64,000 nucleotides of DNA, taken from the sequence record JX128257, one strand, 5' to 3'. Below are positions 1 through 64,000 of the stretch, piece by piece. The notes under the pieces were generated by a model that was not told the origin of the DNA, ran no database searches, and saw only the letters and a program-made list of their open reading frames with translations. This DNA is from Escherichia phage ECML-4. Positions within the stretch are counted from its first letter, which is position 1, and each line of letters starts with the position of its first letter. The position numbers were made by a program, and so were the translations under genes.

Positions 1-718
1 TAGCGCGGCAAACTGTGCCAAGCTGATGATAGATAGCATTACCCACCACCCACAACGGGGCGTCGAACGGCAACATAGCCAATTCGCTATCATTCCCAGT
101 CTTGAATTCTTGGGTGTTCGTAGCCGTTTGGTGGTACAAAACGTCTTGCCCACTGTAATCATCCACGGCAACATTCCAGCCAAGCGCCAGCATTTCAGCC
201 TTGGACTTCTCGAACTCCTTGGAGTAAGATTCGTTGCGCGACCAGCCGGAATCCCCCGCTTCTTTACCAGAGCGTCCACGGATGCGGGCATCGTACTGAT
301 AGCGGTCTGGATATGCAAAGTACAGCAGCGCCAAAGAATCAATCGGATAGTTCTTGAACATCCATTCAGGACGCCACTTGTCCGACAGCATCAGGGGTTC
401 GCCCTCACACACCAGGGTATATCCCTGAGCCAGCCAACCCTTGACGAGGTCGCGAGCAATATCCCCAGAGCCTGTGGCAGCATGAATGGCGTCCATAGAG
501 GTCCAAGACGCCAGGCCGGATTTATTGGACACTGTGTATTGGCCGACGAAGATTAACTTCAGCTCTTCAAATTTCAGGCCGAAGGGGCGCGTCTTATCCC
601 CAACAGTGTACGACAATTCAGTCGGCTTCAGCTTAGTGCGGAGCCACTCGATGAACTGTACGACACGAGTGCCTTTACCCGTGCCGCTGGTTCCTTTGAT
701 TACGATGATCTTTGCCAT
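1..718 (-). CDS. P-loop NTPase / putative nucleotide or DNA-base kinase (3-prime partial, runs off window start)
   Basis: Reverse translation from ATG at 718-716 gives MAKIIVIKGTSGTGKGTRVVQFIEWL... with a Walker A motif (GTSGTGKGT). TAATG overlap with the upstream gene stop. The + strand ORF 26..556 in the track is judged to be its shadow. Confidence 0.5.
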   Translation of the reverse strand, partial: MAKIIVIKGTSGTGKGTRVVQFIEWLRTKLKPTELSYTVGDKTRPFGLKFEELKLIFVGQYTVSNKSGLASWTSMDAIHAATGSGDIARDLVKGWLAQGYTLVCEGEPLMLSDKWRPEWMFKNYPIDSLALLYFAYPDRYQYDARIRGRSGKEAGDSGWSRNESYSKEFEKSKAEMLALGWNVAVDDYSGQDVLYHQTATNTQEFKTGNDSELAMLPFDAPLWVVGNAIYHQLGTVCRA

Positions 719-1023
719 TATGCAGCATCCTCAATGCGCCAACTCACTCCACCCAACCAAGGTGCCCAAAACACGGCAACTTGCGGATGACCATTCTCAA
801 CAAACTTCACTTTATACTGGTCATCAAAGTTATAGAAAATTTCGTCGTCATCAGGTGCCATACCGTTTTCAATCAGAACTCGTTTTAATTCCAACGCTGC
901 GCCAACGGAAGTTGGTGGATTCTGATTACGGATGAAGTTGTTTACATGGATAATGATACCATCCATATCACTGTCACCGGAACGCTTGTCAGGGCTTTCT
1001 ACAACTTTATTTTGTTCTTGCAC
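718..1023 (-). CDS. hypothetical protein (101 aa)
   Basis: Complete ORF tightly packed between two minus-strand genes; no recognisable motif. Confidence 0.45.
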   Translation of the reverse strand: MQEQNKVVESPDKRSGDSDMDGIIIHVNNFIRNQNPPTSVGAALELKRVLIENGMAPDDDEIFYNFDDQYKVKFVENGHPQVAVFWAPWLGGVSWRIEDAA

Positions 1024-1032
1024 GATGTGCTC

Positions 1033-1815
1033 CTATCGGACATATTGATAATGAGAAACCAGGCGATTCACCACTTCATCGAGGTTACGATTTAAGAAGT
1101 CAAAGTGGTTTTGGCCTTCTACATGCTTAATATAAAGCATATCCTCGCAATTCGAAAGATCCAGTTTTTCATAATTGCCCTGAGGGACGAAGATGACGAA
1201 GATGTTATTCAGGGCACACGGCTCAACATACTTCGGATTGTCGTCGATCAGGACATCGCCAGCAAGCAGATGCTTTTCATCCGTGCTCACGAACCCATTA
1301 ATCAACGATTCAAAGTGATGGTATATGAACTGACGCTTGCTGCGTTCGTGTTCCGGTTCGCATTTTGTAACTGCCACCATTTCCACTTGCTCAAACTTCT
1401 GAAGGAGAGCGGCCTTTAAATTCGTAAGGAATTCAACAGCCCCTGGCAGTGGTGACATTCTGGAATACAGATCAGGCATACGCCACCAATCCATCGGATC
1501 ACGTCCTGTTGGCGAATCCATCCACTGACCAGCAACGAATACACGGCGCGTTAACCAGGCCGGATGCGCGCGTTCACGCATGAGGATCGCCAGATCACCA
1601 GCGTGTGACATATAACACTCTTTGGTGATTGGTTGAAATTCAGATGGGTAGTCGTGACATCCCATATTTTCCGCAGCGGCTTTAGAATTAGAAATATTGA
1701 ACCATTCAACCCACGGCGATAGGGAATCAACCAGAGTCAAATCCACATCCACCAGAACGCGATATAACCCGCCAATTTTAGAACATGCGTCATACAGACC
1801 AACGTGATTATTCAT
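1033..1815 (-). CDS. HAD-superfamily phosphatase-like protein
   Basis: ORF 1033..1875 in track; preferred start at 1815 (MNNHVGLYD...) preceded by GGAG. Motif VLVDVDLTLVD matches HAD motif I (DxDxT). Confidence 0.5.
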   Translation of the reverse strand: MNNHVGLYDACSKIGGLYRVLVDVDLTLVDSLSPWVEWFNISNSKAAAENMGCHDYPSEFQPITKECYMSHAGDLAILMRERAHPAWLTRRVFVAGQWMDSPTGRDPMDWWRMPDLYSRMSPLPGAVEFLTNLKAALLQKFEQVEMVAVTKCEPEHERSKRQFIYHHFESLINGFVSTDEKHLLAGDVLIDDNPKYVEPCALNNIFVIFVPQGNYEKLDLSNCEDMLYIKHVEGQNHFDFLNRNLDEVVNRLVSHYQYVR

Positions 1816-2152
1816 CAGATTTCTCCACATTGTCATAACCCGTTGCGGTGCATTGTTCTTCAGTGCAATCGGCATACAGAACCACAGAAGATTCCTTCAC
1901 GTAAGTGGTACAGTGATAGGTTTCATCTTCCTGGATGGAATCATCATAATTGCAAACAGTTTGCAACGGACCAGGAGTGGTGTTGTCCAAAGCTGCATGT
2001 GCCTTGATGGTGTCTTCCATCTTATTCACCGCTTGCTGATTGGTGAACGTCGGCGCATCGAGGTCAACAGTAGACGCAACGTCCAGAAGGGTAGAGCATG
2101 CAGTGGTAGAGAAAGCCAGAGCACACACCAGAAGAATCTTATTGAGTTTCAT
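1808..2152 (-). CDS. small secreted protein / putative lipoprotein
   Basis: Start at 2152 (MKLNKILLVCALAFSTTACS...) with AGGT RBS; N-terminal signal-peptide-like hydrophobic segment ending in Cys. Confidence 0.45.
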   Translation of the reverse strand: MKLNKILLVCALAFSTTACSTLLDVASTVDLDAPTFTNQQAVNKMEDTIKAHAALDNTTPGPLQTVCNYDDSIQEDETYHCTTYVKESSVVLYADCTEEQCTATGYDNVEKSDE

Positions 2153-2212
2153 AACAATACCTGTTGTCAAAGGGATAACAGGGGGAATTATATCCCCCTT
2201 TGTTTTATTGAA

Positions 2213-5209
2213 TCAACCTTTCTTGCCCATCATGGACAACAGATTAACTCGACGTTTGTGAGACCAACCAACCACGTCTAGAATAGACTGAATCGGCTCT
2301 ATGAAGGTCTTTTCAAACGTGGTGTGGTAATCTACCCACTTATCCAGCCCCAACTCCGGAGGGAGGAAGTCAGGGAAGGCTATGCGGTCGTTCCCCACAG
2401 GGTTCCCAGGTTTCAGGTTAATGATTTTAACCTTATCGCCAGATTCTATCGGCGGGAGACCGAGGTCTTCATGCTTGTCTATCAGCTTGTTGTACATAAT
2501 ACAAGCCTTGGCAGCAAAGTGTGTGCCACTGATATAATTTCCGTTGCCGTCTAACCACTTCTCAATATCACTAACGCCAGAGGCTTGAGCAATATCATCC
2601 ACGGTTAATTCCATATATTCCTTCTTATAACCCGCGATCAATTCCTGAACTTCAGCCTCCGTCCCCAGCAGAACTTTCTCATAGCATTTAACCAGACGCT
2701 CACGACACCATTCCGGCGTTGTAGATTTACGCGCTTCCAGACCTTTGAATTTTATCTTTGGCTTCTCATACTTGATGCCTTCGCTATCGTATACTGCCAT
2801 GCAATACATCTTCTTGGCTCGCCATACAGCAGACGATGCGATGACCTCACGTTCCCAGACCATGCGCTGCTCAAACCCGTTCATGGTATTACACAACAAC
2901 TGCGCCCATTCACTGGTTTTTGGCTGGTAATTCTCTTTGATCCATTGGTCAATGTTATCAACGAGTTTGTGATGATCCTTTTCTTCAGGCCACAATTGCT
3001 TGACCAGACGTTCAATGCAAATGTAGTTGGAGTCAGTATCACCCGCGATAACAAAATCCTGACCAGTAGTGCCGCAAAGTTTGTTCAGATAATCATCGGT
3101 GTGGCGTTTGTTCCATTTGTTGATCAGCTGGCCGGAAGTGGTGATTGCTTCAGCGATGTTGATGTTGAAGTATTCTTTAAACCAGACGTTGGAGATTGCG
3201 CCATAACCTGCGTTCATCAAGATCTTCAGACCTTGTTGTAACGTGTCTTGAGCAACCCCCAGATCTTCCCACTTGTGCATGACTTCAGTCAGGTGATCAA
3301 GATCGATGTGCTTGTGTTCTTCATACCATTCAGGATCGTAGAAACGAGACTTCATGGCGGATTCAAGGTGGAAATCACCTTTAGACATTTCCTTACACCA
3401 ACCAGCCCATTGCTCATACTTCAGGCCAGTTGCTTTCTCTCCTTTACGGTCAGCGTATATGCCTCGCATAATTTCGGAAAGGAAGGACATCTTCTCATTA
3501 CTGAAGAACTGAACGTTCGGGGTAAACGAAACGTTATATCGGCGTAGTGTTTCAAAATGGAATTCGCCCAGCGCGACCAATTCATCAACAACTTGTATGC
3601 GTTCATCAATAGCACGCTGCAACTTGTCGTGAAGATTTTTGAGATGACGACGTTTATTCATCGGCGTTGTCATATCATTCATCGCTTTGGTCAATTCCTC
3701 ACACATGGCCTCAATAATATCACGGCGGGTGTGCTTATCAGAAACGATAGTCTCTGGACCAAGGTTGTATTGCTGTATGATGTGGGGATACAGGGAGTTT
3801 AAGTCCTCAGAGAAGACCCAGAAATATATCCCTGGTGCAACCTCCATGACATATGCGCCTTCAAAATCTGTTGGCCCATCATAGACGCGCTGGATTTTCG
3901 GGACAATCCCCTTCTCATAAAGACGATAATAACACATCGCCAGCCACGGCGCTACAGTGCCGAGACCGTCTTCATAGTTGGATTTAGTGCGATAAGCCAA
4001 TACAAACATCAGCTGTATCAAACGCAGTTTTTGTTCTAAGCGCCACACCAGCTTGACGTCTTTGATACCATATCGCGTATGCTTGCAATAATCATTGAAA
4101 TAAAGGTCATACAATGATTTGCTTTCACTATAATCCAACTTCTTCTCACCGAGTTCACAATAAGCGATCCAGTCCAGTGAGTATTTTTCACGGGTGGTGT
4201 AAGTGTGTTTCTTGTACACTTGCATGTAGTCCATCATTGGACAACCCACAAACTGATAAGACGTGACGTCGCCTTTACGGTCTTTGATGAAACGTTTCTT
4301 CAGTTTACCCCAAGGACTGAGACGTTGGGCTTCAGATTCACCAAGAACCTGCGTAATTCGTTCAACCAAATAGGGGCTATCGAACGTTTCAATGTTCCAC
4401 CCAGTCCAACCGTCAAATTGACGCTGCGACCAGTAATCCAAGAAGGCGCGAAGCAGATCTTGTTCCGTCGTATATTCTTTATATTCAACCTCAAGACCGC
4501 CGACTTCTTCATCATTGGGGTCATATTTGAATTTATGGCGATCCTTGGAACACGGCATGCCCCAGACATAGAATTTATTGGTATTCATATCTTGGAGCTG
4601 TATCAGCGTAATAGGGAACGCCGCATTCATGTTCTGTGTGATTTTACCGTTACTGTCAATTATAGGGAATTGGTCAGTCACGTTGTTGGAAATAAAGGAA
4701 CCAGGGAAATGCTCCCGAACGAAATCATGGTTGGCCAGTACTTGCTTATGGAAACGACGAACCCGCGCCTCGCTGCCTTTAAACGTGTGAGATTCAATCG
4801 TTGCGTGTGGGAATGGACCTTTAGTCATTTCTCCGTCACGCCAACCAGCCGAGAACACTTCGATATCCACGTTGGCGATGTGGATATTTGAATAATCAGG
4901 TGTGATCATCCCAGGAAAACTATGGGCGATGAATTGATATGCATAATCCGTTTGTCCATACACCGCAGCCCCTTCGACCTCCTTGTACTCCTCAAGATAG
5001 TTGTCAGCGTCGCGCATTGATGCAAACTTTTTAGACACCAACGGTTCGTTGAGGAGGCCAATCTTTTCAACTTTGGAATAATCAGCTGTGGGTAAATACA
5101 AGGTGGGTTCGAATTTCTTACGCAACATGCGGCGATTGCCGTTGTCGTCTGCGATACGAATCAGAAGGTCGTTACCCTGTCGGGCAACGTTCGTATAGAA
5201 AACAGTCAT
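2213..5209 (-). CDS. DNA polymerase, family B (T4 gp43-like)
   Basis: Motif A DLNSLYPHII and motif C VIAGDTDS present; overall collinear with remembered T4 gp43. Start chosen at ATG 5209 (MTVFYTN) preceded by GGAGACAAACA; track ORF extends to 5311. Confidence 0.93.
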   Translation of the reverse strand: MTVFYTNVARQGNDLLIRIADDNGNRRMLRKKFEPTLYLPTADYSKVEKIGLLNEPLVSKKFASMRDADNYLEEYKEVEGAAVYGQTDYAYQFIAHSFPGMITPDYSNIHIANVDIEVFSAGWRDGEMTKGPFPHATIESHTFKGSEARVRRFHKQVLANHDFVREHFPGSFISNNVTDQFPIIDSNGKITQNMNAAFPITLIQLQDMNTNKFYVWGMPCSKDRHKFKYDPNDEEVGGLEVEYKEYTTEQDLLRAFLDYWSQRQFDGWTGWNIETFDSPYLVERITQVLGESEAQRLSPWGKLKKRFIKDRKGDVTSYQFVGCPMMDYMQVYKKHTYTTREKYSLDWIAYCELGEKKLDYSESKSLYDLYFNDYCKHTRYGIKDVKLVWRLEQKLRLIQLMFVLAYRTKSNYEDGLGTVAPWLAMCYYRLYEKGIVPKIQRVYDGPTDFEGAYVMEVAPGIYFWVFSEDLNSLYPHIIQQYNLGPETIVSDKHTRRDIIEAMCEELTKAMNDMTTPMNKRRHLKNLHDKLQRAIDERIQVVDELVALGEFHFETLRRYNVSFTPNVQFFSNEKMSFLSEIMRGIYADRKGEKATGLKYEQWAGWCKEMSKGDFHLESAMKSRFYDPEWYEEHKHIDLDHLTEVMHKWEDLGVAQDTLQQGLKILMNAGYGAISNVWFKEYFNINIAEAITTSGQLINKWNKRHTDDYLNKLCGTTGQDFVIAGDTDSNYICIERLVKQLWPEEKDHHKLVDNIDQWIKENYQPKTSEWAQLLCNTMNGFEQRMVWEREVIASSAVWRAKKMYCMAVYDSEGIKYEKPKIKFKGLEARKSTTPEWCRERLVKCYEKVLLGTEAEVQELIAGYKKEYMELTVDDIAQASGVSDIEKWLDGNGNYISGTHFAAKACIMYNKLIDKHEDLGLPPIESGDKVKIINLKPGNPVGNDRIAFPDFLPPELGLDKWVDYHTTFEKTFIEPIQSILDVVGWSHKRRVNLLSMMGKKG

Positions 5210-5270
5210 TGTTTGTCTCCGGTTAACCGTGCCGTCAGCACGTCCCCGTAATTTAACCGAGGAACGTTCA

Positions 5271-5861
5271 ATGACCAAGGAGTTTAAAATGGCAATCCCC
5301 TTTGTGAGCATGATTCCAGGGGCGCTAAAGCAACTCTGGAATCTTGGGACTGATTTGGTGCAATATAAGCGGGAAATTGTTCAGGCTAAACACGATGTTA
5401 AACTGGAGGCAATAAAGTCTTCTTCAGAATGGGAACTTTCTAAGATTACCGAAGTCGGCGGATCTTGGAAAGATGAATTCTGGACAATCGTTTTGGCTGT
5501 TCCCGCTATCCTTGTTATGATCGCTCCGGTTGTGGAACTTCTAATGTTCCCCACCGAGTATCATAAAGGGGATTTCATCAAAGCAGTAATTGATGGTATG
5601 CAAGCCCTTGAAACAGCGCCTGATTGGTATACTGCTTCGCTATTGACAGCAATTAGTGCATCATTCGGTATCAAGGGGTACAACCATTACAAAAGCAATA
5701 GCCGGAAGGCGCAAGCTGTGGATGCTCTCAAACAGTTTGGGGTCAAAGTGGTTAACAAAGATCCCACTGTTGTTACTCAGTCGGGTTCTCCCGATCTTGA
5801 GTCTGCTCCCCCAGCTGGGTCTACTGCGACCTCTGGTGCGTGGCCTGATCTGAAGAAATAA
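5271..5861 (+). CDS. putative membrane protein
   Basis: Start ATG 5271 after GAGGAACG RBS; hydrophobic segment FWTIVLAVPAILVMIAPVVELLMF; divergent from the polymerase gene. Confidence 0.5.
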   Translation: MTKEFKMAIPFVSMIPGALKQLWNLGTDLVQYKREIVQAKHDVKLEAIKSSSEWELSKITEVGGSWKDEFWTIVLAVPAILVMIAPVVELLMFPTEYHKGDFIKAVIDGMQALETAPDWYTASLLTAISASFGIKGYNHYKSNSRKAQAVDALKQFGVKVVNKDPTVVTQSGSPDLESAPPAGSTATSGAWPDLKK

Positions 5862-5865
5862 GTTC

Positions 5866-5891
5866 AAGGGGAGGAAACTCCCCTTCTTTTG
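5866..5891 (+). terminator. rho-independent terminator-like hairpin
   Basis: AAGGGGAG-GAAA-CTCCCCTT followed by CTTTTGG, directly after the stop of 5271..5861. Confidence 0.55.
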
Positions 5892-5901
5892 GTGTTAGGG
5901 A

Positions 5902-6114
5902 ATGAAAGTGGTAAACAAGAGATTGCTCGTCACCCAAGGCGGGGCGACGATAGTACGTGGACGGATATATGAACAAACCAAGCTGGGTGATCATAAGACT
6001 CGTCTGACGGTTAAAGCCCCCGACGGCGGTTGGCCAACAAAGGTGATTGTCCCAGACGGCCTCATAGAACGAGGGACGGCGACGTATAAGGGTGCAGAGT
6101 TCAAAATTTATTAA
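5902..6114 (+). CDS. hypothetical protein (70 aa)
   Basis: ORF from track; weak RBS spacing, so existence and start are uncertain. Confidence 0.3.
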   Translation: MKVVNKRLLVTQGGATIVRGRIYEQTKLGDHKTRLTVKAPDGGWPTKVIVPDGLIERGTATYKGAEFKIY

Positions 6115-6131
6115 AATATTTATTGAATAAA

Positions 6132-6160
6132 GTTTACTTCTTCAATAACTGGCGTATACT
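6132..6160 (+). promoter_or_regulatory. T4-early-like sigma70 promoter (GTTTAC-N17-TATACT)
   Basis: GTTTAC at 6132-6137, 17 nt spacer, TATACT at 6155-6160; preceded by palindromic TTATTGAATAA box; about 50 nt upstream of CDS 6210. Confidence 0.5.
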
Positions 6161-6209
6161 TCTAATTGTAGTACGAACAAACAACAATCTGAAGAGAAGG
6201 AAATACATC

Positions 6210-6767
6210 ATGGCAATCGAAATTATCGCTCAATCAAAATCAGGCAAGACTGTAATGTACGGCACTGAAGAAGGCCGCTGTATCATCAACTACGGCACTA
6301 TCACTGGCGAGTCTCCAGAGAAAGGTGGTCGCTATCTGGTTGAGTACGGTTCACGCCTGCTAATGGTAAGCAAAGTCGATGGTCGTGAAATCATGATTCC
6401 TCGTAAAGAATACTTTGACTCACGCTCTGCCGCGATGACTTTCTTCCTCTTCCAGAAACGCCACGAACTCTTCGTTGAAGCGAAAGACGCAGGTCTGGAC
6501 GACGCGACGGCTGAGCTGATTGCCGAAGGTAAAATGACTCTCGAAGCTGCTCTCGGAGACATGGATTGCGAAGCCGAAGCACATTATATTGAATATTCCG
6601 CATATCAGAACGAATGTGAAGATGATCCGGAAGACGACGGATTCGACCCTGACCTCCACGGCGGCGAAGACGATAACACCCCTTCCTTAGAAGTTCTGAT
6701 GGCTGGCGGCCAGGCCGCTTGGGAATGGCAGAACGAGAAGAACGCCTGGCTGGATTCCCGTATCTAA
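6210..6767 (+). CDS. hypothetical protein with acidic C-terminus (185 aa)
   Basis: ATG 6210 preceded by GAAGGAAATACATC; C-terminal region rich in D/E. Confidence 0.55.
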   Translation: MAIEIIAQSKSGKTVMYGTEEGRCIINYGTITGESPEKGGRYLVEYGSRLLMVSKVDGREIMIPRKEYFDSRSAAMTFFLFQKRHELFVEAKDAGLDDATAELIAEGKMTLEAALGDMDCEAEAHYIEYSAYQNECEDDPEDDGFDPDLHGGEDDNTPSLEVLMAGGQAAWEWQNEKNAWLDSRI

Positions 6768-6773
6768 TTGACT

Positions 6774-6800
6774 GAAGCCCCTTCGGGGGCTTACTTTGAA
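6774..6800 (+). terminator. stable tetraloop hairpin (possible terminator or attenuator)
   Basis: AGCCCC-TTCG-GGGGCT directly after the stop at 6767; weak T tract (ACTTTGAA). Confidence 0.4.
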
Positions 6801-6816
6801 CTGAAGGACTATATCA

Positions 6817-6968
6817 TGATTTTAATCTTATGGTTTGTATTCACATTTCTGGCCATGGCCGACATCGGCAAGTATCACGTTCTCCCAAGCGACCTGACCG
6901 TCCTACTATACGGCATAGTTTCGTTTGTGCTGGGTTCCTTGCGCGCCCATATGAGGACTATATCATGA
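6817..6968 (+). CDS. small hydrophobic protein (50 aa)
   Basis: ATG 6817 after AAGGACTATATC; sequence MILILWFVFTFLAMADIG... predicted transmembrane. Confidence 0.4.
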
Positions 6969-7510
6969 GCACCCCAAAAACTCCTGTCCGTATCGCTGTT
7001 GAGCCTCTGCTGGTTGATGCTGAGAATGCTGCTGAGCAGTACGCGAACAAAGTCATCAAGAACATAATGGACGATCTGGCCTCCAACGACTGGGACGTCG
7101 AGAAGTGCGCTCCGTGGCCGTCTTCGGTTGGCGTCAAGTTTGGTGATCCAGATTACCAACGAATGAAATCAAAACACGCACTCTACCGTTCTTTGACCCA
7201 GGCAGTGAATCCTTCTTACACACCTGGGAAGCCGGATATTGTCAAAGCTGATCCTGAGCGCCATGCTCTGTTTGTCAAGGAAGCACGTCGAAACGCCGCG
7301 ATGCAGTATGAGTCTTTCATTTGTAAACTGGAAAACAAAATTGGTGGTCACAGCGCGGCTGTACTGAATGGTTCCCATGTATGGGGTTATTCAATCCTGA
7401 CCGTGACTACACCAGAGGGGATCGAGCGCTGGAAGACTCAGACGATTATCAATGTGTCCAAGCTGGGCAAACTCTTTAACCAATATCCAACGAGGAAGGT
7501 GAAGGAGTAA
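6965..7510 (+). CDS. hypothetical protein (181 aa)
   Basis: ATG 6965 after GAGGACTATATC (same initiation context as the preceding gene); ATGA overlap with upstream stop. Confidence 0.55.
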   Translation: MSTPKTPVRIAVEPLLVDAENAAEQYANKVIKNIMDDLASNDWDVEKCAPWPSSVGVKFGDPDYQRMKSKHALYRSLTQAVNPSYTPGKPDIVKADPERHALFVKEARRNAAMQYESFICKLENKIGGHSAAVLNGSHVWGYSILTVTTPEGIERWKTQTIINVSKLGKLFNQYPTRKVKE

Positions 7511-7521
7511 AATTAGAACAA

Positions 7522-7552
7522 CAAAGGGGCTTAATGCCCCTTTGTTTATTTC
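7522..7552. terminator. bidirectional rho-independent terminator between convergent genes
   Basis: CAAAGGGGC-TTAAT-GCCCCTTTG followed by TTTATTT; lies between the stops of 6965..7510 (+) and 7546..8004 (-). Confidence 0.6.
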
Positions 7553-8004
7553 CCATCCCAAAAGTCGTCTTCATCGTCTACTTCATCAAACGCAGAATCC
7601 AATTCTGCGTCAGAGTACTCTGGTAGACGACCATTCTGTTTCAGATATTCAATTTCGTCATCTTCCAATTGAAGATCCGTTGCTATAAACAGCGCTCCGG
7701 TCTCTTCATCATGTTCAATGCTATAAGACGTATATTCAGAACCCTGAACTGTAATGATGATAGATGTTGGATCTTCTGGATCCACGTGAGCTTCAAACGG
7801 GATACCGTCAATTGGGGCGTCTTCTAAGAATGTTGCAAGGGCTACGGCAGCGCGGACAACATCCGTACCCTGTACCGATGCATAAATTTCTTCTGCGCCC
7901 GTTTCCCCGCGCTCAAAGAATTCAATCGTAGTTCCGTCTTGAACCCCAGTCCAGATAGGCATATCTGCTGGTGTATCGGCTTCAAATAATTTTGAAATTG
8001 GCAT
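7546..8004 (-). CDS. highly acidic protein (152 aa)
   Basis: Very high D/E content throughout (e.g. C-terminal SAFDEVDDEDDFWDGK); last gene of a four-gene minus-strand operon. Confidence 0.6.
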   Translation of the reverse strand: MPISKLFEADTPADMPIWTGVQDGTTIEFFERGETGAEEIYASVQGTDVVRAAVALATFLEDAPIDGIPFEAHVDPEDPTSIIITVQGSEYTSYSIEHDEETGALFIATDLQLEDDEIEYLKQNGRLPEYSDAELDSAFDEVDDEDDFWDGK

Positions 8005-8039
8005 GTTCGTTTCCTCTATGGATAAACCTTATGGGATAT

Positions 8040-8489
8040 TTAGGCTTCTCTCTTCGCCAGCCCTGGTTTGAATACCACCATTTCTTCTACGTTATTGGCA
8101 CTCATAGAGGCTATGGAATCGAATCCTTTATTGATAAGTTCCTTCACATTATCGTGAATCTTACCAGGTTCTATCCCCAACTCACGCATTTTGTTTTCCC
8201 AAACAGAAACGTTATTAGAATCTATTACCAGAGTCTTCTTGGCCTTAACACGAAATGCCATGACAACAGGTTCACCAGATTGACGATAGCGAACGGCGTT
8301 TTCCGCGTAGATCTGCGCTTTTTCTGGATCCCCTGTCAGGTAAAATCCAGCACCCATCGTACCAGAGTCAGTCTGGCCAAATTTTTCAAAATCAAAGACG
8401 TCGAATTCAACATTCGACCCATGATATAAAACAATATCCGTAAAATCGGGCAATGTTGATTCACGATAGAATTCTAGGAAGGTTTTCAT
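8040..8489 (-). CDS. putative ADP-ribosyltransferase-like protein (H-Y-E type, tentative)
   Basis: Ordered motifs LYHGS ... GAGFYLTGD ... EEMVVF resemble the H-G-S / aromatic / catalytic-Glu pattern of PARP and diphtheria-toxin-like ARTs. Motif-level only. Confidence 0.3.
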   Translation of the reverse strand: MKTFLEFYRESTLPDFTDIVLYHGSNVEFDVFDFEKFGQTDSGTMGAGFYLTGDPEKAQIYAENAVRYRQSGEPVVMAFRVKAKKTLVIDSNNVSVWENKMRELGIEPGKIHDNVKELINKGFDSIASMSANNVEEMVVFKPGLAKREA

Positions 8490-8528
8490 GGATACCCCAC
8501 ACTTGCTGTATGGGGTATTTAGGAGGGA

Positions 8529-16266: not shown

Positions 16267-18047
16267 TGGCCACGCAAACAGTTCCTTCACTCGACGTCAG
16301 AGCCTTTGAGTACATTATCAAACAGCGAATGAAAGCTGATCCCACCTTTAAAGATTATGACTTTGAAGGTTCCGGTCTTAGTGCTATTATTCGTTTGTTG
16401 GCATCTGATGCGAACGCCATAGCCTTTATGCAGAACATGCTTAATGGTGAAGGCCATTTAAAAACAGCAAATCAACGTTCTAATGTTGGTTTGTCTGCTG
16501 CTTTTCTTTCTTACACCCCCGACAACTATCGGGCGGCATACATGTATGCCAACATCAAAGTAACGCCGTATGACGCTAGCACAGCTCCTAATGAGATCAT
16601 TATGGACCGCCGTGTGATGTTCGTTGGTGCAAAAGATGGTAGTTCCTACAACTTTACTGTTGAGAACCCCGTGTCCGCCACGTTGACTGCAGACGGTTAT
16701 TACATGTTCAACAATGTAAAGCTGATTCAGGGTAACTGGTTGTACAAGACTTATGATGTTGAAGGAAGCGCGATTTCGACTTATACGATACCTTCGGAAA
16801 ATGTTGATATCAATCATCTGGTCGTACAGGTACAGGAATCAGAGTCCTCTGATGTTTCAACGACATACCAGAGATACAACAGTCCATTTGACCTGAGCCA
16901 ATATGCCTACCTGTATTTCGTAGAATTAGGCATTGACGGTCTGTATGTGTTTGAATTCGGAGATGGTTATCTTTCGCGTCGAGTAGAAGATGGCAACGTC
17001 ATATTCCTTCAATACTTGGAAACTTCTGGTGCTGATGGAAATGACATCACAAGCCTGTCGTCAGCGTCTTCCATAGGCGGGTTTAACCAAGTTGATGTAG
17101 AATTAGTTTCCGAACGTAGCGCGGGCGGGGACAATCCGGAATCCATTGAAGACACCAAACGGTTGGCTCCTTTAGCTTATCAGGCTGATGGTGCTGCGGT
17201 TACAGAAACCGATTATGGCGTATTGACCGAAAGGTTATTCTCCAACGTCGCCCGTGCTAAATCATATGGCGGTGATACGCTTTCCCCTCCGGATTCTGGT
17301 TACGTTTATATCGCTGTGATACCATCTGTTGGGGAGACTCTTTCAGACGCAGAGAAGGCTGATATCGTTGCCGCGTTGGACAAATACAACGTTGGGTCCA
17401 TCACCCCCAAAGTAGTAGATTCTGAGATCACATATATCCAAGTCGCCACGACTATATTTTGGGATCCGACTTCAACGGTTTATGTTGAAGAACAAATGAA
17501 AGTGGTGGTGGGTAATAGTATCACCAAATGGGGTGAAAACAATCTCGGCGGTTTTGATCAGTTATTCGACAAAGAGATATTGCAGGAAGCAATTACGAAA
17601 ATGGAACGTTCCATTAACTCAAATATCACGTCTGTCGGTTATAAACGTCATTTCAAACCTGATTATGGTGTGTTGGATAGCTTTACTTTCAGTTATGGGA
17701 GAAGCATTAAACCTGGTTCTGTGAAAATAACAGGGTTTAAACCGCTTCCGGCCGAAGTTGATTTCACATATTATATGCGCGATGACAATGGCGATTTGAA
17801 CATGTATAAAGTGAACAACAACGACACCACTAAAGAATTTTTGGTTCAAAAGACTGGTGTTGTGGATTACGCCAACGGCGTCGTAGATCTTCAGCAGATT
17901 ACGGTTTCAAACTATAATACTGAAGGAGTAACGATCGTTGTGCTACCAGATGGCCTGAATCAGAATATACAGGCTTCACAAAACCAGGTATTCAAAATCG
18001 GTGATGTGGTTGTTACGCCAGAGGTGCGCTATGTCCAAAGATCTTAA
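16267..18047 (+). CDS. baseplate wedge protein (T4 gp6-like)
   Basis: Shares the DYDFEGS motif and general collinearity with remembered T4 gp6; start ATG 16267 after GGAG. First gene of the late structural block. Confidence 0.7.
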
Positions 18048-18885
18048 TAATGGTCACAATGGGGTTAAGTATGAAACCCCGTTGTTTTACCAAAACGATT
18101 TTCCTCTGTTCATCGAGTTCATGGACACGTTCTTTAATTGGCTGTATCGGCAGCAGGGCTTCACTCAAGAAGAAATTTTGGCATATCTGGCAGACACTTC
18201 GAGTTGGATGAATCCTGAGAGTGAAGATTCACCTGTTAAACAACTCATAGATTTAAAGGCCGACAAAACGCCAGGTTCTGAAGCCAAAGATTATTTGTCA
18301 GATAAATTTTTGGTCAGAACATTTGAGAACATGATGGCTCTTGATGCCGAGATGCTGCTAGACGCTGATGGAAGGCCGTTGCTTTCTATTGAAGACAAGA
18401 ACAAGCAGATAGACGACTGGTATAATGATTTTGGGTTTCAACGAACTGTCGATAAATCATTTCAAGAATTTGGACATTTTATTCCAGTCGGTTCGGATTC
18501 TTTATTGACGGCCACGGGCGATACGTTCTCTGTTTATATTGAAGGAACTAAACGAAGAACTCTGGATCATCCGCGTTGGCTGAAATTGTTGAAACACATC
18601 TATAAAATACGTGGAACAAAGAAAGCGATTGAATTGTTCTTTTGGATATATTTCGGTTGTCCAGTCAGCGTCTATTTTACGAAAGAAGACATAGGCGGAC
18701 TGGACGGAAATTTTGAATGTGACGGCACGACAGGGATGCGTGATGATTACTATTATGATGAATACACTTATGTTATAGGAGTCCCAGGCGACGTATCTGA
18801 TTTTGAAGGTGTGTTTGAGCGCGTCTTCCGTCAGCATTTCCATCCTGCTGGATTTACTGTATTCCTAGAAAGCACAAGGAGCTAA
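18031..18885 (+). CDS. putative baseplate protein (285 aa)
   Basis: ATG 18031 overlapping the gp6-like 3-prime end; position between gp6-like gene and fibre genes; no motif recognised. Confidence 0.45.
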   Translation: MSKDLNNGHNGVKYETPLFYQNDFPLFIEFMDTFFNWLYRQQGFTQEEILAYLADTSSWMNPESEDSPVKQLIDLKADKTPGSEAKDYLSDKFLVRTFENMMALDAEMLLDADGRPLLSIEDKNKQIDDWYNDFGFQRTVDKSFQEFGHFIPVGSDSLLTATGDTFSVYIEGTKRRTLDHPRWLKLLKHIYKIRGTKKAIELFFWIYFGCPVSVYFTKEDIGGLDGNFECDGTTGMRDDYYYDEYTYVIGVPGDVSDFEGVFERVFRQHFHPAGFTVFLESTRS

Positions 18886-18887
18886 AA

Positions 18888-20078
18888 ATGGCCGATTTCC
18901 TGAGTCAATATACAGGTCAGCAGATAGATCAGATATTGGGTTCTGTTGATGACAAAGTAAGTAAAAATGACGTTATTAACGATTTTGAAGTTAACGACCC
19001 GTTGTTTCCACCATCTGCTCGCCTGACTTATGAGTTGAAAAGGTCTGTGGATACGATTAATGATACCCTGACCAACAAAGTTATAAGAACGGATAGTGGC
19101 GAACAGACAATCAACGGTAAGAAGACATTTAATGCGCTGTTGGTTACTAACGGGGGAATCCAAGTCCCCACTGGGAAATCTGTTTCAATCGCGGACGAAC
19201 CAACCAACTCAACAGACGGTGTCAACCTGAGTATGTTGAGGAAACATGGTGTCAGTGAAGACACCGCGCCAGATGGGTCTGGTTTGGCTGGGGAATTATT
19301 GACTTCCGGATATTACAAATTCAAACTGGATTTTAACAGATTGGCTGCGTATACGGAATTAACTCTCCCAACATCAGTTCCCGTGCAAACAGATTCTGGA
19401 GTTCGCACATGGTCAATGACTGCATTTTTTAATGCGTTATTTGCCGACGACCGTTTTAACGGTTATGTAACGACGACCACGTATGATGCCGACATGTTGA
19501 GTCTGGAGTCTCAGCTTAACAATATCAACACGACGTTGAACGGCAAAGTCAACACGTCAACTTACAACACAAAAATGGCTTCGTTGGATTTGAGTATATC
19601 CAACATTAACACATCTTTGAGCAACAAGGTTGAGGTCAGCACATATAATACGAAGATGACTTCCTTGGACGGCAGTATCAGTTCTCTCACGACTGGTAAG
19701 GTCGATGTATCAACGTATAATGCCAAAATGACCACAATTGATAACAGTTTGGGGAACGCTGTTTATCGCACCAAAACAAACTTGTCATCACTGACAGTAT
19801 CGGCTTCTGGAACAACAGCTCTGCCAGACTTTGATTTGGTGAAACTTTGCCAGATATTGGTAACAGCACAATGGGGTACAGGAGATGTCGTAGACACATA
19901 TCGTGTCACCATAACTCGAGACGGGACGATTAAGTCTGAGCTGCTGATCCAGAAAAGTACGAGCGGAACTGTGACGTTTACGGGTTCTGTAGTTGGTGGG
20001 AAACTGAGGATTTCTGTTGTCAATGCCAATACGACAACACCTTGCTCAGTCGATTATTCTATTACAGCATCTTTCTAA
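18888..20078 (+). CDS. fibre-like protein with tandem roughly 20-aa repeats
   Basis: Repeats such as VNTSTYNTKMASLDLSISN / VEVSTYNTKMTSLDGSISS / VDVSTYNAKMTTIDNSLGN; ATGGCC start 3 nt after the upstream stop. Confidence 0.55.
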   Translation: MADFLSQYTGQQIDQILGSVDDKVSKNDVINDFEVNDPLFPPSARLTYELKRSVDTINDTLTNKVIRTDSGEQTINGKKTFNALLVTNGGIQVPTGKSVSIADEPTNSTDGVNLSMLRKHGVSEDTAPDGSGLAGELLTSGYYKFKLDFNRLAAYTELTLPTSVPVQTDSGVRTWSMTAFFNALFADDRFNGYVTTTTYDADMLSLESQLNNINTTLNGKVNTSTYNTKMASLDLSISNINTSLSNKVEVSTYNTKMTSLDGSISSLTTGKVDVSTYNAKMTTIDNSLGNAVYRTKTNLSSLTVSASGTTALPDFDLVKLCQILVTAQWGTGDVVDTYRVTITRDGTIKSELLIQKSTSGTVTFTGSVVGGKLRISVVNANTTTPCSVDYSITASF

Positions 20079-20080
20079 AA

Positions 20081-20120
20081 CTAAATACCCCTAGATGACA
20101 TGAATACATTTAGGGGTATT
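20081..20120 (+). promoter_or_regulatory. late-promoter-like CTAAATA box embedded in 10-bp inverted repeat
   Basis: CTAAATACCCCTA ... TAGGGGTATT immediately upstream of ATG 20125. Confidence 0.5.
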
Positions 20121-20124
20121 ACAA

Positions 20125-23100
20125 ATGGCCAACAAACCAACACAGCCTCTTTTCCCTTTGGGTTTAGAAACTTCGGAGTCTTCGAACATAAAAGGCTTCA
20201 ACAACTCCGGCACCATAGAGCATTCCCCTGGTGCAATATTGACGTTCCCTGAAGATACTGATGTTGCGGGTCTCCCATCTTCTGTGCGTTACAATCCTGA
20301 TAGTGATGAATTCGAAGGTTATTACGAAAATGGCGGGTGGTTGTCTTTGGGCGGCGGTGGAATACGCTGGGAAACGCTCCCATACGCTCCCTCCAGCAAT
20401 CTGTTAGAAGGGCGCGGCTATCTCATTAATAACTCCACTGGGACTTCTACGGTGGTTCTTCCTTCCCCTACGCGCGTTGGTGACTCGGTTACAATTTGTG
20501 ATGCCTATGGTAAATTCGCGACGTATCCATTGACCGTATCTCCAGCGGGAAATAACCTGTACGGCTCCACCGAAGATATGACGATATCCACCGATAACGT
20601 GTCGGCGACTTTCACTTGGTCTGGTGCTGAGCAGGGTTGGGTTGTTACATCTGGTGTTGGCCTCGGTCAAGGTCGTGTGTACAGTCGAGAGATTTTCACT
20701 CAAATTTTAGCATCTGATACAAATGAAGTGACTCTCAACATCCCTCCGACAATTGTGGACGTGTACACTGATGGGAAACGCCTTACAGAATCCAAATATT
20801 CTTTAAATGGAAACGTAATCACTTTCGACCCTTCTTTACCTGCTGGCACTGAATTGCAGGTAATAGAATATACTCCGATTCAGTTAGGTACTGGCGGCGG
20901 GGGTTCGGGCGCTTCTGCAATCACCTGGATTTACAATGGCGGATCCGCTATCGGCGGCGAAACCGAAATAACGCTAGACATCGTTGTAGATGATGTTCCG
21001 GCTATTGATATAAACGGGTCTCGTCAGTACAAAAATCTTGGATTCACGTTCGACCCATTGACGAGTAAAATCACTCTGACGCAAGAACTGGAACCAGAAG
21101 ATGAAGTTGTTGTGGTTATAAATGGGACACCAAACATCTATAACCAGATCGATCGTTCTTTACAGGAAGTTGCTCGCGCCTACAATTTTACAAATGCTCA
21201 AGTTATTTTGAGCAACGATTATACTTCTGTGCTGGATAATAAAGTCGTTATTTATGATACGACATCCCAACGTTCTTGGGGGATTCCATCTGGAATTCCA
21301 GCAGGTTCTACAGTGGTTTCCGTCAATGGGGATCAACTGAAATACAAAAATGGATCAACTGAAACCACTGTTACATTGGTGAGCGTACCAGGTAGTGCAG
21401 AGAAGTTGAAGAACGATCTGGCGTCGAACTCTGGCGCGGGTATGTTGAAAACTTCTAGAGGTGATACCGTAGAAGAAGAATTGACTTTTATTAATCAGAA
21501 TATGGTCGTTCAAATTTCAGATTTCGCGAGCCTTAGAACTTTAGTGCCAGCCACAGCGGGCATCCGAGTCAAATTGAAAGGTTATTATTCTGGTTCTGAA
21601 ATTGGTGGCGGAGAATTCATTTCCGTCGCTGGTGATGCTGTTGATGATGCTGGGATGATTGCTCGAGTGTCAAGCAGCTTCTATTGGAAGAGAATTATCG
21701 ACAAACATATTACTCCTGGTATGTATGGCATCAAAGGGAATCTTCCAGAAGATCCGGCAGTGAAACTGAACGCTATGTTTGCGGCTGCGGCTGCGGCTAA
21801 CGCTTATGTCTTACTGAACGATGTCGATACTCTGGTCTGTAAAAGCCCTGTCGTGATCCCAGCACATTCATTAGTGTACGGCAACAAGCGGACCATATTG
21901 AAACGTGATGCATCGTTGTCATATGCTAATGATTTCTTGACAATTATGAATGATTCATATGTCAAGGGGATCTATGTTGATGGTAGCCGTTTAGATTCTC
22001 AGACTCCGCTAGAAGCAGTTTTGGTGCGCATCGCTGGGAATGTGACTATCCATAAGAGCGAGATCCGAAACAATGCTGGCTATGGCGTTGTTGGTAACGC
22101 AGTCCCTGGCATTCGTATCACCAAGAACATTTTTTCCAACTTCGCCAAAGGTTGTGTGGCTATGTTTGGTGACGGAACGGCGACGAGTGATGATCTGCAA
22201 ATTAATGATAACAGATTCTTTAACCTGGGCGCGGGAACCATTTATGTTGGCGGTTACTCAAACTTCCTTGTCGACAAAAACGTCGGAAGAGGCACTTACG
22301 TGGGTTCTCCAGGAAACCGTCTGTATGTTGTGACCAATACCAACGGGACTATCACCCAAAGCGCTGGGCCAGATTTTGGGGCGCTGAAAACGGGTATGTT
22401 CTTTGTATTGCCTGGTGGTTCTGAACATATGATAACGGCAGTCAACAGCCTTACAAGTGTGACAGTAACCCCAGCACCTCCGTCGAATGCAACGGTTCGT
22501 GCAATTGCTGGGACAGGGGATCTTCTGGGCATCCAATCATGCTCCTACGGCACCATCAGCCGTAACAACCTGACCGATTGTGTGACTTACGGAACTGGTG
22601 GAGGCACGATGGAGGGGAGCACTCTGGGGTGCAATTATGTCACATGGGAAGACAACTTCATCCGCAACACAGGTAAGAACGGAATCAACGTCGGGCAATC
22701 AGGCGCTGGGGTCGCCACGTGTTCAATCCTGAGGAACACTCTGATACAGGTTGGTAACGGCGGTCAGGGTGTTGGCCCAGCGTATCTTCTGCCTTGGTTC
22801 GATACGGTAGGTATTGCTCTGTATCAGGGAAACCCAGGTTATATGGCGAATATGGACGTCAGTGATAACAACGTCTCTACATGGTCTGGCGATCTGAATG
22901 ACGGCGCTGCTTGGTTTGGTATGAGCGGTTGTACGGAAGCCACTGTGACTTGTACAGGCAACAAATCTTCTGGTTATTCCGACGGCTATGTTCGTGGAGA
23001 TATATTAGAAGTCACGTTGACAGGTTATGGTACAGGGGCGGCTGCGACTTCATTCGTTAGTGATGGTGAGTCTATACAGATAACTGTTCAAACAGGTACT

Positions 23101-23298
23101 TCACCAACAGCTTCTCCTTATTTTTCAGTGCGGAAGGCGATCCGCACCCGCCATCAACCGATGATAACGGCGCAGATCGTCACCACAACTGGGAACATGT
23201 CTCATTGTTGGGGTATGCAATCTAGTACAGCAGGAAATTGGATGGTGGGTCAGAATACAACTCCTTCAGGGGTCACGACGTATTACGCAAAAGGGTAA
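20125..23298 (+). CDS. tailspike protein with large N-terminal assembly region and beta-helix-like domain (1057 aa)
   Basis: N-terminal block shared with the 926-aa tailspike (DRSLQEVARAYNFTNAQVILSNDYTSVLDNKVVIYDTTSQRSWGIP vs DRSIQEIARSANVKDSEVIVSTDTISLLDGKKVVYDIAAQTSYGLP); Gly/Asn-rich repetitive C-terminal region typical of beta-helix depolymerases. Confidence 0.7.
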   Translation: MANKPTQPLFPLGLETSESSNIKGFNNSGTIEHSPGAILTFPEDTDVAGLPSSVRYNPDSDEFEGYYENGGWLSLGGGGIRWETLPYAPSSNLLEGRGYLINNSTGTSTVVLPSPTRVGDSVTICDAYGKFATYPLTVSPAGNNLYGSTEDMTISTDNVSATFTWSGAEQGWVVTSGVGLGQGRVYSREIFTQILASDTNEVTLNIPPTIVDVYTDGKRLTESKYSLNGNVITFDPSLPAGTELQVIEYTPIQLGTGGGGSGASAITWIYNGGSAIGGETEITLDIVVDDVPAIDINGSRQYKNLGFTFDPLTSKITLTQELEPEDEVVVVINGTPNIYNQIDRSLQEVARAYNFTNAQVILSNDYTSVLDNKVVIYDTTSQRSWGIPSGIPAGSTVVSVNGDQLKYKNGSTETTVTLVSVPGSAEKLKNDLASNSGAGMLKTSRGDTVEEELTFINQNMVVQISDFASLRTLVPATAGIRVKLKGYYSGSEIGGGEFISVAGDAVDDAGMIARVSSSFYWKRIIDKHITPGMYGIKGNLPEDPAVKLNAMFAAAAAANAYVLLNDVDTLVCKSPVVIPAHSLVYGNKRTILKRDASLSYANDFLTIMNDSYVKGIYVDGSRLDSQTPLEAVLVRIAGNVTIHKSEIRNNAGYGVVGNAVPGIRITKNIFSNFAKGCVAMFGDGTATSDDLQINDNRFFNLGAGTIYVGGYSNFLVDKNVGRGTYVGSPGNRLYVVTNTNGTITQSAGPDFGALKTGMFFVLPGGSEHMITAVNSLTSVTVTPAPPSNATVRAIAGTGDLLGIQSCSYGTISRNNLTDCVTYGTGGGTMEGSTLGCNYVTWEDNFIRNTGKNGINVGQSGAGVATCSILRNTLIQVGNGGQGVGPAYLLPWFDTVGIALYQGNPGYMANMDVSDNNVSTWSGDLNDGAAWFGMSGCTEATVTCTGNKSSGYSDGYVRGDILEVTLTGYGTGAAATSFVSDGESIQITVQTGTSPTASPYFSVRKAIRTRHQPMITAQIVTTTGNMSHCWGMQSSTAGNWMVGQNTTPSGVTTYYAKG

Positions 23299-23306
23299 TA
23301 TTGAAT

Positions 23307-23345
23307 GCCTAAATACCCCATATTGGTCATCCTTTATGGGGTATT
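23307..23345 (+). promoter_or_regulatory. late-promoter-like CTAAATA box embedded in 11-bp perfect inverted repeat
   Basis: AATACCCCATA (23312-23322) and TATGGGGTATT (23335-23345), 3 nt before ATG 23349. Confidence 0.55.
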
Positions 23346-23348
23346 ATC

Positions 23349-25232
23349 ATGATTTCTCAATTCAATCAACCACGCGGCTCCACTTCCATAGAAGTTAACA
23401 AACAATCTATCGCTCGAAATTTCGGTGTCAAAGAAGACGAAGTCATTTATTTCACTGCTGGTATTGATCTCAGTGGATTTAAAGTAATTTATGATGAGTC
23501 TACCCAACGGGCTTATTCTCTCCCTTTCGGTATTGTTTCAGGGACAACTGCAATTAGTCTGGATGAAAGAGCTATCCTCACTCATTCCGCTGGCTCTGTT
23601 GACCTTGGGGAATTAGCAGTAAGCCGCGAAGAATATGTGACTTTACCTGGTTCTTTTAATTTCGGCCATACCATTAATGTGAAAAATGAACTTCTTGTTC
23701 ACGATGATAAAAAATATCGATGGGATGGCACATTACCTAAAGTTGTTCCTGTTGGATCAACTCCTACAACAACTGGGGGAATTGGGGTTGGTGCATGGTT
23801 GAGTGTTGGTGATGCATCGCTACGTGGTGAATTATTTTCAGAATACATCTTATACAAAACACCTCAGGCATTTGGTGCTATTGGTGATGGAGTTGCTGAT
23901 GACACTTTATCACTGCAAGATGCAATGGATTACTGTCAGGTTCACAACGAGAAACTTGTTATCCCATCAGGACGCTATCGAATCACCAAGCCACTGCTAT
24001 ATCGCAACCAGGGTTTTTATAACTATGAGATTGAAGGGCAGGGAGGTGCTGCTGTAATCATCATGGATTCTCTGGAAAAAACTGGAATTACTGCTCCTGA
24101 TGCCTTTGGCGATGATTTTAACGTTAACGCAGCGATGGTAGTTCTGAATGACACTAACCAGAGTAAGTATTGCCGCATTAGTGGATTGCGTTTCGAATCA
24201 CCAGTTGGTGCTGAATATGCTATTTATGTTGGTCAGGCAGAAAATACGTATATCCATGACTGCTTCTGGACTGGTTTCACCTTTGGGTGGTATGACCTTG
24301 GATCATGGGTTACACGCGTAGAACGCTGTATTGCCAGGGATATTGTAGATACTGGGTTCTTTAAGAAAAATGGCACCAGTACCTACATAGCTGAGTGTTA
24401 TGCAGACAGGATGATGCGAGGGTATTACCTCGGGGGTGGGTATTCGGCTATCATAAATTGTGCTTGCGATTTAACCACTCGCTGGGGGTTCTATCTATAT
24501 GGTGGTAGGACTGGTTCTGATTTAGCAACATTCTCTATTAAAGGTTGTGGTTCAGAGCAGTCTGGAACTGATTCTGTATTTTATGTTGACGGGCTAGTTG
24601 CGCTGTCTATAGAGGACCACAACGCAGGTAATGACCCAACTGTTCAACCAGCACCTGCTGCGTTGCTTAGCATGGCTTCGAATACATCATATTCACAAGT
24701 GGTGCTGAAAAATATTAGGACAGTAAATGTGGATACATTAATTTTGGATTCTGCTGACCATAATTATTTTGATTTAACAAATGTCACATGCCGCAGCGAG
24801 ATGTCGAAAGAATTTTATCTCGGTACGAATTCAAGAGTTTTAAAAAGGTCATATGATGGTGAAAGATTCATTACTAGCAACGACCAAGTTGGCATTGGCT
24901 TTGCGGAGTCTGATATTGTTGATGGATGGACAGATCTCACTTTGTCTGGACTAAGAAATGGACAATTTATAATTAGGAGGACTGTAAGCATACCCAGAAC
25001 TTCAGGGGATGCTGGGGCGGTAACTATCACGATGCCATTAAATATGGATACGAATTATACCGTAGCTGCCACTCTGGAGGGTGAATTTAGTCAACTGCAA
25101 TCCATTTGCCCTGTGTTCAGTGTTACAGATAAAACATCATCTAGTTTTTCTTTGTGTGCATCGTCTGCAAAGAATAATACAACATGGTCAGCTATAGATG
25201 TTGAGGTGATTATATATGGGCTGAAATCGTAA
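23349..25232 (+). CDS. tailspike protein (627 aa)
   Basis: N-terminal about 150 aa shared with the 744-aa tailspike (MISQFNQPRGSTSIEVNKQSIARNFG vs MNPQFAQPKGSTSKESNKDSIARKFG; YRWDGTLPKVVP vs YRWNGSLPKVVP). Confidence 0.7.
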   Translation: MISQFNQPRGSTSIEVNKQSIARNFGVKEDEVIYFTAGIDLSGFKVIYDESTQRAYSLPFGIVSGTTAISLDERAILTHSAGSVDLGELAVSREEYVTLPGSFNFGHTINVKNELLVHDDKKYRWDGTLPKVVPVGSTPTTTGGIGVGAWLSVGDASLRGELFSEYILYKTPQAFGAIGDGVADDTLSLQDAMDYCQVHNEKLVIPSGRYRITKPLLYRNQGFYNYEIEGQGGAAVIIMDSLEKTGITAPDAFGDDFNVNAAMVVLNDTNQSKYCRISGLRFESPVGAEYAIYVGQAENTYIHDCFWTGFTFGWYDLGSWVTRVERCIARDIVDTGFFKKNGTSTYIAECYADRMMRGYYLGGGYSAIINCACDLTTRWGFYLYGGRTGSDLATFSIKGCGSEQSGTDSVFYVDGLVALSIEDHNAGNDPTVQPAPAALLSMASNTSYSQVVLKNIRTVNVDTLILDSADHNYFDLTNVTCRSEMSKEFYLGTNSRVLKRSYDGERFITSNDQVGIGFAESDIVDGWTDLTLSGLRNGQFIIRRTVSIPRTSGDAGAVTITMPLNMDTNYTVAATLEGEFSQLQSICPVFSVTDKTSSSFSLCASSAKNNTTWSAIDVEVIIYGLKS

Positions 25233-25270
25233 TTATTGTATTAAATAAATAACTTATCTTTTATTAAAAA

Positions 25271-25297
25271 ACCCCGCTTCGGTGGGGTTAGTTTTTA
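25271..25297 (+). terminator. rho-independent terminator
   Basis: ACCCCGC-TTCG-GTGGGGT followed by TAGTTTTT, downstream of the 627-aa tailspike gene. Confidence 0.6.
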
Positions 25298-25399
25298 GAA
25301 GTTGTTGATGGTAATCGGCGATGATTGCTCATTTTGTTTTGGGTAATTCTTCGATCTTCAGTCGTTAAACGCCATCATTGCTGCTTCCCATCCCAGCGC

Positions 25400-25414
25400 C
25401 ACACACACACACAC
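25400..25414. repeat. (CA)7 dinucleotide microsatellite in intergenic region
   Basis: CACACACACACACAC read directly at 25400-25414. Confidence 0.9.
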
Positions 25415-25531
25415 TATGCATCCGGCATTTAAAGATGCGGAAAGGTAATCAATCTGGCCTTCCTCCCAATCGCTAATTGTGTGGTCTTTCCTCTTGCTTC
25501 TGGTGTTTCTTTGTCCGGCGCTGGGAATTAT

Positions 25532-25831
25532 ATGGTAATTTCGGGAAACACGTTGATGGCTAATAACCCATCTGCGCCTGAAAATATAACTTTGTATCAG
25601 GTCACAGGTGCGCAGAGTTGGGTGGCCCATTATGAAACTATCAGATGTGTTCGAAATGATTTCAAATCTGCGCTGTTGGCGATTAATGCAACAGGGACAG
25701 CACAATCTGGTTTGAGTACTACCAATAAATTCTGGTTCGGGGATAACGCGACGATCAATACCACGGTTGTTTGTACTTATCCTGCTGGCAACAAAGCCAA
25801 CACCGATATCACTCAGACAGTTTCAGTTTAA
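25532..25831 (+). CDS. small Ser/Thr/Asn-rich protein (start uncertain)
   Basis: Track ORF 25481..25831 begins at GTG; first in-frame ATG at 25532. Composition resembles fibre-type domains. Confidence 0.3.
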   Translation: MVISGNTLMANNPSAPENITLYQVTGAQSWVAHYETIRCVRNDFKSALLAINATGTAQSGLSTTNKFWFGDNATINTTVVCTYPAGNKANTDITQTVSV

Positions 25832-25842
25832 ATTGAATTGAG

Positions 25843-25881
25843 CCTAAATACCCCATATTGGCAAATCCTTTATGGGGTATT
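25843..25881 (+). promoter_or_regulatory. late-promoter-like CTAAATA box embedded in 11-bp perfect inverted repeat
   Basis: AATACCCCATA (25847-25857) and TATGGGGTATT (25871-25881); same arms as the element at 23312-23345. Confidence 0.55.
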
Positions 25882-25886
25882 TTCAA

Positions 25887-28652
25887 ATGACCAGAAATGT
25901 AGAAGAATTATTCGGCGGCGTAGTCACAGCTCCCCACCAGATTCCTTTCACTTATAAATCAAGTGTCGGTGGAGAAACTTTCTTTTCTCTACCTTTCTAT
26001 CCTGTCACTGGTGTTGTCACAATCAACGGTGGTATGCAAGTTCCGTTAGAGAACTTCGAGATAGACGGGAATACGTTGAATCTCGGGCGCGCATTGTCCA
26101 AAGGCGATGTTGTGTATTGCTTATTCGATAAAATTCTTTCACCAGAAGACACTGCCAAAGGCATCCGCATATACAAATTTCAAGCCGTGGGTGGAGAAAC
26201 CGAATTCACGCCTGACTTTACTTCTTATGGTGTACAGTCTCTTTATATCGGTGGCGAATACAAAACTCCTGATATAGAATATTCATACAACAGTACGACT
26301 GGGAAAGTGTCTTTGCAAACTGCATTGACTGCAGGCGTTTGGGTAGTCGCTGAAATCTCTGTTAAACAACCGAATATCAGTCCGGCGTTTGACCGCAGTA
26401 TTCAAGAAATTGCCCGTTCTGCTAATGTGAAAGACTCTGAAGTCATCGTTAGTACGGACACCATATCTTTGTTGGATGGGAAGAAAGTTGTTTATGACAT
26501 AGCGGCACAAACCAGTTATGGTTTACCAACCATTCCTGATGGTTCTGTCATTTCTACGATCTCAGACGGGAAATTGAATTACAACCCAGGTGATGTGCAG
26601 GTTGATTTGTTGCCTTTAGAAGATTCATTTATTAATGTGATAAACACTCTGGGGCGCAATGATGGTGCCAAGTATATCGGAGAATGCCATTCTGTTGCTG
26701 ATCTCAGGAATACTGAACCCACTATGGATGGACAACGCATTATTCTTAAGCAACACACTGCGGGTACTCTTCTTGGTGGAGGGGTATTCCGTGCGTTAAT
26801 TGATGGTACAGGAAAGACTGATGATAACGGTACTGTGATCAAAACTGTTGGCGGCGCAGCCTGGTTACGTGTTAATGCTGATAGAGTTAACCCATTCATG
26901 TTTGGTGCTTTGGGTGGTTCTAATGATGATACTATTCCAGTACAATCTTGTGTGGACAGTGGTAAGGCCACACAATTAACTGGTATACATTACGTTAGCA
27001 ATATCCAGTTAAAATATAATACGTCGTCTATTTATGGGTCTGGATTACATTACTCCAGGTTGCATCAGTTGCCTTCTGCTACTGGGAATTGTATTACCAT
27101 AAAAGATACATGCTCCCTTATTGTATTAGACTCCTTTGGGGTATATGGCACAGGTGCACAACAAGGCACATCATTTACTGCGGGTACAACAGGTATCTAT
27201 ATAGAAACTCCTTCAGGTCTCTCAGCCGATTATCCGTTCCACACTACCGCAGACCCAAGACGCGACTTGTGTATTTCTAAGGTCCATATAGCAGGTTTTG
27301 ATGAATATGGGTTAAATATTGATAGTGGTAACTTTAGTGTTACTACAGATTCTCTTTTAGTCAACCACATCAATCAGGTGGGCGTCCGTTGTGCTACTAC
27401 TGATTGGACTTGGACAAATATCCAGGTTAATACCTGCGGTAAACAATGTCTGGTTCTTGATGGTTGTGGTAATGGTCGTATTATTGGTGGTAAATTCATT
27501 TGGGCTAACTGGCAACCTTATGGTACAGTAGGACAGTTCCCAGGCATTACTATTAATAATAGCCAGAATATGGTTATTAATGGTATTGAGGTACAAGATT
27601 GTGGCGGGAATGGCATTGAGATTAGCGATTCATATTCAATTTCCATGAACGGATTGAACACCAATCGTAACGGCATCAACGCTAACAACACTTTCTACAA
27701 CATCGTATTTAACAAAAGTGATGCAGTTATCAACGGATTCGTAGGACTCAATTATGCCGCGAATAGTGGTTCAGGTGCTAACTCTAGTGCGGGCAATTTT
27801 CAGTTCCTGTCTAATGATTGCAGCGTCACCATTAATGGTGTGGTTGAGACTGGTTATATGGGCATTAACTTTATTGGTGATAACAATATTATCAACCCCA
27901 CAAATTCCGACCTGAGCATTAACGGATTGGTTAATTATTCCAAGACTGGTTTGCAAACCATGAACGAGACCCCTACATTTGATGGTGTTAGCACTACACC
28001 TGTTTATGTAAGTGTCCCATCTTCTGTAGGGCAAGTAAATGGTCTGAGACTATCACAAGCCAACAAAGATAAATTACTGTACTCAAGAACAGCAGGTCCA
28101 GAAGGTATTACCATGGCTGCTGTTGTAGTACCTACCATATCTGGAGCTGAAGTATTTAACTTCATGGCCATTGGTTCAGGGTTTAGTGATACATCCAACA
28201 GTCTTCATCTTCAATTAGTTATAGACGCTTCCGGAAAACAAACAATTGCTTTGCTATTGGGGGGCGATGGTACAACCCAAATTTTATCTGGGGATTTACC
28301 TAACGACCTTAAACTACAAAGTGGTGTGCCATATCATATAGCTATTGGTGCTAAACCTGGATATTTCTGGTGGAGTATTCTTAATATTCAGACGGGTAAG
28401 AGAATCAGACGGTCATTCCGAGGCGCTTATTTAGCTGTACCATTTAATTCTATATTCGGATTAACTTCTTCATTAACATTCTTCTCGGATAGCAATGCTG
28501 GTGGGGATGCCTGTTCTGGTGTAGGTGCTAAAGTGTATGTTGGTATGTTCTCTTCTGAGAATGATTATGTAGCTTCACGGTACTACAACCTGATTAATCC
28601 TGTAGACCCTAATAAGTTAATTAGTTACCGTATATTGGATTCTTCTATTTAA
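25887..28652 (+). CDS. tailspike protein with beta-helix-like domain (922 aa)
   Basis: Start set at ATG 25887 (MTRNVEEL), downstream of the hairpin; track ORF begins at 25872 inside the hairpin. Shares N-terminal module with the 1057-aa tailspike. Confidence 0.7.
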   Translation: MTRNVEELFGGVVTAPHQIPFTYKSSVGGETFFSLPFYPVTGVVTINGGMQVPLENFEIDGNTLNLGRALSKGDVVYCLFDKILSPEDTAKGIRIYKFQAVGGETEFTPDFTSYGVQSLYIGGEYKTPDIEYSYNSTTGKVSLQTALTAGVWVVAEISVKQPNISPAFDRSIQEIARSANVKDSEVIVSTDTISLLDGKKVVYDIAAQTSYGLPTIPDGSVISTISDGKLNYNPGDVQVDLLPLEDSFINVINTLGRNDGAKYIGECHSVADLRNTEPTMDGQRIILKQHTAGTLLGGGVFRALIDGTGKTDDNGTVIKTVGGAAWLRVNADRVNPFMFGALGGSNDDTIPVQSCVDSGKATQLTGIHYVSNIQLKYNTSSIYGSGLHYSRLHQLPSATGNCITIKDTCSLIVLDSFGVYGTGAQQGTSFTAGTTGIYIETPSGLSADYPFHTTADPRRDLCISKVHIAGFDEYGLNIDSGNFSVTTDSLLVNHINQVGVRCATTDWTWTNIQVNTCGKQCLVLDGCGNGRIIGGKFIWANWQPYGTVGQFPGITINNSQNMVINGIEVQDCGGNGIEISDSYSISMNGLNTNRNGINANNTFYNIVFNKSDAVINGFVGLNYAANSGSGANSSAGNFQFLSNDCSVTINGVVETGYMGINFIGDNNIINPTNSDLSINGLVNYSKTGLQTMNETPTFDGVSTTPVYVSVPSSVGQVNGLRLSQANKDKLLYSRTAGPEGITMAAVVVPTISGAEVFNFMAIGSGFSDTSNSLHLQLVIDASGKQTIALLLGGDGTTQILSGDLPNDLKLQSGVPYHIAIGAKPGYFWWSILNIQTGKRIRRSFRGAYLAVPFNSIFGLTSSLTFFSDSNAGGDACSGVGAKVYVGMFSSENDYVASRYYNLINPVDPNKLISYRILDSSI

Positions 28653-28706
28653 AAATATACCCCTCTTCGGAGGGTATTTACTAGAGAAAAACAGGAGATT
28701 CTTATT

Positions 28707-30941
28707 ATGAATCCGCAATTTGCTCAACCAAAAGGTTCTACTTCAAAAGAATCGAACAAAGACAGTATTGCTCGTAAATTTGGGTGTAAAAAGTCGGAAG
28801 TCGTTTATGCGAAATCAGGACAGTCCTTGTCTGGATATAAGGTTATTTATGACAAGGAAACACAGAGAGCGTATTCCTTGCCTGTAGATATTCCAGCAGG
28901 AACCACGGCTATTAGCCTTAGCGCCAGTGCTCTGCTTGTACACTCTGGGGGTTCTGTAGACCTGGGCGAACTAGCTTCCCAACGCAATGAATATAATGTA
29001 TTACCTGGTTCTTTTACTACTGGTGCAATAGTATCCACAAAGAATGATGTACTTACCCACAATGGTATCCAGTATCGTTGGAATGGTTCATTACCTAAAG
29101 TTGTACCTCAGAACTCTTTACCATCCAGTGATGATAATTGGATTGGCTTGGGTGCTTCTTATCTGAAGGAACAGCTTAACAGTACCAGTGGTGCATCCAT
29201 GGTAGTACTGGCTAATGGCAAAACCATTGAAGAAGAATTTGCCGAAGAAGCTGCATGGCAGAACCAAGAGAATATGGTGAGAACCGTTATTCCTAATGTT
29301 TATCACCATATCCGTGGCGTTCAGCGTCACTCTGGTAAAAACTTAGCATGGTCTGCTCCAGACGTTGCTATTGATAAACTTAACCCTACGGATACCGTCT
29401 TCTACCGTATGCCCCAGATTGTTAAAACTGGTGATGGTACTCTGATGATTTTCTGTAATGAGTTGCATGGTAACAATACAGATATTGGTGCTACTCCAGA
29501 TCAGCAATGTAATATCGTTATGAAATACTCCATTGATAATGGGTGGTCTTGGTCGGCTAAGGTAGTGGTAGCTAACTTTGGGGCTACGTATCAGAACGGT
29601 GAGATTGCTGCTGTGTATAACCCAGTAGATGGTCGGGTATACTGTTACTTTACTTCCTGCAAAGGCCAGTTGGGTTGGGGATACTCACAGCCAGGCAATG
29701 ACCCTAATACATCATCCCAGATATATGTTACCTACTGTGATGCGGAAGCTCCTACTATATGGCGTACACCAGCTAACATTACTGCTACCCTTAAGCCAGC
29801 AACGGCAGATTTTATCTGGACTTCACCAACTAAACCAGTTGTTTTACCGGATGGTAAGATGGCAATGATTGTGTCTACCGTCACTGGTTCACGGGTTGAT
29901 TCTTTCCTTACCATCATGAAGTATGACATTAAGTACAGCATGGACTACGTACTTAGTTCCGAAGAATCTGGTGGGGAAGTCGGACTGAACCTTTTGCCGG
30001 ATGGTCGTATGGTGATGAACTCTCGTGCTTACCACACCACAGACCTTAAAGGGCTTCAGAAATTCTATATCAGTGATCATCAGTTTAAGAACTGGCAGCA
30101 CTTATCTGATTTAGTTACATCGGATAGTAAGGGTGACCTGGTTCCTATTTTTGATGGGGTTAATGGTGTTCTTACTTGGGCGTTTACTTGTGCTAATGGT
30201 GTAGGTGATAATTCTATTGGTCGTACTAACTACCGAGTATGGATTAGTCGTGACCTAGTTACTTGGGGGTTAGCTCCTACTGGGGATATCAACACAAGTG
30301 ATTCTGTTGGGTACATCGCATCAATGCCTGGTGGTGATGATGGTTATGTAATCTCTACATCTGAATCAGGTGGTTTTGGTGGTATTTGGTTTACTCAATG
30401 GAATGCTAAGTATATCCAGAACAGAAACTACAACCGCTATCACAAAGAGTTGCGAGAATTAGAGTCAGTAGATGAAACAGCAATGCTCGCATCCGGCGCT
30501 ATTCCTAACTACTCTTTTTACGTAAACAAAGACTCCAACCTAATTAACTTCAACCGCAACGGTACTCCAGTTAAGATTCAGCAATTGGGGGTTAGTCAGA
30601 ATGCTGTTGATAAGTACACTACAACTCAGACCCTAGCATCTATTCCTGTAGATGGTGTTGATATTGTATTAGTCACTGGTTCCGGTATTACTCTTACCCT
30701 TAGTGGGTTTAGCGGTGGATATATGGGCCAGCGTGTGACAGTTATCTCTGATTCATCTGGTGGTGGGGTAGTGCTTAAACGTGCTGATACAACATTGCCT
30801 ACTGTAACGGACAGATTCCACTTTAATGTGGCAGGAGCCTTTACTGCTTTGAGGGTAGACTATGCAACTAAGATGATGGTTACTTTAGTTAAGACTCCAT
30901 CTGGTTGGTTCACGGAAAGTATTGCTAACGTAACAATCTAA
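28707..30941 (+). CDS. tailspike protein with sialidase-like (BNR/Asp-box) domain (744 aa)
   Basis: Shared N-terminal module with the 627-aa tailspike; YRMP motif resembling the sialidase (F/Y)RIP motif, followed by Asp-box SIDNGWSW (SxDxGxTW pattern). Confidence 0.65.
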   Translation: MNPQFAQPKGSTSKESNKDSIARKFGCKKSEVVYAKSGQSLSGYKVIYDKETQRAYSLPVDIPAGTTAISLSASALLVHSGGSVDLGELASQRNEYNVLPGSFTTGAIVSTKNDVLTHNGIQYRWNGSLPKVVPQNSLPSSDDNWIGLGASYLKEQLNSTSGASMVVLANGKTIEEEFAEEAAWQNQENMVRTVIPNVYHHIRGVQRHSGKNLAWSAPDVAIDKLNPTDTVFYRMPQIVKTGDGTLMIFCNELHGNNTDIGATPDQQCNIVMKYSIDNGWSWSAKVVVANFGATYQNGEIAAVYNPVDGRVYCYFTSCKGQLGWGYSQPGNDPNTSSQIYVTYCDAEAPTIWRTPANITATLKPATADFIWTSPTKPVVLPDGKMAMIVSTVTGSRVDSFLTIMKYDIKYSMDYVLSSEESGGEVGLNLLPDGRMVMNSRAYHTTDLKGLQKFYISDHQFKNWQHLSDLVTSDSKGDLVPIFDGVNGVLTWAFTCANGVGDNSIGRTNYRVWISRDLVTWGLAPTGDINTSDSVGYIASMPGGDDGYVISTSESGGFGGIWFTQWNAKYIQNRNYNRYHKELRELESVDETAMLASGAIPNYSFYVNKDSNLINFNRNGTPVKIQQLGVSQNAVDKYTTTQTLASIPVDGVDIVLVTGSGITLTLSGFSGGYMGQRVTVISDSSGGGVVLKRADTTLPTVTDRFHFNVAGAFTALRVDYATKMMVTLVKTPSGWFTESIANVTI

Positions 30942-30947
30942 AATACA

Positions 30948-30974
30948 AGCCCCCAATAAGGGGGCTTTCTTTTG
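30948..30974 (+). terminator. rho-independent terminator
   Basis: AGCCCCC-AATAA-GGGGGCT followed by TTCTTTTG. Confidence 0.65.
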
Positions 30975-31105
30975 CTATGTCTCGTTAACCTGACAGGAAC
31001 TGGAAGTTCAAAACTATCAGGTGGAGGAACTGGGTTTTTATTTCTATCTGTTTGTTGGCTGTATACTAAATATCTCTATAAAATGGCACTAGATGGAGCA
31101 TCAAA

Positions 31106-34100
31106 ATGCAATCTACAAATTTAAACCGTCGCCCGTATTGGGATGACTGGAATCCTGGGAAACGTTTTTCACGGATTCTTTTTCGTCCGATGCCTATCAA
31201 GGTTCAGACTCGCGAACTGAACCAGATGCAGACTATTCTTCAGGATCAAATTGAAAAACTGGGCAACCATCTGTTCAAAGATGGTTCTATGGTTATCCCT
31301 GGCGGTCTGACGATCACCAATGCCGCAGTCTCTTTGAAATTCACTTTGGCGGGTGGTACTGAATTCACCGATCTGGAAGGTATTTCTGAACTCTACGTTT
31401 TGGGGAAAGACAATAACGCCAAAGCGCGTGTGTTGTCTCTTGAACGTGATCTGTCTGCTCCTGATACGATGTTGGCCATCCTTGAGATGACTGAAGCGGG
31501 TAATGCTGACGGATTCCATGTTAACGATAATCTGTATTTCCAGACTTACGACGTGAATGATAATTTCATTCGTATTGGTTATGGGATCGCGGCTGCTGTA
31601 ACTGGTTCTATCGTTGCTCGTATGACGAAAGGCGTTTACTTCATTCGTGGGATGTTCCTTGATGTTGATGACGCGACTCTCATCGTCGATAAAACTTCAA
31701 ACACTTCTTCCCATCGCGTCGGGTTTAAAGTCACCGAAACCATCGTGACTGAATCTGAAGACGAATCCCTTTATTCAAACGCTCAGGGAACGATTAACTC
31801 CAAAGCCCCAGGCGCTCATCGTCTTCGAATAGATCTGGTCTTATCTCGATTTGATTATGATGCTGTGGTTGAAGACTTTGTTGAACTGGCCAAAGTTCGT
31901 GATGGTAAAATCCAGTCTATGGTGACTCAGTCCACCTATAATATTCTGGAAGACACGTTGGCTCAACGGACGTATGAAACCAACGGCGATTACAACGTTT
32001 CAACGCATCAGATCGACATCCGCGAACACCTGAAAGTCAATAACAATGGTGGAGTATTCAATGCTGCTGATGGCGGCGACGAAAGTAAATTCGTGTCTGT
32101 AATGAAACCAGGTATTTCCTATGTTCGCGGTCGTCGTATCGAAAACGTCGGGGAAGAGTTGGTGATCGTTGACAAGGCACGGGATACCGATGTCCTGAAT
32201 AACACGCCTGTCGCAGTTGCTACAGGGAATTATCTGGTCACCAAGAACTCCAAAGGTGTTCCAGTAATATCTCGCACTGTGCGATACAAGTTATTGAACG
32301 CATCCGGCGCTACTCAAGCCACGGCGTTGTGTATATCCGCTGAACGCAATTCAACTGAATTCCGCCTGTACATGCGTGATTTAGTTGTGACTGGGGACGC
32401 GTCCACTATCACCAAAGTGTCTTATGAAGAAAGTGGGATCACCATGTTTTCTGCTGAACTGGAATCCAACCAGTTTAACCAGAGTTCTATGGTAGACCTG
32501 ATCTTCTCTCTTCCGGTCTTCGGTGTTAAAACATTAGCGCCAACAGGTTCCGTGGATATCAACTACACAGTCCTCAGAACTTATAAGGTGACGCTAGACA
32601 GCAGCGGTTCTGGTTCTATTTCAGCCCCGCTGGGATATAGTTTTTCCCCAGAATTTTCGTTGTACTCTGCAGCGAAATCAGATGGTTCGGAAGCGCAGTT
32701 CGATATCTCTGGCTCTTTGTCTTTGACTGGTTCTCCGGTCGGTTCGGCGCTGCAGATTTCTCTGGGTAGTGGTAATGCTAACCAGTCAATCAATTTGCTG
32801 GCGCTGATGATTCGTACCACGGCCACAATCAAAACGAAGACCATCACTGAAACAACTGAAACAGTGACGTTCACATCACAGACCAGCCGTCCTTTGGCGA
32901 ATCACGATGGTTGGAAATTGGTATCGGTCAAAAACGATACTGGCGCAGACGTGACCTCTAGCTTCGTTCTAGATGGTGGACAGCGTGATGCAGGGTATTA
33001 CAAGTCTAACTTGTTATCCAGCGCTGGAGCAATCTCAGGGACGTATACAGTGGTGTATCAATACTTCGCCCACAGTTCCGGTGATTTCTTCTCTGCTGAT
33101 TCGTATACTTCGATGGATTATAAAGATATCCCGAATTATACATCTTCTACATCAGGCGCGGTGTACGGCCTGGCAGATAGTTTAGATTTCCGTCCGAAAA
33201 TCACCAACGGAACTTCTGACACAGATATGGTTCGTCCAAACACTGCAGTTATTCTGGACACAGAATATTATCTGCCGCGTATCGACGCGATTTATCTGGC
33301 AGACAACGGTGTGTTTGGTGTGGCTCGAGGCATCAGTTCTAATAATCTGGCTTCTCCAGCAATCCCAGCGAACGCCATGCGTTTGTATGAATTGTTGATC
33401 CCGCCGTATACACCGAATATTGATGATATCCAAATTCGAACTATTGATAATCGTCGTTATACAATGCGCGATATCGGTAAACTGGAAACCCGTATTTCCA
33501 ATGTTGAATACTATACCTCTCTGTCACAGCTGGAATCTTCAGCGATGACACAGCAAGTGTTTGACCCCATCACGGGTAATCCTCGTTTCAAAAATGGTAT
33601 TGCAGCTGATCCGTTCAAAGACTTCCGGTTGATTGATGACTTGTCTGAAGATTGGATGGGTTCTATCGATACCGAAAACGGACGTCTACGCCCGTTTGTA
33701 CAACAGAACGTTGTTGACATGACTCCGGTTGGCTGGAACAAAGTGATGGATGGGATGGTGGTTTGTAATTACACACCTGAAATCTCAGTGAACCAAGAAT
33801 ATGCGACGACGACGATCAACGTTAACCCGTATGCAGTATTCAATTGGGAAGGTTTCTTGAAGATTAACCCGACCACAGACTACTGGTTCGAAAACTATTA
33901 TGTTGCCCCGCGTATTATTAATGAAACGATCAACACCCGTGGTACTGTACAAGAAGGTTCAGTGTACGGAACATGGCGGACTGTTTCTGTTTCTGATCGT
34001 GTTTGGGAGCCGCATGGTGCTGGTGGTGTGTGGTGGGGATATCGTTACCGCACGACTGTTTCTGCCCGTGATGTCACCACATATACATACACGGACAAAA

Positions 34101-35944
34101 CAACCACGACCATGACTGGTGAACAGATTGTGGAGACGCAAGTTATCCCATACATGCGCGAGATCGATATTTCTTTCGACGCATCTGGACTGCGACCTTT
34201 CACTCGTATGTATGCGTTCTTCTCTGGTCGTGACGTCAATCTGTATTGCAAACCGAATGGTGGTAATTTCGGTGACCCAATCACCACTGATGCCAATGGT
34301 GCTGTTAAAGGTGTATTCCGCGTTCCACAGAACGATACAATCAAGTTCAACACAGGCGACAACGTGTTCCGCTTAACGGATAGCCCTGTTGACAGTAAAT
34401 CTGCGGATGATACACTGACCAATGCAGAAATTGTTCATAAATCTTTCGGTAAGAAACAAGGTATTCAAAAGACCTTTGTCAACACTCGTGTCCTGGGTTA
34501 CACTGCCAGTACTCGCACCGAAACCAGCACTTCTGAAGTTGTGGTCGACCAATGGCGTGATCCGATTGCCCAATCGTTTATGGTAGCGACTAAGAATGGC
34601 GGCGAGTATATCGAAGGCGTGGAAGTATTCTTCTCTACCAAGTCACGTGATGTTCCGATCACTCTGGAAATTCGCGAGATGGAGAATGGCTTACCTTCTC
34701 ATACAGTCATTACTCGTAAAACTTTGAACCCGTCTGAAGTGACGATCTCTACAGACTCTTCCGGCGGTACGAAGTTCACCTTTGATTATCCGGTGTATCT
34801 GCAAGCATCGACTGAGTTTGCTATCGTTTTGTTGGCGAATACCCAGGATTACAACGCGTATATCGCGGAAATGGGCAAGAAAAACCTTCTGTCCAACGAA
34901 TATATCGCCAAACAACCGTATACAGGGGTGTTCTTCACTTCTTCAAACGGTTCTACATGGTCTCCAAACCAAATGGCTGATATGAAATTCCGCATATATC
35001 GTTGTAACTTCGCTGCGGGACAGAACGTTGTAACATTTGATTCGAAGCTCGGGCCAAAACAACGTCCGTTGGGATTGAATACTCTGAACTGCGTGAGTGG
35101 GTCTTCTGTTGTGACTGTGTTTGCACCTGGTCATGGTTTGGTTGCTGGGAACAATGTTACTCTTTCTGAATTGACAGGTGGTTGTGGCTTTACTCCTGAA
35201 CAACTTAACAAAACGTTTACTGTGACAGATGCGAGCTATACTTCATTCAAGATTGATGTTGGCGCAGCAGCAGACAGCAACGGTCAGATTGGTGGCGACA
35301 ACGCATCTTTCTTGGGAAATTATCTGGTTGATATGTTCTATGCCAGCGTTACCAATTCGGCTCTGGAAGGTTCAATATTGAAACTGGAATATCGTTACCG
35401 CGATGCCACTTCAAACTCCATGTCGGATTGGGCTGAATTTGAAACTGATACTGATGTTGCTCTGCCGACTGAAGGTATCTATCGCCAGGTTGGTGACTTC
35501 CAGATTCGTGCTACTATGACTCGTAGTGAAAACAACGTGTACACAGCACCGATGATTGATGGTGATGACCTAAGTGTAATCTTCAACTCTTATGGCGTAG
35601 ATCCTTTTGAAGACGTTTTCAAATATGTCACAAAGGACATTGGTTTCGATAACCCATGTTCGACTGTGAAACTGTTCTTCGGGGCGATGCTGCCTTCTCA
35701 ATCCTCCATGAAGGTGCAGGTAAAACTGCTCCGAGCAGGGCAAGAGATGGATAGCGTGGATTGGGAAGACGTTACTCCAACTTCGCCTCTGGTTAACGAC
35801 GGTTCTACATTCTTTGAATATGAGTATGATAAGACTGTGGCAAGCAACAATCCGTTCGTTGGACTGAAAGTCAGAGCACTTGTAAGGGGGAACCGAGTTG
35901 CTCCTCCTTCATTCAAAGACTTCCGTCTTATTGCTCTGGCATAA
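31106..35944 (+). CDS. giant virion structural protein (1612 aa), function unknown
   Basis: Single uninterrupted ORF within the late structural block, preceded by a CTAAATATC late-promoter-like box at about 31063. Confidence 0.6.
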   Translation: MQSTNLNRRPYWDDWNPGKRFSRILFRPMPIKVQTRELNQMQTILQDQIEKLGNHLFKDGSMVIPGGLTITNAAVSLKFTLAGGTEFTDLEGISELYVLGKDNNAKARVLSLERDLSAPDTMLAILEMTEAGNADGFHVNDNLYFQTYDVNDNFIRIGYGIAAAVTGSIVARMTKGVYFIRGMFLDVDDATLIVDKTSNTSSHRVGFKVTETIVTESEDESLYSNAQGTINSKAPGAHRLRIDLVLSRFDYDAVVEDFVELAKVRDGKIQSMVTQSTYNILEDTLAQRTYETNGDYNVSTHQIDIREHLKVNNNGGVFNAADGGDESKFVSVMKPGISYVRGRRIENVGEELVIVDKARDTDVLNNTPVAVATGNYLVTKNSKGVPVISRTVRYKLLNASGATQATALCISAERNSTEFRLYMRDLVVTGDASTITKVSYEESGITMFSAELESNQFNQSSMVDLIFSLPVFGVKTLAPTGSVDINYTVLRTYKVTLDSSGSGSISAPLGYSFSPEFSLYSAAKSDGSEAQFDISGSLSLTGSPVGSALQISLGSGNANQSINLLALMIRTTATIKTKTITETTETVTFTSQTSRPLANHDGWKLVSVKNDTGADVTSSFVLDGGQRDAGYYKSNLLSSAGAISGTYTVVYQYFAHSSGDFFSADSYTSMDYKDIPNYTSSTSGAVYGLADSLDFRPKITNGTSDTDMVRPNTAVILDTEYYLPRIDAIYLADNGVFGVARGISSNNLASPAIPANAMRLYELLIPPYTPNIDDIQIRTIDNRRYTMRDIGKLETRISNVEYYTSLSQLESSAMTQQVFDPITGNPRFKNGIAADPFKDFRLIDDLSEDWMGSIDTENGRLRPFVQQNVVDMTPVGWNKVMDGMVVCNYTPEISVNQEYATTTINVNPYAVFNWEGFLKINPTTDYWFENYYVAPRIINETINTRGTVQEGSVYGTWRTVSVSDRVWEPHGAGGVWWGYRYRTTVSARDVTTYTYTDKTTTTMTGEQIVETQVIPYMREIDISFDASGLRPFTRMYAFFSGRDVNLYCKPNGGNFGDPITTDANGAVKGVFRVPQNDTIKFNTGDNVFRLTDSPVDSKSADDTLTNAEIVHKSFGKKQGIQKTFVNTRVLGYTASTRTETSTSEVVVDQWRDPIAQSFMVATKNGGEYIEGVEVFFSTKSRDVPITLEIREMENGLPSHTVITRKTLNPSEVTISTDSSGGTKFTFDYPVYLQASTEFAIVLLANTQDYNAYIAEMGKKNLLSNEYIAKQPYTGVFFTSSNGSTWSPNQMADMKFRIYRCNFAAGQNVVTFDSKLGPKQRPLGLNTLNCVSGSSVVTVFAPGHGLVAGNNVTLSELTGGCGFTPEQLNKTFTVTDASYTSFKIDVGAAADSNGQIGGDNASFLGNYLVDMFYASVTNSALEGSILKLEYRYRDATSNSMSDWAEFETDTDVALPTEGIYRQVGDFQIRATMTRSENNVYTAPMIDGDDLSVIFNSYGVDPFEDVFKYVTKDIGFDNPCSTVKLFFGAMLPSQSSMKVQVKLLRAGQEMDSVDWEDVTPTSPLVNDGSTFFEYEYDKTVASNNPFVGLKVRALVRGNRVAPPSFKDFRLIALA

Positions 35945-35996
35945 ATAATGTTGAAAGGTGGGCGTAAAGCCCACCAAACCAATAGAGGATAAAAAT

Positions 35997-36245
35997 ATGC
36001 GTGGAATGAAAGTACAGGGGCACGCATCCATGTTGAGAAGCAGTTCTTGCCCTGGCGCGATTATTTGCACCGATCACGCCGCTGGTATGGCTGCATTGCA
36101 AGCCCGTCAACGCAATGAAACCCGTGAAGCCACCATTGTTGAACAATCAAACCAGATATCTAATCTGGAGGCAACAATCAAAATGATGGCCGAAAAGTTG
36201 GGGATTGAAATCCCCGAAGGAGGTCAGAATGGCGACGCAAGCTGA
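35997..36245 (+). CDS. small hypothetical protein
   Basis: ORF 35958..36245 in track; start at ATG 35997 preferred on spacing. Low support. Confidence 0.3.
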   Translation: MRGMKVQGHASMLRSSSCPGAIICTDHAAGMAALQARQRNETREATIVEQSNQISNLEATIKMMAEKLGIEIPEGGQNGDAS

Positions 36246-36570
36246 AAGAACGGGGCTTGACATCCGTGGTATCTTAACCGCTGTCGTGGCTTCTGCATTG
36301 GTCTCTGCGGCATCATTCCTTTGGTTCATGGGCGGGATGGAAACGCGCGTGAATGTATTGGAACGAGATTCCAACAAGATGGATCAAGTTCTTCAGAAAG
36401 TGAATGACATGAGTGAACGTATGGCGATCATGAATACTGACCTCGCATATGTCAAACAAAACATGGCTGAGTTAAAACTCAATAGTAGCAGTCTTTCAGA
36501 TGATGTTCGCACACTGCGGATTACTGTATCTGATTTGCAGCAAAAGGGGAATAACAATGGCCGTCAATAA
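36229..36570 (+). CDS. membrane-anchored coiled-coil protein
   Basis: Hydrophobic segment ILTAVVASALVSAASFLWFMGG followed by a heptad-like charged region; start position uncertain. Confidence 0.4.
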   Translation: MATQAERTGLDIRGILTAVVASALVSAASFLWFMGGMETRVNVLERDSNKMDQVLQKVNDMSERMAIMNTDLAYVKQNMAELKLNSSSLSDDVRTLRITVSDLQQKGNNNGRQ

Positions 36571-37309
36571 GATTCGAGACAAAAAATCTTTTATGAATTA
36601 TGTCTTGCGTAAATTGGGCGCTCCTGTGATCCAAATTAACCTTGACAGTTCACAAGTCGAAGATGCAGTCGATGATGCTCTGCAGAAATTTTGGGAATAT
36701 CATCGTGATGGTAGCCAAGATGCGTTCTTCCTGTACCAAGTTAAACAAGAAGATATCGACAAAGGATATATAGAATTTCCCGATGATATTGACGATGTGA
36801 TTGAAGTTATCCCTGGACCTCCTATTGAGTCAATCGGAAACTGGGCAACTCCTCAATGGCAAATGGCTCAAGCAATGCTTGTCCCCAAAGCAGCGCTGGT
36901 TTCTATTCGTCTCATTGATTATGTTTCCATGCAACAACGCCTGTCGGATATCACAAGCGTCTTAAATGTTCGCCGTAATTTTGTGTACAAGAAGTTCCAG
37001 CGACGCCTTTACCCGCAGTTTGCTGCCATTGTTGATGAAACCCTGGCTTTTCGTTGTTATCAAAATATCGATCCTGAATCAGAAGAAAACGCTGAAGCAT
37101 GGAATGATATGTGGCTGAAAGCATATGCAACCGCTCTCGTCAAACGGCGTTGGGCAGAAGTGCTTAAGAAGGCAAGAGGCATCCGTCTCCCAGGTGGTAT
37201 CGAATTGGATGGTGATAGTATGTTCAGTGAGGCTGAGACCGAGATAGAGCGGTTGGAGGAAGAATTGCGTACTGGTCAGCAATACCCCATTGATTTCATG
37301 ATGGGATAA
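36557..37309 (+). CDS. neck protein (T4 gp13-like)
   Basis: MAVNKIRDKKSFMNYVLRKLGAPVIQINLDSSQVEDAVDDALQKFWEYH resembles the T4 gp13 N-terminus; C-terminal WLKAYATALVKRR ... LPGG matches gp13 WVKDYATALAKEL ... LPGG. Confidence 0.7.
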   Translation: MAVNKIRDKKSFMNYVLRKLGAPVIQINLDSSQVEDAVDDALQKFWEYHRDGSQDAFFLYQVKQEDIDKGYIEFPDDIDDVIEVIPGPPIESIGNWATPQWQMAQAMLVPKAALVSIRLIDYVSMQQRLSDITSVLNVRRNFVYKKFQRRLYPQFAAIVDETLAFRCYQNIDPESEENAEAWNDMWLKAYATALVKRRWAEVLKKARGIRLPGGIELDGDSMFSEAETEIERLEEELRTGQQYPIDFMMG

Positions 37310-37312
37310 GAG

Positions 37313-37345
37313 AAGGCGGGTTATCCCGCCTTTCTTTTTATAACT
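37313..37345. terminator. bidirectional terminator hairpin
   Basis: GAAGGCGGG-TTAT-CCCGCCTTT followed by CTTTTTAT, between convergent genes. Confidence 0.6.
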
Positions 37346-37550
37346 TGATGTCGCGTCCGGAAGGATCTGAATTTGCTAGAATATAACCATCAACCACGTT
37401 CTTTTCGTCCCACCATTCAATAAAATCATTTCCCTTTTCGCCTTTGATAAGACCCACAATGTTATATGAATCATCGGCGATTTTAGCGTCTACACAGATA
37501 ATTCTCACACGCCTTCCGTCACGAGTTTCTTTAATATCTTCAACCTTCAT
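37338..37550 (-). CDS. hypothetical protein (70 aa)
   Basis: Complete minus-strand ORF between gp13-like and gp14-like genes. Confidence 0.45.
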   Translation of the reverse strand: MKVEDIKETRDGRRVRIICVDAKIADDSYNIVGLIKGEKGNDFIEWWDEKNVVDGYILANSDPSGRDIKL

Positions 37551-37611
37551 TTATCAATTCCTCAAAAGAATTAATGATTGACTAAATACCTTCAAAATTG
37601 AGGGTAAAGTC

Positions 37612-38253
37612 ATGGCTACTTCAAAATATTTCAACTATACAGCACACCAAGGTACTCAAAAATTAATTGATGACTTGGTGGTCGAGATGATACAATTGCG
37701 TGGGATTGACGTCAAGTATATTCCACGTTCTATTGTTGAAAAATACCCAATTTTAAACGAGGCCGAACACAAATTCGACCAAGCGTTTGACATCGAAGTG
37801 TACATGCAGGATTATCAAGGCTTCAACACACAGATGTGGGAAAAGTTCGGCGGTATTCAATTACAAGATGAAGTGACCTTCACTATTGCTCGTCGTCGTT
37901 TTTCAGAAGTTATTGGTAATGGTCCAGGCCTTGAACAAATGCCTCAGGAAGGTGATTTGATATATCTCCCAATGGCGAACAAAATATTCAAAGTGAATAA
38001 CCCGAATAACGACGAAGAATTTATGCAATTCGGTAAATGGTACACATATTCCTTACCGTGCACGTTGTTCCAATATGGTAATGAAGATTTTGATACTGGT
38101 GTATCTGAAATTGACGACATCGATAAACGTTTACAAGATCTAGACGGCGATGGTGTCTATAAAGATGCCAGTCTACAGACAGATAACCAATTTGCGGACG
38201 AAATAGAGAAAGATCTTTCGCCCAATAAAATGAAGATAGACTTCGGGGAATAA
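37612..38253 (+). CDS. neck protein (gp14-like by position)
   Basis: Position between gp13-like and gp15-like genes; CTAAATACC late-promoter-like box upstream at about 37579. Confidence 0.55.
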   Translation: MATSKYFNYTAHQGTQKLIDDLVVEMIQLRGIDVKYIPRSIVEKYPILNEAEHKFDQAFDIEVYMQDYQGFNTQMWEKFGGIQLQDEVTFTIARRRFSEVIGNGPGLEQMPQEGDLIYLPMANKIFKVNNPNNDEEFMQFGKWYTYSLPCTLFQYGNEDFDTGVSEIDDIDKRLQDLDGDGVYKDASLQTDNQFADEIEKDLSPNKMKIDFGE

Positions 38254-38255
38254 TC

Positions 38256-38954
38256 ATGGCCAGACCATTTGAAAAATATTTCTACCATGAATCGTTGTTG
38301 AAATATATCCATGTTTTCAACGCTATCATGTCGGATTTAAAAGTCAAAACCGAACGTGGCTTGATGGAAATCCCGCTGCATATGGCTATTGGTCGCCGTA
38401 ATGACCTCAACAGGAACGTACCAGCCAATATGCTGCCATTTGCAACAATGTCCTTTGGTCAGTTCGAAATCAATAAACAGGTGACGAAGTCGTATCACAA
38501 CCAAATATCGACAGCCACGGCACGGTCCAAACAACGCATTCCGATCATTATAGATTTTGAATATAACATCAGAACGAAGAAACTGGTCGAAATGCTACAG
38601 GTGTTGGAACAAATTTATTCTGTGTTCACTCCTTCCATTGATTGTCAGATAAAAGACAACGATACGTTATCTCAAGATCAAAACGTAAAGATCATGTTGA
38701 CATCCCATACCATTTCCGATAACTGGGAAGGGGATGCCGCTGAATCACCCCATATAGATTGCACCTTTAATTTTCAATTACATGGACACATTTATGGCGA
38801 AGATTATTGGGTCGATGATGGCTCTGGCGGTGGTGATCCGAACGTTATCAAAGAGATAATTATTGAAATGTCTAATGATTTGAACATGCCATGGTCGGAA
38901 CTTCCTGAGTGGTTCCGAGTTGATAAAGACGGCATACATCATCCGGAGGATTGA
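38256..38954 (+). CDS. tail sheath completion protein (gp15-like by position)
   Basis: Position directly upstream of the terminase small subunit gene; size 232 aa. Confidence 0.55.
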   Translation: MARPFEKYFYHESLLKYIHVFNAIMSDLKVKTERGLMEIPLHMAIGRRNDLNRNVPANMLPFATMSFGQFEINKQVTKSYHNQISTATARSKQRIPIIIDFEYNIRTKKLVEMLQVLEQIYSVFTPSIDCQIKDNDTLSQDQNVKIMLTSHTISDNWEGDAAESPHIDCTFNFQLHGHIYGEDYWVDDGSGGGDPNVIKEIIIEMSNDLNMPWSELPEWFRVDKDGIHHPED

Positions 38955-39637
38955 TCATGAGCAATATGTCAGAAAGGTTACTCGCTACGCTTGATGCGGT
39001 GACCGCCCGAGACGAAGTTGGGAAGGAGGCGATGGAGGCTGTCGCCCCTCGTCCAGGTATTGACTTCGATGAAAATACAGGTGAATGGTTTGGTGAACGT
39101 CCGGAAGGGTATCAGCCGATTCCTGAACCTCCATCATTGGAAGATATCGCGTCCAAAGAATCCAAGGTTCCGGAGTTTGCGGATACTGATGCCACAACAG
39201 ATTACAAGCGGATACGCGATACAACATACGCCATGCAGGAAGCCACGATGTTCATGATGGGGCAAGCTGCTAAATTAGCTGCATCTACCGAAGCCCCAAG
39301 AGCGTTTTCCGTGTTTCGTGAATTGGGCGAACTCATGCGCGGCCTGAACAAAGACCTGATGGAAAACCAAAAAACCATCAAAGCTGTGACAGGGGATAAA
39401 GAACCGCCGACTGATGACACGACAGTGGATGTTACCACTTCACCCGACGGGACCACAACAGTATCTGTTGGGAAAAAGGCGAGATCTTCGCGCGATTTAT
39501 TGAAGACGATCGAAGATGCACGCCGCCGCGCTGAAGAAAGAGCACAAGCAAAGGCCGCACAACAACCAGAAGATGAAATCATTGATGGTGAAACAGTTGA
39601 CGTGAAGGAAGAAGACGATGGCGTATCAGAAGCGTGA
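38951..39637 (+). CDS. terminase small subunit (T4 gp16-like)
   Basis: Central region DTTYAMQEATMFMMGQAAKLAASTEAPRAFSVFRELGELMRGLNKDLMENQKTIKAV parallels the remembered T4 gp16 core; overlaps the terminase large subunit start. Confidence 0.7.
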   Translation: MIMSNMSERLLATLDAVTARDEVGKEAMEAVAPRPGIDFDENTGEWFGERPEGYQPIPEPPSLEDIASKESKVPEFADTDATTDYKRIRDTTYAMQEATMFMMGQAAKLAASTEAPRAFSVFRELGELMRGLNKDLMENQKTIKAVTGDKEPPTDDTTVDVTTSPDGTTTVSVGKKARSSRDLLKTIEDARRRAEERAQAKAAQQPEDEIIDGETVDVKEEDDGVSEA

Positions 39638-41828
39638 TATAGAATATGCCCCAATTAAAACGGGGTTCAAAATAGACGATGTGAAATTGCGTATGGACCA
39701 AACGTTCATGCGCAAACCTTCTGTGCGTGCTCCTCGAGTCGAGTTAATGCTGACAGATGAACAAGAAGACGAATTCGTTGAATGTTCTATGGATGCACAC
39801 TACTTCGCCGCCAACTATTACAAGATAACCACGATCGATAAAGGCTTTATCCTTTTCGATATGCATGATTATCAGAAACAATTGTTCCATGACTTTCAGG
39901 ACTATCGATTCAATGCGGTCGTCCAGGCTCGTCAGTCCGGTAAATGCGTCCGTGGTGATACTCTTGTTTATGTCTATGATACAATCAGTCAACAAGAGTT
40001 GCATCTCACCATAGAAGAGCTTCACAAGCGCTTCGAAGGACCGAACCATGCTGTGCCACTGAATACCATTGGCAACCACAATAAGTTTGTAGACAGCCGT
40101 TTCGGGAAACGATATTTTGTTGAGTCCGACACTGGCTGGGTTCCGGTTATTGCCGCTCATAAAACGAAAGAATACGCTGAATACGTGGTCAGGACTGAAA
40201 CCGGACGCACAATTCATGTCGCAGATGAGCACATGTTCTTCAATGAATATGGGCGCGAAGTATTTGCTAAAGACATGGAGGCTGGAGATGCCATAATGAC
40301 CCAGGAGGGAATAGAATTCATCTCTGAGATCTGGGAGACTGGTGAGTACCACCACATGTATGACTTGCAAGTCAAGTCCAGCGATCAACGTTATTACACG
40401 AATGGGTTCCTCAGCCATAATACCACGGTCGTGGCTGCGTTTCTTCTTTGGTATGCGATGTTCCACTCAGACAAAGAAATCGCGGTACTGGCAAACAAAG
40501 AGAAACAAGCGATTGAAATTCTTGACCGTATCAGGAAGGCGTATCAGGACCTCCCATTCTTCCTTCAGCAGGGTTGTGAGAAGTTTGGTTCTACACTGAT
40601 AGAGTTTGAGAACGGCTCTAAGATATATGCTTATGCAACGTCTTCGGACTCTATTCGTGGTCGTTCTGTATCTCTCTTGTACGTGGACGAAGTCGCATTC
40701 ATCGAAAATGACTTTGAATTTTGGGAATCAACATTCCCAGCGATCGCATCTGCTGATACTTCACGTTGTATTCTGACCAGTACTCCGAAAGGCCAGCGAG
40801 GGTTGTTCTATGATATCGTCACCAAAGCAGACCCGCGCCATCCGCAATACAACGACTTCCATCTTACCGAAGTCCCTTGGTACAAGGTTCCGGCGTACAC
40901 CAAAGACCCTGATTGGGAAACCAAACAACGCGCTCGTCTGGGGGATGCCCGTTTTGACCAGGAATTTGGAATCAAGTTCCGTGGTTCTGTAGGTTCATTG
41001 ATACCAGCCAAATGCTTGGATAAAATGACATCCAAGTTATATCGAGAGCCTAATGAGTTCACCAAAATTTACAAGGAATATGACCCGCAACGCATCTACT
41101 TCGGGATCGCAGATACGGGGAAAGGTGTTGAAGGAGATTATTCGGTTCTGACAATTCTGGATATAACGGAATACCCGCATGTCATAGCGGCCAAGTACAG
41201 GAACAATACAATACCTCCGATGATGTATGCATACACGATAGCTGATATGTGTACTGAATACGGGGAGTGTCCAGTCCTTGTAGAAACCAACAACGACGTT
41301 GGTGGACAGGTTATTACAATCTTGTATCAAGAAATTGAGTATCCAGAGATTATATTCACGTCGACGGATAACAAAGGGACAGGGAAACGGATTGGTGGTC
41401 GTAAACCAGAGCCAGGCATTAACACCAACAGGAAAGTGCGATCTATTGGTTGTGCTAACCTGAAAGCGCTTATTGAGAAAGAAATGTTGGTGATTGAAGA
41501 TCAAGACACGATAGATGAACTCAGCACATTCGTGTTCCGTGGTGCGCGTTATGAAGCAGATGATGGATGTCACGACGACTGCGTTATGCCGTTGGTATTA
41601 TATTCTTGGGCAGTTAAACAAGAATGGTTCAGTGATCTGACTTCTACCAGTATTTCTCAAGACATGAGAAATAGAATGTCTTCGACTGAGTCACAACAAG
41701 TATTCCCATTTGGTGGTTTAGTCGTGGGAGACACTCCATCTGGAACTGAGCATCTCCCTGGGTTCGGTGGTGTTCAAGTCTTCGACGAACGTTCAGGGAT
41801 GACAATGGACGAGTGGTTTAAGAATTGA
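39618..41828 (+). CDS. terminase large subunit (T4 gp17-like) interrupted by a mini-intein
   Basis: Walker A RQSGK|TT is split by a 159-aa insert that starts with Cys and ends with His-Asn followed by Thr; flanks are gp17-like. Confidence 0.85.
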   Translation: MAYQKRDIEYAPIKTGFKIDDVKLRMDQTFMRKPSVRAPRVELMLTDEQEDEFVECSMDAHYFAANYYKITTIDKGFILFDMHDYQKQLFHDFQDYRFNAVVQARQSGKCVRGDTLVYVYDTISQQELHLTIEELHKRFEGPNHAVPLNTIGNHNKFVDSRFGKRYFVESDTGWVPVIAAHKTKEYAEYVVRTETGRTIHVADEHMFFNEYGREVFAKDMEAGDAIMTQEGIEFISEIWETGEYHHMYDLQVKSSDQRYYTNGFLSHNTTVVAAFLLWYAMFHSDKEIAVLANKEKQAIEILDRIRKAYQDLPFFLQQGCEKFGSTLIEFENGSKIYAYATSSDSIRGRSVSLLYVDEVAFIENDFEFWESTFPAIASADTSRCILTSTPKGQRGLFYDIVTKADPRHPQYNDFHLTEVPWYKVPAYTKDPDWETKQRARLGDARFDQEFGIKFRGSVGSLIPAKCLDKMTSKLYREPNEFTKIYKEYDPQRIYFGIADTGKGVEGDYSVLTILDITEYPHVIAAKYRNNTIPPMMYAYTIADMCTEYGECPVLVETNNDVGGQVITILYQEIEYPEIIFTSTDNKGTGKRIGGRKPEPGINTNRKVRSIGCANLKALIEKEMLVIEDQDTIDELSTFVFRGARYEADDGCHDDCVMPLVLYSWAVKQEWFSDLTSTSISQDMRNRMSSTESQQVFPFGGLVVGDTPSGTEHLPGFGGVQVFDERSGMTMDEWFKN
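39945..40421 (+). mobile_element. mini-intein (Hint domain, no endonuclease domain) in terminase P-loop
   Basis: In-frame insert CVRGDTLVYV ... MYDLQVKSSDQRYYTNGFLSHN; N-terminal Cys, block F/G-like terminus with HN plus Thr at +1; splicing out restores RQSGKTTVVAA. Confidence 0.7.
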
Positions 41829-41880
41829 TCACTAAATATCTTTCAAATTGAGCGAAACTCTACCGAGAAGGAATAACATT

Positions 41881-43776
41881 ATGGCAACTCAAAGCTTCAG
41901 CGTTGCGCCGTCCGTACAGTGGACTGAGCGTGATGCCACGCTTCAGACTTCTCCGTCCGTGGTTGTTCAGGGCGCGACAGTCGGCAAATTTCAATGGGGT
42001 GAAGTCGAACTCCCAGTGCTGGTGACTGGTGGTGAGACGGGTTTGGTGAAGAAATTCTTCAAACCTAATGACAGCACTGCGACAGATTTCCTTGTGATTG
42101 CAGACTTTTTGTCTTACAGCTCTATGGCATGGGTCACTCGTGTTGTTGGTCCTCTGGCCAAGAACTCTGTCACCAAAGGCCAGACAGCCATCACGATCAA
42201 AAACAAGCTGGATTTTGAAACAGCAAGTCCGTCAGCGTCTATCACTTGGGCTGGTCGTTATCCAGGATCTCTGGGGAATGACATCGCCATCAATGTTTGT
42301 GACTCCGCTGGATTCCCGACATGGGAATTCCGTAACAACTTTGCGTACGCACCTCAGTCTGGTGAATTCCATGTTGTGGTTGTAGACAAAGTTGGGCGCA
42401 TTACTGACTCTGCAGGCGCAGTCGGTCAGGTTGACCGTATATCTGTTTCTGGCACGGCAACTGCAGCTGGCACCATCAGTGTGGCAGGTGAAGATATCGC
42501 ATATCTGGATACTGATACTCCGGCCACTTTGGCGACCAAAATTGGCGCGGCGCTGACGGCGCTAACAGATGTTTATTCTTCTGTCGTTGTTAAGTCTAAC
42601 ACTGTCATCGTGACCCATAAAGCTATTGGTCCCCAGACAGTTACTGCTATTGTTCCAGATGATAAGGGGCTGACTGCAACCGCCGTGATTACCACTGTTG
42701 GTGCATCTGGTTCTATTATCGAAAAATACGAACTCATGCAGAACACACAGGGTTCCAAAAAGTCCGATGGCGCGAATGCGTACTTCAAAGATGTCATCAA
42801 TGATACATCAAATTGGGTGTACACCTTCGCTACCGCTCTGGCCGCAGATGTTGTTGAATTAGAAGGCGGCGTAGACGACTACAATATCAACCGTGTCGCG
42901 GCTATCCAAGTTCTGAACAATGCCGAAGCATATGATGCGAAGCCAGTATTTGCATACTGTGAAGAGTTGATTGAACAACAGGCATTAATCGACTTGTCTA
43001 CCGAGCGAAAAGACACCGTTTCCTTCGTGTCGCCTTTGCGTGATACCGTGGTCGGCAACCGTGGCCGTGAGATGGACGATGTGGTCGCTTGGCGTGAAAG
43101 TCTGGTGCGCGACTCCTCCTATTTCTTCATGGACGACAACTGGGCATACGTGTACGATAAATACAACGATAAGATGCGCTGGATCCCTGCTTGCGGCGGT
43201 ACAGCGGGTGTTTGGGCACGTAGTATTGAAATCGCGGGTATCTACAAATCTCCTGCGTTCCACAACCGTGGCAAATACAACAACTACAATCGAATGGCGT
43301 GGTCTGCGTCTTCCGATGAACGTGCCGTGTTGTACCGCAACCAGATTAACAGCATCGTGACCTTCTCCAATGAAGGTATCGTGTTGTATGGTGACAAAAC
43401 TGGTCTGACACGTCCGTCTGCTTTCGATCGTATCAATGTTCGCGGTCTGTTTATTATGGCAGAACAGAACATCGCTGCAATCGCCAAATATTACCTTGGT
43501 GAGAACAATGATGCGTTCACTCGCAGTCTGTTCAGCAACGCTGTTCGTCCTTATATTCGCCAGCTGGCAAATATGGGCGCGATCTACGATGGTAAAGTCA
43601 AGTGTGACGAAGATAACAACACTGCTGACGTTATTGCGGCAAACCAGATGGTCGCTGGTATCTGGCTGAAACCGGAATACAGCATTAATTGGATCTACTT
43701 GGATTTTGCTGCCGTTCGACCGGACATGGAGTTCAGCGAGATCGAGTCCGGCGGCGGTATCGTCGCGGCGTCCTAA
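41881..43776 (+). CDS. tail sheath protein (T4 gp18-like)
   Basis: GKFQWG near the N-terminus and C-terminal FDRINVRGLF ... NDAFTRS ... SINWIYLDFAA closely parallel T4 gp18; start ATG 41881 after AGGAA; CTAAATATC box upstream. Confidence 0.8.
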   Translation: MATQSFSVAPSVQWTERDATLQTSPSVVVQGATVGKFQWGEVELPVLVTGGETGLVKKFFKPNDSTATDFLVIADFLSYSSMAWVTRVVGPLAKNSVTKGQTAITIKNKLDFETASPSASITWAGRYPGSLGNDIAINVCDSAGFPTWEFRNNFAYAPQSGEFHVVVVDKVGRITDSAGAVGQVDRISVSGTATAAGTISVAGEDIAYLDTDTPATLATKIGAALTALTDVYSSVVVKSNTVIVTHKAIGPQTVTAIVPDDKGLTATAVITTVGASGSIIEKYELMQNTQGSKKSDGANAYFKDVINDTSNWVYTFATALAADVVELEGGVDDYNINRVAAIQVLNNAEAYDAKPVFAYCEELIEQQALIDLSTERKDTVSFVSPLRDTVVGNRGREMDDVVAWRESLVRDSSYFFMDDNWAYVYDKYNDKMRWIPACGGTAGVWARSIEIAGIYKSPAFHNRGKYNNYNRMAWSASSDERAVLYRNQINSIVTFSNEGIVLYGDKTGLTRPSAFDRINVRGLFIMAEQNIAAIAKYYLGENNDAFTRSLFSNAVRPYIRQLANMGAIYDGKVKCDEDNNTADVIAANQMVAGIWLKPEYSINWIYLDFAAVRPDMEFSEIESGGGIVAAS

Positions 43777-43810
43777 ATATAAGACACATGCCCTCTTCGG
43801 AGGGCATTTC

Positions 43811-44534
43811 AATGATCTTTATAATAGAGAACATCGAAATGATCGGAAGTGTCTACAAAATCACAAATCTCACCAACCAGAAAGCCTATATCGGGATCAC
43901 CACACGCGACCCAATAGACAGGTGGTGGGAGCATTGCAACAACGCTCAGAACGGCTCTGATTACTTCATTCACCAGGCCATCCGTAAATACGGCGAAGAA
44001 TCATTCTCGGTTCAGGTAATCGCGCAGACCAATTCTATAGAAGACCTCAAAGAATTAGAGATCATCTTGATAAAACAGCACGGCACTCATATGTCTACAC
44101 AGAAAGGTTATAACAAGACTTGGGGTGGTGACGGCGCAACTTCTTCAGGGAAAGCGGGGGCAATAGACGTTAATACTGGTGAACGTTTAGGACTAATAGA
44201 TTGTTCAGATCCTCGTTGGGATATGGGGGAGATTATTAGTTGCAGACATGGAGTCAAACATAAAGATAATACCAGGTTGTCCAACTATGCCAAAACTCGG
44301 ACTGGCGTTAAGAACCCCAATGCCAAGAAGTTCAAACTGATTTCACCATCCGGTGAAGAACATGAGATACATGGGAATTGCAAAGAATATGTGGAAAGCC
44401 TTGGGTTGAAATATTCAGCTCTTTATGATTATATTGAGAAAGACATCCCTGTTCCTCCGCCTTCTATATTTCATAAGAAGAATGCTTCACAAGAACGATT
44501 GAACACTGTTGGGTGGAGACTCGAAAGAATATGA
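43811..44534 (+). CDS. GIY-YIG homing endonuclease (Seg-like)
   Basis: N-terminal VYKITNLTNQKAYIGIT (GIY ... YIG); start set at ATG 43811 after the hairpin following the sheath gene. Track ORF start at 43689 overlaps the sheath gene. Confidence 0.7.
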
Positions 44535-44989
44535 TATACGCATACAAAATTGAAATGGTTTGTAATGGAAAGGTCTACATCGGTGTGACCAATCACCCAC
44601 AACGAAGATATGATCAGCATTTTGCGAATGCCTTTCATCATGGAGTCCAAAGTGAATTGTATGACGCCATGCGTAAGTATGGAACATCTGGATTTACTTT
44701 CGTTGTAATTGCTCAGACCGATGAAGTCCATAAATGGGAATTAGAGAAGCAACTCATCGCTCAATATAATTCTTATGAGATGGGTTACAACATGAATAAA
44801 GGCGGTAATGATGGAAGTCATATGCTGGGTAAAACTGCAGCAAAATTGACATCCACAGGTGAACACATTGGTCTTGTTTCTCTCATAGATCCCCGTTGGG
44901 AATTGTGTGAAATCGAACCTGTTTCAAGTAATGTTCATCATGGTTTCGATCTTTCTTCTATGAAGATTAAAAGATTGACGACTAATTAG
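44531..44989 (+). CDS. GIY-YIG homing endonuclease, paralogue of the preceding gene
   Basis: IYAYKIEMVCNGKVYIGVT motif; shares TGEHIGLVSLIDPRWELCEI with upstream TGERLGLIDCSDPRWDMGEI; ATGA start/stop overlap. Confidence 0.7.
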   Translation: MIYAYKIEMVCNGKVYIGVTNHPQRRYDQHFANAFHHGVQSELYDAMRKYGTSGFTFVVIAQTDEVHKWELEKQLIAQYNSYEMGYNMNKGGNDGSHMLGKTAAKLTSTGEHIGLVSLIDPRWELCEIEPVSSNVHHGFDLSSMKIKRLTTN

Positions 44990-45019
44990 AATTGTGTACT
45001 CTTATTTGGAGATATAAAA

Positions 45020-45553
45020 ATGGCGACAGTCAATGAGTTTCGCGCAGCCATGTCACGAGGGGGCGGCGTACAACGCCAACACCGCTGGCGTGTGACTGTA
45101 AACTTTCCTTCTTTTGTTGCTGGTTCCGACACAATTCGCGACGTGTCCTTGCTGGCTGTAACTACCAACACCCCGACAGGTCAGCTGGGTGAAATTCTGG
45201 TGCCCTGGGGTGGTCGTGAACTTCCATTCCCAGGCGACCGTCGTTTCGAAGCACTGCCTGTAACATTCATTAACGTTGTGAACAACGCGCCGTACAACGC
45301 ATTTGAAGTGTGGCAGCAATTCATCAATGGTAGTGAAAACAACCGTGCCAGCGCGAATCCAGATGATTATTTCCGTGATATCATCATGGAGCTTCTGGAT
45401 GCGAATGACAATGTCACCAAGACATGGACTTTGCAGGGTGGCTGGCCTCAAAACCTCGGCCAATTGGAACTCGATATGTCTGCGATGGACTCTTATACAC
45501 AGTTCACCGTCGATCTGCGTTATTTCCAAGCCGTGTCAGACAAATCTTTATAA
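45020..45553 (+). CDS. tail tube protein (T4 gp19-like)
   Basis: C-terminal QGGWPQNLGQLELDMSAMDSYTQFTVDL parallels T4 gp19 KGLWPTNVGELQLDWDSNNEIQTFEVTL. Confidence 0.7.
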   Translation: MATVNEFRAAMSRGGGVQRQHRWRVTVNFPSFVAGSDTIRDVSLLAVTTNTPTGQLGEILVPWGGRELPFPGDRRFEALPVTFINVVNNAPYNAFEVWQQFINGSENNRASANPDDYFRDIIMELLDANDNVTKTWTLQGGWPQNLGQLELDMSAMDSYTQFTVDLRYFQAVSDKSL

Positions 45554-45620
45554 TGTCCTCGGTGCTGGGGGAATCATATTCCCCCTCACTAATTACAAGA
45601 AAATGTTGAGGACTTAGATC

Positions 45621-47303
45621 ATGGCTGGATACGGCAGAGGGTTCTTCGGTTTGTTTGGCGGCGGCGGTTTGGTGAACGCTAAAGTCGACACCGATAAGTT
45701 AGCCCAAAAACAAGATGAACGGTTGCTAACCAAAGCGACAGTTGTTGCTCTGGACGACGCTCAAGACGGTTCTATAATCCTTCAGGGTGGTGCGAACACC
45801 TACAACTATGTTGGCGTTGAAAGTGAACTTCTCAGCGTTAAAACAGTTGTGGAAGAATATCAGTCCATGGCTCAACAGCCTGAAATTCGCAAAGCGGTGG
45901 ACATTATTGTCAATGATGTTGTCACCTGTGAGGAAGATGAAACTCCAGTGACAGTAAACCTTGACAAAGTTGAAGGGATATCTGATACTGTTAAAGAATC
46001 TATCACTGAATGCTTCAAAGAAGTTATGCACTTGATGGACTTTGACAATACGGCATATCAGAAGATCCGGAAATGGTATGTTGACGGTCGACAAGCATAT
46101 CATGTCATCGTTGATCCCACGAATAAAAAAGGCGGGATCAAGAAATTGGTTATGCTTGATTCTCGTTGCATTCGTCCTGTCTATATCGTTGAGAAGGCGA
46201 TGCGTGAAGGCGGTATTGAAGCAATAGAATCTGTAACATTGAAGTATTATTACAACCCGAATTATAATCGAAACCAATTCACTGGCCAATCTGGTACTTC
46301 CCAGAACTTCCAGCCTTCACAGCAAGAACTCGTATTCGATGACGAAAGCATTGTTTACATCGATAGTGGTGAAGAGCCATTGGCCAATGGTATTGTCCCA
46401 GGCCTTTTAAATCCTGCTATCCGTCCGTTGAACAACCTGGTTACGACTGAAGATGCGACTGTAATTTATGCCATCACTCGCGCCCCTGAGAAACGCGCAT
46501 TCTATCTTGACGTCGGTACTCTCGGTAAGAAATCTGCTGAAGAATACATGACCATGATGATGGGTAAATTCAAAAACCGCAACGCATATGACCGCACCAC
46601 TGGTAAGATAACAGGTAATGCCCATCTTATGGGTATTGCAGAGGATTATTGGTTGCCGCGCCGCGAAGGTCAGAATGCTACAGAGATCGCGACTGTTGGG
46701 GGTGGGAATCAATTGGGTGAAATGGATCACGTGAACTATTTCCGTGAAAAACTCTATGATGCTCTAATGATCCCTAAGAGCCGCCTCCAAGAGGAAGGAT
46801 CTATTAACATTGGGGGTTCTAACCTTGCGGAGATTACACAGGAAGAGCTGCGTTTCAGCAAGTTCTGTGCTGGGTTACGTCGTCGTTACTCCCATTTCTT
46901 TATGGAGTTTTTACGTCGCCAATTAATTTTAAAAGGTGTGACTGACGAAAAAGATTGGAATGAAAAAATCAAGCCGTTTATTAAGTTTGAATTCACTTCT
47001 GATAGCTATATTCGTGAGCAACAAGAAAACGCCATATTAAATGATCGCCTGGCTTCTCTGAACACTGTTGAGCCTTTTGTTGGTTCTATATTCTCCATCG
47101 ATTATGTCATGCGGAATGTTCTGCGTATGTCAGACGAAGAAGTTAAAGAACAACAGGCTAAGATCGCGGAAGAGAAGAAGAAAGGTCTCTATCCGAAGGT
47201 TCAAGCAGATGAAACTGGCAATTATAGTGGTTCAGATGTTAGTCCGTTGAAGTTTAAACCTGAGACTCTCCCATTCTCCGGTTCAACAGACGATAGTATT
47301 TAA
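45621..47303 (+). CDS. portal vertex protein (T4 gp20-like)
   Basis: Position between tube and prohead genes, size 560 aa, consistent with T4 order. Confidence 0.7.
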   Translation: MAGYGRGFFGLFGGGGLVNAKVDTDKLAQKQDERLLTKATVVALDDAQDGSIILQGGANTYNYVGVESELLSVKTVVEEYQSMAQQPEIRKAVDIIVNDVVTCEEDETPVTVNLDKVEGISDTVKESITECFKEVMHLMDFDNTAYQKIRKWYVDGRQAYHVIVDPTNKKGGIKKLVMLDSRCIRPVYIVEKAMREGGIEAIESVTLKYYYNPNYNRNQFTGQSGTSQNFQPSQQELVFDDESIVYIDSGEEPLANGIVPGLLNPAIRPLNNLVTTEDATVIYAITRAPEKRAFYLDVGTLGKKSAEEYMTMMMGKFKNRNAYDRTTGKITGNAHLMGIAEDYWLPRREGQNATEIATVGGGNQLGEMDHVNYFREKLYDALMIPKSRLQEEGSINIGGSNLAEITQEELRFSKFCAGLRRRYSHFFMEFLRRQLILKGVTDEKDWNEKIKPFIKFEFTSDSYIREQQENAILNDRLASLNTVEPFVGSIFSIDYVMRNVLRMSDEEVKEQQAKIAEEKKKGLYPKVQADETGNYSGSDVSPLKFKPETLPFSGSTDDSI

Positions 47304-47344
47304 AGTTCAACTAAATATAGAAAATTAATTCGGAGATCAAAATC

Positions 47345-47514
47345 ATGAGCGCAATTGATATCGTTCGTGCAGTAATTGACGGTGACACTGAAACTGCTGT
47401 TGCAGAATGCAACATGGAACTTGATGCACGTAGTCAAGAACTATTGAACCAAGGCACAGCATATGTTCTGGATTCTATCGCAGCCGATATGAATTCAAAC
47501 AACAACGGCCAGTA
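47345..47514 (+). CDS. small prohead core protein (gp67-like by position, 56 aa)
   Basis: Short ORF after a CTAAATATA box; below track cutoff; position as in T4. Confidence 0.35.
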
Positions 47515-47523
47515 AGGAGATGC

Positions 47524-47841
47524 ATGATGGAAATCACAGAGATCGCCACGTTCGCTGATTTCCTGGCCTCTCGTATGGACGAGCAGCGAGTCATCGATAA
47601 AGTGAACGCTCGTGGTAAACGCCGCCGCCGCTTGAAATGTGCCCCTGGGTTCAAATTGTCGGCTGATGGTTCACGTTGTGAAGTTATGGACGCCAGCGAA
47701 CGTCGTGTTCGCAAGATCGGCAACCGCAAAGCCCTCCGCTCTAAAAAGCGTATGGGAATGGGCTATCAACGTAAAATCGAGCGCCGCAAGAAAAAGGCTA
47801 TGAAGTTCCGCAAAATGATGGGACTGAGTAAGAACAAGTAA
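47524..47841 (+). CDS. prohead core protein (gp68-like by position), basic
   Basis: Lys/Arg-rich 105-aa ORF between portal and protease genes. Confidence 0.45.
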   Translation: MMEITEIATFADFLASRMDEQRVIDKVNARGKRRRRLKCAPGFKLSADGSRCEVMDASERRVRKIGNRKALRSKKRMGMGYQRKIERRKKKAMKFRKMMGLSKNK

Positions 47842-47848
47842 GGAGTTT

Positions 47849-48517
47849 ATGATGAAACTGTTGCGTGAGATCACAGCGATAGGGAAGGATCTTCAAATCG
47901 GTGAGGCCACAACCTCAACTGGTGGGAAGGCCATGTTCATCGAAGGTCCGTTTGTGATGTGTAACCAAGTCAACCGTAACGGGCGTAACTATGATCTGCA
48001 GAAAGTGGGTATTCCTGCTGTCGAAGCATACGACAAAGAGTATATCCAAGATCGTCGCGCAATCGGTGAAGTCACACATCCTGACTATCCTTTCCCTAAT
48101 TTAGTGGAAGCTGCGCTCAAAACCGAATCCCTTCGCTGGGAAGGCACTAATGCCATCGGTCGGGCGCGAATTTTAAACACACCAAAAGGCCAAATCATTC
48201 GTGCATTGGCCGAAGCAGACTTCAATCTGGCCGTATCTACTCGTGGCCTGGGTGAGACTAAGTCGGTAAGCGGTTATGATGATGTTCAGCCTGGCTTTAT
48301 GCTTACCGCCGTTGACGCAGTTGACCGTCCTTCTGGACAAGTTTGTTATGTTAAGGCTGTGAGTGAATCTGTTGAATGGCAGCTGGACGAGGCTTCGGGT
48401 ATTTGGATGCCTCGTGATGTTAAAGGGAAAGTTGTAGACCAGTTGGTGAAAGCCAATATCCAGGTTGAAGACGATTTCCTGCGCCGCCTTGATGCAGCAT
48501 TGAATCATCTGGGCTGA
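47849..48517 (+). CDS. prohead protease (T4 gp21-like)
   Basis: Position and size (222 aa) as in T4, immediately upstream of the scaffold gene. Confidence 0.65.
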   Translation: MMKLLREITAIGKDLQIGEATTSTGGKAMFIEGPFVMCNQVNRNGRNYDLQKVGIPAVEAYDKEYIQDRRAIGEVTHPDYPFPNLVEAALKTESLRWEGTNAIGRARILNTPKGQIIRALAEADFNLAVSTRGLGETKSVSGYDDVQPGFMLTAVDAVDRPSGQVCYVKAVSESVEWQLDEASGIWMPRDVKGKVVDQLVKANIQVEDDFLRRLDAALNHLG

Positions 48518-48563
48518 ATTTCAGCTCACTAAATACTGAAAAATCGTTCAGAAGGAAACTATC

Positions 48564-49403
48564 ATGAAACCTGAATTGCAAAATCTGTTTGAAGGCGTTA
48601 ACGGCATCAGCCCAGATTTCCTGGATAAAGTATCCAATTTGCTGGAATCGAAAGTTGAAGCGGCTCGTCTGAAAGCTATCCAAGAAACCGAAGCAGCTGG
48701 CAACGTCGAGCGCCTGAATCTGGTAGAATCTCACCAGAAAGAAATCGCCGACCTGAAAGAAAATTTCATTCTGCAATTGGCTGGGAAAGTTGACTCATTC
48801 CTCAACGCGGTGGTTGAAGAATGGGCTAACAAAAATGCCCCAGCTATTGACGCTCAGATCAAAACTGAAGCTGCTGAACGCTTCCTCACTGGTTTCTCCA
48901 ACGTGCTGAAAGAAGCAGGTGTGAGTTTCGCTACTGACCCAGATGGTCATATTGCCGCCCTCACCAGTCGCCTTGCTGAAGCAGAACAACGCGCCAACAT
49001 GGCTAATACAGAGTTGAGCCAACTCAAAGAAAGCGAGTCTAAACGCCAACGCACCGACGTAATTGATCGCATTTGTGAAGGCATGGTTGACACCAAGAAA
49101 GACACTGTTGTCAACCTGCTGGAAGGTATTGAATTCCAGACCGAGTCTGAATTCGAATCGCGTGTTCGCACCTTCCGTAATCTGGTAGAAGGTAAAGATG
49201 ACTTCTCTGACAAAGTCGGTAAAGACAATGAAAAGGGTAAGCCGGATGGCGACAAGGCTGAAAAAGACATCAAAGAAGGTAAGAAACAGAAAAAAGAAGG
49301 TGATGATGTTGACGACGACAAAGACGACGACGACAAAGACGAAGTTGGCAAAGAAGTCAACGAAGCCGTCCGTCGCCAGATCAGCGCCATTCTGAACGGC
49401 TAA
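48564..49403 (+). CDS. prohead scaffold protein (T4 gp22-like)
   Basis: Coiled-coil-like, highly charged protein with acidic Lys/Asp-rich C-terminus, directly upstream of the capsid gene. Confidence 0.65.
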   Translation: MKPELQNLFEGVNGISPDFLDKVSNLLESKVEAARLKAIQETEAAGNVERLNLVESHQKEIADLKENFILQLAGKVDSFLNAVVEEWANKNAPAIDAQIKTEAAERFLTGFSNVLKEAGVSFATDPDGHIAALTSRLAEAEQRANMANTELSQLKESESKRQRTDVIDRICEGMVDTKKDTVVNLLEGIEFQTESEFESRVRTFRNLVEGKDDFSDKVGKDNEKGKPDGDKAEKDIKEGKKQKKEGDDVDDDKDDDDKDEVGKEVNEAVRRQISAILNG

Positions 49404-49416
49404 TTTTAGCAGCCAC

Positions 49417-49445
49417 AGCCCTCGAAAGGGGGCTTGATTTTGAAC
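49417..49445 (+). terminator. terminator or attenuator hairpin
   Basis: AGCCCTC-GAAA-GGGGGCT followed by TGATTTTG. Confidence 0.45.
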
Positions 49446-49494
49446 TACTAAGTAATTTCAACTTAACTGAATATCAATGTAAGGAACGAGCATC

Positions 49495-50817
49495 ATGACT
49501 AAGAAACTTGTAACCGAAGAAATGCGCAAACAGTGGCTGCCAGTTCTCCAAAAAGAATCTGAAGCCATCCAACCTCTGTCTGCCGAAAACGTAACCATCC
49601 GTCTGATGCAAAACCAGGCCGAGTGGAACGCTAAAAACCTGGGCGAATCCGACGCTCCTGGTTCTGTAAACAGCACTGTCGGTAAATGGCAGCCAGTCCT
49701 GATCGACATGGCAAAACGTCTGGCGCCGATCAACATCGCAATGGACTTCTTCGGCGTTCAGCCGCTGTCTGGTCCTGATGGTCAGATCTTCGCACTGCGT
49801 GCTCGCCAAGGCGTTGGTGACGGTTCTACTACCGCTCAGGCGCGTAAAGAACTGTTCATGAACGAAGCCGATTCTGGCTACTCTGGTGATGGCACTGTAC
49901 AGGCTGGCGACCCGTCAGGCTTCAGTCAGGCTGAGATCGAAGGTTCCGGCTCTGTCGTGACCACTATCGGTAAAGGTATGCCGTCAACCGACGCGGAACT
50001 GCTGGGTACTACCACCAATCCGTGGGCGCGTGTTGGTATCACCGTTCAGAAAGCGACCGTTACTGCCAAGTCTCGCGGCCTGTATGCTGATTACAGCCAT
50101 GAACTGCGTCAGGATATGATGGCAATTCACGGCGAAGACGTGGACAATATCCTGTCTGACGTGATGGTAACTGAAATTCAGGCGGAAATGAACCGTGAAT
50201 TCATCCGCACCATGAACTTCAGTGCTGTTCGTTTCAAAAAATTCGGCACCAACGGTGTTGTTGATATCGCGCAGGACATCTCCGGTCGTTGGGCGCTGGA
50301 AAAATGGAAATTCCTGACTTTCATGCTGGAAGTCGAAGCGAATGGTATCGGCGTTGACACCCGTCGTGGTAAAGGCAACCGTGTTCTGTGTTCTCCGAAC
50401 GTGGCGTCTGCTCTGGCGATGTCCGGCATGCTGGACTATGCTCCGGTTCTGCAGGAAAACACCAAACTGGCTGTTGACCCGACTGGTCAGACCTTCGCGG
50501 GTGTTCTGTCCAACGGTATGCGCGTCTATGTTGACCCGTATGCTGTAGCAGAATATATCACCCTGGCGTACAAAGGCGCGACTGCGCTGGATGCTGGTAT
50601 CTTCTTCGCACCGTATGTGCCGCTGGAAATGTACCGCACCCAGGGTGAAACCACCTTCGCTCCGCGTATGGCGTTCAAAACCCGTTACGGCATCTGTGCT
50701 AACCCGTTCGTTCAGATTCCGGCTAACCAAGACCCGCAGGTTTACGTGACTGCTGACGGTATTGCTCAAGACAGCAACCCATACTTCCGTAAAGGTCTCA
50801 TCAAATCTCTGTTCTAA
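49495..50817 (+). CDS. major capsid protein (T4 gp23-like)
   Basis: FFGVQPLSGPDGQIFALRA, ELRQDMMAIHGEDVDNILSDVMVTEIQAEMNRE, VYVDPYAVAEYITLAYKGATALDAGIFFAPYV, AFKTRYGICANPFV all parallel T4 gp23. Confidence 0.95.
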   Translation: MTKKLVTEEMRKQWLPVLQKESEAIQPLSAENVTIRLMQNQAEWNAKNLGESDAPGSVNSTVGKWQPVLIDMAKRLAPINIAMDFFGVQPLSGPDGQIFALRARQGVGDGSTTAQARKELFMNEADSGYSGDGTVQAGDPSGFSQAEIEGSGSVVTTIGKGMPSTDAELLGTTTNPWARVGITVQKATVTAKSRGLYADYSHELRQDMMAIHGEDVDNILSDVMVTEIQAEMNREFIRTMNFSAVRFKKFGTNGVVDIAQDISGRWALEKWKFLTFMLEVEANGIGVDTRRGKGNRVLCSPNVASALAMSGMLDYAPVLQENTKLAVDPTGQTFAGVLSNGMRVYVDPYAVAEYITLAYKGATALDAGIFFAPYVPLEMYRTQGETTFAPRMAFKTRYGICANPFVQIPANQDPQVYVTADGIAQDSNPYFRKGLIKSLF

Positions 50818-50837
50818 TCAACAGATTTTGATAAACA

Positions 50838-50866
50838 AACCCCGCCATGTGCGGGGTTTTTCTTTA
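50838..50866 (+). terminator. strong rho-independent terminator after the capsid gene
   Basis: AAACCCCGC-CATGT-GCGGGGTTT followed by TTCTTTAT. Confidence 0.75.
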
Positions 50867-50911
50867 TAGGGATTCACTATAAGACCGCTAATAGTTTTCA
50901 ATAAGTGGGCA

Positions 50912-51148
50912 ATGAACGATCATTACCTAACTTTCACAACTGGAACGCTACTCATGGCTAAAGAAACTCTGACTAAAGAAAACTCTAACTTCGCAGAATG
51001 GCATGCAGAATTAGAGCGTGTCGCTCGTTCTCAACATGGCTCTGCCGCCGATGCTATGGCGTGGCATGAAGATTATGAGTCTGGCAAAACCCCGCGTCAG
51101 GCTTGGGAAGATGAATGGGGGTGGAATGATGCAGACTCTAATTCGTAA
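50912..51148 (+). CDS. hypothetical protein (start uncertain, 50912 or 50954)
   Basis: ORF from track; Trp/Glu-rich. Confidence 0.35.
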   Translation: MNDHYLTFTTGTLLMAKETLTKENSNFAEWHAELERVARSQHGSAADAMAWHEDYESGKTPRQAWEDEWGWNDADSNS

Positions 51149-51359
51149 GATATATCTGGATAAGAACTATTTGGAATCCAAAATCGAAGTTTTCTCGGCT
51201 CAAAAAATAATTGAAGACGGTGAAACGAGATATTATCTGAAACCTGACCTTTATCTTCCAGGAAGTAGTTTGAATCGCGATATAATTCAGTCGGACGGTA
51301 TTACTGTTCGTTGGGAAATGGCGTCACAGGAAGACAACTGTCATAGCATAACACTTTGA
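51126..51359 (+). CDS. hypothetical protein (77 aa)
   Basis: In-frame ATG 51126 within track ORF 51018..51359, overlapping the previous gene end. Confidence 0.3.
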   Translation: MMQTLIRKIYLDKNYLESKIEVFSAQKIIEDGETRYYLKPDLYLPGSSLNRDIIQSDGITVRWEMASQEDNCHSITL

Positions 51360-51374
51360 AGAGAGATCTATATT

Positions 51375-51815
51375 ATGTCAAAAGAAAAATACATATTCAT
51401 CAGCCCCGCTACGAAGGAGTTCTTCATCTCCGACGTGAAAGATCGTGTTGAGAAGTTCCGCTACATGCGCAGCTATGGTCTGGCATCCGGTGATATTGAT
51501 TATCAGTCACTGGACAATGATCGCCAAGATCTGATCGACGACGGTTGGCGTTTAGTTCCGTCCCCTCAGTACATTCATATCACGTTGTACTATATGAAGG
51601 ACAGCGGGAAGTTCTATTCCGAAGGTGAACTCGTACTCAATCGAGGAGAAGCAGAAGCCGAACCTGCCAAAACCTGGATGTTGGCGATGGATCAGATCCG
51701 TGAATTGCTGGACTCCGGTAATCTGCCTGGCCTAATCAAGGGTTCAAAATTCGACGTGTTCGTTACTGGCCAGGGTCATCCTGGTGGATACCCACATCTG
51801 TTCCGTATTAACTGA
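51375..51815 (+). CDS. hypothetical protein (146 aa)
   Basis: Complete ORF, compact spacing. Confidence 0.5.
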   Translation: MSKEKYIFISPATKEFFISDVKDRVEKFRYMRSYGLASGDIDYQSLDNDRQDLIDDGWRLVPSPQYIHITLYYMKDSGKFYSEGELVLNRGEAEAEPAKTWMLAMDQIRELLDSGNLPGLIKGSKFDVFVTGQGHPGGYPHLFRIN

Positions 51816-51823
51816 GGTCAATT

Positions 51824-52198
51824 ATGAGCAATTTACCACTGCTTCAAGTCGGTGACGTATTCATTCTCACGGCAGAAATGACCGTTGAAACTCAGGTGCC
51901 AAAGCATTTCTTGTATTCTAATTGCAAGGGTGATTGGCAAATGGACTCTGGTTATATCACCCCTGAGGGATTCTTCGGTTACATGCAAGGACATTACGTC
52001 GTTACCAAAACAGCCCTACAAGGCGGTAGCACTGGTCATGATCCATACCCTGACGGCCATCATGTTTGGGCGCAGCATACCGAAAATGAACGCATCAGAA
52101 TCTGTTTCTATCAGACAGGTAGTTTCAGGAATATGCACCGGAATGTTCCAGTAGTCGGAAAGGCTAAGGCGCAAACATGGACTTGGGAGAAATTATGA
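51824..52198 (+). CDS. hypothetical protein (124 aa)
   Basis: Complete ORF. Confidence 0.5.
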   Translation: MSNLPLLQVGDVFILTAEMTVETQVPKHFLYSNCKGDWQMDSGYITPEGFFGYMQGHYVVTKTALQGGSTGHDPYPDGHHVWAQHTENERIRICFYQTGSFRNMHRNVPVVGKAKAQTWTWEKL

Positions 52199-52431
52199 AA
52201 ATCAAAAAGATAGGTGCAAGCCCATTGACGGGAACAATCTTCCAGGGCACTTTGAACACCAAGACCAGTATGTGGGTCGGTGAGAAGACTGATGTGACTA
52301 ACGACTGTGTAGCGGCTACGGCTGAACACATGCGTCACATCAAGAAAGACTACTGCTTCCCTACTAAAGACGGCAAGTTCCTGGTGCTGAGCGCTGAGGT
52401 TCACGACACCCTTCCTGATCGCTTCAAATAA
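52196..52431 (+). CDS. hypothetical protein (78 aa)
   Basis: ATG 52196 after GGAGAAATT; ATGA overlap with upstream stop. Confidence 0.45.
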
Positions 52432-52456
52432 ATTTAAAATTTATTCAATAAACGGG

Positions 52457-52485
52457 GTTTACTTCTTCAATAAACCCCGTATACT
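52457..52485 (+). promoter_or_regulatory. T4-early-like promoter (GTTTAC-N17-TATACT), near-identical copy of the element at 6132
   Basis: GTTTAC 52457-52462, 17-nt spacer, TATACT 52480-52485; -35 lies inside hairpin CGGGGTTT ... AAACCCCG; preceded by TTATTCAATAA. Confidence 0.5.
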
Positions 52486-52534
52486 TCATTCCATAAGCAG
52501 CACAATACTGACTCTGAAATGAAGGAAATATATC

Positions 52535-52801
52535 ATGGCACGTTCAATCCACGATTTTAAAGACTCCGATATCCTGGCTTTCATTATGGATGGTCGCATG
52601 GTAGTTGTAAATGACGGTAACGACCGCCACAACACTACTCTGGTGATGAACAACGAAGTTGTTTACAGCAACACCCGCGAAGGCATGATTAAGATGCTTC
52701 AGAATCCTCATCGCTTCGGCGACAAAATGCACAAAGATTACAAAAGCCGCTGCCCAATGCTGGCACAACGCCTGGCCTGGGCAATGCAAAACGCCGCCTG
52801 A
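52535..52801 (+). CDS. hypothetical protein (88 aa)
   Basis: ATG after GAAGGAAATATATC, same context as the gene at 6210. Confidence 0.5.
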   Translation: MARSIHDFKDSDILAFIMDGRMVVVNDGNDRHNTTLVMNNEVVYSNTREGMIKMLQNPHRFGDKMHKDYKSRCPMLAQRLAWAMQNAA

Positions 52802-52848
52802 TCAACAAGCCCCTGCAGGGGCTTCCCCAAATTTGAAGGAACTATATC

Positions 52849-53178
52849 ATGACTTTTAAAGGCTTCGTGGCATTTGACGCCACCAAAACAAACGTACTCA
52901 GCAACCCACAGCTGGAAACCATCACTGAAATGCGCCAGTGGGTGATGAAAATCACTGGCCACCAAACTCGCAAAGACCTGGAGGCCGAGTTCTATATCGA
53001 ACCTGCCGAGGTTTACTTCAACCGTCCTGTTGACGAACCGTTCATTCGTCAAGATCTTGACGATAACGATATCACGCTGTCTGTGTTCTCTGAAGCCAAG
53101 GCTGATATGATCGTAGACGGTCTGTGTGACGAGTCCTTCACATACGATGAATACTGTGATCAGTGCCAAGACCTGTGA
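52849..53178 (+). CDS. hypothetical protein (109 aa), acidic
   Basis: ATG after GAAGGAACTATATC. Confidence 0.5.
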   Translation: MTFKGFVAFDATKTNVLSNPQLETITEMRQWVMKITGHQTRKDLEAEFYIEPAEVYFNRPVDEPFIRQDLDDNDITLSVFSEAKADMIVDGLCDESFTYDEYCDQCQDL

Positions 53179-53247
53179 TTTGTTCTAAACCTTTGAACGA
53201 GGTATGTTAAGCGCATACCCTATCCCTTACAAATAGAGGACTTTATC

Positions 53248-53568
53248 ATGGCAGTAAGATCGGTTGAAATCTCGAAGATGGTGCGTCGCGGAACCCGTAA
53301 ACCCCGCGCGGGGCGTCATCTGAACACCAAACTGGATCTTCTGAAACAGAAGTTCGGCGGCCACAGTGTGTTTACCCGTATCCGCAACGCATTAAAGGAA
53401 GGGCGAACCGAGTTGGAGCTATATCGTCCGAACGGTTCGACTCGAGCGTATCAGACCACCGACGGTTTGCTGGAACTGATCCGCCTATCAGGGATGAACA
53501 TAGAACCCCGTTCATCAGGAACCCCGCTATGCAGCCTGTACGTCATCAGCAATCTTGGGGCGCTGTGA
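53248..53568 (+). CDS. hypothetical protein (106 aa), basic N-terminus
   Basis: ATG after GAGGACTTTATC. Confidence 0.45.
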   Translation: MAVRSVEISKMVRRGTRKPRAGRHLNTKLDLLKQKFGGHSVFTRIRNALKEGRTELELYRPNGSTRAYQTTDGLLELIRLSGMNIEPRSSGTPLCSLYVISNLGAL

Positions 53569-53573
53569 GTTCT

Positions 53574-53996
53574 ATGAAGAAGTATATCGTTCTTATAACG
53601 GGTTCCCGTTCTATAACTGAGCGGGACAAAATATTTGCCAAATTAGATGAACTCTTAATCCCTCACGAGATAGAGACGTTTATTGAAGGTGAAGCAGTGG
53701 GTGTGGATCTGATATCCCGTGATTGGTGTGAAATCAATTATGTGCATATCACACCAATGCCGATTCCTCAAAATTACCATACGTTATATGGGAAAGGTGC
53801 GGGCAATCAACGTAACAAAGATATGCTGGACAAGGCTCTAACATTGGCGAAGCAAAAAGATCTTGAGGTCTTTGGAATTGCATTATGGGATGGTTCGTCT
53901 ACTGGGACGCAAGACATGATCAAGCGCATGAAGAAAGCGGGAATAAATGTCAATATCACTCTCATGGGCAAACCCAAAACCAAACGATTGTTATAA
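53574..53996 (+). CDS. SLOG-superfamily protein (DUF2493 / YspA-like, tentative)
   Basis: ITGSRS ... GEAVGVDLISRDWCE ... YGKGAGNQRNKDML ... LWDGSSTGTQDMIKRMKKAG pattern resembles the Rossmannoid SLOG/DUF2493 signature. Start ATG 53574. Confidence 0.45.
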   Translation: MKKYIVLITGSRSITERDKIFAKLDELLIPHEIETFIEGEAVGVDLISRDWCEINYVHITPMPIPQNYHTLYGKGAGNQRNKDMLDKALTLAKQKDLEVFGIALWDGSSTGTQDMIKRMKKAGINVNITLMGKPKTKRLL

Positions 53997-54026
53997 ATAA
54001 ATTTGCCACCCATGAGGAGTTATACC

Positions 54027-54197
54027 ATGTTACAAATACTGTTGGTGCTTTGTGTCGCATTTACCATGTACTTCATGGCACGCATCGGTTTTATTACTTT
54101 AGATGACATGAAGGGTATCCCACGTGAACCCAAATTCATCTTTCTGAAGAAGTTTGCCAAAAAGTTCTCAGAAAACTTTATTTATCATCTACCATGA
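54027..54197 (+). CDS. small membrane protein (56 aa)
   Basis: ATG 54027 after GAGGAG; MLQILLVLCVAFTMYFMARIGF hydrophobic N-terminus; track ORF starts at TTG 54003. Confidence 0.4.
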   Translation: MLQILLVLCVAFTMYFMARIGFITLDDMKGIPREPKFIFLKKFAKKFSENFIYHLP

Positions 54198-54224
54198 TTA
54201 AATACCCCCAAAATTGGGGGTATT
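54198..54224 (+). promoter_or_regulatory. late-promoter-like TTAAATA box embedded in 12-bp perfect inverted repeat
   Basis: AAATACCCCCAA-AA-TTGGGGGTATTT, 3 nt before ATG 54228. Confidence 0.5.
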
Positions 54225-54227
54225 TTT

Positions 54228-54956
54228 ATGAACGCACAAATCTATGATGTCCTTTCCTCTGGCAATGCATTTAGCAATCCGCTTCCATCCCTCTCCGGTC
54301 CTTCTCAGGATTTAATAACCAGTGGCATCACCAATATACCATTGATAACTGCCAACGCTACTCCGGAGATGCAGGCGGCTATGGCAGCTGGTGGACTAAC
54401 ACCAGAAAAACTCACAGCAGCCAGCACCATGTATAGCACCGCCAACACAGGGATAACAACTCTGAACACATATGGCGACCAAAGTATCAATGACGCGTAT
54501 TCTCGCATCGGTACTTCCGTGTCATACAAATCAGGTCTGAAGGGTATATCACGAGAGCCAAACAATTGTGATTTGATCAACAAGGCTTTTGGTGTTGTTC
54601 AGGATTTAGGACGCCAATGGCTGAATGCTATGGAAGGCGCTCTACAGACCGTAACAAACAAGATATCGGAATTGTATGAGATGATCATGGAAGGTGCCTC
54701 AGAAGGAATGGCAAAGCTGCAGGAATTGGCTGCAGAAGTAACGGGACACATCAATACTGCGATAACCGCAGTCAACGGGGTTATAAGTGATATTACAGAT
54801 GGTATAGCCGCAGAACTTGCTCACATTGAAAGTATGATCAAAGAGTGCTTGAATTTCTCTTTTGCTAACGTGCTCGGGGAATGGGCTAAAGATCTGTGCG
54901 CCGGAGGTGTTATTGACAAAATAGGGACTCCAGCATTAAAAGAATCCCTGAAATAA
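54228..54956 (+). CDS. hypothetical protein (242 aa), probably late-expressed
   Basis: Preceded by the late-promoter/hairpin cassette; Ala/Thr/Gly-rich. Confidence 0.55.
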   Translation: MNAQIYDVLSSGNAFSNPLPSLSGPSQDLITSGITNIPLITANATPEMQAAMAAGGLTPEKLTAASTMYSTANTGITTLNTYGDQSINDAYSRIGTSVSYKSGLKGISREPNNCDLINKAFGVVQDLGRQWLNAMEGALQTVTNKISELYEMIMEGASEGMAKLQELAAEVTGHINTAITAVNGVISDITDGIAAELAHIESMIKECLNFSFANVLGEWAKDLCAGGVIDKIGTPALKESLK

Positions 54957-54957
54957 A

Positions 54958-64000: not shown

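Follow-up and report, generated by a model that had tools for sequence, protein, structure and literature searches.

The left end of the window, by which is meant the whole 64,000-nucleotide stretch of Escherichia phage ECML-4 DNA that was analysed (sequence record JX128257), very probably carries a conserved gene block of ViI-like Ackermannviridae, made up, in this order, of genes for a DNA polymerase, a lipoprotein, an NT5C-type phosphatase of the HAD superfamily, a DUF7254 protein and a 5-hydroxymethyl-dU (5-hmdU) DNA kinase. This gene block has already been described, its kinase has been characterised experimentally elsewhere, and the analysis brings nothing new on the thymine hypermodification route; the substrate of the phosphatase is the sole modest point of value beyond the known block. 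Window positions 1-5.4 kb showed 99.0-99.7% nucleotide identity to the Salmonella phages FSL SP-029, Vi01 (ViI), Marshall and their relatives, and the source of the window belongs to the genus Kuttervirus (ViI-like), family Ackermannviridae. The features are listed below.

1..718, minus strand: 5-hydroxymethyl-dU DNA kinase 2 (ViI gp243 / Vi01_196), represented in the window by its N-terminal 239 codons out of 304.
718..1023, minus strand: DUF7254 protein, 101 aa, its stop codon overlapping the kinase start codon.
1033..1815, minus strand: predicted HAD-superfamily phosphatase, NT5C type, 260 aa (Vi01_194), with motif I DVDLT.
1808..2152, minus strand: small predicted lipoprotein DUF7292, 114 aa (Vi01_193), with signal peptide, lipobox and Cys19.
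2180..2216, minus strand: intergenic hairpin element between the polymerase and lipoprotein genes, from a scan for promoter-like sites and hairpins.
2213..5209 (ORF to 5311), minus strand: family B (T4 gp43-like) DNA polymerase, as annotated in Vi01 and relatives.
8529..9722, minus strand: PLP-dependent decarboxylase (ViI gp226), with 97% identity to Vi01 gp226.
63238..64000, plus strand: aGPT-Pplase clade 1 paralogue (ViI gp160), running off the window at its right edge.

The original prediction placed a kinase-like gene, a HAD-motif gene and a signal-peptide gene downstream of the polymerase on the same strand, the first of them cut by the window edge. All of these were present on the minus strand, in the order lipoprotein DUF7292, HAD phosphatase, DUF7254 and P-loop kinase after the polymerase, and the kinase gene is indeed truncated at the edge. 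Each gene of the block matched a Pfam or PHROG family, with E values from 1e-47 to 1e-174, and each is conserved across hundreds of phage records; because of these strong family matches and this wide conservation, the genes can be taken as real and not as chance open reading frames. Compared with Vi01, there is 100% identity in the kinase part, in the HAD protein and in the lipoprotein, DUF7254 has one difference, and the polymerase is identical at 988 of 999 aligned positions (998 residues and the stop). Furthermore, the order polymerase, DUF7292, HAD, DUF7254, a GIY-YIG insert, HMUD2 and, farther on, ADDT was kept at ~45% protein identity in a comparison that covered a metagenome contig, Serratia phage 3M and Erwinia phage phiEa2809. 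The intergenic element is a G+C-rich hairpin with the loop TATAAT, preceded by TTGATTCAATAAAAC, and the promoter-like site within the element scored 10 of 12 matches. A hairpin occupies the same position in five distant relatives, in which the stem sequences differ. When positions 1-6000 of the window were scanned for RNA families and repeats, none were found.

The kinase is ViI gp243, the ATP-dependent 5-hmdU DNA kinase that carries out the first post-replicative step to 5-(2-aminoethoxy)methyl-dU. The window encodes 239 residues of the kinase, all of which agree with Vi01 YP_004327565 (carrying the note orf00243), and because of this identity to ViI gp243, whose activity has been published, the gene is a known and characterised one. 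The Walker A motif GTSGTGKGT occupies residues 9-17 (nucleotides 668-694). The family search was run on the full-length Vi01 orthologue, in which residues 1-303 matched model positions 1-298 of Pfam PF18747, HMUD2 ('5-hmdU DNA kinase 2'), with an E value of 5.6e-169 and 561 bits against a cut-off of 25; the hydroxymethyl-pyrimidine DNA kinases were among the families to which the original prediction had pointed. HMUD2 alone matched the kinase when Pfam was searched at E values up to 1, and a search of PDB sequences found no relative with a solved structure. The motifs KG[TP]SGxGKGTRV and TLVCEGEP, the latter Walker B-like, are kept in four homologues with 41-57% identity, and the GRSGK motif is likewise kept down to 41% identity. 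Conservation in homologues was the point on which the Walker A motif of the kinase and the DxDxT motif of the HAD protein had been expected to stand or fall, and both are conserved.

Two other labels attached to this gene were considered and rejected. The 'guanylate kinase' label of RefSeq and PHROG had no such match in Pfam or NCBIfam at E values up to 1, and it is only the name of phrog_4409. The 'homing endonuclease' label stems from GIY-YIG genes that are inserted or fused upstream in relatives.

The activity of the kinase is established in the literature. Lee et al. (PNAS 2018, PMC5889632) refer to ViI gp243 as 'Kinase2' and showed that lysates containing gp67, gp160, gp226, gp243 and gp247 turn 5-hmdU DNA into 5-(2-aminoethoxy)methyl-dU (5-NeOmdU), a base that takes the place of ~40% of T in ViI-like DNA. 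In a later study by Lee et al. (NAR, PMC8989533), ViI gp243 acting in vitro on 5-hmdU DNA gave the 418 u nucleotide 5-phosphomethyl-dU (5-PmdU), gp247 transferred serine onto 5-PmdU with replacement of the phosphate, and gp226 then decarboxylated the product. In the phage, gp243 phosphorylates the 5-hydroxymethyl group of 5-hmdU that is already part of the DNA, with ATP as donor of the gamma-phosphate, and the exchange of phosphate for serine by gp247 and the decarboxylation by gp226 then yield a base that blocks restriction. The kinase thus opens a well-described route of thymine decoration by which phages escape restriction enzymes. It co-occurs with the ADDT protein gp247, the PLP protein gp226 and gp160, and in Vi01 a thyA-like gene adjoins gp67. 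The gp226 of the window scored 31.1 bits with Pfam PALP (E 2e-7), below the cut-off of 35; gp160 matched Pfam PF18723 with an E value of 2.7e-40, with orf00160 at the matching position in Vi01; and gp247 (Pfam ADDT) lies ~0.7-2 kb past the left window edge.

The HAD protein is, on the agreement of sequence, motifs and modelled fold, a predicted capped small-molecule phosphatase of the 5'(3')-deoxyribonucleotidase family, and it most likely hydrolyses deoxynucleoside monophosphates. It matched Pfam NT5C (PF06941) with 33.3 bits against a cut-off of 24.8, over model positions 56-143 of 180 only, and its homologue in the Vequintavirinae spans NT5C model positions 4-158. A weak TROVE match was also seen in Pfam at E values up to 1, and phrog_420, which PHROG names 'unknown function', matched strongly. 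A profile built from 23 homologues found human mitochondrial 5'(3')-deoxyribonucleotidase (mdN) with an E value of 7e-5. In this alignment motif I pairs RVLVDVDLTLVD with RVLVDMDGVLAD, and motifs II to IV also align.

Conservation was evaluated in 23 close and 6 distant homologues, including homologues with 28-29% identity from Vibrio phages and one Vequintavirinae phage. The invariant residues were D23, D25, T27, [ST]150, C152, H156, S159, K160, K181, D191 and D192. Motif I, DVDLT, comprises residues 23-27 (nucleotides 1735-1749); [ST]150 corresponds to motif II, the motif III lysine is K160 or K181, and D191 and D192 form motif IV. The structural model showed a Rossmann-like HAD core with a helical C1 cap. 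Its best fold matches were two NT5C enzymes of solved structure, with 164 of the 168 residues of 3bwv aligned, cap included. The protein would thus be a Mg-dependent capped phosphatase with Asp23 as the nucleophile, acting on free deoxynucleoside monophosphates. Literature searches on an Ackermannviridae nucleotidase returned nothing specific, and a phosphatase assay of the HAD protein was not found in them.

The possibility was considered that the kinase and the HAD protein form an end-healing pair, one phosphorylating 5'-OH ends and the other removing 3'-phosphates in the repair of nicked DNA or tRNA. T4 Pnkp joins a P-loop kinase with a DxDxT phosphatase, and in the window a distance of 315 nt separates the two genes, which share a strand; the resemblance is at the level of motifs only. 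However, neither protein matched a PNK family in Pfam at E values up to 1, so that this part of the original prediction failed. The kinase is a published 5-hmdU DNA kinase whose HMUD2 match is full-length and stands alone in Pfam, and the HAD protein matched NT5C and no polynucleotide 3'-phosphatase family. Moreover, its large cap domain is typical of small-molecule HAD enzymes, and the gene occurs without the kinase in Vibrio phage BX-1 and in the Vequintavirinae. An end-healing pair is therefore exceedingly improbable. Among the functions that had been offered for the two enzymes, base modification holds for the kinase (HMUD2/gp243) and nucleotide metabolism for the HAD protein (NT5C); DNA-end metabolism does not, there being no PNK match.

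The two enzymes had also been proposed as a functional kinase and phosphatase pair. In BX-1 (Vapseptimavirus, Ackermannviridae) the polymerase and HAD genes stay adjacent, yet gp243, gp67, gp247, gp160, gp226 and the ViI thyA-like gene were not found by tblastn at E values of 0.01 or less. An obligate coupling of the phosphatase to the kinase is thus ruled out by BX-1, and the pairing did not hold. In Vibrio phage K485 the order is polymerase, HAD, HNH, kinase and ADDT, with neither the lipoprotein nor DUF7254. The HAD homologue of the Vequintavirinae lies near ThyX and ribonucleotide reductase. Since BX-1 keeps the HAD gene without detectable hmdU genes, the HAD family predates the hmdU pathway and does not need it. 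Together, the contexts in BX-1 and in the Vequintavirinae place the predicted phosphatase in a replication and nucleotide-pool module and not as a functional partner of the kinase.

Within such a module, the job most coherent in this phage would be the removal of dTMP, perhaps also of dUMP. Vi01 carries a dCMP deaminase, the thyA-like gene next to gp67, dnk and NTP pyrophosphatases, and no second annotated nucleotidase was seen in the Vi01 regions examined. Removal of dTMP would complement the NTP pyrophosphatases, the dCMP deaminase, the dUMP hydroxymethylase and the dNMP kinase, with 5-hmdUTP, not dTTP, feeding the polymerase. According to the literature (as cited in PMC8989533), the activities by which hmdU phages deplete thymidine nucleotides include a phage dTMPase. 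It is plausible, though less likely than not, that the dTMPase step of the hmdU pathway is carried out by the HAD protein. This specific reading is weakened because the HAD family does not need the pathway. If the protein were a dTMP-selective nucleotidase, the dTMPase step of the hmdU pathway would gain a gene in these phages.

A more general role deserves serious consideration, even if its probability falls short of even: the HAD protein may be a phosphatase of deoxynucleoside monophosphates or non-canonical nucleotides that serves pool balancing or house-cleaning, with no special link to thymine replacement. BX-1, in which the gene adjoins the polymerase, is annotated with thymidylate synthase and dihydrofolate reductase and had no detected hypermodification gene, and homologues occur in Vequintavirinae, Pectobacterium, Cronobacter and Aeromonas phages, in which the HMUD2 kinase search gave few or no matches. 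Against a role of this kind, no other candidate for the described dTMPase activity of the hmdU pathway was seen in ViI-type phages, and in kinase-bearing Ackermannviridae the HAD and kinase genes are separated by no more than ~1-2 kb even where identity falls to roughly 30-40%.

It was also considered that the HAD protein could act on DNA itself, stripping the phosphate from 5-phosphomethyl-dU and so reversing the kinase, which would set the ~40% level or the site pattern of the modification. The kinase gene is nearby, the modification is partial, and the literature states that the origin of the unmodified T in such phages is unexplained. If true, this would amount to a kinase/phosphatase switch on a DNA base. 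However, the modelled capped NT5C fold would enclose a site the size of a mononucleotide, and a cap is typically missing from HAD enzymes with macromolecular substrates. Furthermore, orthologues occur in phages without any 5-hmdU kinase, and the five-protein reconstitution of the pathway worked without the HAD protein. An action on DNA is very unlikely. The same low probability is given to the version in which the HAD protein, perhaps with DUF7254, resets sites phosphorylated by gp243 or gp67 after replication and thereby tunes the level and the site pattern.

Between the HAD and kinase genes lies DUF7254 (718-1023), a gene that had been left out of the original prediction. Its stop codon overlaps the kinase ATG in the sequence TAATG. 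The C-terminal half of the protein is invariant, and the structural model, which is confident (pLDDT 80), has two helices packed on an antiparallel sheet. The 'thioredoxin' label given to this 101-aa protein in some records was rejected, as the protein is without cysteine and the fold disagrees. Both DUF7254 and the DUF7292 lipoprotein are orphans limited to this phage family, a family that serves in the biocontrol of Salmonella and E. coli O157.

The protein that had been predicted to be secreted has a signal peptide and a lipobox, in agreement with that prediction. It begins MKLNKILLVCALAFSTTAC, and its predicted signal is MKLNKILLVCALAFSTTA directly before the cysteine, with a basic N terminus and a hydrophobic stretch followed by the lipobox. 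Cys19 of the lipobox was invariant in 23 sequences, the preceding position being A or G. The invariant cysteines among the 23 homologues were C19, C67, C81, C96 and C101, the last four of which are in the mature part. By the usual rule, Ser at +2 of a lipoprotein directs outer-membrane sorting, and the Ser at +2 in this protein suggests the same destination. The protein may be exported and held on the periplasmic side by a lipid anchor at Cys19, with disulfide bonds. It matched Pfam PF23964 (DUF7292) with an E value of 1.6e-53 and phrog_3748, and no other family; a profile search of PDB sequences and a search with the PADLOC models gave no match. The gene was not found in the Vibrio relatives, and a literature search on an Ackermannviridae lipoprotein returned nothing specific.

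The lipoprotein had been compared with the immunity proteins of T4 on the basis of its location. T4 imm sits between genes 42 and 43, and the comparison stands as far as position is concerned. It does not extend further: the lipoprotein belongs to an orphan family for which no match to an immunity family was seen, and T4 Imm is not a lipoprotein but an integral membrane protein. Assignment as an immunity protein of the T4 Imm/Sp type was rejected, since only DUF7292 and phrog_3748 matched and PADLOC and PDB gave nothing. The lipoprotein would probably alter the envelope of the infected cell, for example through a superinfection block, although an exclusion role is a guess.

The block can be set beside known systems gene by gene. 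The window kinase has the same sequence over 239 residues, the same position and the same neighbours, ADDT transferase and PLP decarboxylase, as ViI gp243, and differs in being truncated at the edge. The gp243 protein is a paralogue of gp67 and a homologue of M6 gp54, PhiW-14 gp37 and SP10 gp186/gp218. Identity between the HAD protein and the NT5C enzymes (human mdN and cdN, and Staphylococcus epidermidis 3bwv) is only 19-22%. The phage protein is ~60-80 residues longer than these enzymes, with a C-terminal helical extension and, in the cap, an additional beta-hairpin (residues 89-102) that varies between homologues. The lipoprotein shares with T5 Llp, phi80 Cor and T4 Imm/Sp the character of a small exported protein of the early region, without detectable sequence similarity. 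T5 Llp is a lipoprotein with disulfide-forming cysteines, and the same is predicted for the ViI-like protein. For the dTMP 5'-nucleotidase (dTMPase) of the hmU-containing Bacillus phages, a gene assignment was not found in the literature searched; the activity, as cited in PMC8989533, comes from enzyme studies of infected cells. By removing dTMP, the HAD protein may fill the same slot in the pathway as this Bacillus phage enzyme.

Two G+C-rich intergenic hairpins were found in the window, one of them next to gp160, a member of aGPT-Pplase clade 1:

2180-2216, minus strand, hairpin 3' of the polymerase stop codon
62305-63168, plus strand, gene annotated as a MazG-like pyrophosphatase in Vi01, directly upstream of gp160
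63191-63215, plus strand, hairpin immediately upstream of gp160
63238-64000, plus strand, gp160, cut by the window end

The loop of both hairpins reads TATAAT(T/G), and each hairpin is preceded by TTCA(A/T)TAAA(A)C. The position of the hairpin that follows the polymerase gene is conserved in five distant Ackermannviridae, with stems that differ in sequence; in the Vibrio phages, a T-run follows the hairpin at this position. The TATAAT-loop hairpin may act as both terminator and promoter. A search of Pfam with the product of the MazG-like-labelled gene found no match; the gene is a candidate for a dTTPase or dUTPase of the hypermodification pathway.

The HAD gene also occurs directly after the polymerase gene in Vibrio phage BX-1 (OK428602.1, Ackermannviridae; comparison locus L006, 4827-5501). 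Homologues of the ViI hypermodification genes gp67, gp160, gp226, gp243, gp247 and the thyA-like gene were looked for in BX-1 and none was detectable. Thymidylate synthase and DHFR are annotated in its genome, and the thymine of BX-1 is probably unmodified.

Several public annotations of this gene set in the comparison loci are misleading. Records call the kinase gp243 "guanylate kinase" or "homing endonuclease" (L001, 5804-6718), gp67 "terminase small subunit" (L010, 38203-38865) and DUF7254 "putative thioredoxin" (L002, 6718-7023). Homing endonuclease genes have inserted into the interval that separates the kinase gene from HAD or DUF7254:

L005, 8089-8769, GIY-YIG homing endonuclease gene in a metagenome relative
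L009, 5460-6014, HNH homing endonuclease gene in Vibrio phage K485

The intergenic spot 5' of the kinase gene, after HAD/DUF7254, seems to be a recurring site of insertion.

The window was also compared with Vi01 at the PLP-dependent decarboxylase:

8529-9722, minus strand, gp226, 97% identical to the Vi01 protein

The N-terminus of this ORF is 27 codons shorter than that of the Vi01 protein, and GSKLRQ, which surrounds the proposed PLP lysine, is conserved. Furthermore, the genes at the window's right end are offset by approximately 1.3 kb from their positions in Vi01 (compared region about 11000-59000), indicating that the window phage carries extra sequence relative to Vi01 somewhere within the structural-gene region.

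Follow-up and report, generated by a model that had tools for sequence, protein, structure and literature searches.

Conserved intergenic cassettes with predicted early promoters in Vi01-like phages, and the replacement of small genes behind them

The window analyzed here is a stretch of 64,000 nucleotides from Escherichia phage ECML-4 (sequence record JX128257). It belongs to a Vi01-like Kuttervirus (Ackermannviridae) and is 99.7-99.8% identical to the Salmonella phages vB_Hercules_SET (Hercules below) and vB_SenM-AKM_ssTn. At 6115-6212 and 52432-52537, the window contains two intergenic cassettes, which share the blocks GTTTACTTCTTCAATAA, TATACTTC and GAAGGAAATAnATCATGGCA far above chance expectation (Table 1). 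The proteins encoded behind the cassettes match only families of unknown function in searches against Pfam and PHROGs; in the same search, one upstream ORF matches DUF7446.

Table 1. Features of the two cassettes and of the segments downstream of them (window coordinates)
Feature	Position	Strand	Remarks
Cassette 1, stop codon of upstream ORF	6112-6114		sequence read
Cassette 1, AT-rich block including the palindrome, up to the -35 hexamer	6105-6131	+	26 of 27 bases A or T
Cassette 1, palindrome TTATTGAATAA	6120-6130		sequence read
Cassette 1, promoter core: GTTTAC (6132-6137), 17-nt spacer, -10 TATACT (6155-6160)	6132-6160	+	exact match
Cassette 1, spacer element TTCTTCAATAA	6138-6148		within promoter core
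Cassette 1, leader and translation-initiation region	6161-6209	+	Shine-Dalgarno GAAGGA 6196-6201; ATG 6210-6212
Cassette 1, predicted transcription start	about 6167-6168		predicted from distance to -10
Cassette 1, cargo: 185-aa ORF, phrog_4823	6210-6767	+
Hairpin AGCCCCTTCGGGGGCT (6776-6791), then second translation-initiation motif GAAGGACTATATCATG (6803-6818)	6776-6818	+	promoter-less junction before next small ORF
Cassette 2, stop codon of upstream ORF	52429-52431		sequence read
Cassette 2, AT-rich block containing TTATTCAATAA (52441-52451)	52432-52456	+	sequence read
Cassette 2, stem-loop: CGGGGTTTA (52453-52461), loop CTTCTTCAA, TAAACCCCG (52471-52479)	52452-52480	+	overlaps -35 hexamer and spacer
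Cassette 2, promoter core: GTTTAC (52457-52462), spacer TTCTTCAATAAACCCCG, -10 TATACT (52480-52485)	52457-52485	+	exact match
Cassette 2, leader and translation-initiation region	52486-52534	+	GAAGGA 52521-52526; ATG 52535-52537
Cassette 2, predicted transcription start	about 52492-52493
Cassette 2, variable cargo 1: 88-aa ORF, phrog_16902	52535-52801	+
Hairpin AGCCCCTGCAGGGGCT (52808-52823) and repeated translation-initiation region GAAGGAACTATATCATG (52835-52851)	52808-52851	+
Cassette 2, variable cargo 2: 109-aa ORF	52849-53178	+

A motif search finds GTTTAC-N17-TATACT exactly at two places in the 64 kb, namely in cassettes 1 and 2, and a repeat finder couples 6117-6162 with 52442-52487 (family D3). 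The first-pass annotation had described two look-alike stretches near 6132 and 52457, each followed about 50 nt later by a gene start in the same context, and both statements hold: hexamers, spacing and GAAGGAAATAnATCATGGCA agree, and the ATG lies 49 nt past the -10 hexamer in either cassette, behind GAAGGA, with GAAGGAAATAnATCATGGCA exact at both sites (0.01 matches expected with 3 mismatches tolerated). Between -10 hexamer and ribosome-binding site, each cassette has a leader of 33 nt; the two leaders are mostly unlike, so that the identity between the cassettes comes in blocks. A recent duplication was rejected, since the leaders mostly differ and the identity is that of functional blocks.

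Once aligned to TTGACA, GTTTAC reads TTTACT (6133-6138 in cassette 1), and the spacer is then 16 nt. With this spacer, a hexamer scan gives the cassette promoters 9 of 12 matches to the sigma-70 consensus, which is no better than shuffled sequence, and the region has just as many matches as shuffling predicts. The functional case is built on repetition and conservation. Measured against the T4-type pattern of TTTAC(W) and TAYWAT at a distance of 16-18 nt, both cassettes have TTTACT, 16 nt and TATACT; the latter is one position off TAYWAT, and a third cassette of the genome, outside the window, has TATAAT. The AT-rich block, delimited by composition, abuts GTTTAC in cassette 1 and is shifted by GC inserts in cassette 2 (4 nt) and the third cassette (14 nt). 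In cassette 1 it resembles an UP element and may act as one. Conservation extends to the spacer element TTCTTCAATAA, something that a plain sigma-70 promoter would not require.

The TTTAC-type -35 hexamer in place of TTGACA, the near-consensus -10 hexamer and the AT-rich upstream sequence are all reminiscent of T4 early promoters, which have extra consensus regions beyond the standard elements (Hinton, 2010, PMC2988021). Unlike these, the cassettes have no TGn extended -10 in front of TATACT. For the related phage LIMEstone1, five putative early promoters were proposed by similarity to T4 (Adriaenssens et al., 2012, PMC3296691), and its GenBank record (HE600015) labels the orthologue of cassette 2 “putative early promoter”, with the identical hexamers GTTTAC and TATACT as minus_35 and minus_10. 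This makes the early-promoter reading plausible, and as a prediction it is already in print, although the LIMEstone1 annotation is confined to the hexamers and does not extend to a repeated unit, to conservation above that of coding sequence or to a role as gene-replacement junction. Judged from the sequence, activity of the cassette promoters early in infection is likewise plausible. The first-pass annotation had called them T4-type early promoters. They are indeed sigma-70-like sites of the T4/PST kind that lie between genes, precede a gene and bear this label in LIMEstone1, but the word “early” in the name is a prediction. The CBA120 record contains no promoter features, and according to the CBA120 paper, informatics was unable to identify early promoters (Kutter et al., 2011, PMC3184105). 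Our literature search found no transcriptome, transcript-mapping or start-site study of Ackermannviridae, and the cassette core sequence did not occur in the literature searched.

The cassettes belong to a small family. Four cassettes in the Hercules genome fit TTTACWTCTTCWAWAA-N6-TATAHT, two of them inside the window; a further match is absent from this genome even at up to 3 mismatches. The full cassettes lie at about 15.6, 62.1, 97.3 and 121.1 kb. What had at first been taken for a duplicated cassette is thus a dispersed family; the complete genome closest to the window has four members, of which three are near-identical. The looser pattern TTTAC[AT]-N15-17-TAYWHT has 8 matches in Hercules versus 2.6 expected, all on one strand and 7 of the 8 intergenic. 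Among the 2.9 million viral contigs of IMG/VR, an exact 20-base pattern, used for retrieval after an earlier 16-mer had proved unspecific (mostly chance among the matches listed), retrieved 52 loci. Contigs of about 150-160 kb carry 46 of these loci, and those that could be identified are Ackermannviridae genomes. A 106-nt query with cassette 2 matched 281 phage records, 205 of them at an identity of at least 95%, from phages of Salmonella, Escherichia, Dickeya, Klebsiella, Enterobacter, Yersinia and Shigella; in Kuttervirus records, BLAST typically placed this query at 3 sites each. Cassette 2 and the third cassette have a common leader, and the Klebsiella-type cassette 2 carries the leader of the third cassette, indicating exchange between copies. 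As a side observation, two contigs (L155 and L158) have the promoter core in another context and no match among isolated phages, so that convergence and chance are indistinguishable there.

The palindrome TTATT(G/C)AATAA had been noted before both promoters, with recurrences at about 15316 and 15955, and had been proposed as a regulator binding site. It is present in front of both promoters, but its distance to the -35 hexamer differs (1 nt in cassette 1, 5 nt in cassette 2, and 15 nt in the third cassette). Of the two recurrences, 15318-15328 is exact, 15958-15968 has one mismatch, and neither is followed by such a promoter. With three exact 11-mers (TTATTSAATAA) in the window versus 0.06 expected, and one in each of the two cassettes, the promoter might be considered to have an operator, bound by a dimeric regulator of phage or host. 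However, the dyad is lost in orthologues: Klebsiella-type contigs and Serratia phages have TTTATTGAAAAA at cassette 1, where the right half is not conserved (TTGAAAAA), and other phages have GAATTCAATAAA or ATATTCAATAAA at cassette 2. As orthologues do not keep the palindromic symmetry, and its distance to -35 varies among three near-identical cassettes, an operator role is unsupported and in our view very unlikely.

Cassette 2 also forms a stem-loop. As RNA, it folds with -15.4 kcal/mol (z = -5.3), and none of 200 shuffled sequences folds as well. The stem is invariant in relatives, hence covariation is uninformative either way. The third cassette has a strong hairpin directly upstream of its promoter, followed by a T-rich run that overlaps TTTAC. 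Hairpins of this strength could mean that the element is mainly a terminator or insulator with incidental promoter-like hexamers, an idea to which the T-rich run of the third cassette lends some weight. We consider it most improbable: cassette 1 has no significant stem-loop (z = 0.00) and no significant RNA structure in its leader (z = 0.12), the stem of cassette 2 is followed by UAUACUUC instead of a U-tract and is not flagged by a terminator scan, and both the hexamers (-35 and -10) and their spacing are conserved whether or not a copy has a hairpin. Rfam has no match around cassette 1; around cassette 2 it has only matches well short of the gathering score, which we take to be chance.

The cassettes are conserved beyond the level of their surroundings. 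In LIMEstone1, which belongs to a different subfamily, 100 of the 103 positions of cassette 2 (52432-52534) are identical (97.1%), versus 71.8% for the upstream coding sequence and 30% for the downstream flank. Cassette 1 is identical to CBA120 at 95 of 95 positions, promoter core included, with 86% and 84% in the flanking coding sequence, and 93-94% identical to Klebsiella-type contigs, with 81% in the flanks. From TTCAAAATTTATTAAAATATTTATTGAA onward, its AT-rich block is conserved in CBA120 and in relatives of Klebsiella type and from metagenomes, and its promoter core is also kept in the orthologue of Serratia phage 3M, which was found by homology and not by the motif. These values are evidence that selection acts on the entire block, from promoter through leader to ribosome-binding site, and not just on the two hexamers. 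Co-conversion by a homing endonuclease was considered as the origin of the identity at cassette 2 and was rejected, because the gene that separates the cassette from the endonuclease gene shares only 72% identity with its LIMEstone1 counterpart.

The genes behind the cassettes, by contrast, are replaced. At cassette 2, the window and Hercules are identical through GAAGGAA, then unrelated, and homologous again from about 53180. In place of the 88-aa ORF, Hercules, CBA120 and LIMEstone1 have unrelated ORFs; a phrog_6516 family protein is encoded directly behind cassette 2 in Hercules and CBA120, and the C-terminal 50 residues of the 109-aa ORF of the window match the C-terminus of this family. 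Among 262 related records, just 2 span 80% or more of window positions 52177-53400 and so keep the cargo that the window has behind cassette 2. Of 45 alignments sampled, 26 stop at query positions 350-364 (window 52526-52540), 25 of them at 52537-52540, that is, at the ATG. The match to Shigella phage MK-13 stops at about 52853, just past the second ATG. Homology also ends on the 5' side, in a contig with a different upstream flank (L143, edge within 52432-52456) and in Serratia phage 3M. Clustering of the first 90 nt after the ATG in IMG/VR yields 6 clusters behind cassette 2, with at least 4 unrelated ORFs, and 3 behind the third cassette; the 20 copies of cassette 1 give 7 sequence clusters, of which some represent variants of a single ORF. 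The pattern of a replacement junction is thus strong at cassette 2 and weaker at cassette 1. What is new here is that the cassettes are kept better than the adjoining genes, and that the cargo behind them is swapped.

Repetition around the cargo is local and limited to the ribosome-binding-site segment, which recurs at 52520 and 52834, and at 6199, 6806 and 6955. In the form TGAAGGAA, it is found at 52520-52527 and again near 52834, a direct repeat that borders the 88-aa ORF module. The pattern GGA-N1-2-TAYAYYATG occurs 9 times in the genome versus 0.3 expected. The GAAGGAAATAnATCATGGCA context of cassette 2 is lineage-specific, with GAAGGAACTAYAYCATGAC in its place in most relatives, and the GAAGGAAATAnATCATGGCA variant travels with the 88-aa ORF module, whose insertion seems to have taken place at the ribosome-binding site. 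At the junction behind the 185-aa ORF, record OR122688 annotates a terminator.

Together, our data suggest that the cassette is a self-contained expression unit and a swap point for small genes, the Ackermannviridae counterpart of the promoter-early stem-loop (PeSL) cassettes of T4-like phages; we put the probability of this model at roughly 65%. Each cassette takes up the entire space between the stop codon of one gene and the next gene's ATG, with an AT-rich UP-like block, a TTTACT-16 nt-TATACT promoter, an unstructured leader of about 42 nt and GAAGGAA-N-TA-N-A-N-CATG. Host sigma-70 RNA polymerase would use this promoter of T4 early type and, as the host enzyme needs no phage factor, the promoter would fire at DNA entry and drive the small gene behind it regardless of the late or replication operon around it. 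In cassette 2 only, the GC stem-loop over the -35 hexamer and spacer could in addition stop or stabilize transcripts that arrive from upstream. Because the family is dispersed and conserved across subfamilies, the cassette is the sole homology beside small genes that are otherwise unrelated. The cargo would then be swapped by recombination inside the cassette, for the most part at the ribosome-binding site and ATG.

It is also conceivable that the cassettes are ordinary strong promoters, each kept by selection and without any special role in gene movement, in which case the breakpoints would be passive, marking the place where an alignment ends at a conserved non-coding stretch. The cargo of cassette 1 is the same in most relatives (191 of 269 records), the copies are few and widely spaced, and the right breakpoint of the replacement at cassette 2 lies inside an ORF and outside any cassette, all of which would fit such promoters. 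They would not account well for 97-100% identity over about 100 nt, leader included, next to 72-86% in neighboring coding sequence, nor for the leader shared by cassette 2 and the third cassette or the direct repeats around the 88-aa ORF module. We regard this explanation as rather unlikely.

PeSL cassettes have been described in RB49/phi1, T4/PST and KVP40/nt-1 (Arbiol et al., 2010, PMC2839356; Comeau et al., 2014, PMC4122927). The segments 6115-6209 and 52432-52534 have the same layout, with an AT-rich block, a sigma-70-like promoter and, at the 3' end, a Shine-Dalgarno sequence and start codon; the T4/PST version of the promoter is TTTACW-N17-TAYWAT (PMC4122927). As with PeSLs, several near-identical copies are dispersed over the genome, they adjoin small ORFs of unknown function that vary between close relatives, and the replacement junctions fall inside the cassette. 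There are differences as well. PeSLs are found in T4-like phages and form dense clusters in hyperplastic regions, whereas the phage here is one of the Ackermannviridae and has three near-identical and about five diverged copies at distances of at least 35 kb, so that mini-circles between neighboring cassettes cannot be the main route of exchange. A stem-loop just upstream of the promoter is lacking in the window, since cassette 1 has none and that of cassette 2 overlaps the -35 hexamer and spacer; degraded “half” PeSLs have, however, been described too (Comeau et al., 2014, PMC4122927). The spacer sequence is conserved, and the cassettes are 97% identical across subfamilies, which is again unlike PeSLs. 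For the PeSLs of RB49, strong promoter activity, termination and mini-circles have been demonstrated experimentally (PMC2839356).

Vi01-like phages have no homologues of Alt, MotA and AsiA, and because the family lacks these T4 regulators, its control of early and middle transcription is unclear (Kutter et al., 2011, PMC3184105). Our analysis provides about eight concrete candidate promoters per genome. The exchange of small genes via conserved regulatory cassettes may extend beyond T4-like phages, and it seems to be at work in another family of large myoviruses, which includes several phages used for biocontrol and therapy. The cassettes could be used as landing pads for gene insertion and as markers for variable accessory genes.

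The half-site of the palindrome fares differently from the palindrome itself, with 27 copies of TTCAATAAA in the 157-kb genome versus 2.4 in shuffles of local composition, an excess of about 11-fold. Compatible with the swap-point model, the half-site TTCAATAA could be the functional unit, a box for a putative DNA-binding factor that lies before the -35 hexamer, in one or the other orientation, and again in the spacer of the TTTAC promoters, and that would define a second promoter class, TTCAATAA-N11-12-TATWAT. The related pattern TTCAATAA-N11-12-TAYWWT occurs 6 times versus 0.2 expected, always intergenic and in sense orientation. In addition, the spacer copy shows no variation in any cassette, not even in the orthologue found through homology; the box downstream of the DNA polymerase gene is kept in Klebsiella-type contigs while adjacent bases change; and one site (15958-15965, minus strand) lies between divergent genes, a place that needs no terminator. 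Most boxes of the second class, however, directly precede a GC hairpin whose AT-rich loop holds the TATAAT-like hexamer. The box may thus belong to a two-way terminator as its A-rich 5' flank, with an incidental hexamer. The gap between the two boxes of a cassette also varies (18, 22 and 32 nt), and no candidate factor was found. We think it unlikely that the half-site is a functional unit of this kind. Reading the divergent intergenic regions for a common promoter class gave no clear pattern. The further step, in which TTCAATAA would be the recognition box of a putative transcription factor of Vi01-like phages, twice per TTTAC cassette, and alone define a second class without -35 hexamer, is a speculation with still poorer odds. 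If it were true, TTCAATAA 11-12 nt before TATWAT, with this hexamer often inside a hairpin loop, would give a geometry like that of the MotA-dependent middle promoters of T4 without MotA or AsiA, and the copy in the spacer would be a handle to switch off or retime the early cassettes.

Virion DNA of Vi01-like phages contains hypermodified thymidines. The promoter elements of the cassettes are T-rich.

The two putative promoter regions of the window match closely in sequence and arrangement, as the first-pass annotation had claimed: on re-reading, the hexamers are exact, each promoter is preceded by a palindrome, and a repeat finder pairs the two cassettes as repeat family D3.

Features of the two stop codon-to-ATG cassettes (window coordinates)
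Feature	Cassette 1	Cassette 2
Upstream stop codon	6112-6114	52429-52431
Palindrome	TTATTGAATAA 6120-6130	TTATTCAATAA 52441-52451
GTTTAC	6132-6137	52457-52462
TATACT	6155-6160	52480-52485
GAAGGA	6196-6201	52521-52526
ATG	6210	52535

GTTTAC-N17-TATACT has exact matches only in these cassettes, and the distance from the -10 hexamer to the start of the ATG is 49 nt in both. In a gapped alignment the identity runs in blocks (the AT-rich box, GTTTACTTCTTCAATAA with 17/17, GTATACTTC with 10/10, and the ribosome-binding site). There is little similarity between the 33-nt leaders, and the spacing from palindrome to GTTTAC is 1 nt in cassette 1 and 5 nt in cassette 2. A 20-mer ribosome-binding context is exact in both, with 0.01 occurrences expected even when 3 mismatches are allowed. 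The proposed common ATG context holds in the window, but not generally: GAAGGAAATAnATCATGGCA is invariant in cassette 1 and confined to a few lineages in cassette 2, where most relatives have GAAGGAACTAYAYCATGAC.

By megablast, window positions 5000-9000 match 273 phage records, led by the Salmonella phages vB_Hercules_SET (99.8%), vB_SenM-AKM_ssTn (99.7%) and then Vi01 (99.1%), with all top relatives of the window belonging to Kuttervirus, family Ackermannviridae. The complete Hercules genome (vB_Hercules_SET, 157,338 bp) served as reference; around cassette 1, the window coordinate is approximately the Hercules coordinate minus 9453. A genome-wide motif search there upheld the repeat, but as a family rather than the duplicated pair first described. 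TTTACWTCTTCWAWAA-N6-TATAHT has four matches, all on one strand (15587, 62117, 97321 and 121104), and no fifth is found in this genome with up to 3 mismatches. The looser TTTAC[AT]-N15-17-TAYWHT has 8 matches versus 2.6 expected, all on the same strand, 7 of them intergenic, each ahead of a gene, and several preceded by a GC hairpin. A third cassette, outside the window, carries the hairpin AGGGGCAAACGCCCCT immediately 5' of CTTTAC, together with a consensus TATAAT; its leader is homologous to the cassette-2 leader. Among 2.9 million viral contigs, an exact 20-base pattern finds 52 loci, 46 of them on contigs of ~150-160 kb, of which the identified ones are Ackermannviridae genomes. Separately, a 128-kb metagenomic viral contig has the core AAAGTTTACTTCTTCAATAA-N6-TATAAT with a ribosome-binding site and ATG behind it (L155:6100-6230, L158:2180-2310); the surrounding 1.8 kb matches no isolated phage at the nucleotide level, and the resemblance may reflect convergence, distant relatedness or chance.

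The cassettes are better conserved than their surroundings. A 106-nt cassette-2 query matches 281 phage records, typically at three places per Kuttervirus record; 205 match at an identity of at least 95%, from phages of Salmonella, Escherichia, Dickeya, Klebsiella, Enterobacter, Yersinia and Shigella. Against LIMEstone1, which belongs to the subfamily Aglimvirinae and not, like the window, to Cvivirinae, cassette 2 is 97.1% identical (100/103), versus 71.8% for the upstream coding sequence and 30% downstream. Cassette 1 is 100% identical to that of CBA120 (95/95; 86% in upstream coding sequence, 84% downstream), and 93-94% identical to that of Klebsiella-type contigs (81% upstream; 88% or unrelated downstream). 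In Serratia phage 3M, whose cassette-1 orthologue was found through the homologous downstream gene and hence independently of the motif, TTTATTGAAAAACTTTACTTCTTCAATAA and TATAGT are retained, and the upstream gene and leader differ.

What follows the cassettes often varies between relatives. At cassette 2 the window and Hercules are identical through GAAGGAA, then unrelated to ~53180, and elsewhere 99.8% identical. Only 2 of 262 matching records cover at least 80% of window 52177-53400; among 45 evenly sampled rows, the match ends at 52526-52540 in 26 (25 of these at 52537-52540, that is, at the ATG), and in another 13 both flanks match and the middle is replaced. In the IMG/VR copies, the first 90 nt past the ATG group into 6 sequence clusters with at least four unrelated ORFs for cassette 2, 7 clusters for cassette 1, and 3 for the third cassette. 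Cassette 1 is steadier, with its cargo kept in 191 of 269 records. Left-hand boundaries are seen in contig L143, where a different upstream flank joins at TTTAAAAT-ATTCAATAAAC, and in phage 3M, where the join is at the AT-rich box. Behind cassette 2, the window has an 88-aa ORF with the look of an inserted module. A hairpin (52808-52823) and another copy of the ribosome-binding segment (52835-52851) come after this ORF, so that TGAAGGAA stands on both sides of it; in the ORF after that, the C-terminal 50 residues match the C-terminus of phrog_6516, the family directly 3' of cassette 2 in Hercules and CBA120. Every cargo ORF is of unknown function. For the initiation motif GGA-N1-2-TAYAYYATG, the genome has 9 occurrences versus 0.3 expected, clustered in two islands (window 6199, 6806, 6955, 52524, 52838 and 54016). 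The gene starting at ~54029 has this motif too, and just 5' of it (54000-54030) lies TATAAATA, the T4 late-promoter consensus, an octamer with only five occurrences in the whole Hercules genome.

Together, our data are best read as a portable expression cassette of a small dispersed family, acting like the promoter-early stem-loop (PeSL) cassettes of T4-like phages. It would join a T4-early-type promoter for the host polymerase to a leader and a fixed region for translation initiation, and its extreme conservation suggests that it may be a crossover point for the exchange of small accessory genes. Activity as a promoter, expression early in infection and a terminator role are all inferred. In CBA120, Kutter et al. 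2011 (PMC3184105) counted no more than eight probable sigma-70 promoters; they described early promoters as not identifiable by informatics and the family as without Alt, MotA and AsiA; the CBA120 record has no promoter features of this sort. For LIMEstone1, five putative early promoters were proposed by similarity to T4 (Adriaenssens et al. 2012, PMC3296691), and its GenBank record (HE600015) annotates the cassette-2 orthologue, by its hexamers GTTTAC and TATACT, as a "putative early promoter".

PeSLs are stop codon-to-ATG cassettes at gene-replacement junctions, composed of an AT-rich block, a stem-loop, a sigma-70-like promoter and a Shine-Dalgarno site (PMC2839356, PMC4122927). The T4/PST promoter is TTTACW-N17-TAYWAT (PMC4122927), and promoter, terminator and mini-circle activity have been demonstrated experimentally for RB49 PeSLs (PMC2839356). 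Our literature search found PeSL reports, though none on Vi01-like phages, and neither the cassette core sequence nor a transcriptome study of Ackermannviridae. The present cassettes differ from strict PeSLs in two features, the stem-loop and clustering: the stem-loop is absent in cassette 1 and overlaps the promoter rather than preceding it in cassette 2, and the copies are unclustered. On folding, the cassette-2 stem-loop (CGGGGTTTA / TAAACCCCG, 52453-52479) has -15.4 kcal/mol (z = -5.3) and that of the third cassette -13.6 kcal/mol (z = -4.7); no stem-loop is seen in cassette 1 (z = 0.00), and the leaders of both window cassettes are without structure. The cassette-2 stem lacks a U-tract and is not called by a terminator scan, and an Rfam search of both cassette regions gave no match that reaches threshold. 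The third-cassette hairpin loop reads CAAACG in some phages and the reverse complement CGTTTG in another, on the same stem (IMG/VR contigs, L030:700-766 versus L151:20-80), which looks like loop inversion inside a palindromic terminator.

The exact palindrome occurs three times versus 0.06 expected, and had been proposed as a regulator binding site. Such an operator is unlikely, because orthologues do not keep the dyad symmetry and its position varies. Its reported recurrences near 15316 and 15955 do correspond to sites, at 15318 and 15958, which are half-site boxes on the minus strand. The half-site TTCAATAAA occurs 27 times in the Hercules genome versus 2.4 expected, an approximately 11-fold excess; window sites read on the minus strand lie at 2205-2212, 12684-12691, 15318-15325 and 15958-15965, and the one at 12691 probably overlaps a start codon and is doubtful. 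Of the boxes at 15318 and 15958, one lies directly past the stop codon of ORF 15333-15902 and the other ~55 nt upstream of its start, in a divergent intergenic region. TTCAATAA-N11-12-TAYWWT occurs 6 times versus 0.2 expected, intergenic and in sense orientation, and the TATAAT-like hexamer of TTCAATAA-N11-12-TATWAT sites often sits in a GC-hairpin loop. One reading takes the box as a conserved, A-rich flank of two-way terminators; another, as a candidate factor-binding site that may define a second promoter class without a -35 element.

The two longest divergent intergenic regions (~15836-16198 and ~59100-59450) have little in common besides an exact 11-mer, CGAGTTGTGAG, at 16068-16078 and 59415-59425; with up to 1 mismatch allowed, two matches do not exceed chance (as many are reached in 30 of 100 shuffles). 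A cluster of five tRNA genes (Ile-GAT, Ser-GCT, Tyr-GTA, Asn-GTT and Met-CAT) lies on the minus strand at 11600-12863; the first carries the label undetermined in the Hercules record, which has tRNA-Ile on the opposite strand. Downstream of them, ~2.5 kb (12864-15332) contain no ORF of more than 93 aa on either strand, and the matching Hercules region (22936-24718) is largely without annotation. Downstream of the major capsid gene, the coordinate offset between window 50860-51375 and Hercules 60236-61033 shifts by ~200 nt, and where Hercules has an annotated 645-nt "endonuclease" gene, the ORFs of the window (50912-51148 and 51018-51359) are all shorter, which suggests insertion, deletion or decay of a putative homing-endonuclease gene.

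Follow-up and report, generated by a model that had tools for sequence, protein, structure and literature searches.

A hyper-acidic, late-type core protein found in Ackermannviridae virions and its possible passage through the phage head

The locus, its composition and its promoter-like motifs

The window, by which we mean the whole stretch of 64,000 nucleotides that was analysed (Escherichia phage ECML-4, sequence record JX128257), is, judged by sequence identity, the genome of a Kuttervirus (Ackermannviridae), a ViI-like and T4-related myovirus. Over positions 7000-10500 it shares 99.4% identity with Salmonella phage vB_Hercules_SET, and 97-98% with ViI (Vi01), CBA120-like and numerous further Kuttervirus genomes. 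Within this interval, a small open reading frame on the minus strand encodes a protein of extreme acidity, and the following genes and signals surround it.

7520..7546, no strand assigned: bidirectional hairpin terminator with an 11-bp stem (6 G-C pairs), common to the convergent gene 6830-7510
7546..8004, minus strand: coding sequence (152 codons and a stop) of the hyper-acidic protein
8012..8016, minus strand: ribosome-binding site GAGGA, 7 nt 5' of the ATG at 8002-8004
8036..8043, minus strand: late-promoter-like motif CTAAATAT, 32 nt 5' of the ATG, overlapping with the final codons of the gene before it
8040-8489, minus strand: ART-PolyVal/DUF3990 protein (ART-like protein below), 149 aa, N-terminus MKTFLEFYRE, adjoining the hyper-acidic gene upstream
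8515-8522: late-promoter-like motif CTAAATAC, before the ART-like gene
8529-9722, minus strand: PLP-dependent enzyme, orthologue of ViI gp226 (YP_004327553)
9792-10475, minus strand: 227-aa protein with no assigned function, starting MRNVTIW, upstream of the PLP gene

The protein holds 20 aspartates and 20 glutamates (26% of its residues) against three lysines and three arginines, which gives a net charge of about -34 at pH 7 as computed from composition, and among the 72 open reading frames of the window that reach 100 aa or more, none has a more acidic product. The original prediction of a hyper-acidic 152-aa protein is thus borne out. The check that had been proposed for it, a computation of pI and charge distribution, returned a pI of about 3.3 with a simple Henderson-Hasselbalch solver (the Biopython value of 4.05 is the floor of that routine) and a charge per residue of -0.19 in the predicted folded core and -0.42 in the last 26 residues, so that the charge, in terms of composition only, is denser at the C-terminus. 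All 30 homologues that we compared, at 33-97% identity, hold a net charge between -29 and -38, and the acidity therefore appears to be under selection.

The same prediction had placed the gene at the end of the operon. This stands in one respect, as it is the last gene on its strand before the strong terminator at 7520-7546, and the LIMEstone1 record also has a terminator annotated after the orthologous gene. It does not stand in another, as the gene has a late-promoter-like motif of its own at 8036-8043. The window holds 13 copies of the sequence CTAAATAY where 3.7 would be expected, a total of 13 being reached in none of 100 shuffles, and each of them lies in sense orientation 7-45 nt 5' of a gene start. 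The genes behind these copies are mostly structural (baseplate wedge, tail fibre, tailspikes, VriC, neck, sheath, prohead core and scaffold), and there is no copy in front of the PLP gene or the gene for the 227-aa protein. Since the hyper-acidic gene carries its own CTAAATAY motif and the PLP gene has none, the former is not merely the tail of an enzyme operon. The box CTAAATA(C/A/T)CCC also precedes the orthologous gene in LIMEstone1, Bue1, 3M and Kevin, which represent four other genera, and the LIMEstone1 authors, independently of our analysis, had marked a "putative late promoter" ahead of each of the two genes, hyper-acidic and ART-like. A scan for sigma-70 promoters showed nothing promoter-like directly in front of the hyper-acidic gene. 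The T4 late promoter TATAAATA was considered as the motif of the window and rejected, its single match being at chance level. Based on these motifs, we infer that the hyper-acidic gene is an independently promoted gene of late type.

The ViI orthologue of the PLP-dependent enzyme, gp226, is the O-serinyl-thymidine decarboxylase that completes the 5-NeOmdU hypermodification of phage DNA (PMC8989533). The proposed co-location with enzyme genes is correct as a description of the map, in that the hyper-acidic gene lies next to the 5-NeOmdU decarboxylase and ART-like genes; a functional tie is without support, because the ART-like gene is separately promoted and is missing from many relatives. It was found in 225 records, compared with 276 for the hyper-acidic gene, it is missing in all Miltonvirus and Nezavisimistyvirus genomes examined and absent at the hyper-acidic locus of Bue1, 3M and Kevin, and tblastn returned no match for it in Erwinia or Serratia phages. 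The upstream neighbour of the hyper-acidic gene in Bue1, 3M and Kevin encodes instead a 265-292-aa protein beginning MRNV, which, going by the shared start and not by an alignment, looks like a homologue of the 227-aa protein of the window.

These distributions bear directly on the idea that the hyper-acidic protein is dedicated to the ART-like protein encoded beside it, as its chaperone, inhibitor or immunity partner, by analogy with class I chaperones of type III secretion or with toxin-immunity pairs. The gene lies directly downstream of the ART-PolyVal gene, both products are packaged (see below), and the protein is small and acidic. Against this, 51 of the 276 records carry the hyper-acidic gene with no ART-like gene, the upstream neighbour is a different one in Miltonvirus and Nezavisimistyvirus, and each of the two genes has a separate promoter. 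We consider a partnership of this kind improbable, and the specific pairing of a toxin with its immunity protein was rejected since the gene pairing is not conserved (225 versus 276 records).

A narrow family with a predicted two-layer core

The sole match of the hyper-acidic protein in PHROGs is phrog_3852, over its full length, and the function label of that family is "unknown". Pfam gave no match at E <= 0.01 and nothing relevant at E <= 10 with nine members of the family, NCBIfam and PADLOC gave zero matches, and neither single-sequence nor profile searches of PDB sequences returned a match below E 0.16. When 1.84 billion cluster representatives were searched exhaustively with an HMM, only seven clusters matched the family, with no distant relatives and no non-phage context among them. 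By tblastn, the gene is present in 276 phage records, whose hosts are enterobacterial with the exception of three odd labels. It spans Kuttervirus, Taipeivirus, Agtrevirus and Limestonevirus and, more distantly, Nezavisimistyvirus and Miltonvirus; the orthologues include Vi01_184 (orf00227) of ViI, ORF174 of LIMEstone1 and gp115 of Sajous1. The major capsid protein of the window is found at 80% identity or more in 277 records, and the comparison of 276 with 277 therefore makes the hyper-acidic gene a core gene, near-universal in its clade. Taken together, the searches delineate a narrow orphan family that is specific to Ackermannviridae. In the literature on this family of phages, we came across no account of the function, location or processing of the protein, nor any DNA-mimic screens or transcriptomes.

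AlphaFold2 was run on the protein with 21 and then with 30 homologues, with mean pLDDT values of 75 and 79.8, respectively, and the five models of the second run all reached at least 71.6. The predictions divide the protein into a core and a tail, as listed here with the N-terminal peptide that is discussed further below.

7981..8004, minus strand: putative N-terminal propeptide MPISKLFE, codons 1-8, ending L-F-E^A (the caret marks the putative cut), which fits the T4 gp21 motif L/I-x-E
7627..7957, minus strand: predicted folded core, about residues 16-126, a beta3-alpha-beta4-alpha two-layer sandwich
7549..7626, minus strand: disordered acidic C-terminal tail, residues 127-152, with 12 D/E in 26 residues
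7558..7566, minus strand: D147-F148-W149 motif in the acidic tail, invariant among homologues

Most blocks of the core have pLDDT values of 80-95, the stretch of about 15 residues ahead of it is modelled less confidently, and the values fall below 50 from residue 131 in the tail. In fold comparisons, the core scored 5.3 against SOUL, 4.0-4.6 against several GyrI-like proteins (4.0 for SbmC/GyrI) and 4.1-4.6 against class I chaperones of type III secretion; these scores are in the twilight zone and extend over 57-74 residues, about half of the domain, and kinase N-lobes score equally. Phage tail terminators scored 4.0-4.5. The likeness to GyrI-like and SOUL (p22HBP) proteins and to class I chaperones is accordingly limited to twilight scores over half a domain, with no GyrI-like match in Pfam, and a Foldseek comparison with the viral models of BFVD brought back nothing but the orthologue itself. 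The protein thus has no clear relative by fold. Known DNA mimics were missing from the lists of fold matches. This is weak evidence, as to our knowledge DNA mimics have no fold in common, and for that reason a missing fold match is not decisive against a DNA mimic.

The acidic tail was also compared with that of SSB, whose acidic tip, D-D-D-I-P-F, is an acidic run with a hydrophobic residue at the very C-terminus. Mimicry of the SSB tail was rejected: between 0 and 9 residues follow the invariant D-F-W motif, and only P0027 ends at the tryptophan.

Presence in virions and the N-terminal peptide

The protein has been detected in phage particles. In CsCl-purified virions of Sajous1, the orthologue gp115 was identified with 31 spectra and the ART-like gp116 with 10 (PMC10892097 Table 6). 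In LIMEstone1, the orthologue ORF174 (16.62 kDa) and ORF173 (17.33 kDa) were both listed as "confirmed structural proteins" (PMC3296691), and the Vi01 record labels both Vi01_184 and the ART-like gene "phage associated protein". Its presence in virions is thus already in the literature, under the names "unknown structural protein" and "phage associated protein". Expressed as spectra per residue, with the caveat that spectral counts are a crude measure of abundance, gp115 of Sajous1 (0.20) falls among the portal (0.16), sheath (0.14) and tube (0.29) proteins and is about 15 times as high as either the scaffold (0.014) or SSB (0.014).

These values need to be weighed against the possibility that an abundant late cytoplasmic protein had merely co-purified with the particles. 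Low counts of SSB, ligase and rIIB do turn up in virion proteomes, and the detection in LIMEstone1 consists of one peptide with 12.5% coverage. Trypsin, however, cuts the Kuttervirus protein into only about three peptides whose size makes them usable, and the length of the LIMEstone1 peptide fits the sole 19-residue tryptic peptide of the orthologue. Detection was moreover independent in three phages, by the methods of two laboratories and in the ViI study, and the 15-fold excess over SSB or scaffold in Sajous1 speaks against carry-over. We see very little chance that co-purification accounts for these data; the protein does not behave as a trace contaminant. It is, then, a core, virion-borne and apparently abundant polyanion of late type.

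The original prediction had offered a DNA-mimic anti-restriction protein or a chaperone or decoy, and in its first form this would be a cytoplasmic mimic of the Ocr/ArdA type that titrates type I restriction enzymes or BREX. The resemblance to Ocr and ArdA, which is one of composition only, lies in an extreme and conserved negative charge on a small phage protein: net -34 over 152 aa is a density similar to that of known mimics. Ocr of T7 is an early cytoplasmic product and is not packaged, unlike the protein studied here, which has a conserved promoter motif of late and not early type and is found in virions. It gave no fold match to these mimics and matches neither Ocr nor ArdA nor any other Pfam family, and it is encoded by a core gene with none of the patchy distribution of an accessory function. 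Ocr-type mimics block BREX. The Taipeivirus relative phiHS2 stays moderately BREX-sensitive (bioRxiv 10.64898/2026.05.19.726188), and the phage DNA is already protected by the 5-NeOmdU hypermodification (PMC8989533). An Ocr/ArdA-type role is, in our judgement, highly improbable, and this part of the suggestion is unsupported given the late promoter, the virions and the core-gene status; its decoy or chaperone part comes closer to the evidence. The BREX sensitivity of phiHS2 is an indirect hint, which we have also counted against the reading as a host-defence decoy that is presented below. It may be added that pre-packaging could stand in for the early synthesis of a DNA mimic.

The main rival to the reading presented below is that of a purely structural or assembly component with no role in the infected cell, such as an accessory of the capsid interior or vertex, of the neck or of the tail, or an acidic partner that would neutralise the very basic prohead core protein and the internal proteins while the particle is assembled. 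A near-universal core gene with the late promoter of structural genes, whose product is spectrally about as abundant as portal and sheath, is in keeping with this, and the basic prohead core protein gp154 (pI 11.4) and gp214 (pI 8.5) could pair with a polyanion. Other observations point away from it. The positions that T4 gp67 and gp68 occupy between portal and protease are already taken by the syntenic gp153 and gp154, the gene is located outside the structural modules and beside that of a small packaged protein with a capsid-targeting peptide, and no solved phage structure contains a relative of the protein, as searched by PDB sequence. We regard a purely structural role as possible, if somewhat unlikely. 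Taken by itself, core-gene status is better suited to a role in structure or assembly than to accessory counter-defence.

The N-terminus of the protein gives an indication of how it could reach the particle. In T4, the prohead protease gp21 cleaves at the motif L/I-x-E, and the packaged ADP-ribosyltransferase Alt is cut at ITE-6 (PMC5694885). The T4 capsid-targeting sequence MKTYQEFIAE is removed by the prohead protease and is sufficient for loading into the head; the T4 internal proteins, which are cut after this sequence, are described as highly basic (PMC8442874). In Sajous1, N-termini resembling MKxFxEFxxE are found in gp116 (MKTFLEFYRE), gp215 (MKPFIEYFKE), gp216 (MKGFPDFLKE) and gp214 (MAIPSFLNFLEE), all of which were detected in virions, with 10, 32, 20 and 196 spectra, respectively. 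When the whole Sajous1 genome was searched with a regular expression for this targeting pattern, only gp116, gp214-216 and one other annotated start were returned. As read from these N-termini, the Ackermannviridae clearly employ T4-like capsid-targeting peptides.

The N-terminus of the hyper-acidic protein reads MPISKLFE^ADTP. It fails the regular expression that finds gp116 and gp214-216, being alike only in its last residues. In each of the 30 homologues, the motif [L/I/F]-x-E-[A/S] nevertheless has its end at residue 7-12, counted from the likely start; for comparison, [LI]xE[AS] ends within residues 4-12 in only 6 of the 529 first-ATG open reading frames of Sajous1. Residues S4, L6 and F7 are invariant or nearly so in the homologue alignment, and the Miltonvirus orthologue begins MLESKLFLKE^A, with the same ending as the gp216 propeptide MKGFPDFLKE^A. 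Only one other annotated start has LFE within its first 12 residues, that of the scaffold protein (MKPELQNLFE^G). Processing of the N-terminus is suggested by the conservation of S4, L6 and F7, by the motif in 30 of 30 homologues and by the FLKE^A ending in Miltonvirus, and we infer that the short propeptide is cut by a gp21-type protease at L-F-E8^A. A cut at E8 would leave the peptide ADTPADMPIWTGVQDGTTIEFFER, beginning at Ala9, and the uncut form would yield LFEADTPADMPIWTGVQDGTTIEFFER together with MPISK.

A possible head-internal, ejected polyanion

Based on these results, we suggest that this late-type core protein, present in the virion at appreciable copy number, is a head-internal protein that is ejected with the genome, a reading to which we assign a probability of roughly 45%. 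According to this model, the protein would enter the prohead core during assembly, where a T4-type prohead protease would remove the N-terminal peptide at L-F-E8^A. The mature polyanion, made of the alpha/beta core and the floppy D/E-rich tail with its D-F-W motif, would then exit the capsid with the DNA at infection and would act in the cell before any phage gene expression. There it may serve as a charged decoy for, or an inhibitor of, a host protein that binds DNA or takes part in defence, and the D-F-W tail would be the element that docks. The head-internal location, the cleavage, the ejection and the decoy activity are thus proposals, and the engagement of a basic DNA-binding host target through charge and D-F-W is purely conjectural.

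Among known systems, the hyper-acidic protein appears most like the T4 internal head proteins and the Alt-type packaged proteins, while lying off the strict targeting pattern and bearing the opposite charge. The T4 internal head proteins are IPI, IPII and IPIII, and IPI* blocks the GmrSD restriction enzyme. The similarities are that the protein is small, of late type, packaged in the virion of a T4-like myovirus and provided with a short N-terminal peptide that ends hydrophobic-x-Glu, a gp21-type site, and that small proteins nearby carry N-termini that nearly copy MKTYQEFIAE. The differences are equally clear: the T4 proteins are highly basic and this one has a net charge of -34, MPISKLFE is shorter and departs from MKxFxEFxxE, there is no similarity of sequence or fold, and the gene is core, in contrast to the non-essential T4 genes; the head interior and the ejection are, here, what we propose for it. 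With Alt, a virion-delivered effector, it shares a very short propeptide ending I/L-x-E, and its neighbour gene encodes an ADP-ribosyltransferase-like packaged protein. Unlike Alt, which is a protein of about 75 kDa present in about 40 copies, it has no enzymatic domain.

Besides the core-gene status and the BREX sensitivity of phiHS2, further observations count against the head-internal reading. The N-terminus is outside the strict targeting pattern of gp116 and gp214-216, and a polyanion packed beside DNA would be unusual, the T4 internal proteins being highly basic (PMC8442874).

A more specific version of the model would be that of a pre-packaged DNA mimic or polyanionic decoy, loaded at tens of copies or more per capsid, processed by the protease and injected with the hypermodified genome. 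Before any phage transcription, such a decoy would blind a nucleoid protein or a host defence aimed at DNA, docking through the invariant D-F-W tail, and, if true, would combine the strategy of Ocr with the delivery route of the T4 internal proteins. In P1, the Dar proteins (DarA, DarB, Hdf and others) are anti-restriction proteins that are packaged in the head and injected with the DNA. The concept of capsid-loaded counter-defence proteins is what the two would share, for the hyper-acidic protein as a proposal; there is no homology between them, and the Dar proteins are large. We hold this specific version to be distinctly unlikely, and nothing so far shows an unusual mechanism for the protein.

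The interest of the protein lies partly in the phages that carry it. Ackermannviridae are in wide use, and are also being proposed, as biocontrol and therapy agents directed at Salmonella, E. coli O157, Klebsiella and Dickeya, and in these therapy-relevant phages the hyper-acidic protein, a core component with no assigned function, is apparently abundant in the virion. A purely structural role would make the finding an ordinary one. Ejection with the DNA would make the protein a new, acidic type of internal protein and a candidate first-line counter-defence factor beside the 5-NeOmdU hypermodification and the packaged ART-like protein. Should the decoy reading prove right, the protein would count as a real variant among the packaged accessory proteins of T4-like phages. 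Independently of the hyper-acidic protein, a T4-like capsid-targeting peptide could serve to load foreign proteins into Ackermannviridae heads. Elsewhere in the window, a 65-aa open reading frame at 12470-12667 on the minus strand begins MKTFGEFLAE.

Proteins with T4-like targeting peptides

The gene for the hyper-acidic virion protein (7546-8004, minus strand) has as its neighbour a gene whose product begins MKTFLEFYRE, a close likeness to MKTYQEFIAE, the N-terminal peptide that loads proteins into the T4 head and is removed by the prohead protease. Similar peptides were found in the following proteins:

8040-8489, minus strand: ART-PolyVal/DUF3990 protein, 149 aa, with its own late motif at 8515-8522
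12470-12667, minus strand: 65-aa ORF within the tRNA cluster, N-terminus MKTFGEFLAE
Sajous1 MW021757.1, 151641-154897 (loci L009/L010), outside the window: gp214, gp215 and gp216

The ART-PolyVal/DUF3990 protein has been detected in the virions of ViI, LIMEstone1 and Sajous1, and it resembles a packaged ADP-ribosyltransferase of small size, similar to Alt; it is also matched by the PADLOC candidate defence families PDC-M13A/B. In the 65-aa ORF, 7 of the 10 residues are identical to the T4 peptide (8 with the conservative Tyr-to-Phe change), and CTAAATAA lies upstream. This ORF is likely to encode a small internal head protein; among the annotated starts of Sajous1, no counterpart was found. 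T4-like targeting peptides also open Sajous1 gp214, gp215 and gp216, all abundant in virions (196 spectra for the 795-aa gp214). The source paper took the three for a tail operon of the ferritin or 'Ferrojan horse' type (PMC10892097), but their N-termini suggest that they are internal head proteins instead.

The CTAAATAY motif

CTAAATAY occurs at 13 sites in the window, against 3.7 expected (for example at 16219, 20081, 23309, 25844, 31066, 37582, 41832 and 48529), with every copy sense-oriented and close upstream of a gene, and often in the longer form CTAAATACCCCAT. In this phage family it appears to form the core of the late promoter. The T4 box TATAAATA was not enriched in the window.

Surrounding genes and the ViI record

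Further upstream of the acidic gene lie:

8529-9722, minus strand: PLP-dependent enzyme, start possibly further upstream
9792-10475, minus strand: 227-aa protein with a sub-threshold match to NDUS4, a complex I subunit
10547-11065, minus strand: Sf6-type tail needle knob domain (PF16532, E 8e-28)
11075-11308, minus strand: 77-aa protein preceding the knob gene
11600-12863, minus strand: five tRNA genes (Ile-GAT, Ser-GCT, Tyr-GTA, Asn-GTT, Met-CAT)

The PLP-dependent enzyme is orthologous to ViI gp226, which serves the 5-NeOmdU hypermodification pathway as its O-serinyl-thymidine decarboxylase. In related records the annotated form has 424 aa and is longer than the first-ATG ORF given above. 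The 227-aa protein, labelled 'ETC complex I subunit' in other records, starts with MRNV. In Miltonvirus and Nezavisimistyvirus, the gene immediately upstream of the acidic one encodes a larger protein that also starts with MRNV and is probably a homologue of the 227-aa protein. At the tRNA locus, Sajous1 and Guerrero differ from the window in their annotated set (Leu, Ser, Asn, Trp, Met).

In the ViI orthologue of the acidic protein, Vi01_184 (P0003), residues 41-62 are scrambled relative to all relatives and the flanks on both sides align perfectly, the pattern that two mutually compensating frameshift errors in NC_015296.1 would typically leave.

The 77-aa protein has been detected in virions. 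The Sf6-type knob domain is found here in a contractile-tailed phage, where the protein presumably forms the tip of the central spike.

Follow-up and report, generated by a model that had tools for sequence, protein, structure and literature searches.

We analyzed a 64,000-nt stretch of DNA from Escherichia phage ECML-4 (JX128257), hereafter the window, and focused on a small gene on its minus strand (8040..8489), which starts with ATG and encodes a stand-alone protein of the ART-PolyVal family with 149 aa (hereafter the ART). A preliminary description of this DNA had read three ordered motifs in this ORF, and all three were found there: LYHGS at residues 21-25, GAGFYLTGD at 46-54 and EEMVVF at 135-140. 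The catalytic codons lie on the minus strand at 8421-8423 (H23), 8340-8342 (Y50) and 8082-8084 (E136). The upstream gene (8529..9722) encodes a protein 97% identical to gp226 of phage ViI (YP_004327553), the PLP-dependent enzyme that decarboxylates O-serinyl-thymidine to 5-NeOmdU. Downstream of the ART lies a gene for a very acidic protein of 152 aa (7546..8004, minus strand; pI 4.05; 40 Asp and Glu vs 6 Lys and Arg), for which no match was found in Pfam or the PDB, and a terminator-like hairpin with an 11-bp stem (7520..7546, minus strand) ends the transcription unit formed by the PLP enzyme, ART and acidic-protein genes. The idea that the acidic protein is a conserved partner or immunity protein of the ART was rejected, as no homologue of it was present beside stand-alone ARTs outside Ackermannviridae; the neighbors there were ferritin-like, DUF6934, UvsY, FGase and GNAT proteins.

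A 4-kb query around the ART gene matched 271 phage records, with 97-99% identity to Mutine, Vi01, CBA120-like phages and others, and the surrounding window is that of a Kuttervirus (ViI/CBA120-like, Ackermannviridae). Orthologues of the ART gene include Vi01_183 ('phage associated protein') and CBA120 orf229, and the product of Sajous1 gp116 is 100% identical to the ART. By tblastn, the protein was found in 225 phage records, essentially all of them Ackermannviridae (Kuttervirus, Limestonevirus, Agtrevirus and Klebsiella phages), and the gene is conserved across four genera of this family. It is usually labeled 'hypothetical' and sometimes 'putative structural protein' in these records; the labels 'ADP-ribose transferase', 'N-acetyltransferase' and 'DarB-like antirestriction protein' each appear once.

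Family assignment, fold and active site

A Pfam search matched residues 19-143 of the protein to positions 7-128 of the 140-position ART-PolyVal model (PF18760; 43.1 bits vs a cut-off of 31.2) and also gave a match to DUF3990 (32.7 bits vs a cut-off of 32.2), a family that has been placed in the ART clan (PMC7955679). The precomputed Pfam match was identical in all 20 of 20 close homologues, and the UniRef cluster already bears the name 'ART-PolyVal-like domain-containing protein'. The matching PHROG (4700) carries no annotation, the NCBIfam search of the protein gave no match, and a PDB search with the single ART sequence gave nothing useful. PADLOC reported weak matches over the N-terminal half of the protein to the candidate systems PDC-M13, PDC-M42 and PDC-M10 (best E 2.5e-9), which are other DUF3990-like ARTs, and these are uninformative with regard to function. 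Only 20 relatives, all of them close and from Ackermannviridae, came out of a word-indexed homologue search, whereas the diversity of the family was recovered by an exhaustive profile search of representatives, which gave 1244 of them at E<=1e-3, mostly proteins of 1,000-7,000 residues and some with several ART copies. Proteins of this long type were described as 'polyvalent proteins' by Iyer et al. (2017; PMC5512222).

Conservation of the motif residues, which the preliminary description had proposed as a check, was borne out, with H23, Y50 and E136 kept out to about 25% identity. In 19 Ackermannviridae homologues, H23, G24, S25, Y50 and E136 were invariant. Among 53 distant full-length domains, H23 was present in all, G24 in 52, Y50 in 49 and E136 in 44, and the remaining residues at the last position were Gln, His, Asn, Thr or Asp (Asp in only 1/53). 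The EE pair of the preliminary description has to be narrowed, however: E136 is conserved, but E135 lies outside the signature and was unconserved, varying among Arg, Lys, His, Val, Ser and Asn. Further conserved features were a D41-x-G43-x-x-G46-x-G48 loop before the tyrosine (51, 51, 52 and 51 of the 53 domains, respectively), A58 and Y61 (49/53 each), and G122-[YH]-D124-[GS] (G122, 53/53; D124, 52/53). Y61 aligns with Y65 of diphtheria toxin, and the near-invariant D124 starts the strand that precedes the E136 strand.

An AlphaFold2 model built from 19 sequences had a pLDDT of 80.6, and one built from a 45-sequence alignment reached a pLDDT of 92.7 with a pTM of 0.85. In the model, H23 lies in strand 19-25, Y50 in strand 48-52 and E136 in strand 133-139, so that the residues occur in the order of the H-Y-E clade, with the histidine of H-G-[ST] in strand 1, the tyrosine in strand 2 and the glutamate in strand 5. 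Foldseek comparison of the predicted structure, the other check that had been suggested, matched ART/PARP folds almost exclusively: the better model retrieved cyanophage A4 gp28, AcrIF11, tankyrases, PARP4, PARP2 and PARP1 from the PDB, with diphtheria toxin also among its ART-fold matches, and ART-PolyVal proteins, MuF fusions and an N4-type vRNAP protein from BFVD. A profile search of PDB sequences pointed the same way (PARP4, E 0.0035; diphtheria toxin, 0.007; exotoxin A, 0.01; also PARP12, PARP10 and tankyrases). In the profile alignment to diphtheria toxin, YHGT corresponds to H21, GFY to Y54 and A..Y to Y65, and G-Y-D-S...E-x-V-V-F aligns with 'GYDSV...DEFVVY' of PARP4, a C-terminal segment that is weak when taken alone (i-Evalue 30).

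The active site of polyvalent ARTs was given as H-Y-D rather than H-Y-E by Iyer et al. (2017; PMC5512222), from which the predominance of Glu in strand 5 departs. Since Glu is the canonical ART residue, its presence is no argument against activity. We conclude with high confidence that the gene encodes an ART-fold protein of the ART-PolyVal family with an intact H-Y-E site, and it is very probably an ADP-ribosyltransferase of the diphtheria-toxin/PARP type. Neither enzymatic data for any ART-PolyVal member nor an experimental paper on the ART itself was found in the searchable literature. The tentative assignment of the protein to the H-Y-E class in the preliminary description was correct at its core, given the Pfam match, the fold and the conserved triad; as the family assignment was already in public databases, it was not new.

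Late-promoter-like motif, N-terminal leader and leader-sharing arrays

The ART gene is preceded by a late-promoter-like motif, CTAAATACCCC (8512..8522, minus strand), 22 nt before the ATG, and a second such motif, CTAAATATCCC (8033..8043, minus strand), overlaps the ART stop codon and lies 28 nt before the start of the acidic-protein gene. The form CTAAATAYCCC occurred at 5 sites in the window, compared with 0.03 expected by shuffling, and these sites precede the ART gene, its acidic neighbor and three tailspike genes at 20125, 23349 and 25872; the exact CCCC form is common to the ART and the three tailspike genes. The shorter core CTAAATA was found at 15 sites vs 7.4 expected, mostly 25-50 nt before start codons on the same strand. 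The same motif stands before the orthologues of both the ART and the acidic protein in LIMEstone1, whose authors annotated it as a 'putative late promoter', and in Klebsiella phage RCIP0012. CBA120-type phages have homologues of gp55, gp33 and gp45 for T4-type late transcription; Kutter et al. (2011) wrote that no late-promoter consensus had yet been identified for ViI-like phages, and a literature text search for CTAAATA returned nothing relevant. Judging from its position, its enrichment and the LIMEstone1 annotation, the motif is late-promoter-like and would serve as a late promoter of these genes.

An inverted repeat, ACCCCATAC-AGCAA-GTGTGGGGT (8494..8516, minus strand), overlaps the motif with its 5' arm, and its 3' arm stops 4 nt before the ATG. 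The corresponding RNA has a folding energy of -14.8 kcal/mol (z -3.7), and the repeat is kept in three genera with differing loops. For the ART and the three tailspike genes alike, the 3' part of the motif is the 5' arm of an inverted repeat whose 3' arm lies just before the ATG. Hairpins that hide the ribosome-binding region on read-through transcripts have precedents in T4 gene e and I-TevI. By analogy, the hairpin may act as a translation gate, in that read-through transcripts could hide the ribosome-binding region and late transcripts starting inside the 5' arm would leave it exposed.

The protein begins with MKTFLEFYRE (codons 1-10; 8460..8489, minus strand), a proposed capsid-targeting leader with predicted cleavage, which precedes the Pfam match. 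It is identical at 6/10 positions, with an additional Phe/Tyr pair, to the T4 capsid-targeting sequence MKTYQEFIAE, which takes IPI-III, or whatever protein it is fused to, into the core of the prohead before being removed by cleavage. Cleavage by the T4 prohead protease follows motifs of the [aromatic/L/I]-x-E type, with Leu or Ile at position 8. The ART leader likewise ends in [aromatic/L/I]-x-E, though with Tyr rather than the T4-type Leu/Ile at position 8, and from S11 the protein reads STLPDFTDIVLYHGSNVEFDVFDFEK. In Ackermannviridae homologues, M1-K2-T3-F4 was invariant and residues 11-18 were variable, and distant stand-alone homologues begin with MKTFEQFLKE, MLTFEAYLAE, MKTFLEYITE, MRSFAEYLAE or MKGLDEYLNE. 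A six-frame scan of the window for MKT[FYW]x[EDQ][FYWH] identified only 2 ORFs, the ART and a 65-aa ORF between two tRNA genes (12470..12667, minus strand), which begins with MKTFGEFLAE followed by WDG and is preceded by a CTAAATA core at 12701-12707. Similarly, in the 150 kb of LIMEstone1, the strict leader pattern was present only on the ART orthologue, and a looser pattern added the homologue of the 65-aa ORF (ORF167), which begins with MKSFSDYLNE. A composition-based estimate puts the chance of a leader match at about 8e-7 per protein.

A T4-type prohead core serine protease (Peptidase_S77; 47849..48517, plus strand) is the predicted leader-removing enzyme, and it is accompanied by T4-type genes for portal (45621-47303), scaffold (48564-49403) and major head protein (49495-50817). 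We hold with moderate confidence that the decapeptide is a capsid-targeting leader, whose removal by the protease is predicted. Residues 4-12 are helical in the AlphaFold model, and going by the model this N-terminal helix could simply belong to the fold.

Other viral contigs with stand-alone ART homologues were found using a narrower alignment (A3). There, the homologue belongs to a stretch of small genes that are unrelated to one another but have a common leader, and the decapeptide differs between phages. An MKSFKQF... leader was present on four consecutive genes in contig L021, and an MK[GNR][LI]xE[FY][LV]NE leader on 5/15 ORFs in L028, with 4/14 leader-bearing ORFs in L029 and 3/10 in L027. 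One leader-bearing neighbor is a GNAT acetyltransferase, and Iyer et al. (2017; PMC5512222) found this domain beside the ART in polyvalent proteins. In L020-L025, scaffold-, major-head- and tail-tube-like genes flank the array at one end and uvsY/uvsW-like genes at the opposite end, and stand-alone homologues with 39-42% identity adjoin major-head and tail-tube-like genes. The same layout has been published for the internal-protein loci of T-even phages, where diverse defence proteins share only the capsid-targeting sequence. These leader-sharing arrays are the strongest support for reading the decapeptide as a capsid-targeting leader.

Virion association, proposed mode of action and alternatives

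Published proteomes bear on the location of the ART. In CsCl-purified virions of Sajous1, gp116 (identical to the ART) was represented by 10 spectra and gp115, the acidic neighbor, by 31, on a scale where the major capsid protein had 924, the prohead protease 13, a baseplate wedge protein 12 and a tail completion protein 8. Neither gp117 (the PLP enzyme) nor gp118 was in the list. The authors warned that low spectral counts may represent contaminants, and their list also holds replication and lysis proteins and the like at 1-5 spectra (e.g., glutaredoxin, clamp loader and RIIB). In LIMEstone1, ORF173 (63% identical to the ART) and ORF174 (the acidic neighbor) were reported as 'confirmed structural proteins' by ESI-MS/MS, with one peptide each and about 12% coverage. 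The papers on PhiD3 and PP35 gave no independent proteome evidence for the ART. We have fair confidence that the ART is a late, virion-associated protein; its presence in virions comes from these proteomes, and we infer that it is located in the head.

Taken together, we favor, with a probability of roughly 0.6, the reading that this gene encodes a capsid-targeted ART that is probably injected and that resembles T4 Alt and the internal proteins in its mode of action without being an Alt homologue; its activity, the function and cleavage of its leader, its injection and its target are all predicted. The ART would be transcribed late from its own CTAAATACCCC element, and MKTFLEFYRE, like the T4 capsid-targeting sequence, would bring it into the scaffolding core of the prohead. 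The T4-type prohead protease would then cut the leader after E10, and the mature enzyme of about 15.5 kDa would be kept in the head, enter the cell with the DNA and mono-ADP-ribosylate a host macromolecule before any phage gene expression. The target would most likely be a protein involved in transcription/translation or in defence.

The preference for a protein target has a single reason, namely that the nearest relatives in sequence and fold modify proteins. Enzymes of the MbcT, RES and TNT types are NAD+ consumers, and it is conceivable, though we think it improbable, that the ART either only consumes NAD+ or modifies the ends or bases of DNA or RNA. Polyvalent ARTs have been predicted to be delivered with DNA and to modify host proteins (Iyer et al., 2017; PMC5512222). 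About equally improbable is an active ART that is no true virion cargo, being made late and acting in the producing cell (for example, in assembly or lysis) and reaching the MS lists by carry-over. The modest counts and the non-structural proteins in the Sajous1 list would suit such carry-over, as would the T4 enzymes ModA and ModB, which are ARTs without packaging. However, ten spectra are comparable to what bona fide minor virion proteins gave in the same table, the PLP enzyme encoded next to the ART is missing from it, and two independent proteomes from different subfamilies agree; moreover, it is difficult to see why a cytoplasmic enzyme would have a leader in common with unrelated neighbors. 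That the protein is a catalytically dead ART fold with a structural or binding role in the particle, like the pseudo-PARPs TASOR and PARP13, seems very unlikely, as the residues lost in pseudo-enzymes (the catalytic triad, in the proportions given above) are kept here together with the glycine-rich loop.

The least probable alternative, which we regard as barely credible, makes the ART an accessory enzyme of thymidine hypermodification, in view of its place directly downstream of the 5-NeOmdU-making decarboxylase. The close identity of that upstream gene to ViI gp226 speaks for it, and Kuttervirus, Limestonevirus and a Klebsiella Ackermannviridae phage all have the PLP enzyme and ART genes in the same order. 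However, 5-NeOmdU has been reconstituted from gp67, gp160, gp226, gp243 and gp247 without the ART, and neither pathway paper mentions ADP-ribosylation. A late-promoter motif of its own precedes the ART gene, virions were found to contain the ART but not gp226/gp117, and no PLP neighbor accompanies the stand-alone homologues of other phages. Judged by the five sufficient proteins and by the homologues outside Ackermannviridae, the ART is neither required for the thymidine-hypermodification pathway (5-HMUDK, aGPT-Pplase and PLP decarboxylase) nor co-inherited with its genes. A role in DNA hypermodification was therefore rejected on the grounds of the reconstitution and of the ARTs without a PLP neighbor, and, considering also the ART's own promoter-like motif, its adjacency to the gp226-type decarboxylase is probably incidental. 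The region is itself plastic, since in LIMEstone1 a homing endonuclease splits the pathway gene from the upstream genes.

Relation to known systems and significance

The favored reading, a capsid-targeted and probably injected ART, can be set against several characterized systems. With other ART-PolyVal proteins (PF18760), the ECML-4 protein has in common its sequence family, its fold and the positions of His and Tyr. However, most of these relatives sit in polyvalent proteins of 1-7 kaa encoded by phages and conjugative elements, whereas the ECML-4 ART is a separate 149-aa protein with its own start, stop and promoter motif; such embedding is a matter of context, which the Pfam domain does not require. 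The ECML-4 ART is apparently delivered by means of a short N-terminal leader, whereas polyvalent ARTs would be delivered as part of a large protein. T4 Alt is a late-made, head-packaged ART that is injected with the DNA, and it is this functional analogy that we propose for the ECML-4 ART. The two are not homologous at the level of the clade: Alt is larger, belongs to the Alt/VIP2 clade, has an R-S-E site and targets the alpha subunit of RNA polymerase, whereas the ECML-4 ART is of the H-Y-E type and has neither an R-S-E site nor sequence homology to Alt. Kutter et al. (2011) stated that neither Alt nor ModA has a homologue in ViI-like phages. [quoted passage not shown] They differ from it in being highly basic non-enzymes present in about 1000 copies, whereas the ART is an acidic putative enzyme (pI of the mature protein, 5.06) that is apparently of low copy number.

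It appears that the delivery mode of this database-annotated family has not been described. We found no description in the literature of the combination of a late-promoter cassette, virion detection and a leader like the T4 capsid-targeting sequence, or of the ART/GNAT leader arrays, and no ADP-ribosyltransferase is mentioned for Ackermannviridae in the searchable recent literature, including a family review and a proteomics paper, both from 2024. Phages of the Ackermannviridae (ViI, CBA120, LIMEstone and relatives) find wide use in biocontrol and diagnostics. A conserved ART carried in their virions would give the family its first candidate for an injected enzyme that takes over the host or counters its defences. 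A broader proposal, which we put forward tentatively and at slightly less than even odds, is that phages of the T4 superfamily and Ackermannviridae deliver polyvalent-type modules (ART, GNAT and unknown small domains) as separate proteins, each with a phage-specific decapeptide and encoded in variable arrays like those of the internal proteins, and that the ViI/CBA120 ART is injected in an Alt-like role. The arrays would in this case link T4 internal proteins and polyvalent proteins as alternative packagings of the same enzymatic modules, and they suggest a simple way of recognizing capsid-delivered effectors; the N-terminal rule M-[KR]-x-[FL]-x-[EQ]-[FY]-[LI]-x-E would find injected effectors in thousands of phage genomes. 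Should the leader idea be wrong, a well-supported ART that is already annotated in databases would remain.

The anti-CRISPR ADP-ribosyltransferase AcrIF11 (PDB 6kyf) resembles the ART in fold only, and the profile search of PDB sequences did not retrieve it at E<=10. To our knowledge, AcrIF11 is not packaged in virions. Diphtheria toxin, exotoxin A and PARPs have H-G-[ST], G-x-[FY]-Y, a second Tyr and the strand-5 Glu in common with the ART, at 15-23% identity over the aligned regions; however, the ART is much smaller and has neither the helical regulatory domain of PARPs nor the translocation and receptor domains of the toxins. Finally, gp28 of cyanophage A4 (PDB 9k3a, chain B) is an ejection protein with an ART-like domain within a chain of 1071 residues. 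Unlike the stand-alone ART, this chain also has lytic transglycosylase and M23 peptidase domains, and A4 is a podovirus without a T4-type head. The alpha+beta domain of gp28 was left unassigned by its authors.

A late-promoter-like and inverted-repeat cassette upstream of the ART gene

Immediately upstream of the ART gene, we found a cassette at 8494-8522 (-) in which a late-promoter-like motif is combined with an inverted repeat. The 5' arm of the repeat is the 3' part, ATACCCC(A)TA, of the late-promoter-like CTAAATACCCC, and the 3' arm, TA(T)GGGGTAT, stops 3-6 nt short of the start codon. Within the window, copies of the cassette stand before the ART gene and before three tailspike genes (20081-20124, 23309-23348 and 25844-25871, all on the plus strand). 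The ART-gene cassette is kept across three genera, whose copies have the same stems but different loops, and was located in two related loci (L004, 3965-4000; L003, 5965-6000). By analogy, it may act as a translational gate resembling that of T4 gene e; alternatively, certain strong late promoters may form a subclass that has this feature.

Other small genes with leader-like N-termini

Among the proteins of the window, the top match to the T4 capsid-targeting sequence was a 65-aa ORF at 12470-12667 (-), which begins MKTFGEFLAEWDG and is identical to that sequence at 7 of 10 N-terminal positions. It is flanked by tRNA-Asn (12393-12468) and tRNA-Met (12788-12863), has a CTAAATA motif upstream (12701-12707) and yielded no match in Pfam. 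The N-terminus of its LIMEstone1 homologue, ORF167, reads MKSFSDYLNE. We consider this ORF a candidate internal protein.

Five IMG/VR contigs (L021, L025, L027, L028 and L029) carried arrays of unrelated small genes that share a common, phage-specific N-terminal decapeptide, such as MKGLNEFLNE or MKSFKQFKTQ. The array members included ART, GNAT and DUF6934-like proteins as well as several without a family, and in L027-L029 the array was flanked by ribonucleotide reductase genes. These arrays are similar in layout to the T-even internal-protein loci.

Neighbours and polyvalent relatives of the ART

The gene at 7546-8004 (-), which has its own late-promoter-like motif, encodes an extremely acidic protein of 152 aa (pI 4.05; D+E = 40 versus K+R = 6) that is without the leader and had no match in Pfam or PDB. 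Its orthologues were found in virions of Sajous1 (gp115; 31 spectra, with spectral counts above those of the ART) and LIMEstone1 (ORF174), and no homologues beside ARTs were detected outside Ackermannviridae. The protein could be a DNA mimic, a partner or inhibitor of the ART, or a capsid-internal counter-ion protein.

On the other side, the orthologue of ViI gp226, a PLP-dependent O-serinyl-thymidine decarboxylase, lies at 8529-9722 (-). It has 397 aa in the window and in CBA120 versus 424 aa annotated for Vi01, to which it aligned in two pieces, the window being without approximately 81-87 nt; its K65 is the equivalent of ViI K92, which has been proposed as the Schiff-base lysine. Between this gene and a tail-needle-knob-like gene, a 227-aa protein (9792-10475, minus strand) showed a sub-threshold NDUS4-like Pfam match (E 3e-4) and carries the annotation 'ETC complex I subunit' in the phage Guerrero record; its Sajous1 counterpart, gp118, was absent from the virion proteome list of that phage.

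Finally, the representative profile search recovered four giant polyvalent proteins of 2,266-5,566 aa (P0022, P0024, P0027 and P0028), each with three or four separate ART-PolyVal-like stretches, in agreement with the multi-copy architectures that Iyer et al. described (2017; PMC5512222).

Follow-up and report, generated by a model that had tools for sequence, protein, structure and literature searches.

In bacteriophage T4, genes e, soc, 49 and I-TevI carry a stem-loop that sequesters the Shine-Dalgarno (SD) sequence and/or the AUG in transcripts arriving from upstream (McPheeters et al. 1986; PMC3014915). A late promoter is encoded in the 5′ strand of the stem-loop, and late transcripts, which do not contain that strand, are translated (PMC3014915). 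Ribosome binding site (RBS)-sequestering hairpins are also found at the free-standing homing endonuclease genes mobE of Aeh1 and segB of T4 (PMC3014915). In T4-type phages, PeSL cassettes join a terminator to an early σ70-type promoter and are found on either side of ORFans in hyperplastic regions (PMC2839356, PMC4122927). Homologues of gp55, gp33 and gp45, the proteins that T4 late transcription requires, have been reported in phages ViI, CBA120 and AG3 (PMC3184105), and CTAAATAcCcc is quoted in PMC7283392 as a published regulatory motif of the viunalikeviruses/Ackermannviridae.

We analysed 64,000 nucleotides of Escherichia phage ECML-4 (record JX128257), referred to below as the window. The window belongs to a Kuttervirus and is 97.8% identical to Salmonella phage Vi01. 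It contains four exact and three one-mismatch copies of CTAAATAcCcc. Counted as CTAAATACCCC with at most one mismatch, there were seven copies against 0.76 expected, and none of 100 shuffles had seven or more. The motif reportedly originates with Adriaenssens et al. (2012, Arch Virol). The shorter CTAAATA was found 15 times (7.4 expected), and 14 of these 15 are followed within approximately 50 nt by a start codon in the same orientation. The preliminary description had called this box T4-late-like, which is a reasonable label. The four exact copies and a TTAAATACCCC copy are all parts of hairpin elements, which are listed here together with less complete copies.

20081–20127, + strand: element of tailspike gene TSP4 (20125–23298), reading 20081 CTAAATACCCCTAGATG-(9 nt)-CATTTAGGGGTATT-ACAA-ATG(20125); box 20081–20087, 5′ arm 20084–20097, loop 20098–20106, 3′ arm 20107–20120 with GGGGU; −19.1 kcal/mol, z −5.0.
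23309–23351, + strand: element of TSP3 (23349–25232), reading 23309 CTAAATACCCCATA-(12 nt)-TATGGGGTATT-ATC-ATG(23349); box 23309–23315, 5′ arm 23312–23322, 3′ arm 23335–23345, with a GG/CC sub-stem (23325–26/23331–32) in the loop; −19.6 kcal/mol, z −4.2.
25844–25889, + strand: element of TSP2 (25887–28652), reading 25844 CTAAATACCCCATA-(13 nt)-TATGGGGTATT-TTCAA-ATG(25887); box 25844–25850, 5′ arm 25846–25857, 3′ arm 25871–25882; −19.0 kcal/mol, z −3.6.
54198–54230, + strand: element 5′ of gene 54228–54956, which matches the C-terminal part of the phrog_289 profile, reading TTAAATACCCCCA-(4 nt)-TGGGGGTATTT-TT-ATG(54228); box TTAAATA 54198–54204, 5′ arm 54200–54210, loop 54211–54214, 3′ arm 54215–54225; −19.4 kcal/mol, z −4.8.
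8487–8522, − strand: fifth full copy, 5′ of gene 8040–8489(−); box 8522–8516, 5′ arm 8518–8508, loop 8507–8503, 3′ arm 8502–8492, ATG 8489; −17.2 kcal/mol, z −4.8.
37582–37614, + strand: element 5′ of neck gene gp14 (37612–38253), with a hairpin of 8–9 bp onto a GAGGG ribosome site; box 37582–37588, 5′ arm 37587–37594, 3′ arm 37599–37606 (GAGGGU), ATG 37612; −14.3 kcal/mol, z −4.4.
57372–57410, + strand: weaker element 5′ of the UvsW-type helicase gene (57408–58913); box 57376–57382, inner stem 57383–57387/57394–57398, outer stem 57372–57379/57402–57409 over the AUG; −15.5 kcal/mol, z −4.0.
16219–16268, + strand: weaker element 5′ of baseplate wedge gene gp6 (ATG 16266); box 16219–16225, stem 16225–16236/16250–16261, including a single mismatch and a single G·U; −17.1 kcal/mol, z −3.2.
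11341, − strand: weaker copy of the box-hairpin element.

The CTAAATACCCC boxes at 20081, 23309 and 25844 and the TTAAATACCCC box at 54198 each open a hairpin of 11–14 bp (−17 to −20 kcal/mol; z −3.6 to −5.0 relative to dinucleotide shuffles), with a GGGG(U) SD inside a 3′ arm that ends 2–5 nt before the ATG. Sequence and folding agree in supporting these hairpins, noted previously just 5′ of the starts at 20125, 23349 and 25887 and, as a relative, at 54198. Two copies were correctly said to have identical 11-nt arms: these are AATACCCCATA/TATGGGGTATT, at 23312–23322/23335–23345 (TSP3) and 25847–25857/25871–25881 (TSP2). The earlier census of four elements stands but had missed the full copy at 8522–8492(−) and the weaker ones at 57376, 16219 and 11341(−); at least eight copies are present in the 64 kb. 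Its focus on tailspikes was also too narrow, as the neck gene, three genes of unknown function and the gene for the UvsW-type helicase have the same design on their 5′ side.

All hairpin elements have a 5′ arm that begins inside the box and extends 4–11 nt past it, and a 3′ arm that stops 2–7 nt short of the ATG and contains the only SD-like run at the correct spacing, in agreement with the earlier statement that the right arm overlaps the ribosome binding region. The predicted stem-loops pairing the SD or AUG have energies of −9 to −21 kcal/mol and z of −3.2 to −5.0. At least nine pairs between the box-proximal and pre-ATG segments were obtained for 9 of 24 sites with a box and a start, versus 10 of 105 control upstream regions (Fisher p = 0.0017). 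Cognate arms also pair better than non-cognate arms that likewise carry CCCC/GGGG: the summed duplex energy was −194, against −120.5 ± 11 for permuted arms, and none of 20000 permutations was as low. The stems contain 12 G·U pairs versus a single A·C mismatch, which points to a structure formed by the sense RNA. At the gathering score, Rfam matched only five tRNAs in the whole window and none of the elements.

Other boxes occur without a hairpin, and a canonical terminator lies among the tailspike genes.

31066–31108, + strand: box without hairpin, 5′ of a 1612-aa VriC-like baseplate gene.
41832, 47311, 48529, 8043 (− strand), 49448 (CTAAGTA), and 45589 and 44982 (both CTAATTA): further hairpin-free boxes.
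25270–25296, + strand: canonical intrinsic terminator between TSP3 and the TSP2 element.

At the hairpin-free boxes the folding z is about 0 and the sequence 3′ of the box is AT-rich; abundant structural genes have boxes with no cCcc part. Among the boxes earlier described as simple, those at 31066, 41832, 47311 and 48529 indeed form no significant hairpin. The one placed near 37578 lies at 37582 and forms the gp14 hairpin. The window also has a hairpin of the mobE and segB kind, at 43788–43807 before the GIY-YIG gene, positioned 3′ of the start predicted there.

The preliminary description had made its proposal depend on conservation of the inverted repeats in related phages. The hairpins are kept in five Ackermannviridae genera (Kuttervirus, Taipeivirus, Limestonevirus, that of the unassigned Aglimvirinae phage RPN242, and Miltonvirus), with some orthologues weakened or lost. 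Loops vary, and arms are either kept or altered with pairing surviving; changes in the stems include G·U to G-C, A-U to G·U, U-A to C-G and the coordinated deletion of one pair. The TSP4 element is kept in KpS110, PP35, RPN242 and Serratia phage 3M, with G·U to G-C changes and a base-pair deletion. The TSP3 element is near-invariant in nine other Kuttervirus contigs, where the upstream flank varies; one Kuttervirus has an A·C mismatch in the stem, and the RPN242 stem is shorter (9 bp). At TSP2 the arms are the same in four genera and the apical loop is variable. Among seven distinct orthologues of the 8489(−) element the loop is most variable and the arms are invariant apart from one A-U to G·U change. 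RNAalifold gave 12 pairs for the 54198 element in an alignment spanning five genera; the changes seen were a C-G to U·G and a U-A to C-G. True double-sided compensatory changes are few (1 of 12 pairs in this alignment), because the orthologous sets are so conserved. The gp14 element is retained in KpS110 and RPN242 and lost in PP35, the gp6 element is in part retained in KpS110 and 3M, and the PP35 GTPc hairpin is weakened by a bulge. Vibrio phages YC and K490 (about 37–47% protein identity) have the same layout at gp14 and UvsW in unrelated sequences: an unrelated 8-bp box-to-SD hairpin at gp14 in YC, and box-to-SD hairpins of 12 bp (YC) and 7 bp (K490) at UvsW. In PP35 and RPN242 the orthologue of 8004(−) is preceded by a CTAAATACCCC that has no GGGG to pair with, so that CCCC may also be a promoter feature.

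On balance we think it probable that the elements share the design of T4 genes e, soc, 49 and I-TevI, with a late promoter inside a hairpin that hides the RBS. A literature search for 5′ ends, reporter data or a transcriptome from any Ackermannviridae phage found none, and the promoter role and +1 position are extrapolated from T4. The element would consist of a gp55-type late promoter, CTAA[A/G/T]TA (T4 counterpart TATAAATA), in the 5′ strand of an RNA hairpin whose 3′ strand is the SD region of the gene. RNA arriving from upstream, whether early, middle or long late polycistronic, would have both arms, fold and hide the ribosome site. T4 late promoters occupy −13 to −6, which would place +1 at the sixth nucleotide after the box. 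As the 5′ arm starts in the box and ends 4–11 nt after it, RNA from a T4-type start would lose this arm, retaining 0–6 stem pairs. For RNA started from the T4-spaced +1 the predicted fold weakens to 0 to −5 kcal/mol, compared with −9 to −21 kcal/mol when both arms are present, and the predicted probability that the SD is unpaired rises from 0.00–0.35 to 0.39–0.88; at hairpin-free boxes the same truncation changes nothing. RNA from the gene's own promoter, starting about 6 nt past the box and missing most of the 5′ arm, would thus have an open site and be translated, and the gene would be expressed essentially from its own late promoter only.

For genes in early units this design could give temporal control. 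The 8489(−) gene and its element lie downstream of, and on the same strand as, early-promoter motifs of this phage group, and a σ70-like match in the uvsY region lies upstream of the UvsW gene. The three tailspike genes are preceded by other late genes of the same orientation, and no early-promoter motif was found upstream of them, so that T4-style temporal control is not obviously applicable. For these and the other low-copy virion genes, gp14 and gp6, the hairpins may instead insulate gene dosage from upstream late transcription. TSP2 would need its own promoter, as the canonical terminator lies upstream of its element; this terminator arrived with a swapped receptor-binding segment.

Two functions had been offered previously, sequestration of the RBS in read-through transcripts and coupling of termination to late initiation. 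The anatomy and comparative data fit the first; the second fares less well. In its general form, the hairpins would be factor-independent terminators or attenuators, or 3′-end stabilisers of the upstream gene, that insulate transcription units; the intergenic space of 30–45 nt would force overlap with the next promoter and ribosome site, so that the RBS overlap is a side effect. This is compatible with RBS sequestration, and T4-like phages are known to have cassettes that combine a terminator and a promoter (PMC4122927). Runs of the UAUUUU type come after G+C-rich stem cores at 25882 and 54225, and the U-rich run directly 3′ of the 54198 hairpin is kept in five genera, as would fit a terminator origin. 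A hairpin 5′ of TSP1 (28655–28675) also fits such an origin, having similar ATACCCC/GGGTAT arms but leaving the SD outside; Vi01 and RPN242 have plain terminators instead at this place between TSP2 and TSP1. However, only at 54198 is the U-tract after the stem conserved, and U-tracts are absent or unconserved at TSP4, TSP3, 8489(−) and gp14. The loops of the tailspike hairpins are 9–13 nt, and the elements do not combine the G+C-rich stem, short loop and immediate U-tract of an intrinsic terminator. A terminator scan listed none of them, but did find canonical terminators nearby (25270, 30947) and elsewhere. In Vibrio phage YC a canonical terminator lies immediately 5′ of the gp14 box, yet the box-to-SD hairpin is present. 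Terminators need neither strict inclusion of the SD nor a 5′ arm starting in the box, and both are seen in unrelated sequences. We therefore regard termination as an unlikely main function.

It is improbable that the repeats act mainly as DNA homology blocks, in the manner of PeSLs, for swapping whole tailspike genes or receptor-binding modules between phages. TSP3 is indeed flanked by a direct repeat of approximately 44 nt, made up of its own element and that of TSP2, and in RPN242 this repeat reaches approximately 30 nt further upstream. Among Kutterviruses homology resumes at the box while the 3′ ends of the upstream genes differ, and on the right-hand side homology with Vi01 has its boundaries at or near the next intergenic element (28660, 31032). 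That tailspikes are exchanged through homologous recombination has been shown experimentally, but the exchange is credited to conserved 5′ coding domains (PMC11414711). The swap visible in the window has both junctions away from the hairpins: the left one (23764) is inside the TSP3 coding region, and the right one (25489) inside the old gene, of which a 343-nt remnant is left. The design is also found at the single-copy, non-swapped gp14, UvsW, 8489(−) and 54228 genes, and homology blocks require no inverted symmetry, G·U bias or registration with the SD.

Translational coupling, in which the ribosome site would open only when translation of the upstream gene runs into the 5′ arm and melts it, fixing a 1:1 output of adjacent virion proteins, appears quite improbable. 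The upstream stop codon is 3 nt before the box at TSP4 (20076–20078) and 7 nt before it at 8489(−), close enough for a ribosome at the stop to extend into the 5′ arm. But at TSP3 this arm begins 14 nt past the stop, the sequence upstream of TSP2 in ECML-4 is the untranslated remnant, the neighbour of gp14 is on the opposite strand, and gp6 has no upstream gene on its strand; coupling also leaves unexplained why the promoter box is always in the arm. That the inverted repeat is a DNA site, either an operator palindrome bound by a dimeric regulator or a cruciform that influences how the late promoter opens, is highly improbable: perfect palindromic arms of 10–12 bp overlap the promoter, and CCCC after the box is G+C-rich where T4 late promoters are A+T-rich, but arm sequences differ among sites and genera with pairing kept, whereas a protein site would keep sequence, the spacer varies from 4 to 13 nt, and the G·U excess belongs to sense-strand RNA.

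The proposed sequestering elements would resemble T4 e, soc, 49 and I-TevI in having an SD-hiding stem-loop with a gp55-type late promoter, here predicted, in the 5′ strand, and in their short leaders. The 8489(−) gene, like soc and e, is downstream of an early-promoter motif, and the UvsW gene may follow the σ70-like match, as T4 late genes lie in early units. They differ in the box (CTAAATA rather than TATAAATA), in the CCCC that follows it and doubles as anti-SD where T4 is A+T-rich, in their number (at least eight in 64 kb), and in fronting three consecutive tailspike genes in a late block, where early-versus-late timing is probably not the purpose. The mobE and segB hairpins likewise cover the SD of a gene read through from upstream, but need no embedded promoter. 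PeSLs are similarly short, repeated stem-loop-plus-promoter units beside variable genes and potential points of homologous exchange; here, however, the promoter is the late-type CTAAATA, with no −35/−10 pair present at the elements, and lies inside a stem that covers the ribosome site. CTAAATAcCcc, in its quoted form, is a bare sequence with no structure, whereas in the window every full copy supplies the 5′ arm of a hairpin that covers a ribosome site. Both the mechanism and the motif were already known; a Vi01-like phage would be a further example of the T4 mechanism.

The gene map of the window was based on the Vi01 annotation together with PHROG scans. Over positions 19500-26500 the sequence shares 97.8% identity with Salmonella phage Vi01; this stretch also matches about 250 other Ackermannviridae records.

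Genes of the window.
From about 16 kb leftwards, minus strand: early region with tRNAs and DNA polymerase
11603-12863, minus strand: cluster of five tRNA genes (Rfam RF00005, 56-77 bits)
16266 (ATG), plus strand: baseplate wedge gp6
18888..20078, plus strand: tail-fibre-like gene
20125..23298, plus strand: tailspike gene TSP4
23349..25232, plus strand: tailspike gene TSP3
25887..28652, plus strand: tailspike gene TSP2
28707..30941, plus strand: tailspike gene TSP1
31106, plus strand: VriC-like baseplate protein, 1612 aa
To about 50.8 kb: neck, terminase, sheath, tube, portal and head genes
After about 50.8 kb: small genes, then gp3, UvsY, exonuclease and UvsW-type helicase (57408)

The receptor-binding part of TSP3 is replaced relative to Vi01: homology ends at 23764 and returns at 25489. 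An intrinsic terminator (25270-25289) and a (CA)7 run (25401-25414) came with the insert, and the old TSP3 3′ end is left as a 343-nt non-coding spacer remnant (25489-25831; 92.6% identity to Vi01). Further right, phrog_289 ('GTP-binding domain', 500 positions) is split over two plus-strand genes, 53529-53996 (positions 8-146) and 54228-54956 (positions 259-500), separated by about 230 bp containing an ATAAATA box and a small ORF. KpS110 and Serratia phage 3M are annotated alike, with three genes, the small ORF in the middle followed by the 54228 orthologue, and the first gene of the KpS110 trio is annotated 'GTP-binding domain'.

Four elements, before TSP4 (20081), TSP3 (23309), TSP2 (25844) and gene 54228 (54198), had been described as a CTAAATA-type box in the 5′ arm of a hairpin whose 3′ arm lies in the Shine-Dalgarno (SD) region just before the ATG, and direct reading of the sequence matched that description exactly. 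Their RNA folds have energies of -19.0 to -19.6 kcal/mol (z -3.6 to -5.0), and one direct repeat of about 44 nt accounts for both the TSP3 and the TSP2 element. A motif census, suggested in the preliminary description, found CTAAATACCCC (7 copies at ≤1 mismatch, 0.76 expected) and CTAAATA (15 copies, 7.4 expected) above expectation in the window, with boxes mostly before same-strand starts: 14 of the 15 CTAAATA copies are no more than about 50 nt upstream of a same-strand start codon. The list of four proved incomplete, as copies before 8489(-) (gene 8040..8489(-)), UvsW, gp6 and 11075..11308(-) were absent from it, and the gp14 box, which had been called hairpin-free, is in fact paired.

Elements added to the original four.
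Before gene 8040..8489, minus strand: fifth full copy, CTAAATACCCCATAC-agcaa-GTGTGGGGTAT-cc-ATG; -17.2 kcal/mol, z -4.8
37582: gp14 box, pairing ACCUUCAA with UUGAGGGU; z -4.4
57376, plus strand: weaker element before UvsW; z -4.0
16219, plus strand: weaker element before gp6; z -3.2
11308-11341, minus strand: weaker element before gene 11075..11308, ATAAATAGATCT-gacttgtaaagg-AGGTCT-att-ATG; 6-bp box-to-SD hairpin with one G·U, box of the T4-like ATAAATA form

No significant structure (z about 0) was found at the boxes of the VriC-like gene, sheath, small gene 47345, scaffold and 7546..8004(-). When pairs between the box-proximal 16 nt and the 20 nt preceding the ATG were counted mechanically, at least 9 bp linked the box and pre-ATG segments at 9 of 24 box-plus-start sites, compared with 10 of 105 control upstream regions (Fisher p = 0.0017). 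An Rfam search of the window gave no family covering the box-hairpin elements.

In all hairpin elements the 5′ arm starts at the third to seventh base of the box and ends 4-11 nt past it, and the 3′ arm, which holds the sole SD-like run (GGGGU, GAGGG or GGAG), stops 2-7 nt short of the ATG. The T4 late promoter TATAAATA covers -13 to -6 (PMC2988020), and the phage box aligns with its positions -12 to -6. If the spacing is the same as in T4, transcription would therefore start at the sixth base past the box, close to the 3′ end of the 5′ arm. Each element was folded both as read-through RNA, coming from upstream and containing both arms, and as RNA from the predicted sixth-base start. Read-through folds had energies of -9 to -21 kcal/mol, with a mean unpaired probability of 0.00-0.35 in the SD window, whereas the late forms gave 0 to -5 kcal/mol and 0.39-0.88; at hairpin-free boxes the two folds were alike. 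For 12 representative elements, picked for having hairpins, the cognate summed duplex energy of the arms was -194 kcal/mol against a permuted mean of -120.5 ± 11, and 0 of 20000 arm permutations was as low, a result that shows only pairing beyond the shared CCCC/GGGG core. The stems contain 12 G·U pairs and one A·C mismatch, an asymmetry expected of sense-strand RNA and not of a DNA palindrome.

Orthologous upstream regions were compared in Vi01, Klebsiella phage KpS110 (Taipeivirus), Dickeya phage PP35 (Limestonevirus), E. coli phage RPN242 (Aglimvirinae, without genus in its record), Serratia phage 3M (Miltonvirus), the Vibrio phages YC (Campanilevirus), K490 and VPALA, and about 12 IMG/VR Kuttervirus contigs. 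The orthologue sets are small because IMG/VR holds only about 12 Ackermannviridae genomes. The inverted repeats, on whose conservation in relatives the preliminary description had staked its proposal, are retained across related genera, with exceptions. The TSP4 hairpin is kept in all five genera possessing the gene, with a variable loop; a G·U in the window becomes G-C in KpS110, and in 3M one base pair is missing on both sides. The MAFFT alignment of TSP4, in which the KpS110 3′ arm is one column off, was not used for formal pair counts. The TSP2 arms are identical across four genera, with a small GG/CC sub-stem retained and a variable apical loop. RNAalifold gave 12 pairs over five genera for the gene 54228 element, in which one C-G changes to U·G and 3M has C-G at a position where two phages have U-A; the covariation term is near zero because the arms barely vary. 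Variation among seven distinct 8489(-) sequences is greatest in the 5-6 nt loop, and the arms are unchanged except for one A-U to G·U. In the distant Vibrio phages the sequences are unrelated to those of the window, and the layout is again present.

Box-hairpin layout in Vibrio phages.
YC gp14: CTAAGTATTCC-(12 nt)-GGAATACT-gag-ATG, 8 bp
YC UvsW: CTAAGTTACTTCATG-acca-CATGGAGTAACT-atc-ATG, 12 bp
K490 UvsW: 7-bp stem

The exceptions are loss of the gp14 hairpin and a bulge in the 54228 stem in PP35, an A·C in the TSP3 element of one Kuttervirus, a shorter TSP3 stem in RPN242, and CTAAATACCCC without any GGGG partner before the PP35 and RPN242 orthologues of 8004(-) (gene 7546..8004(-)). A metagenome scan with the 54228 protein alignment found only 3 loci, all resembling sequences already compared. 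The IMG/VR pattern TAAATACCCC-N(4-26)-GGGGTAT gave >120 matches in mixed contigs and was rejected as too unspecific, since terminator-like hairpins match it too. Across the compared phages the box consensus is CTAA[A/G/T]TA, with CTAAGTA at the major capsid gene and CTAATTA at the portal and tube genes.

Box variants in the window, followed by A+T-rich DNA and found also at the PP35 and RPN242 loci.
49448, plus strand: CTAAGTA
45589, plus strand: CTAATTA
44982, plus strand: CTAATTA

VPALA apparently uses CTATATA or CTATCTA. Together with the capsid, portal and tube variants, this makes the late-box consensus of the family looser than the published CTAAATAcCcc.

In T4, a helix over the SD/AUG leaves longer early transcripts of e, soc, 49 and I-TevI untranslated, and late promoters lie within the DNA for its 5′ strand, so that late transcripts lack that strand and are translated (PMC3014915). 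The phage elements have the same layout, and gp55, gp33 and gp45 homologues are present in ViI-like phages (PMC3184105). We infer promoter activity, the start site and translational masking for these elements: read-through RNA would fold and mask the ribosome site, and self-initiated RNA, starting past the box, would lack the 5′ arm and be translated. The T4 arrangement of a late gene within an early unit probably recurs at 8489(-), which has the early-promoter motif TTCAAT-N14-TATAAT upstream on the same strand.

Perfect or one-mismatch copies of TTCAAT-N14-TATAAT.
2187-2212, minus strand: early-motif copy
15940-15965, minus strand: perfect copy, upstream of 8489(-)
10517-10542, minus strand: one mismatch, upstream of 8489(-)
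12666-12691, minus strand: early-motif copy
6141-6166, plus strand: early-motif copy

Nearly all of these copies lie on the minus strand, and they identify the left 16 kb as a putative leftward-transcribed early region; at ≤2 mismatches the total in the window does not exceed chance (14 against 10 expected). The same situation may exist at UvsW, which follows uvsY and the exonuclease gene, with a sigma70-like promoter match in the uvsY region. T4 uvsW is likewise a late gene.

Two other hairpins cover ribosome sites. Before gene 8529..9722(-), a 12+6 bp hairpin at 9723-9776(-) (-25.1 kcal/mol, z -6.1) buries an AGGAG ribosome site and extends to the AUG. It is without a CTAAATA box, has a -10-like TATGAT in its loop, and is kept in KpS110 and also in PP35, in which an A has become G to yield a G·U pair; it may follow promoter-inside-hairpin logic with another promoter class. 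At 43773-43814(+), 8 nt separate a CTAAATA box from a downstream G+C-rich UUCG hairpin (43788-43807), the 3′ arm of which carries the SD of a GIY-YIG homing endonuclease gene (ATG 43812). Being downstream of the predicted start, this hairpin would persist in late RNA. It resembles the T4 segB and Aeh1 mobE hairpins, and probably also terminates the sheath gene transcript.

The elements may also act as terminators or insulators, a role that could coexist with masking of the ribosome site. This would suit the conserved U-rich tail of the 54198 element and the hairpin before TSP1, which has similar arms yet leaves the SD uncovered. However, U-tracts are not conserved at the other elements, the loops are long, the terminator scan listed none of the elements, and YC gp14 has a canonical terminator as well as a box-to-SD hairpin. 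The TSP1 upstream hairpin (28651-28711 region, plus strand; ATACCCCTC-ttcg-GAGGGTAT) is preceded by AAAAATA, not CTAAATA, and does not include the TSP1 ribosome site (AGGAG, 28693). In Vi01 and RPN242 its place is taken by ordinary terminators, and the hairpin may represent the element in a degenerate or ancestral state. A PeSL-like recombination role is suggested by the direct repeat flanking TSP3 and by Kuttervirus-to-Kuttervirus homology that resumes at the box, but the visible swap junctions are in the TSP3 N-terminal coding region (23764) and in the old gene (25489), and the design is also present at non-swapped genes. Translational coupling of neighbouring genes by the hairpin fits only TSP4 and 8489(-), where the stop-codon distance is suitable, and not the remaining sites. 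A DNA operator is contradicted by arm sequences that covary and by the G·U bias of the stems.

Masking of the ribosome site in read-through RNA would have a different use at the tailspike genes. Because they come after other late genes, the hairpin cannot serve for timing there. It would instead limit translation to self-initiated transcripts, shielding low-copy virion proteins from heavy late-operon read-through. Consistent with such shielding, most of the genes with a hairpin-free box encode abundant proteins (capsid, scaffold, sheath, tube). The DNA past the hairpin-free boxes is A+T-rich, as in T4; past the hairpin boxes it reads CCCC. The canonical terminator between TSP3 and the TSP2 element means that TSP2 must have its own promoter; the split between hairpin and non-hairpin boxes is unrelated to an upstream terminator or a same-strand neighbour. 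A broader reading, which we regard as speculative and rather doubtful, is that the 'cCcc' half-motif is an anti-Shine-Dalgarno arm, not a promoter feature, in a genome-wide system with two classes of late genes. Abundant virion proteins would have bare, A+T-flanked boxes, with translation from all transcripts; proteins that are low-copy or strictly late, including three tailspikes, gp14, gp6, UvsW and others, would have box-in-hairpin cassettes and be translated only from self-initiated RNA. Each tailspike gene would then be a portable, expression-insulated module of promoter, masked ribosome site and anchor domain, which would explain how receptor-binding genes can be exchanged while the branched tailspike complex keeps its stoichiometry.

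CTAAATAcCcc has been quoted among two 'unique regulatory motifs' of Ackermannviridae-type phages (PMC7283392). In the genome papers found on the family it is not tied to a hairpin or ribosome site, and the late promoter is called unidentified or placed by T4 similarity. A literature search found no mapped late starts or transcriptomes for Kuttervirus/Ackermannviridae, and a 2024 review of the family is silent on promoters and transcripts; its transcription signals are essentially unstudied. Tailspike swapping underlies the engineering of these phages (ViI, CBA120, Det7, S117-type) for diagnostics and biocontrol. If the elements act as in T4, they set where a tailspike expression unit starts, a tailspike gene inserted without its own element would be poorly translated from read-through RNA, and the second half of the family signature motif gains a functional meaning. 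The box-hairpin mechanism is textbook T4 biology and not a new principle; modestly new is its family-wide, multi-copy use ahead of tailspike modules within late operons. On the same premise, a classic post-transcriptional device of T4 would extend to a second family, with a new use in dosage insulation within late operons.

Follow-up and report, generated by a model that had tools for sequence, protein, structure and literature searches.

The window analysed here is a stretch of 64,000 nucleotides from Escherichia phage ECML-4 (JX128257), and positions 20125-30941 contain four consecutive tailspike genes on the + strand. In order, these encode TSP4 (20125..23298, 1057 aa; an exact match to ECML-4 protein AFO10349), TSP3 (23349..25232, 627 aa; identical to AFO10350), TSP2 (25887..28652, 921 aa; identical to AFO10352) and TSP1 (28707..30941, 744 aa; identical to AFO10353). 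All four open reading frames are intact, and the four proteins are encoded on one sequence of 157,308 bp. An earlier note on this DNA had listed genes of 1057, 627, 922 and 744 aa; the number of genes and three of the lengths are correct, and the 922 is off by one. The TSP2 reading frame can also be opened at an upstream in-frame ATG (25872-28652, 926 aa). However, the ATG at 25887 gives 921 aa and fits the crystallised TSP2 of phage CBA120 exactly (residues 6-926 of the longer form correspond to 1-921 of the chain).

The module is flanked by baseplate-wedge genes on one side and by a gene for a 1612-aa VriC-like DUF4815 protein (31106) on the other. The same flanking genes are present in phage AR2819, and synteny is also seen with KEP4. 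The locus fits the Kuttervirus pattern of up to four consecutive tsp genes lying between baseplate-wedge and VriC-like genes in a ViI-like genome of about 157 kb. We consider it very likely that the region serves a ViI/CBA120-like phage (Kuttervirus, Ackermannviridae) as its host-recognition module, the four proteins being the TSP4, TSP3, TSP2 and TSP1 of a CBA120-type complex; the ViI-like, branched multi-depolymerase arrangement that the sequence had suggested earlier is borne out. The module, its modularity and exchanges of the TSP3 type have been published already, and the detail added here is a recombination scar at TSP3.

Three of the tailspike genes are preceded by a hairpin motif on the + strand. 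The first, CTAAATACCCC...GGGGTATT, lies directly 5' of the TSP4 start codon (20081..20124), and its RNA folds at -19.1 kcal/mol (z -6.8). The others lie 5' of the TSP3 start (23309..23348; -19.6 kcal/mol, z -5.1) and the TSP2 start (25844..25886; -18.8 kcal/mol), and the upstream TSP2 ATG falls in the 3' arm of the latter. The motif occurs seven times in the window, as compared to 0.76 expected, and CTAAATAcCcc is a listed regulatory motif of the Ackermannviridae (PMC7283392). A terminator-like hairpin on the + strand (30947..30967; -15.5 kcal/mol, z -3.1) closes the module before the VriC-like gene.

The four spikes share N-terminal modules. The heads of TSP3 (residues 1-164) and TSP1 (1-159) are 55% identical in a pairwise alignment (E 9e-52), in agreement with the N-terminal domain of about 150 aa that had been proposed for the 627- and 744-aa proteins. 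Both proteins begin directly with this TD1-TD2 head, which matches Pfam Tail_spike_N (PF18668) and the solved structures 6NW9 and 4OJ5. The second pair is joined by a block consisting of XD3, TD1 and the neck (TSP4 275-543 and TSP2 100-348; 30% identity, E 4e-29). In TSP4 about 170 extra residues (anchor, XD1 and XD2) precede this block, and so the common region claimed for the 1057- and 922-aa proteins exists but, in the larger one, does not lie at the very N-terminal end. The notion that adaptors are shared only in pairs was right about both pairs but missed TD1, which is common to all four spikes (TSP4 342-437, TSP3 7-72, TSP2 161-252 and TSP1 7-120). All six protein pairs are significantly similar through TD1, with scores of 35-44 bits, whereas the best score in 50 shuffled sets was 30 bits and the mean was 23. 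As a separate observation, identity between the TD1 domains of TSP1 and TSP3 in ECML-4 is only 55%, which counts against the spike assembly considered below.

Pairwise alignment gave no significant similarity among the C-terminal parts of the four spikes, and so these regions differ, as had been stated. Enzyme-like folds were also anticipated correctly: TSP2 corresponds to a solved glycosidase, TSP3 and TSP1 have structure models and TSP4 has a Pfam match (those in the module include Tail_spike_N, Beta_helix and pectate-lyase-like). The expected tailspike fold, a beta-helix, is known or predicted for TSP4, TSP3 and TSP2; TSP1 has a predicted propeller instead.

TSP4 consists of an N-terminal anchor domain (AD, aa 1-75), a GGGG linker (76-79), the gp10-like domains XD1 (80-178), XD2 (189-249) and XD3 (265-335), TD1 (about 344-421) and then the receptor-binding part. 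Residues 1-339 match the anchor and XD1-3 of CBA120 TSP4-N (7REJ, E 1.4e-205) and also 7RFO, and the inter-domain linkers described for TSP4 (PMC8825819), GGGG, GLGQGRVYSR and TPIQLG..GG, are all kept. The receptor-binding part is probably a beta-helix, as judged from a single Pfam match (Beta_helix, residues 631-719; 29.6 bits, curated cut-off 25.9 bits). In 20 Kutterviruses, Vi01 among them, the DNA of this part shows 97-99% identity, and the allele is the ViI/Maynard type named 'TSP4-12'.

TSP2 has XD2-XD3 (aa 1-168), a single TD1 head domain, a neck, D3' and a beta-helix glycosidase. It matches CBA120 TSP2 over the full length (6W4Q, 2046 bits; 5W6P, 1512 bits), and the catalytic residues D506, E568, D571 and Y623, the roles of which are described in PMC7506556, are at the same positions in both proteins. 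This is the TSP2-1 subtype, the E. coli O157 O-antigen glycosidase, under which ECML-4 is placed in PMC8432352. By analogy with the near-identical CBA120 protein, for which the activity has been demonstrated, we predict that the E. coli O157 O-antigen is the substrate of ECML-4 TSP2.

TSP3 is a chimera. Its native Kuttervirus part (23349..23731, + strand; aa 1-127) includes TD1 and most of TD2, ending at YRWDG, and residues 1-164 match CBA120 TSP3 (6NW9) with an E value of 2e-96. The DNA is the same as AR2819 TSP3 up to ...CGATGGGATGG, within the conserved YRWDG codons, beyond which siphovirus-like sequence begins. The imported part (23732..25232, + strand; aa 128-627) comprises the end of TD2, the neck, the beta-helix and a C-terminal domain, and an AlphaFold model of the protein (pLDDT 84) matches tailspike beta-helices. 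This part was found in no Kuttervirus of the phage collection, where the closest DNA (81% identity) is in Guernseyvirinae/Kagunavirus tailspikes; a siphovirus-like contig of 45.9 kb, L009, is 89% identical across 23715-25232. The receptor-binding family is present in Kuttervirus, another Ackermannviridae lineage, Kagunavirus, Gamaleyavirus and P22-like prophages.

The 654-nt gap between TSP3 and TSP2 preserves both sides of the exchange. A non-coding block (25233..25488) contains a (CA)n run, an intrinsic terminator on the + strand (25270-25296; -18 kcal/mol, z -3.9) and, on the - strand at about 25358-25495, about 45 codons of the 3' end of a gene convergent on the tailspike. The block is 91% identical to DNA just 3' of the tailspike of phage ECO95 1-6-1, and the gene fragment can be aligned with the C-terminal residues of a 145-aa ORF in that phage (44/57 identities). 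It is followed by the last 113 codons and stop codon of a ViI-type TSP3 (25489..25831, + strand). This relic is 99% identical in nucleotides to the 3' ends of Vi01_172c and the KEP4 gene, its translation is identical to the ViI TSP3 C-terminus at 112/113 residues, and its reading frame has a match in PHROG 7992, at the C-terminal end. The two blocks meet at a 7-nt microhomology, TCCTCTT (25489-25495).

The sequence comparisons strongly indicate that the receptor-binding half of TSP3 came from a Guernseyvirinae-like siphovirus. About 1.76 kb of siphovirus DNA, containing the tailspike from YRWDG to the stop codon, the donor terminator and the tail of the convergent donor gene, evidently replaced most of a ViI-type TSP3. 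One crossover lies in the conserved YRWDG codons and the other is an illegitimate join, at the 7-nt microhomology, inside the old gene. The last 113 codons persist as a dead relic because the right junction lies within the old gene rather than at the conserved downstream motif. The new allele is under purifying selection, with a dN/dS of 0.12-0.13 against a diverged copy from a metagenomic Kuttervirus.

TSP1 has a TD1-TD2 head (aa 1-150), a helical neck, a predicted propeller (about 205-570) and a C-terminal beta domain (about 583-744); the allele is named 'TSP1-20'. Matches to GH33 sialidases were obtained with phmmer (best E 1.5e-9) and with a family profile (best E 1.4e-18). The structure model, built from 12 sequences only, is of moderate quality (mean pLDDT 68, propeller mostly 70-90). 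It has the six-bladed beta-propeller of GH33, and Foldseek matched it to the sialidases 1EUS and 4J9T at an E value of about 1e-16 (target-normalised TM 0.77-0.80, rmsd 3-4 A over about 370-390 columns). The RIP-type motif YRMP (233-236) aligns with FRIP of 4FJ6 and the Asp-box SIDNGWSW (275-282; consensus S-x-D-x-G-x-T-W) with STDKGQTW. Among the candidates for the GH33 catalytic set, which consists of an Arg triad, a Tyr/Glu nucleophile pair and an Asp acid/base, E424, R440, R506, Y536 and E553 are invariant in the family, and R234 and D259 are conserved in at least 90% of the sequences. The counterparts in related phages are annotated 'exo-alpha-sialidase'. At the protein level, 13 Kutterviruses carry the receptor-binding part unchanged and a fourteenth has it at 99.3% identity, and Sajous1 gp139, of the same TSP1-20 subtype, was found to be abundant in virions by mass spectrometry (PMC10892097). 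We conclude from the model that the C-terminal domain of TSP1 is probably a six-bladed propeller resembling the GH33 sialidases.

The assembly order and domain roles of the CBA120 spikes (PMC8825819, PMC11721090) have a basis in ultracentrifugation and electron microscopy. [quoted passage not shown] Each spike would carry a different polysaccharide-binding and -cleaving C-terminal domain, and therefore the virion could use several surface glycans. TSP3 and TSP4 are putative beta-helix depolymerases, and TSP1 is presumably an enzyme as well. The several polysaccharide specificities suggested in the earlier note are in keeping with four enzyme-like C-terminal parts, but O157, for TSP2, is the only one open to assignment.

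Other explanations have to be weighed against this picture. The transfer could have run from the Kuttervirus to the siphovirus, or the TSP3-TSP2 spacer could be an assembly artefact. The exact donor was not found; L009, which matches the coding part best, and ECO95 1-6-1, which does so for the downstream DNA, are different genomes. Moreover, receptor-binding domains travel between these phage groups in every direction. However, the Kuttervirus holds siphovirus non-coding DNA and a siphovirus gene fragment, and after them the 3' end of the TSP3 that it used to have, an order that only insertion into the Kuttervirus explains. The arrangement is also present in three independent assemblies, ECML-4 and two metagenomic Kutterviruses (ENA ERZ27313666 and Logan SRR10451678), the latter two being collinear with ECML-4 through the scar at 96% identity and differing in their other spikes. 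Consequently, both suggestions are very improbable, and transfer from siphovirus to Kuttervirus remains our reading. A more serious alternative is that the C-terminal domain of TSP1, despite its sialidase fold, does not act on nonulosonic acids and is a lectin-like binder or hydrolyses another sugar. It shares no more than 16-19% identity with GH33 enzymes that have been characterised, its score with the NCBIfam neuraminidase model is 38 bits where the cut-off is 900, the HMM alignments to solved sialidases end near residue 460 and reach just the first half of the propeller, and a host with a sialic-acid O-antigen has been reported for none of these phages. Against this, the (Y/F)R(I/M)P motif, the Asp-box and the Asp/Glu/Arg/Tyr candidates are kept in family members down to 33% identity, and the best structural matches listed are exo-sialidases and KDNases throughout. 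We regard this alternative as a substantial possibility, if the less probable one.

It is also conceivable, though unlikely, that the module is only partly functional, with the chimeric TSP3 or the non-beta-helix TSP1 an inactive passenger and fewer than four specificities. TSP3 was born of a crude recombination that left debris, receptors for TSP1, TSP3 and TSP4 are not assigned in the literature and O157 strains are the sole documented hosts of ECML-4. Nevertheless, the four intact genes, the low dN/dS of TSP3, the spread of its receptor-binding family over five different phage anchors, the near-uniformity of TSP1 among Kutterviruses, the abundance of its subtype in Sajous1 virions and its sialidase motifs, invariant in the family, all speak for four working spikes.

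The closest known system is the Kuttervirus CBA120 (Plattner 2019, Chao 2022, Greenfield 2019/2020), which has the same TSP4-TSP3-TSP2-TSP1 order between baseplate and VriC-like genes, near-identical TSP4 1-339, TSP3 head (1-164) and entire TSP2, and the same TSP2 catalytic residues. However, three of the four spikes have other receptor-binding domains: TSP4 is of the ViI/Maynard type in ECML-4 and the O78 type in CBA120, the beta-helix of TSP3 is an imported one of siphovirus type where CBA120 has the O77 type, and TSP1 has a sialidase-like propeller in place of an O21 beta-helix. Salmonella phage ViI (Vi01) shares the TSP4 receptor-binding DNA (98.9% identity) and its Vi01_172c ends like the ECML-4 relic, but it has an intact TSP3 of its own (846 aa), a Vi-capsule-specific TSP2 and another TSP1. 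XD2 and XD3 resemble the jellyroll domains of T4 gp10 and G7C gp66/gp63.1, which are platforms to which other trimeric fibres or spikes dock, a relatedness reported at the fold level only. The endosialidase tailspikes of K1F and K1E likewise use a sialidase-type beta-propeller as a receptor-destroying domain. However, the best matches of ECML-4 TSP1 are GH33 exo-sialidases and KDNases, no endosialidase is among the 50 structural matches listed for the model and a K1 host is not reported.

In lytic coliphages, conserved recombination motifs flank the receptor-binding domains (Pas et al. 2023, PMC10408124). That study assigns ECML-4 RBP3 to subtype X2, to which RBP2 of Gamaleyavirus PGN829.1 also belongs; ECML-4 is absent from its main text. 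The left junction of TSP3 falls in such a conserved stretch; the right junction, an illegitimate one at a 7-nt microhomology in the old gene, is off the conserved downstream motif. Finally, Det7 TSP3 and the P22 tailspike are a case in which a myovirus carries the receptor-binding module of a podovirus (Walter 2008, cited in PMC8432352). One receptor-binding domain is carried on anchors of different phage morphotypes, as is the ECML-4 TSP3 domain. ECML-4 TSP3 belongs to another receptor-binding family, however, and in this phage the junctions can still be seen, together with remnants of donor and recipient DNA.

The four consecutive large tailspike genes recognized in the earlier note are present at the positions it gave, all on the plus strand. 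They are TSP4 (20125-23298, 1057 aa), TSP3 (23349-25232, 627 aa), TSP2 (25872-28652; 926 aa, or 921 aa if translation starts at the ATG at 25887) and TSP1 (28707-30941, 744 aa). The sizes of 1057, 627 and 744 aa were as predicted, and the 922 aa predicted for TSP2 was off by one from the 921-aa form. The proteins are exact matches to AFO10349, AFO10350, AFO10352 and AFO10353 of the 157,308-bp ECML-4 genome. In the phage collection, 231 phage records match the region, mostly Salmonella and Escherichia phages, with a maximum coverage of 84%, so that ECML-4 itself is absent from the collection; the records examined among these matches (AR2819, KEP4 and Vi01) are Kutterviruses. The gene order is fully syntenic with AR2819: baseplate wedge genes, a 396-aa tail protein, the four spikes and a 1612-aa VriC-like DUF4815 gene. 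The latter (31106-35944), for which relatives have the annotation 'virulence-associated VriC', follows the spikes directly, with a strong terminator hairpin (30947-30967) in between. Five tRNA genes (Ile-GAT, Ser-GCT, Tyr-GTA, Asn-GTT and Met-CAT) are clustered at 11600-12863 on the minus strand. The reading of the region as a four-tailspike module is thus supported, and the module is one that is already known.

Both of the pairings proposed in the earlier note were borne out. TSP3 and TSP1 have an N-terminal domain in common (BLASTP, 55% identity over the first 164/159 residues, E 9e-52), and both begin with a TD1-TD2 head (Pfam Tail_spike_N; matches to 6NW9 and 4OJ5). TSP4 and TSP2 also share a block (BLASTP, 30% identity, residues 275-543 and 100-348, respectively, E 4e-29), but it is XD3 + TD1 + neck/D3' and lies outside the extreme N-terminus of TSP4. 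One short domain is common to all six protein pairs (TSP4 342-437, TSP3 7-72, TSP2 161-252 and TSP1 7-120); its scores of 35-44 bits are significant, the best match among 50 sets of shuffled sequences being 30 bits. Residues 1-339 of TSP4 match the crystallized CBA120 TSP4-N (7REJ, E 1.4e-205), with the anchor domain, XD1, XD2 and XD3 delimited by the published linkers GGGG (76-79), GLGQGRVYSR (179-188) and a Gly-rich stretch (250-265).

The C-terminal regions differ as proposed, and are unrelated to each other at the sequence level in the pairwise comparison. TSP2 matches CBA120 TSP2 (6W4Q) over its full length (2046 bits) and retains the experimentally defined catalytic residues Asp506, Asp571, Glu568 and Tyr623; ECML-4 has been placed in the O157-specific subtype TSP2-1 (PMC8432352). 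The C-terminal part of TSP4, whose DNA is 97-99% identical across 20 Kutterviruses including ViI, has a Pfam Beta_helix match over the curated cut-off, from which we predict an enzyme-like beta-helix fold for its receptor-binding part. The AlphaFold model of TSP3 (35 homologues, mean pLDDT 84) is closest to beta-helix tailspike depolymerases, namely CBA120 TSP3/1/4, Sf6, Dettilon and Acinetobacter phage spikes. NCBIfam models gave no match for TSP2, TSP3 or TSP4. The enzyme-like C-terminal folds on which the earlier note had staked its reading are found for all four spikes, one of them being a propeller and not a beta-helix. Specificity can be assigned for TSP2 only, and it is O157; the literature searched yielded no receptor for TSP1 (TSP1-20/X40), TSP3 (X2) or TSP4 (TSP4-12). 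The labels TSP1-20 and TSP4-12 are those of PMC10892097, ECML-4 subtype labels not being found in the supplement of PMC8432352.

The distance from the TSP3 stop codon to the TSP2 start is 654 nt, compared with about 50 nt between the other spike genes. The first part of TSP3 (23349-23731) is native Kuttervirus sequence, identical to AR2819 up to the YRWDG codons. For the remainder (23732-25232), the phage collection holds no counterpart from a Kuttervirus; the tailspike of L009, a 45.9-kb siphovirus-like contig, matches it at 89% identity and Kagunavirus tailspikes match it at 81%, the match to siphovirus-type tailspikes stopping exactly at their stop codon. Downstream, the segment 25267-25495 shares 91% identity with the DNA immediately 3' of the tailspike gene in siphovirus ECO95 1-6-1. 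This donor-derived block includes an intrinsic terminator (25270-25296) and the final ~45 codons, on the minus strand, of a convergent 145-aa gene of ECO95 1-6-1. The last segment, 25489-25831, matches the ViI TSP3 gene at its 3' end with 99% identity (112 of 113 amino acids, same stop codon), and the donor and recipient sequences overlap by 7 nt (TCCTCTT). Judged from the sequence, this is a recombination scar: about 1.76 kb of siphovirus DNA took the place of the central part of a ViI-type TSP3. The crossover within the conserved YRWDG stretch was homologous, and the other is a microhomology join. This segment map, with its siphovirus insert and ViI TSP3 relic, explains both the 'empty' 654-nt spacer and its small ORF.

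Two small ORFs in the spacer, 25481-25831 (plus strand) and 25358-25705 (minus strand), are not genes. The former is what is left of the displaced ViI-type TSP3, its final 113 codons, now dead, and the latter passes through the ~45-codon siphovirus gene fragment; one of the two is probably the annotated ECML-4 protein AFO10351. Identification of the convergent 145-aa gene as a VRR-NUC nuclease was dropped, as it is without a Pfam match. A (CA)n run (about 25400-25416) lies inside the donor-derived gene fragment, and the sole length difference (8 nt) within 25233-25488 between ECML-4 and two metagenomic Kutterviruses falls in this block, which suggests microsatellite slippage in dead DNA.

Two metagenomic Kuttervirus assemblies, independent of each other and with different TSP4, TSP2 and TSP1 genes, show the same scar arrangement, collinear and 96% identical. 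The dN/dS of TSP3 against the metagenomic copies is 0.12-0.13. Compared with one of these copies (contig L010, 8001-9884), 88 of the 97 differences in ECML-4 TSP3 fall in 24449-25149 and none in 23549-24349, with 99-100% identity in the flanks and the scar. Only the final third of the receptor-binding domain is affected, and such clustering points to a later, second patch recombination inside that domain. The scar is a readable record of a myovirus gaining a siphovirus receptor-binding domain, and its junctions, donor debris and relic do not appear to have been described in the literature examined.

The TSP3-type domain occurs on five anchors: Kuttervirus TSP3, the TSP1 slot of another Ackermannviridae lineage, Kagunavirus, Gamaleyavirus and E. 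coli P22-like prophages, the prophage copy being confirmed. Citrobacter also carries it, and over 50 E. coli and Citrobacter assemblies contain P22-like prophages in which the domain is present (clusters P0060, P0061 and P0047). The other Ackermannviridae lineage (N-terminus MNEMFSQGGKGSTG...) is represented by two ENA metagenome contigs (L012 and L013, 8001-10000), in which the domain and the same terminator are 90% identical to 23852-25297 and occupy the last (TSP1) slot, with a gap of 470 nt before the VriC-like gene. A search of complete E. coli genomes for the receptor serogroup returned only two horse isolates, with no serotype information; their copies are truncated by IS911 and adjoin gtrABC/intS/argW. 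The E. coli SWYHX138.261ft chromosome (L014, 8991-9983) has an IS911-truncated copy of the domain in a decayed prophage, with gtrABC-like genes for O-antigen glucosylation, intS and a tRNA-Arg as neighbours; the intact tailspike-gtr arrangement is seen in L009. Among cultured phages with the domain, the Kagunaviruses have untyped hosts. Gamaleyavirus PGN829.1 has a 'serotype O8' host, but O8 is not assignable to the domain because this phage has two spikes.

The propeller is predicted for TSP1. Its model has a mean pLDDT of 68 (mostly 70-90 in the propeller), and all of its best structural matches are GH33 exo-sialidases or KDNases (Foldseek E ~1e-16; TM 0.77-0.80, normalized to the targets 1EUS and 4J9T). 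The GH33 relationship is also detected by phmmer and by a family profile (best E 1.4e-18); the only NCBIfam match is a neuraminidase, far below threshold. Both the YRMP (RIP) motif and an Asp-box line up with their counterparts in 4FJ6. In the family, down to 33% identity, D259 is conserved in at least 90% of the sequences, and E424, R440, R506, Y536 and E553 are invariant. We tentatively entertain, with more doubt than belief, the idea that TSP1 is an active GH33-type sialidase-like tailspike whose target, which it would both recognize and cleave, is an O-antigen or capsule of enterobacteria with a nonulosonic acid among its sugars (Neu5Ac, Kdn, legionaminic or pseudaminic acid). Candidate targets would include Salmonella O48/O61-type or E. 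coli O104/O145-type antigens. If so, TSP1 would be an O-antigen depolymerase class distinct from beta-helix spikes and GH58 endosialidases, and an exchangeable one, because the same domain is mounted on anchors of the Kuttervirus, Kagunavirus, other siphovirus and T7 types and is also present in genomes of Enterobacter and S. diarizonae (clusters P0167 and P0170). The sialidase-fold spike is common to at least 14 Kutterviruses. The literature searched contained no relevant report of GH33-type tailspikes acting on O-antigens, and beyond an annotation label the fold does not appear to have been described in the papers examined.

The start codons of TSP4, TSP3 and TSP2 are each preceded, at a distance of 4-7 nt, by a stable hairpin of the form CTAAATACCCC-N9-14-GGGGTATT (20081-20124, 23309-23348 and 25844-25886); the ATG at 25872 of the 926-aa ORF falls within the hairpin of TSP2. 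With further copies at 8033 and 8512 (both on the minus strand), 54198 and 57376, the window has seven, compared with 0.76 expected. The motif probably corresponds to 'motif three' of Pas 2023, which is terminator-like, and it may act as a promoter, a terminator or a translational element. In the literature it is given, as CTAAATAcCcc, as an Ackermannviridae 'regulatory motif' (PMC7283392), and according to the CBA120 genome paper no late promoter of ViI-like phages had been identified by 2011. A sigma-70 promoter scan returned 17 sites, fewer than the 27 in shuffled sequence.

The mechanism of the branched tailspike complex is established for CBA120, and the four ECML-4 spikes have the complete set of domains required for it. 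By analogy we infer that TSP4 would anchor to the baseplate, TSP2 would dock on TSP4 through XD2, TSP1 would dock on XD3 of TSP4 and, once the TSP4:TSP2 complex had formed, TSP3 would dock on XD3 of TSP2, with each spike degrading its own glycan. ECML-4 has already been published and, as cited in PMC8432352, has been used against E. coli O157:H7, and the receptors of three of its four spikes bear on predicting the true host range of this food-safety phage. Published work already covers the module, the modularity of its N-termini and the logic of its host range (PMC8432352, PMC8825819 and PMC11721090), as well as the exchange of ECML-4 RBP3 across genera and the conserved recombination motifs around receptor-binding domains (PMC10408124), and the four tailspikes have been classified in two comparative studies. 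The scar and the TSP1 fold are refinements of a known kind of system and not a new one.
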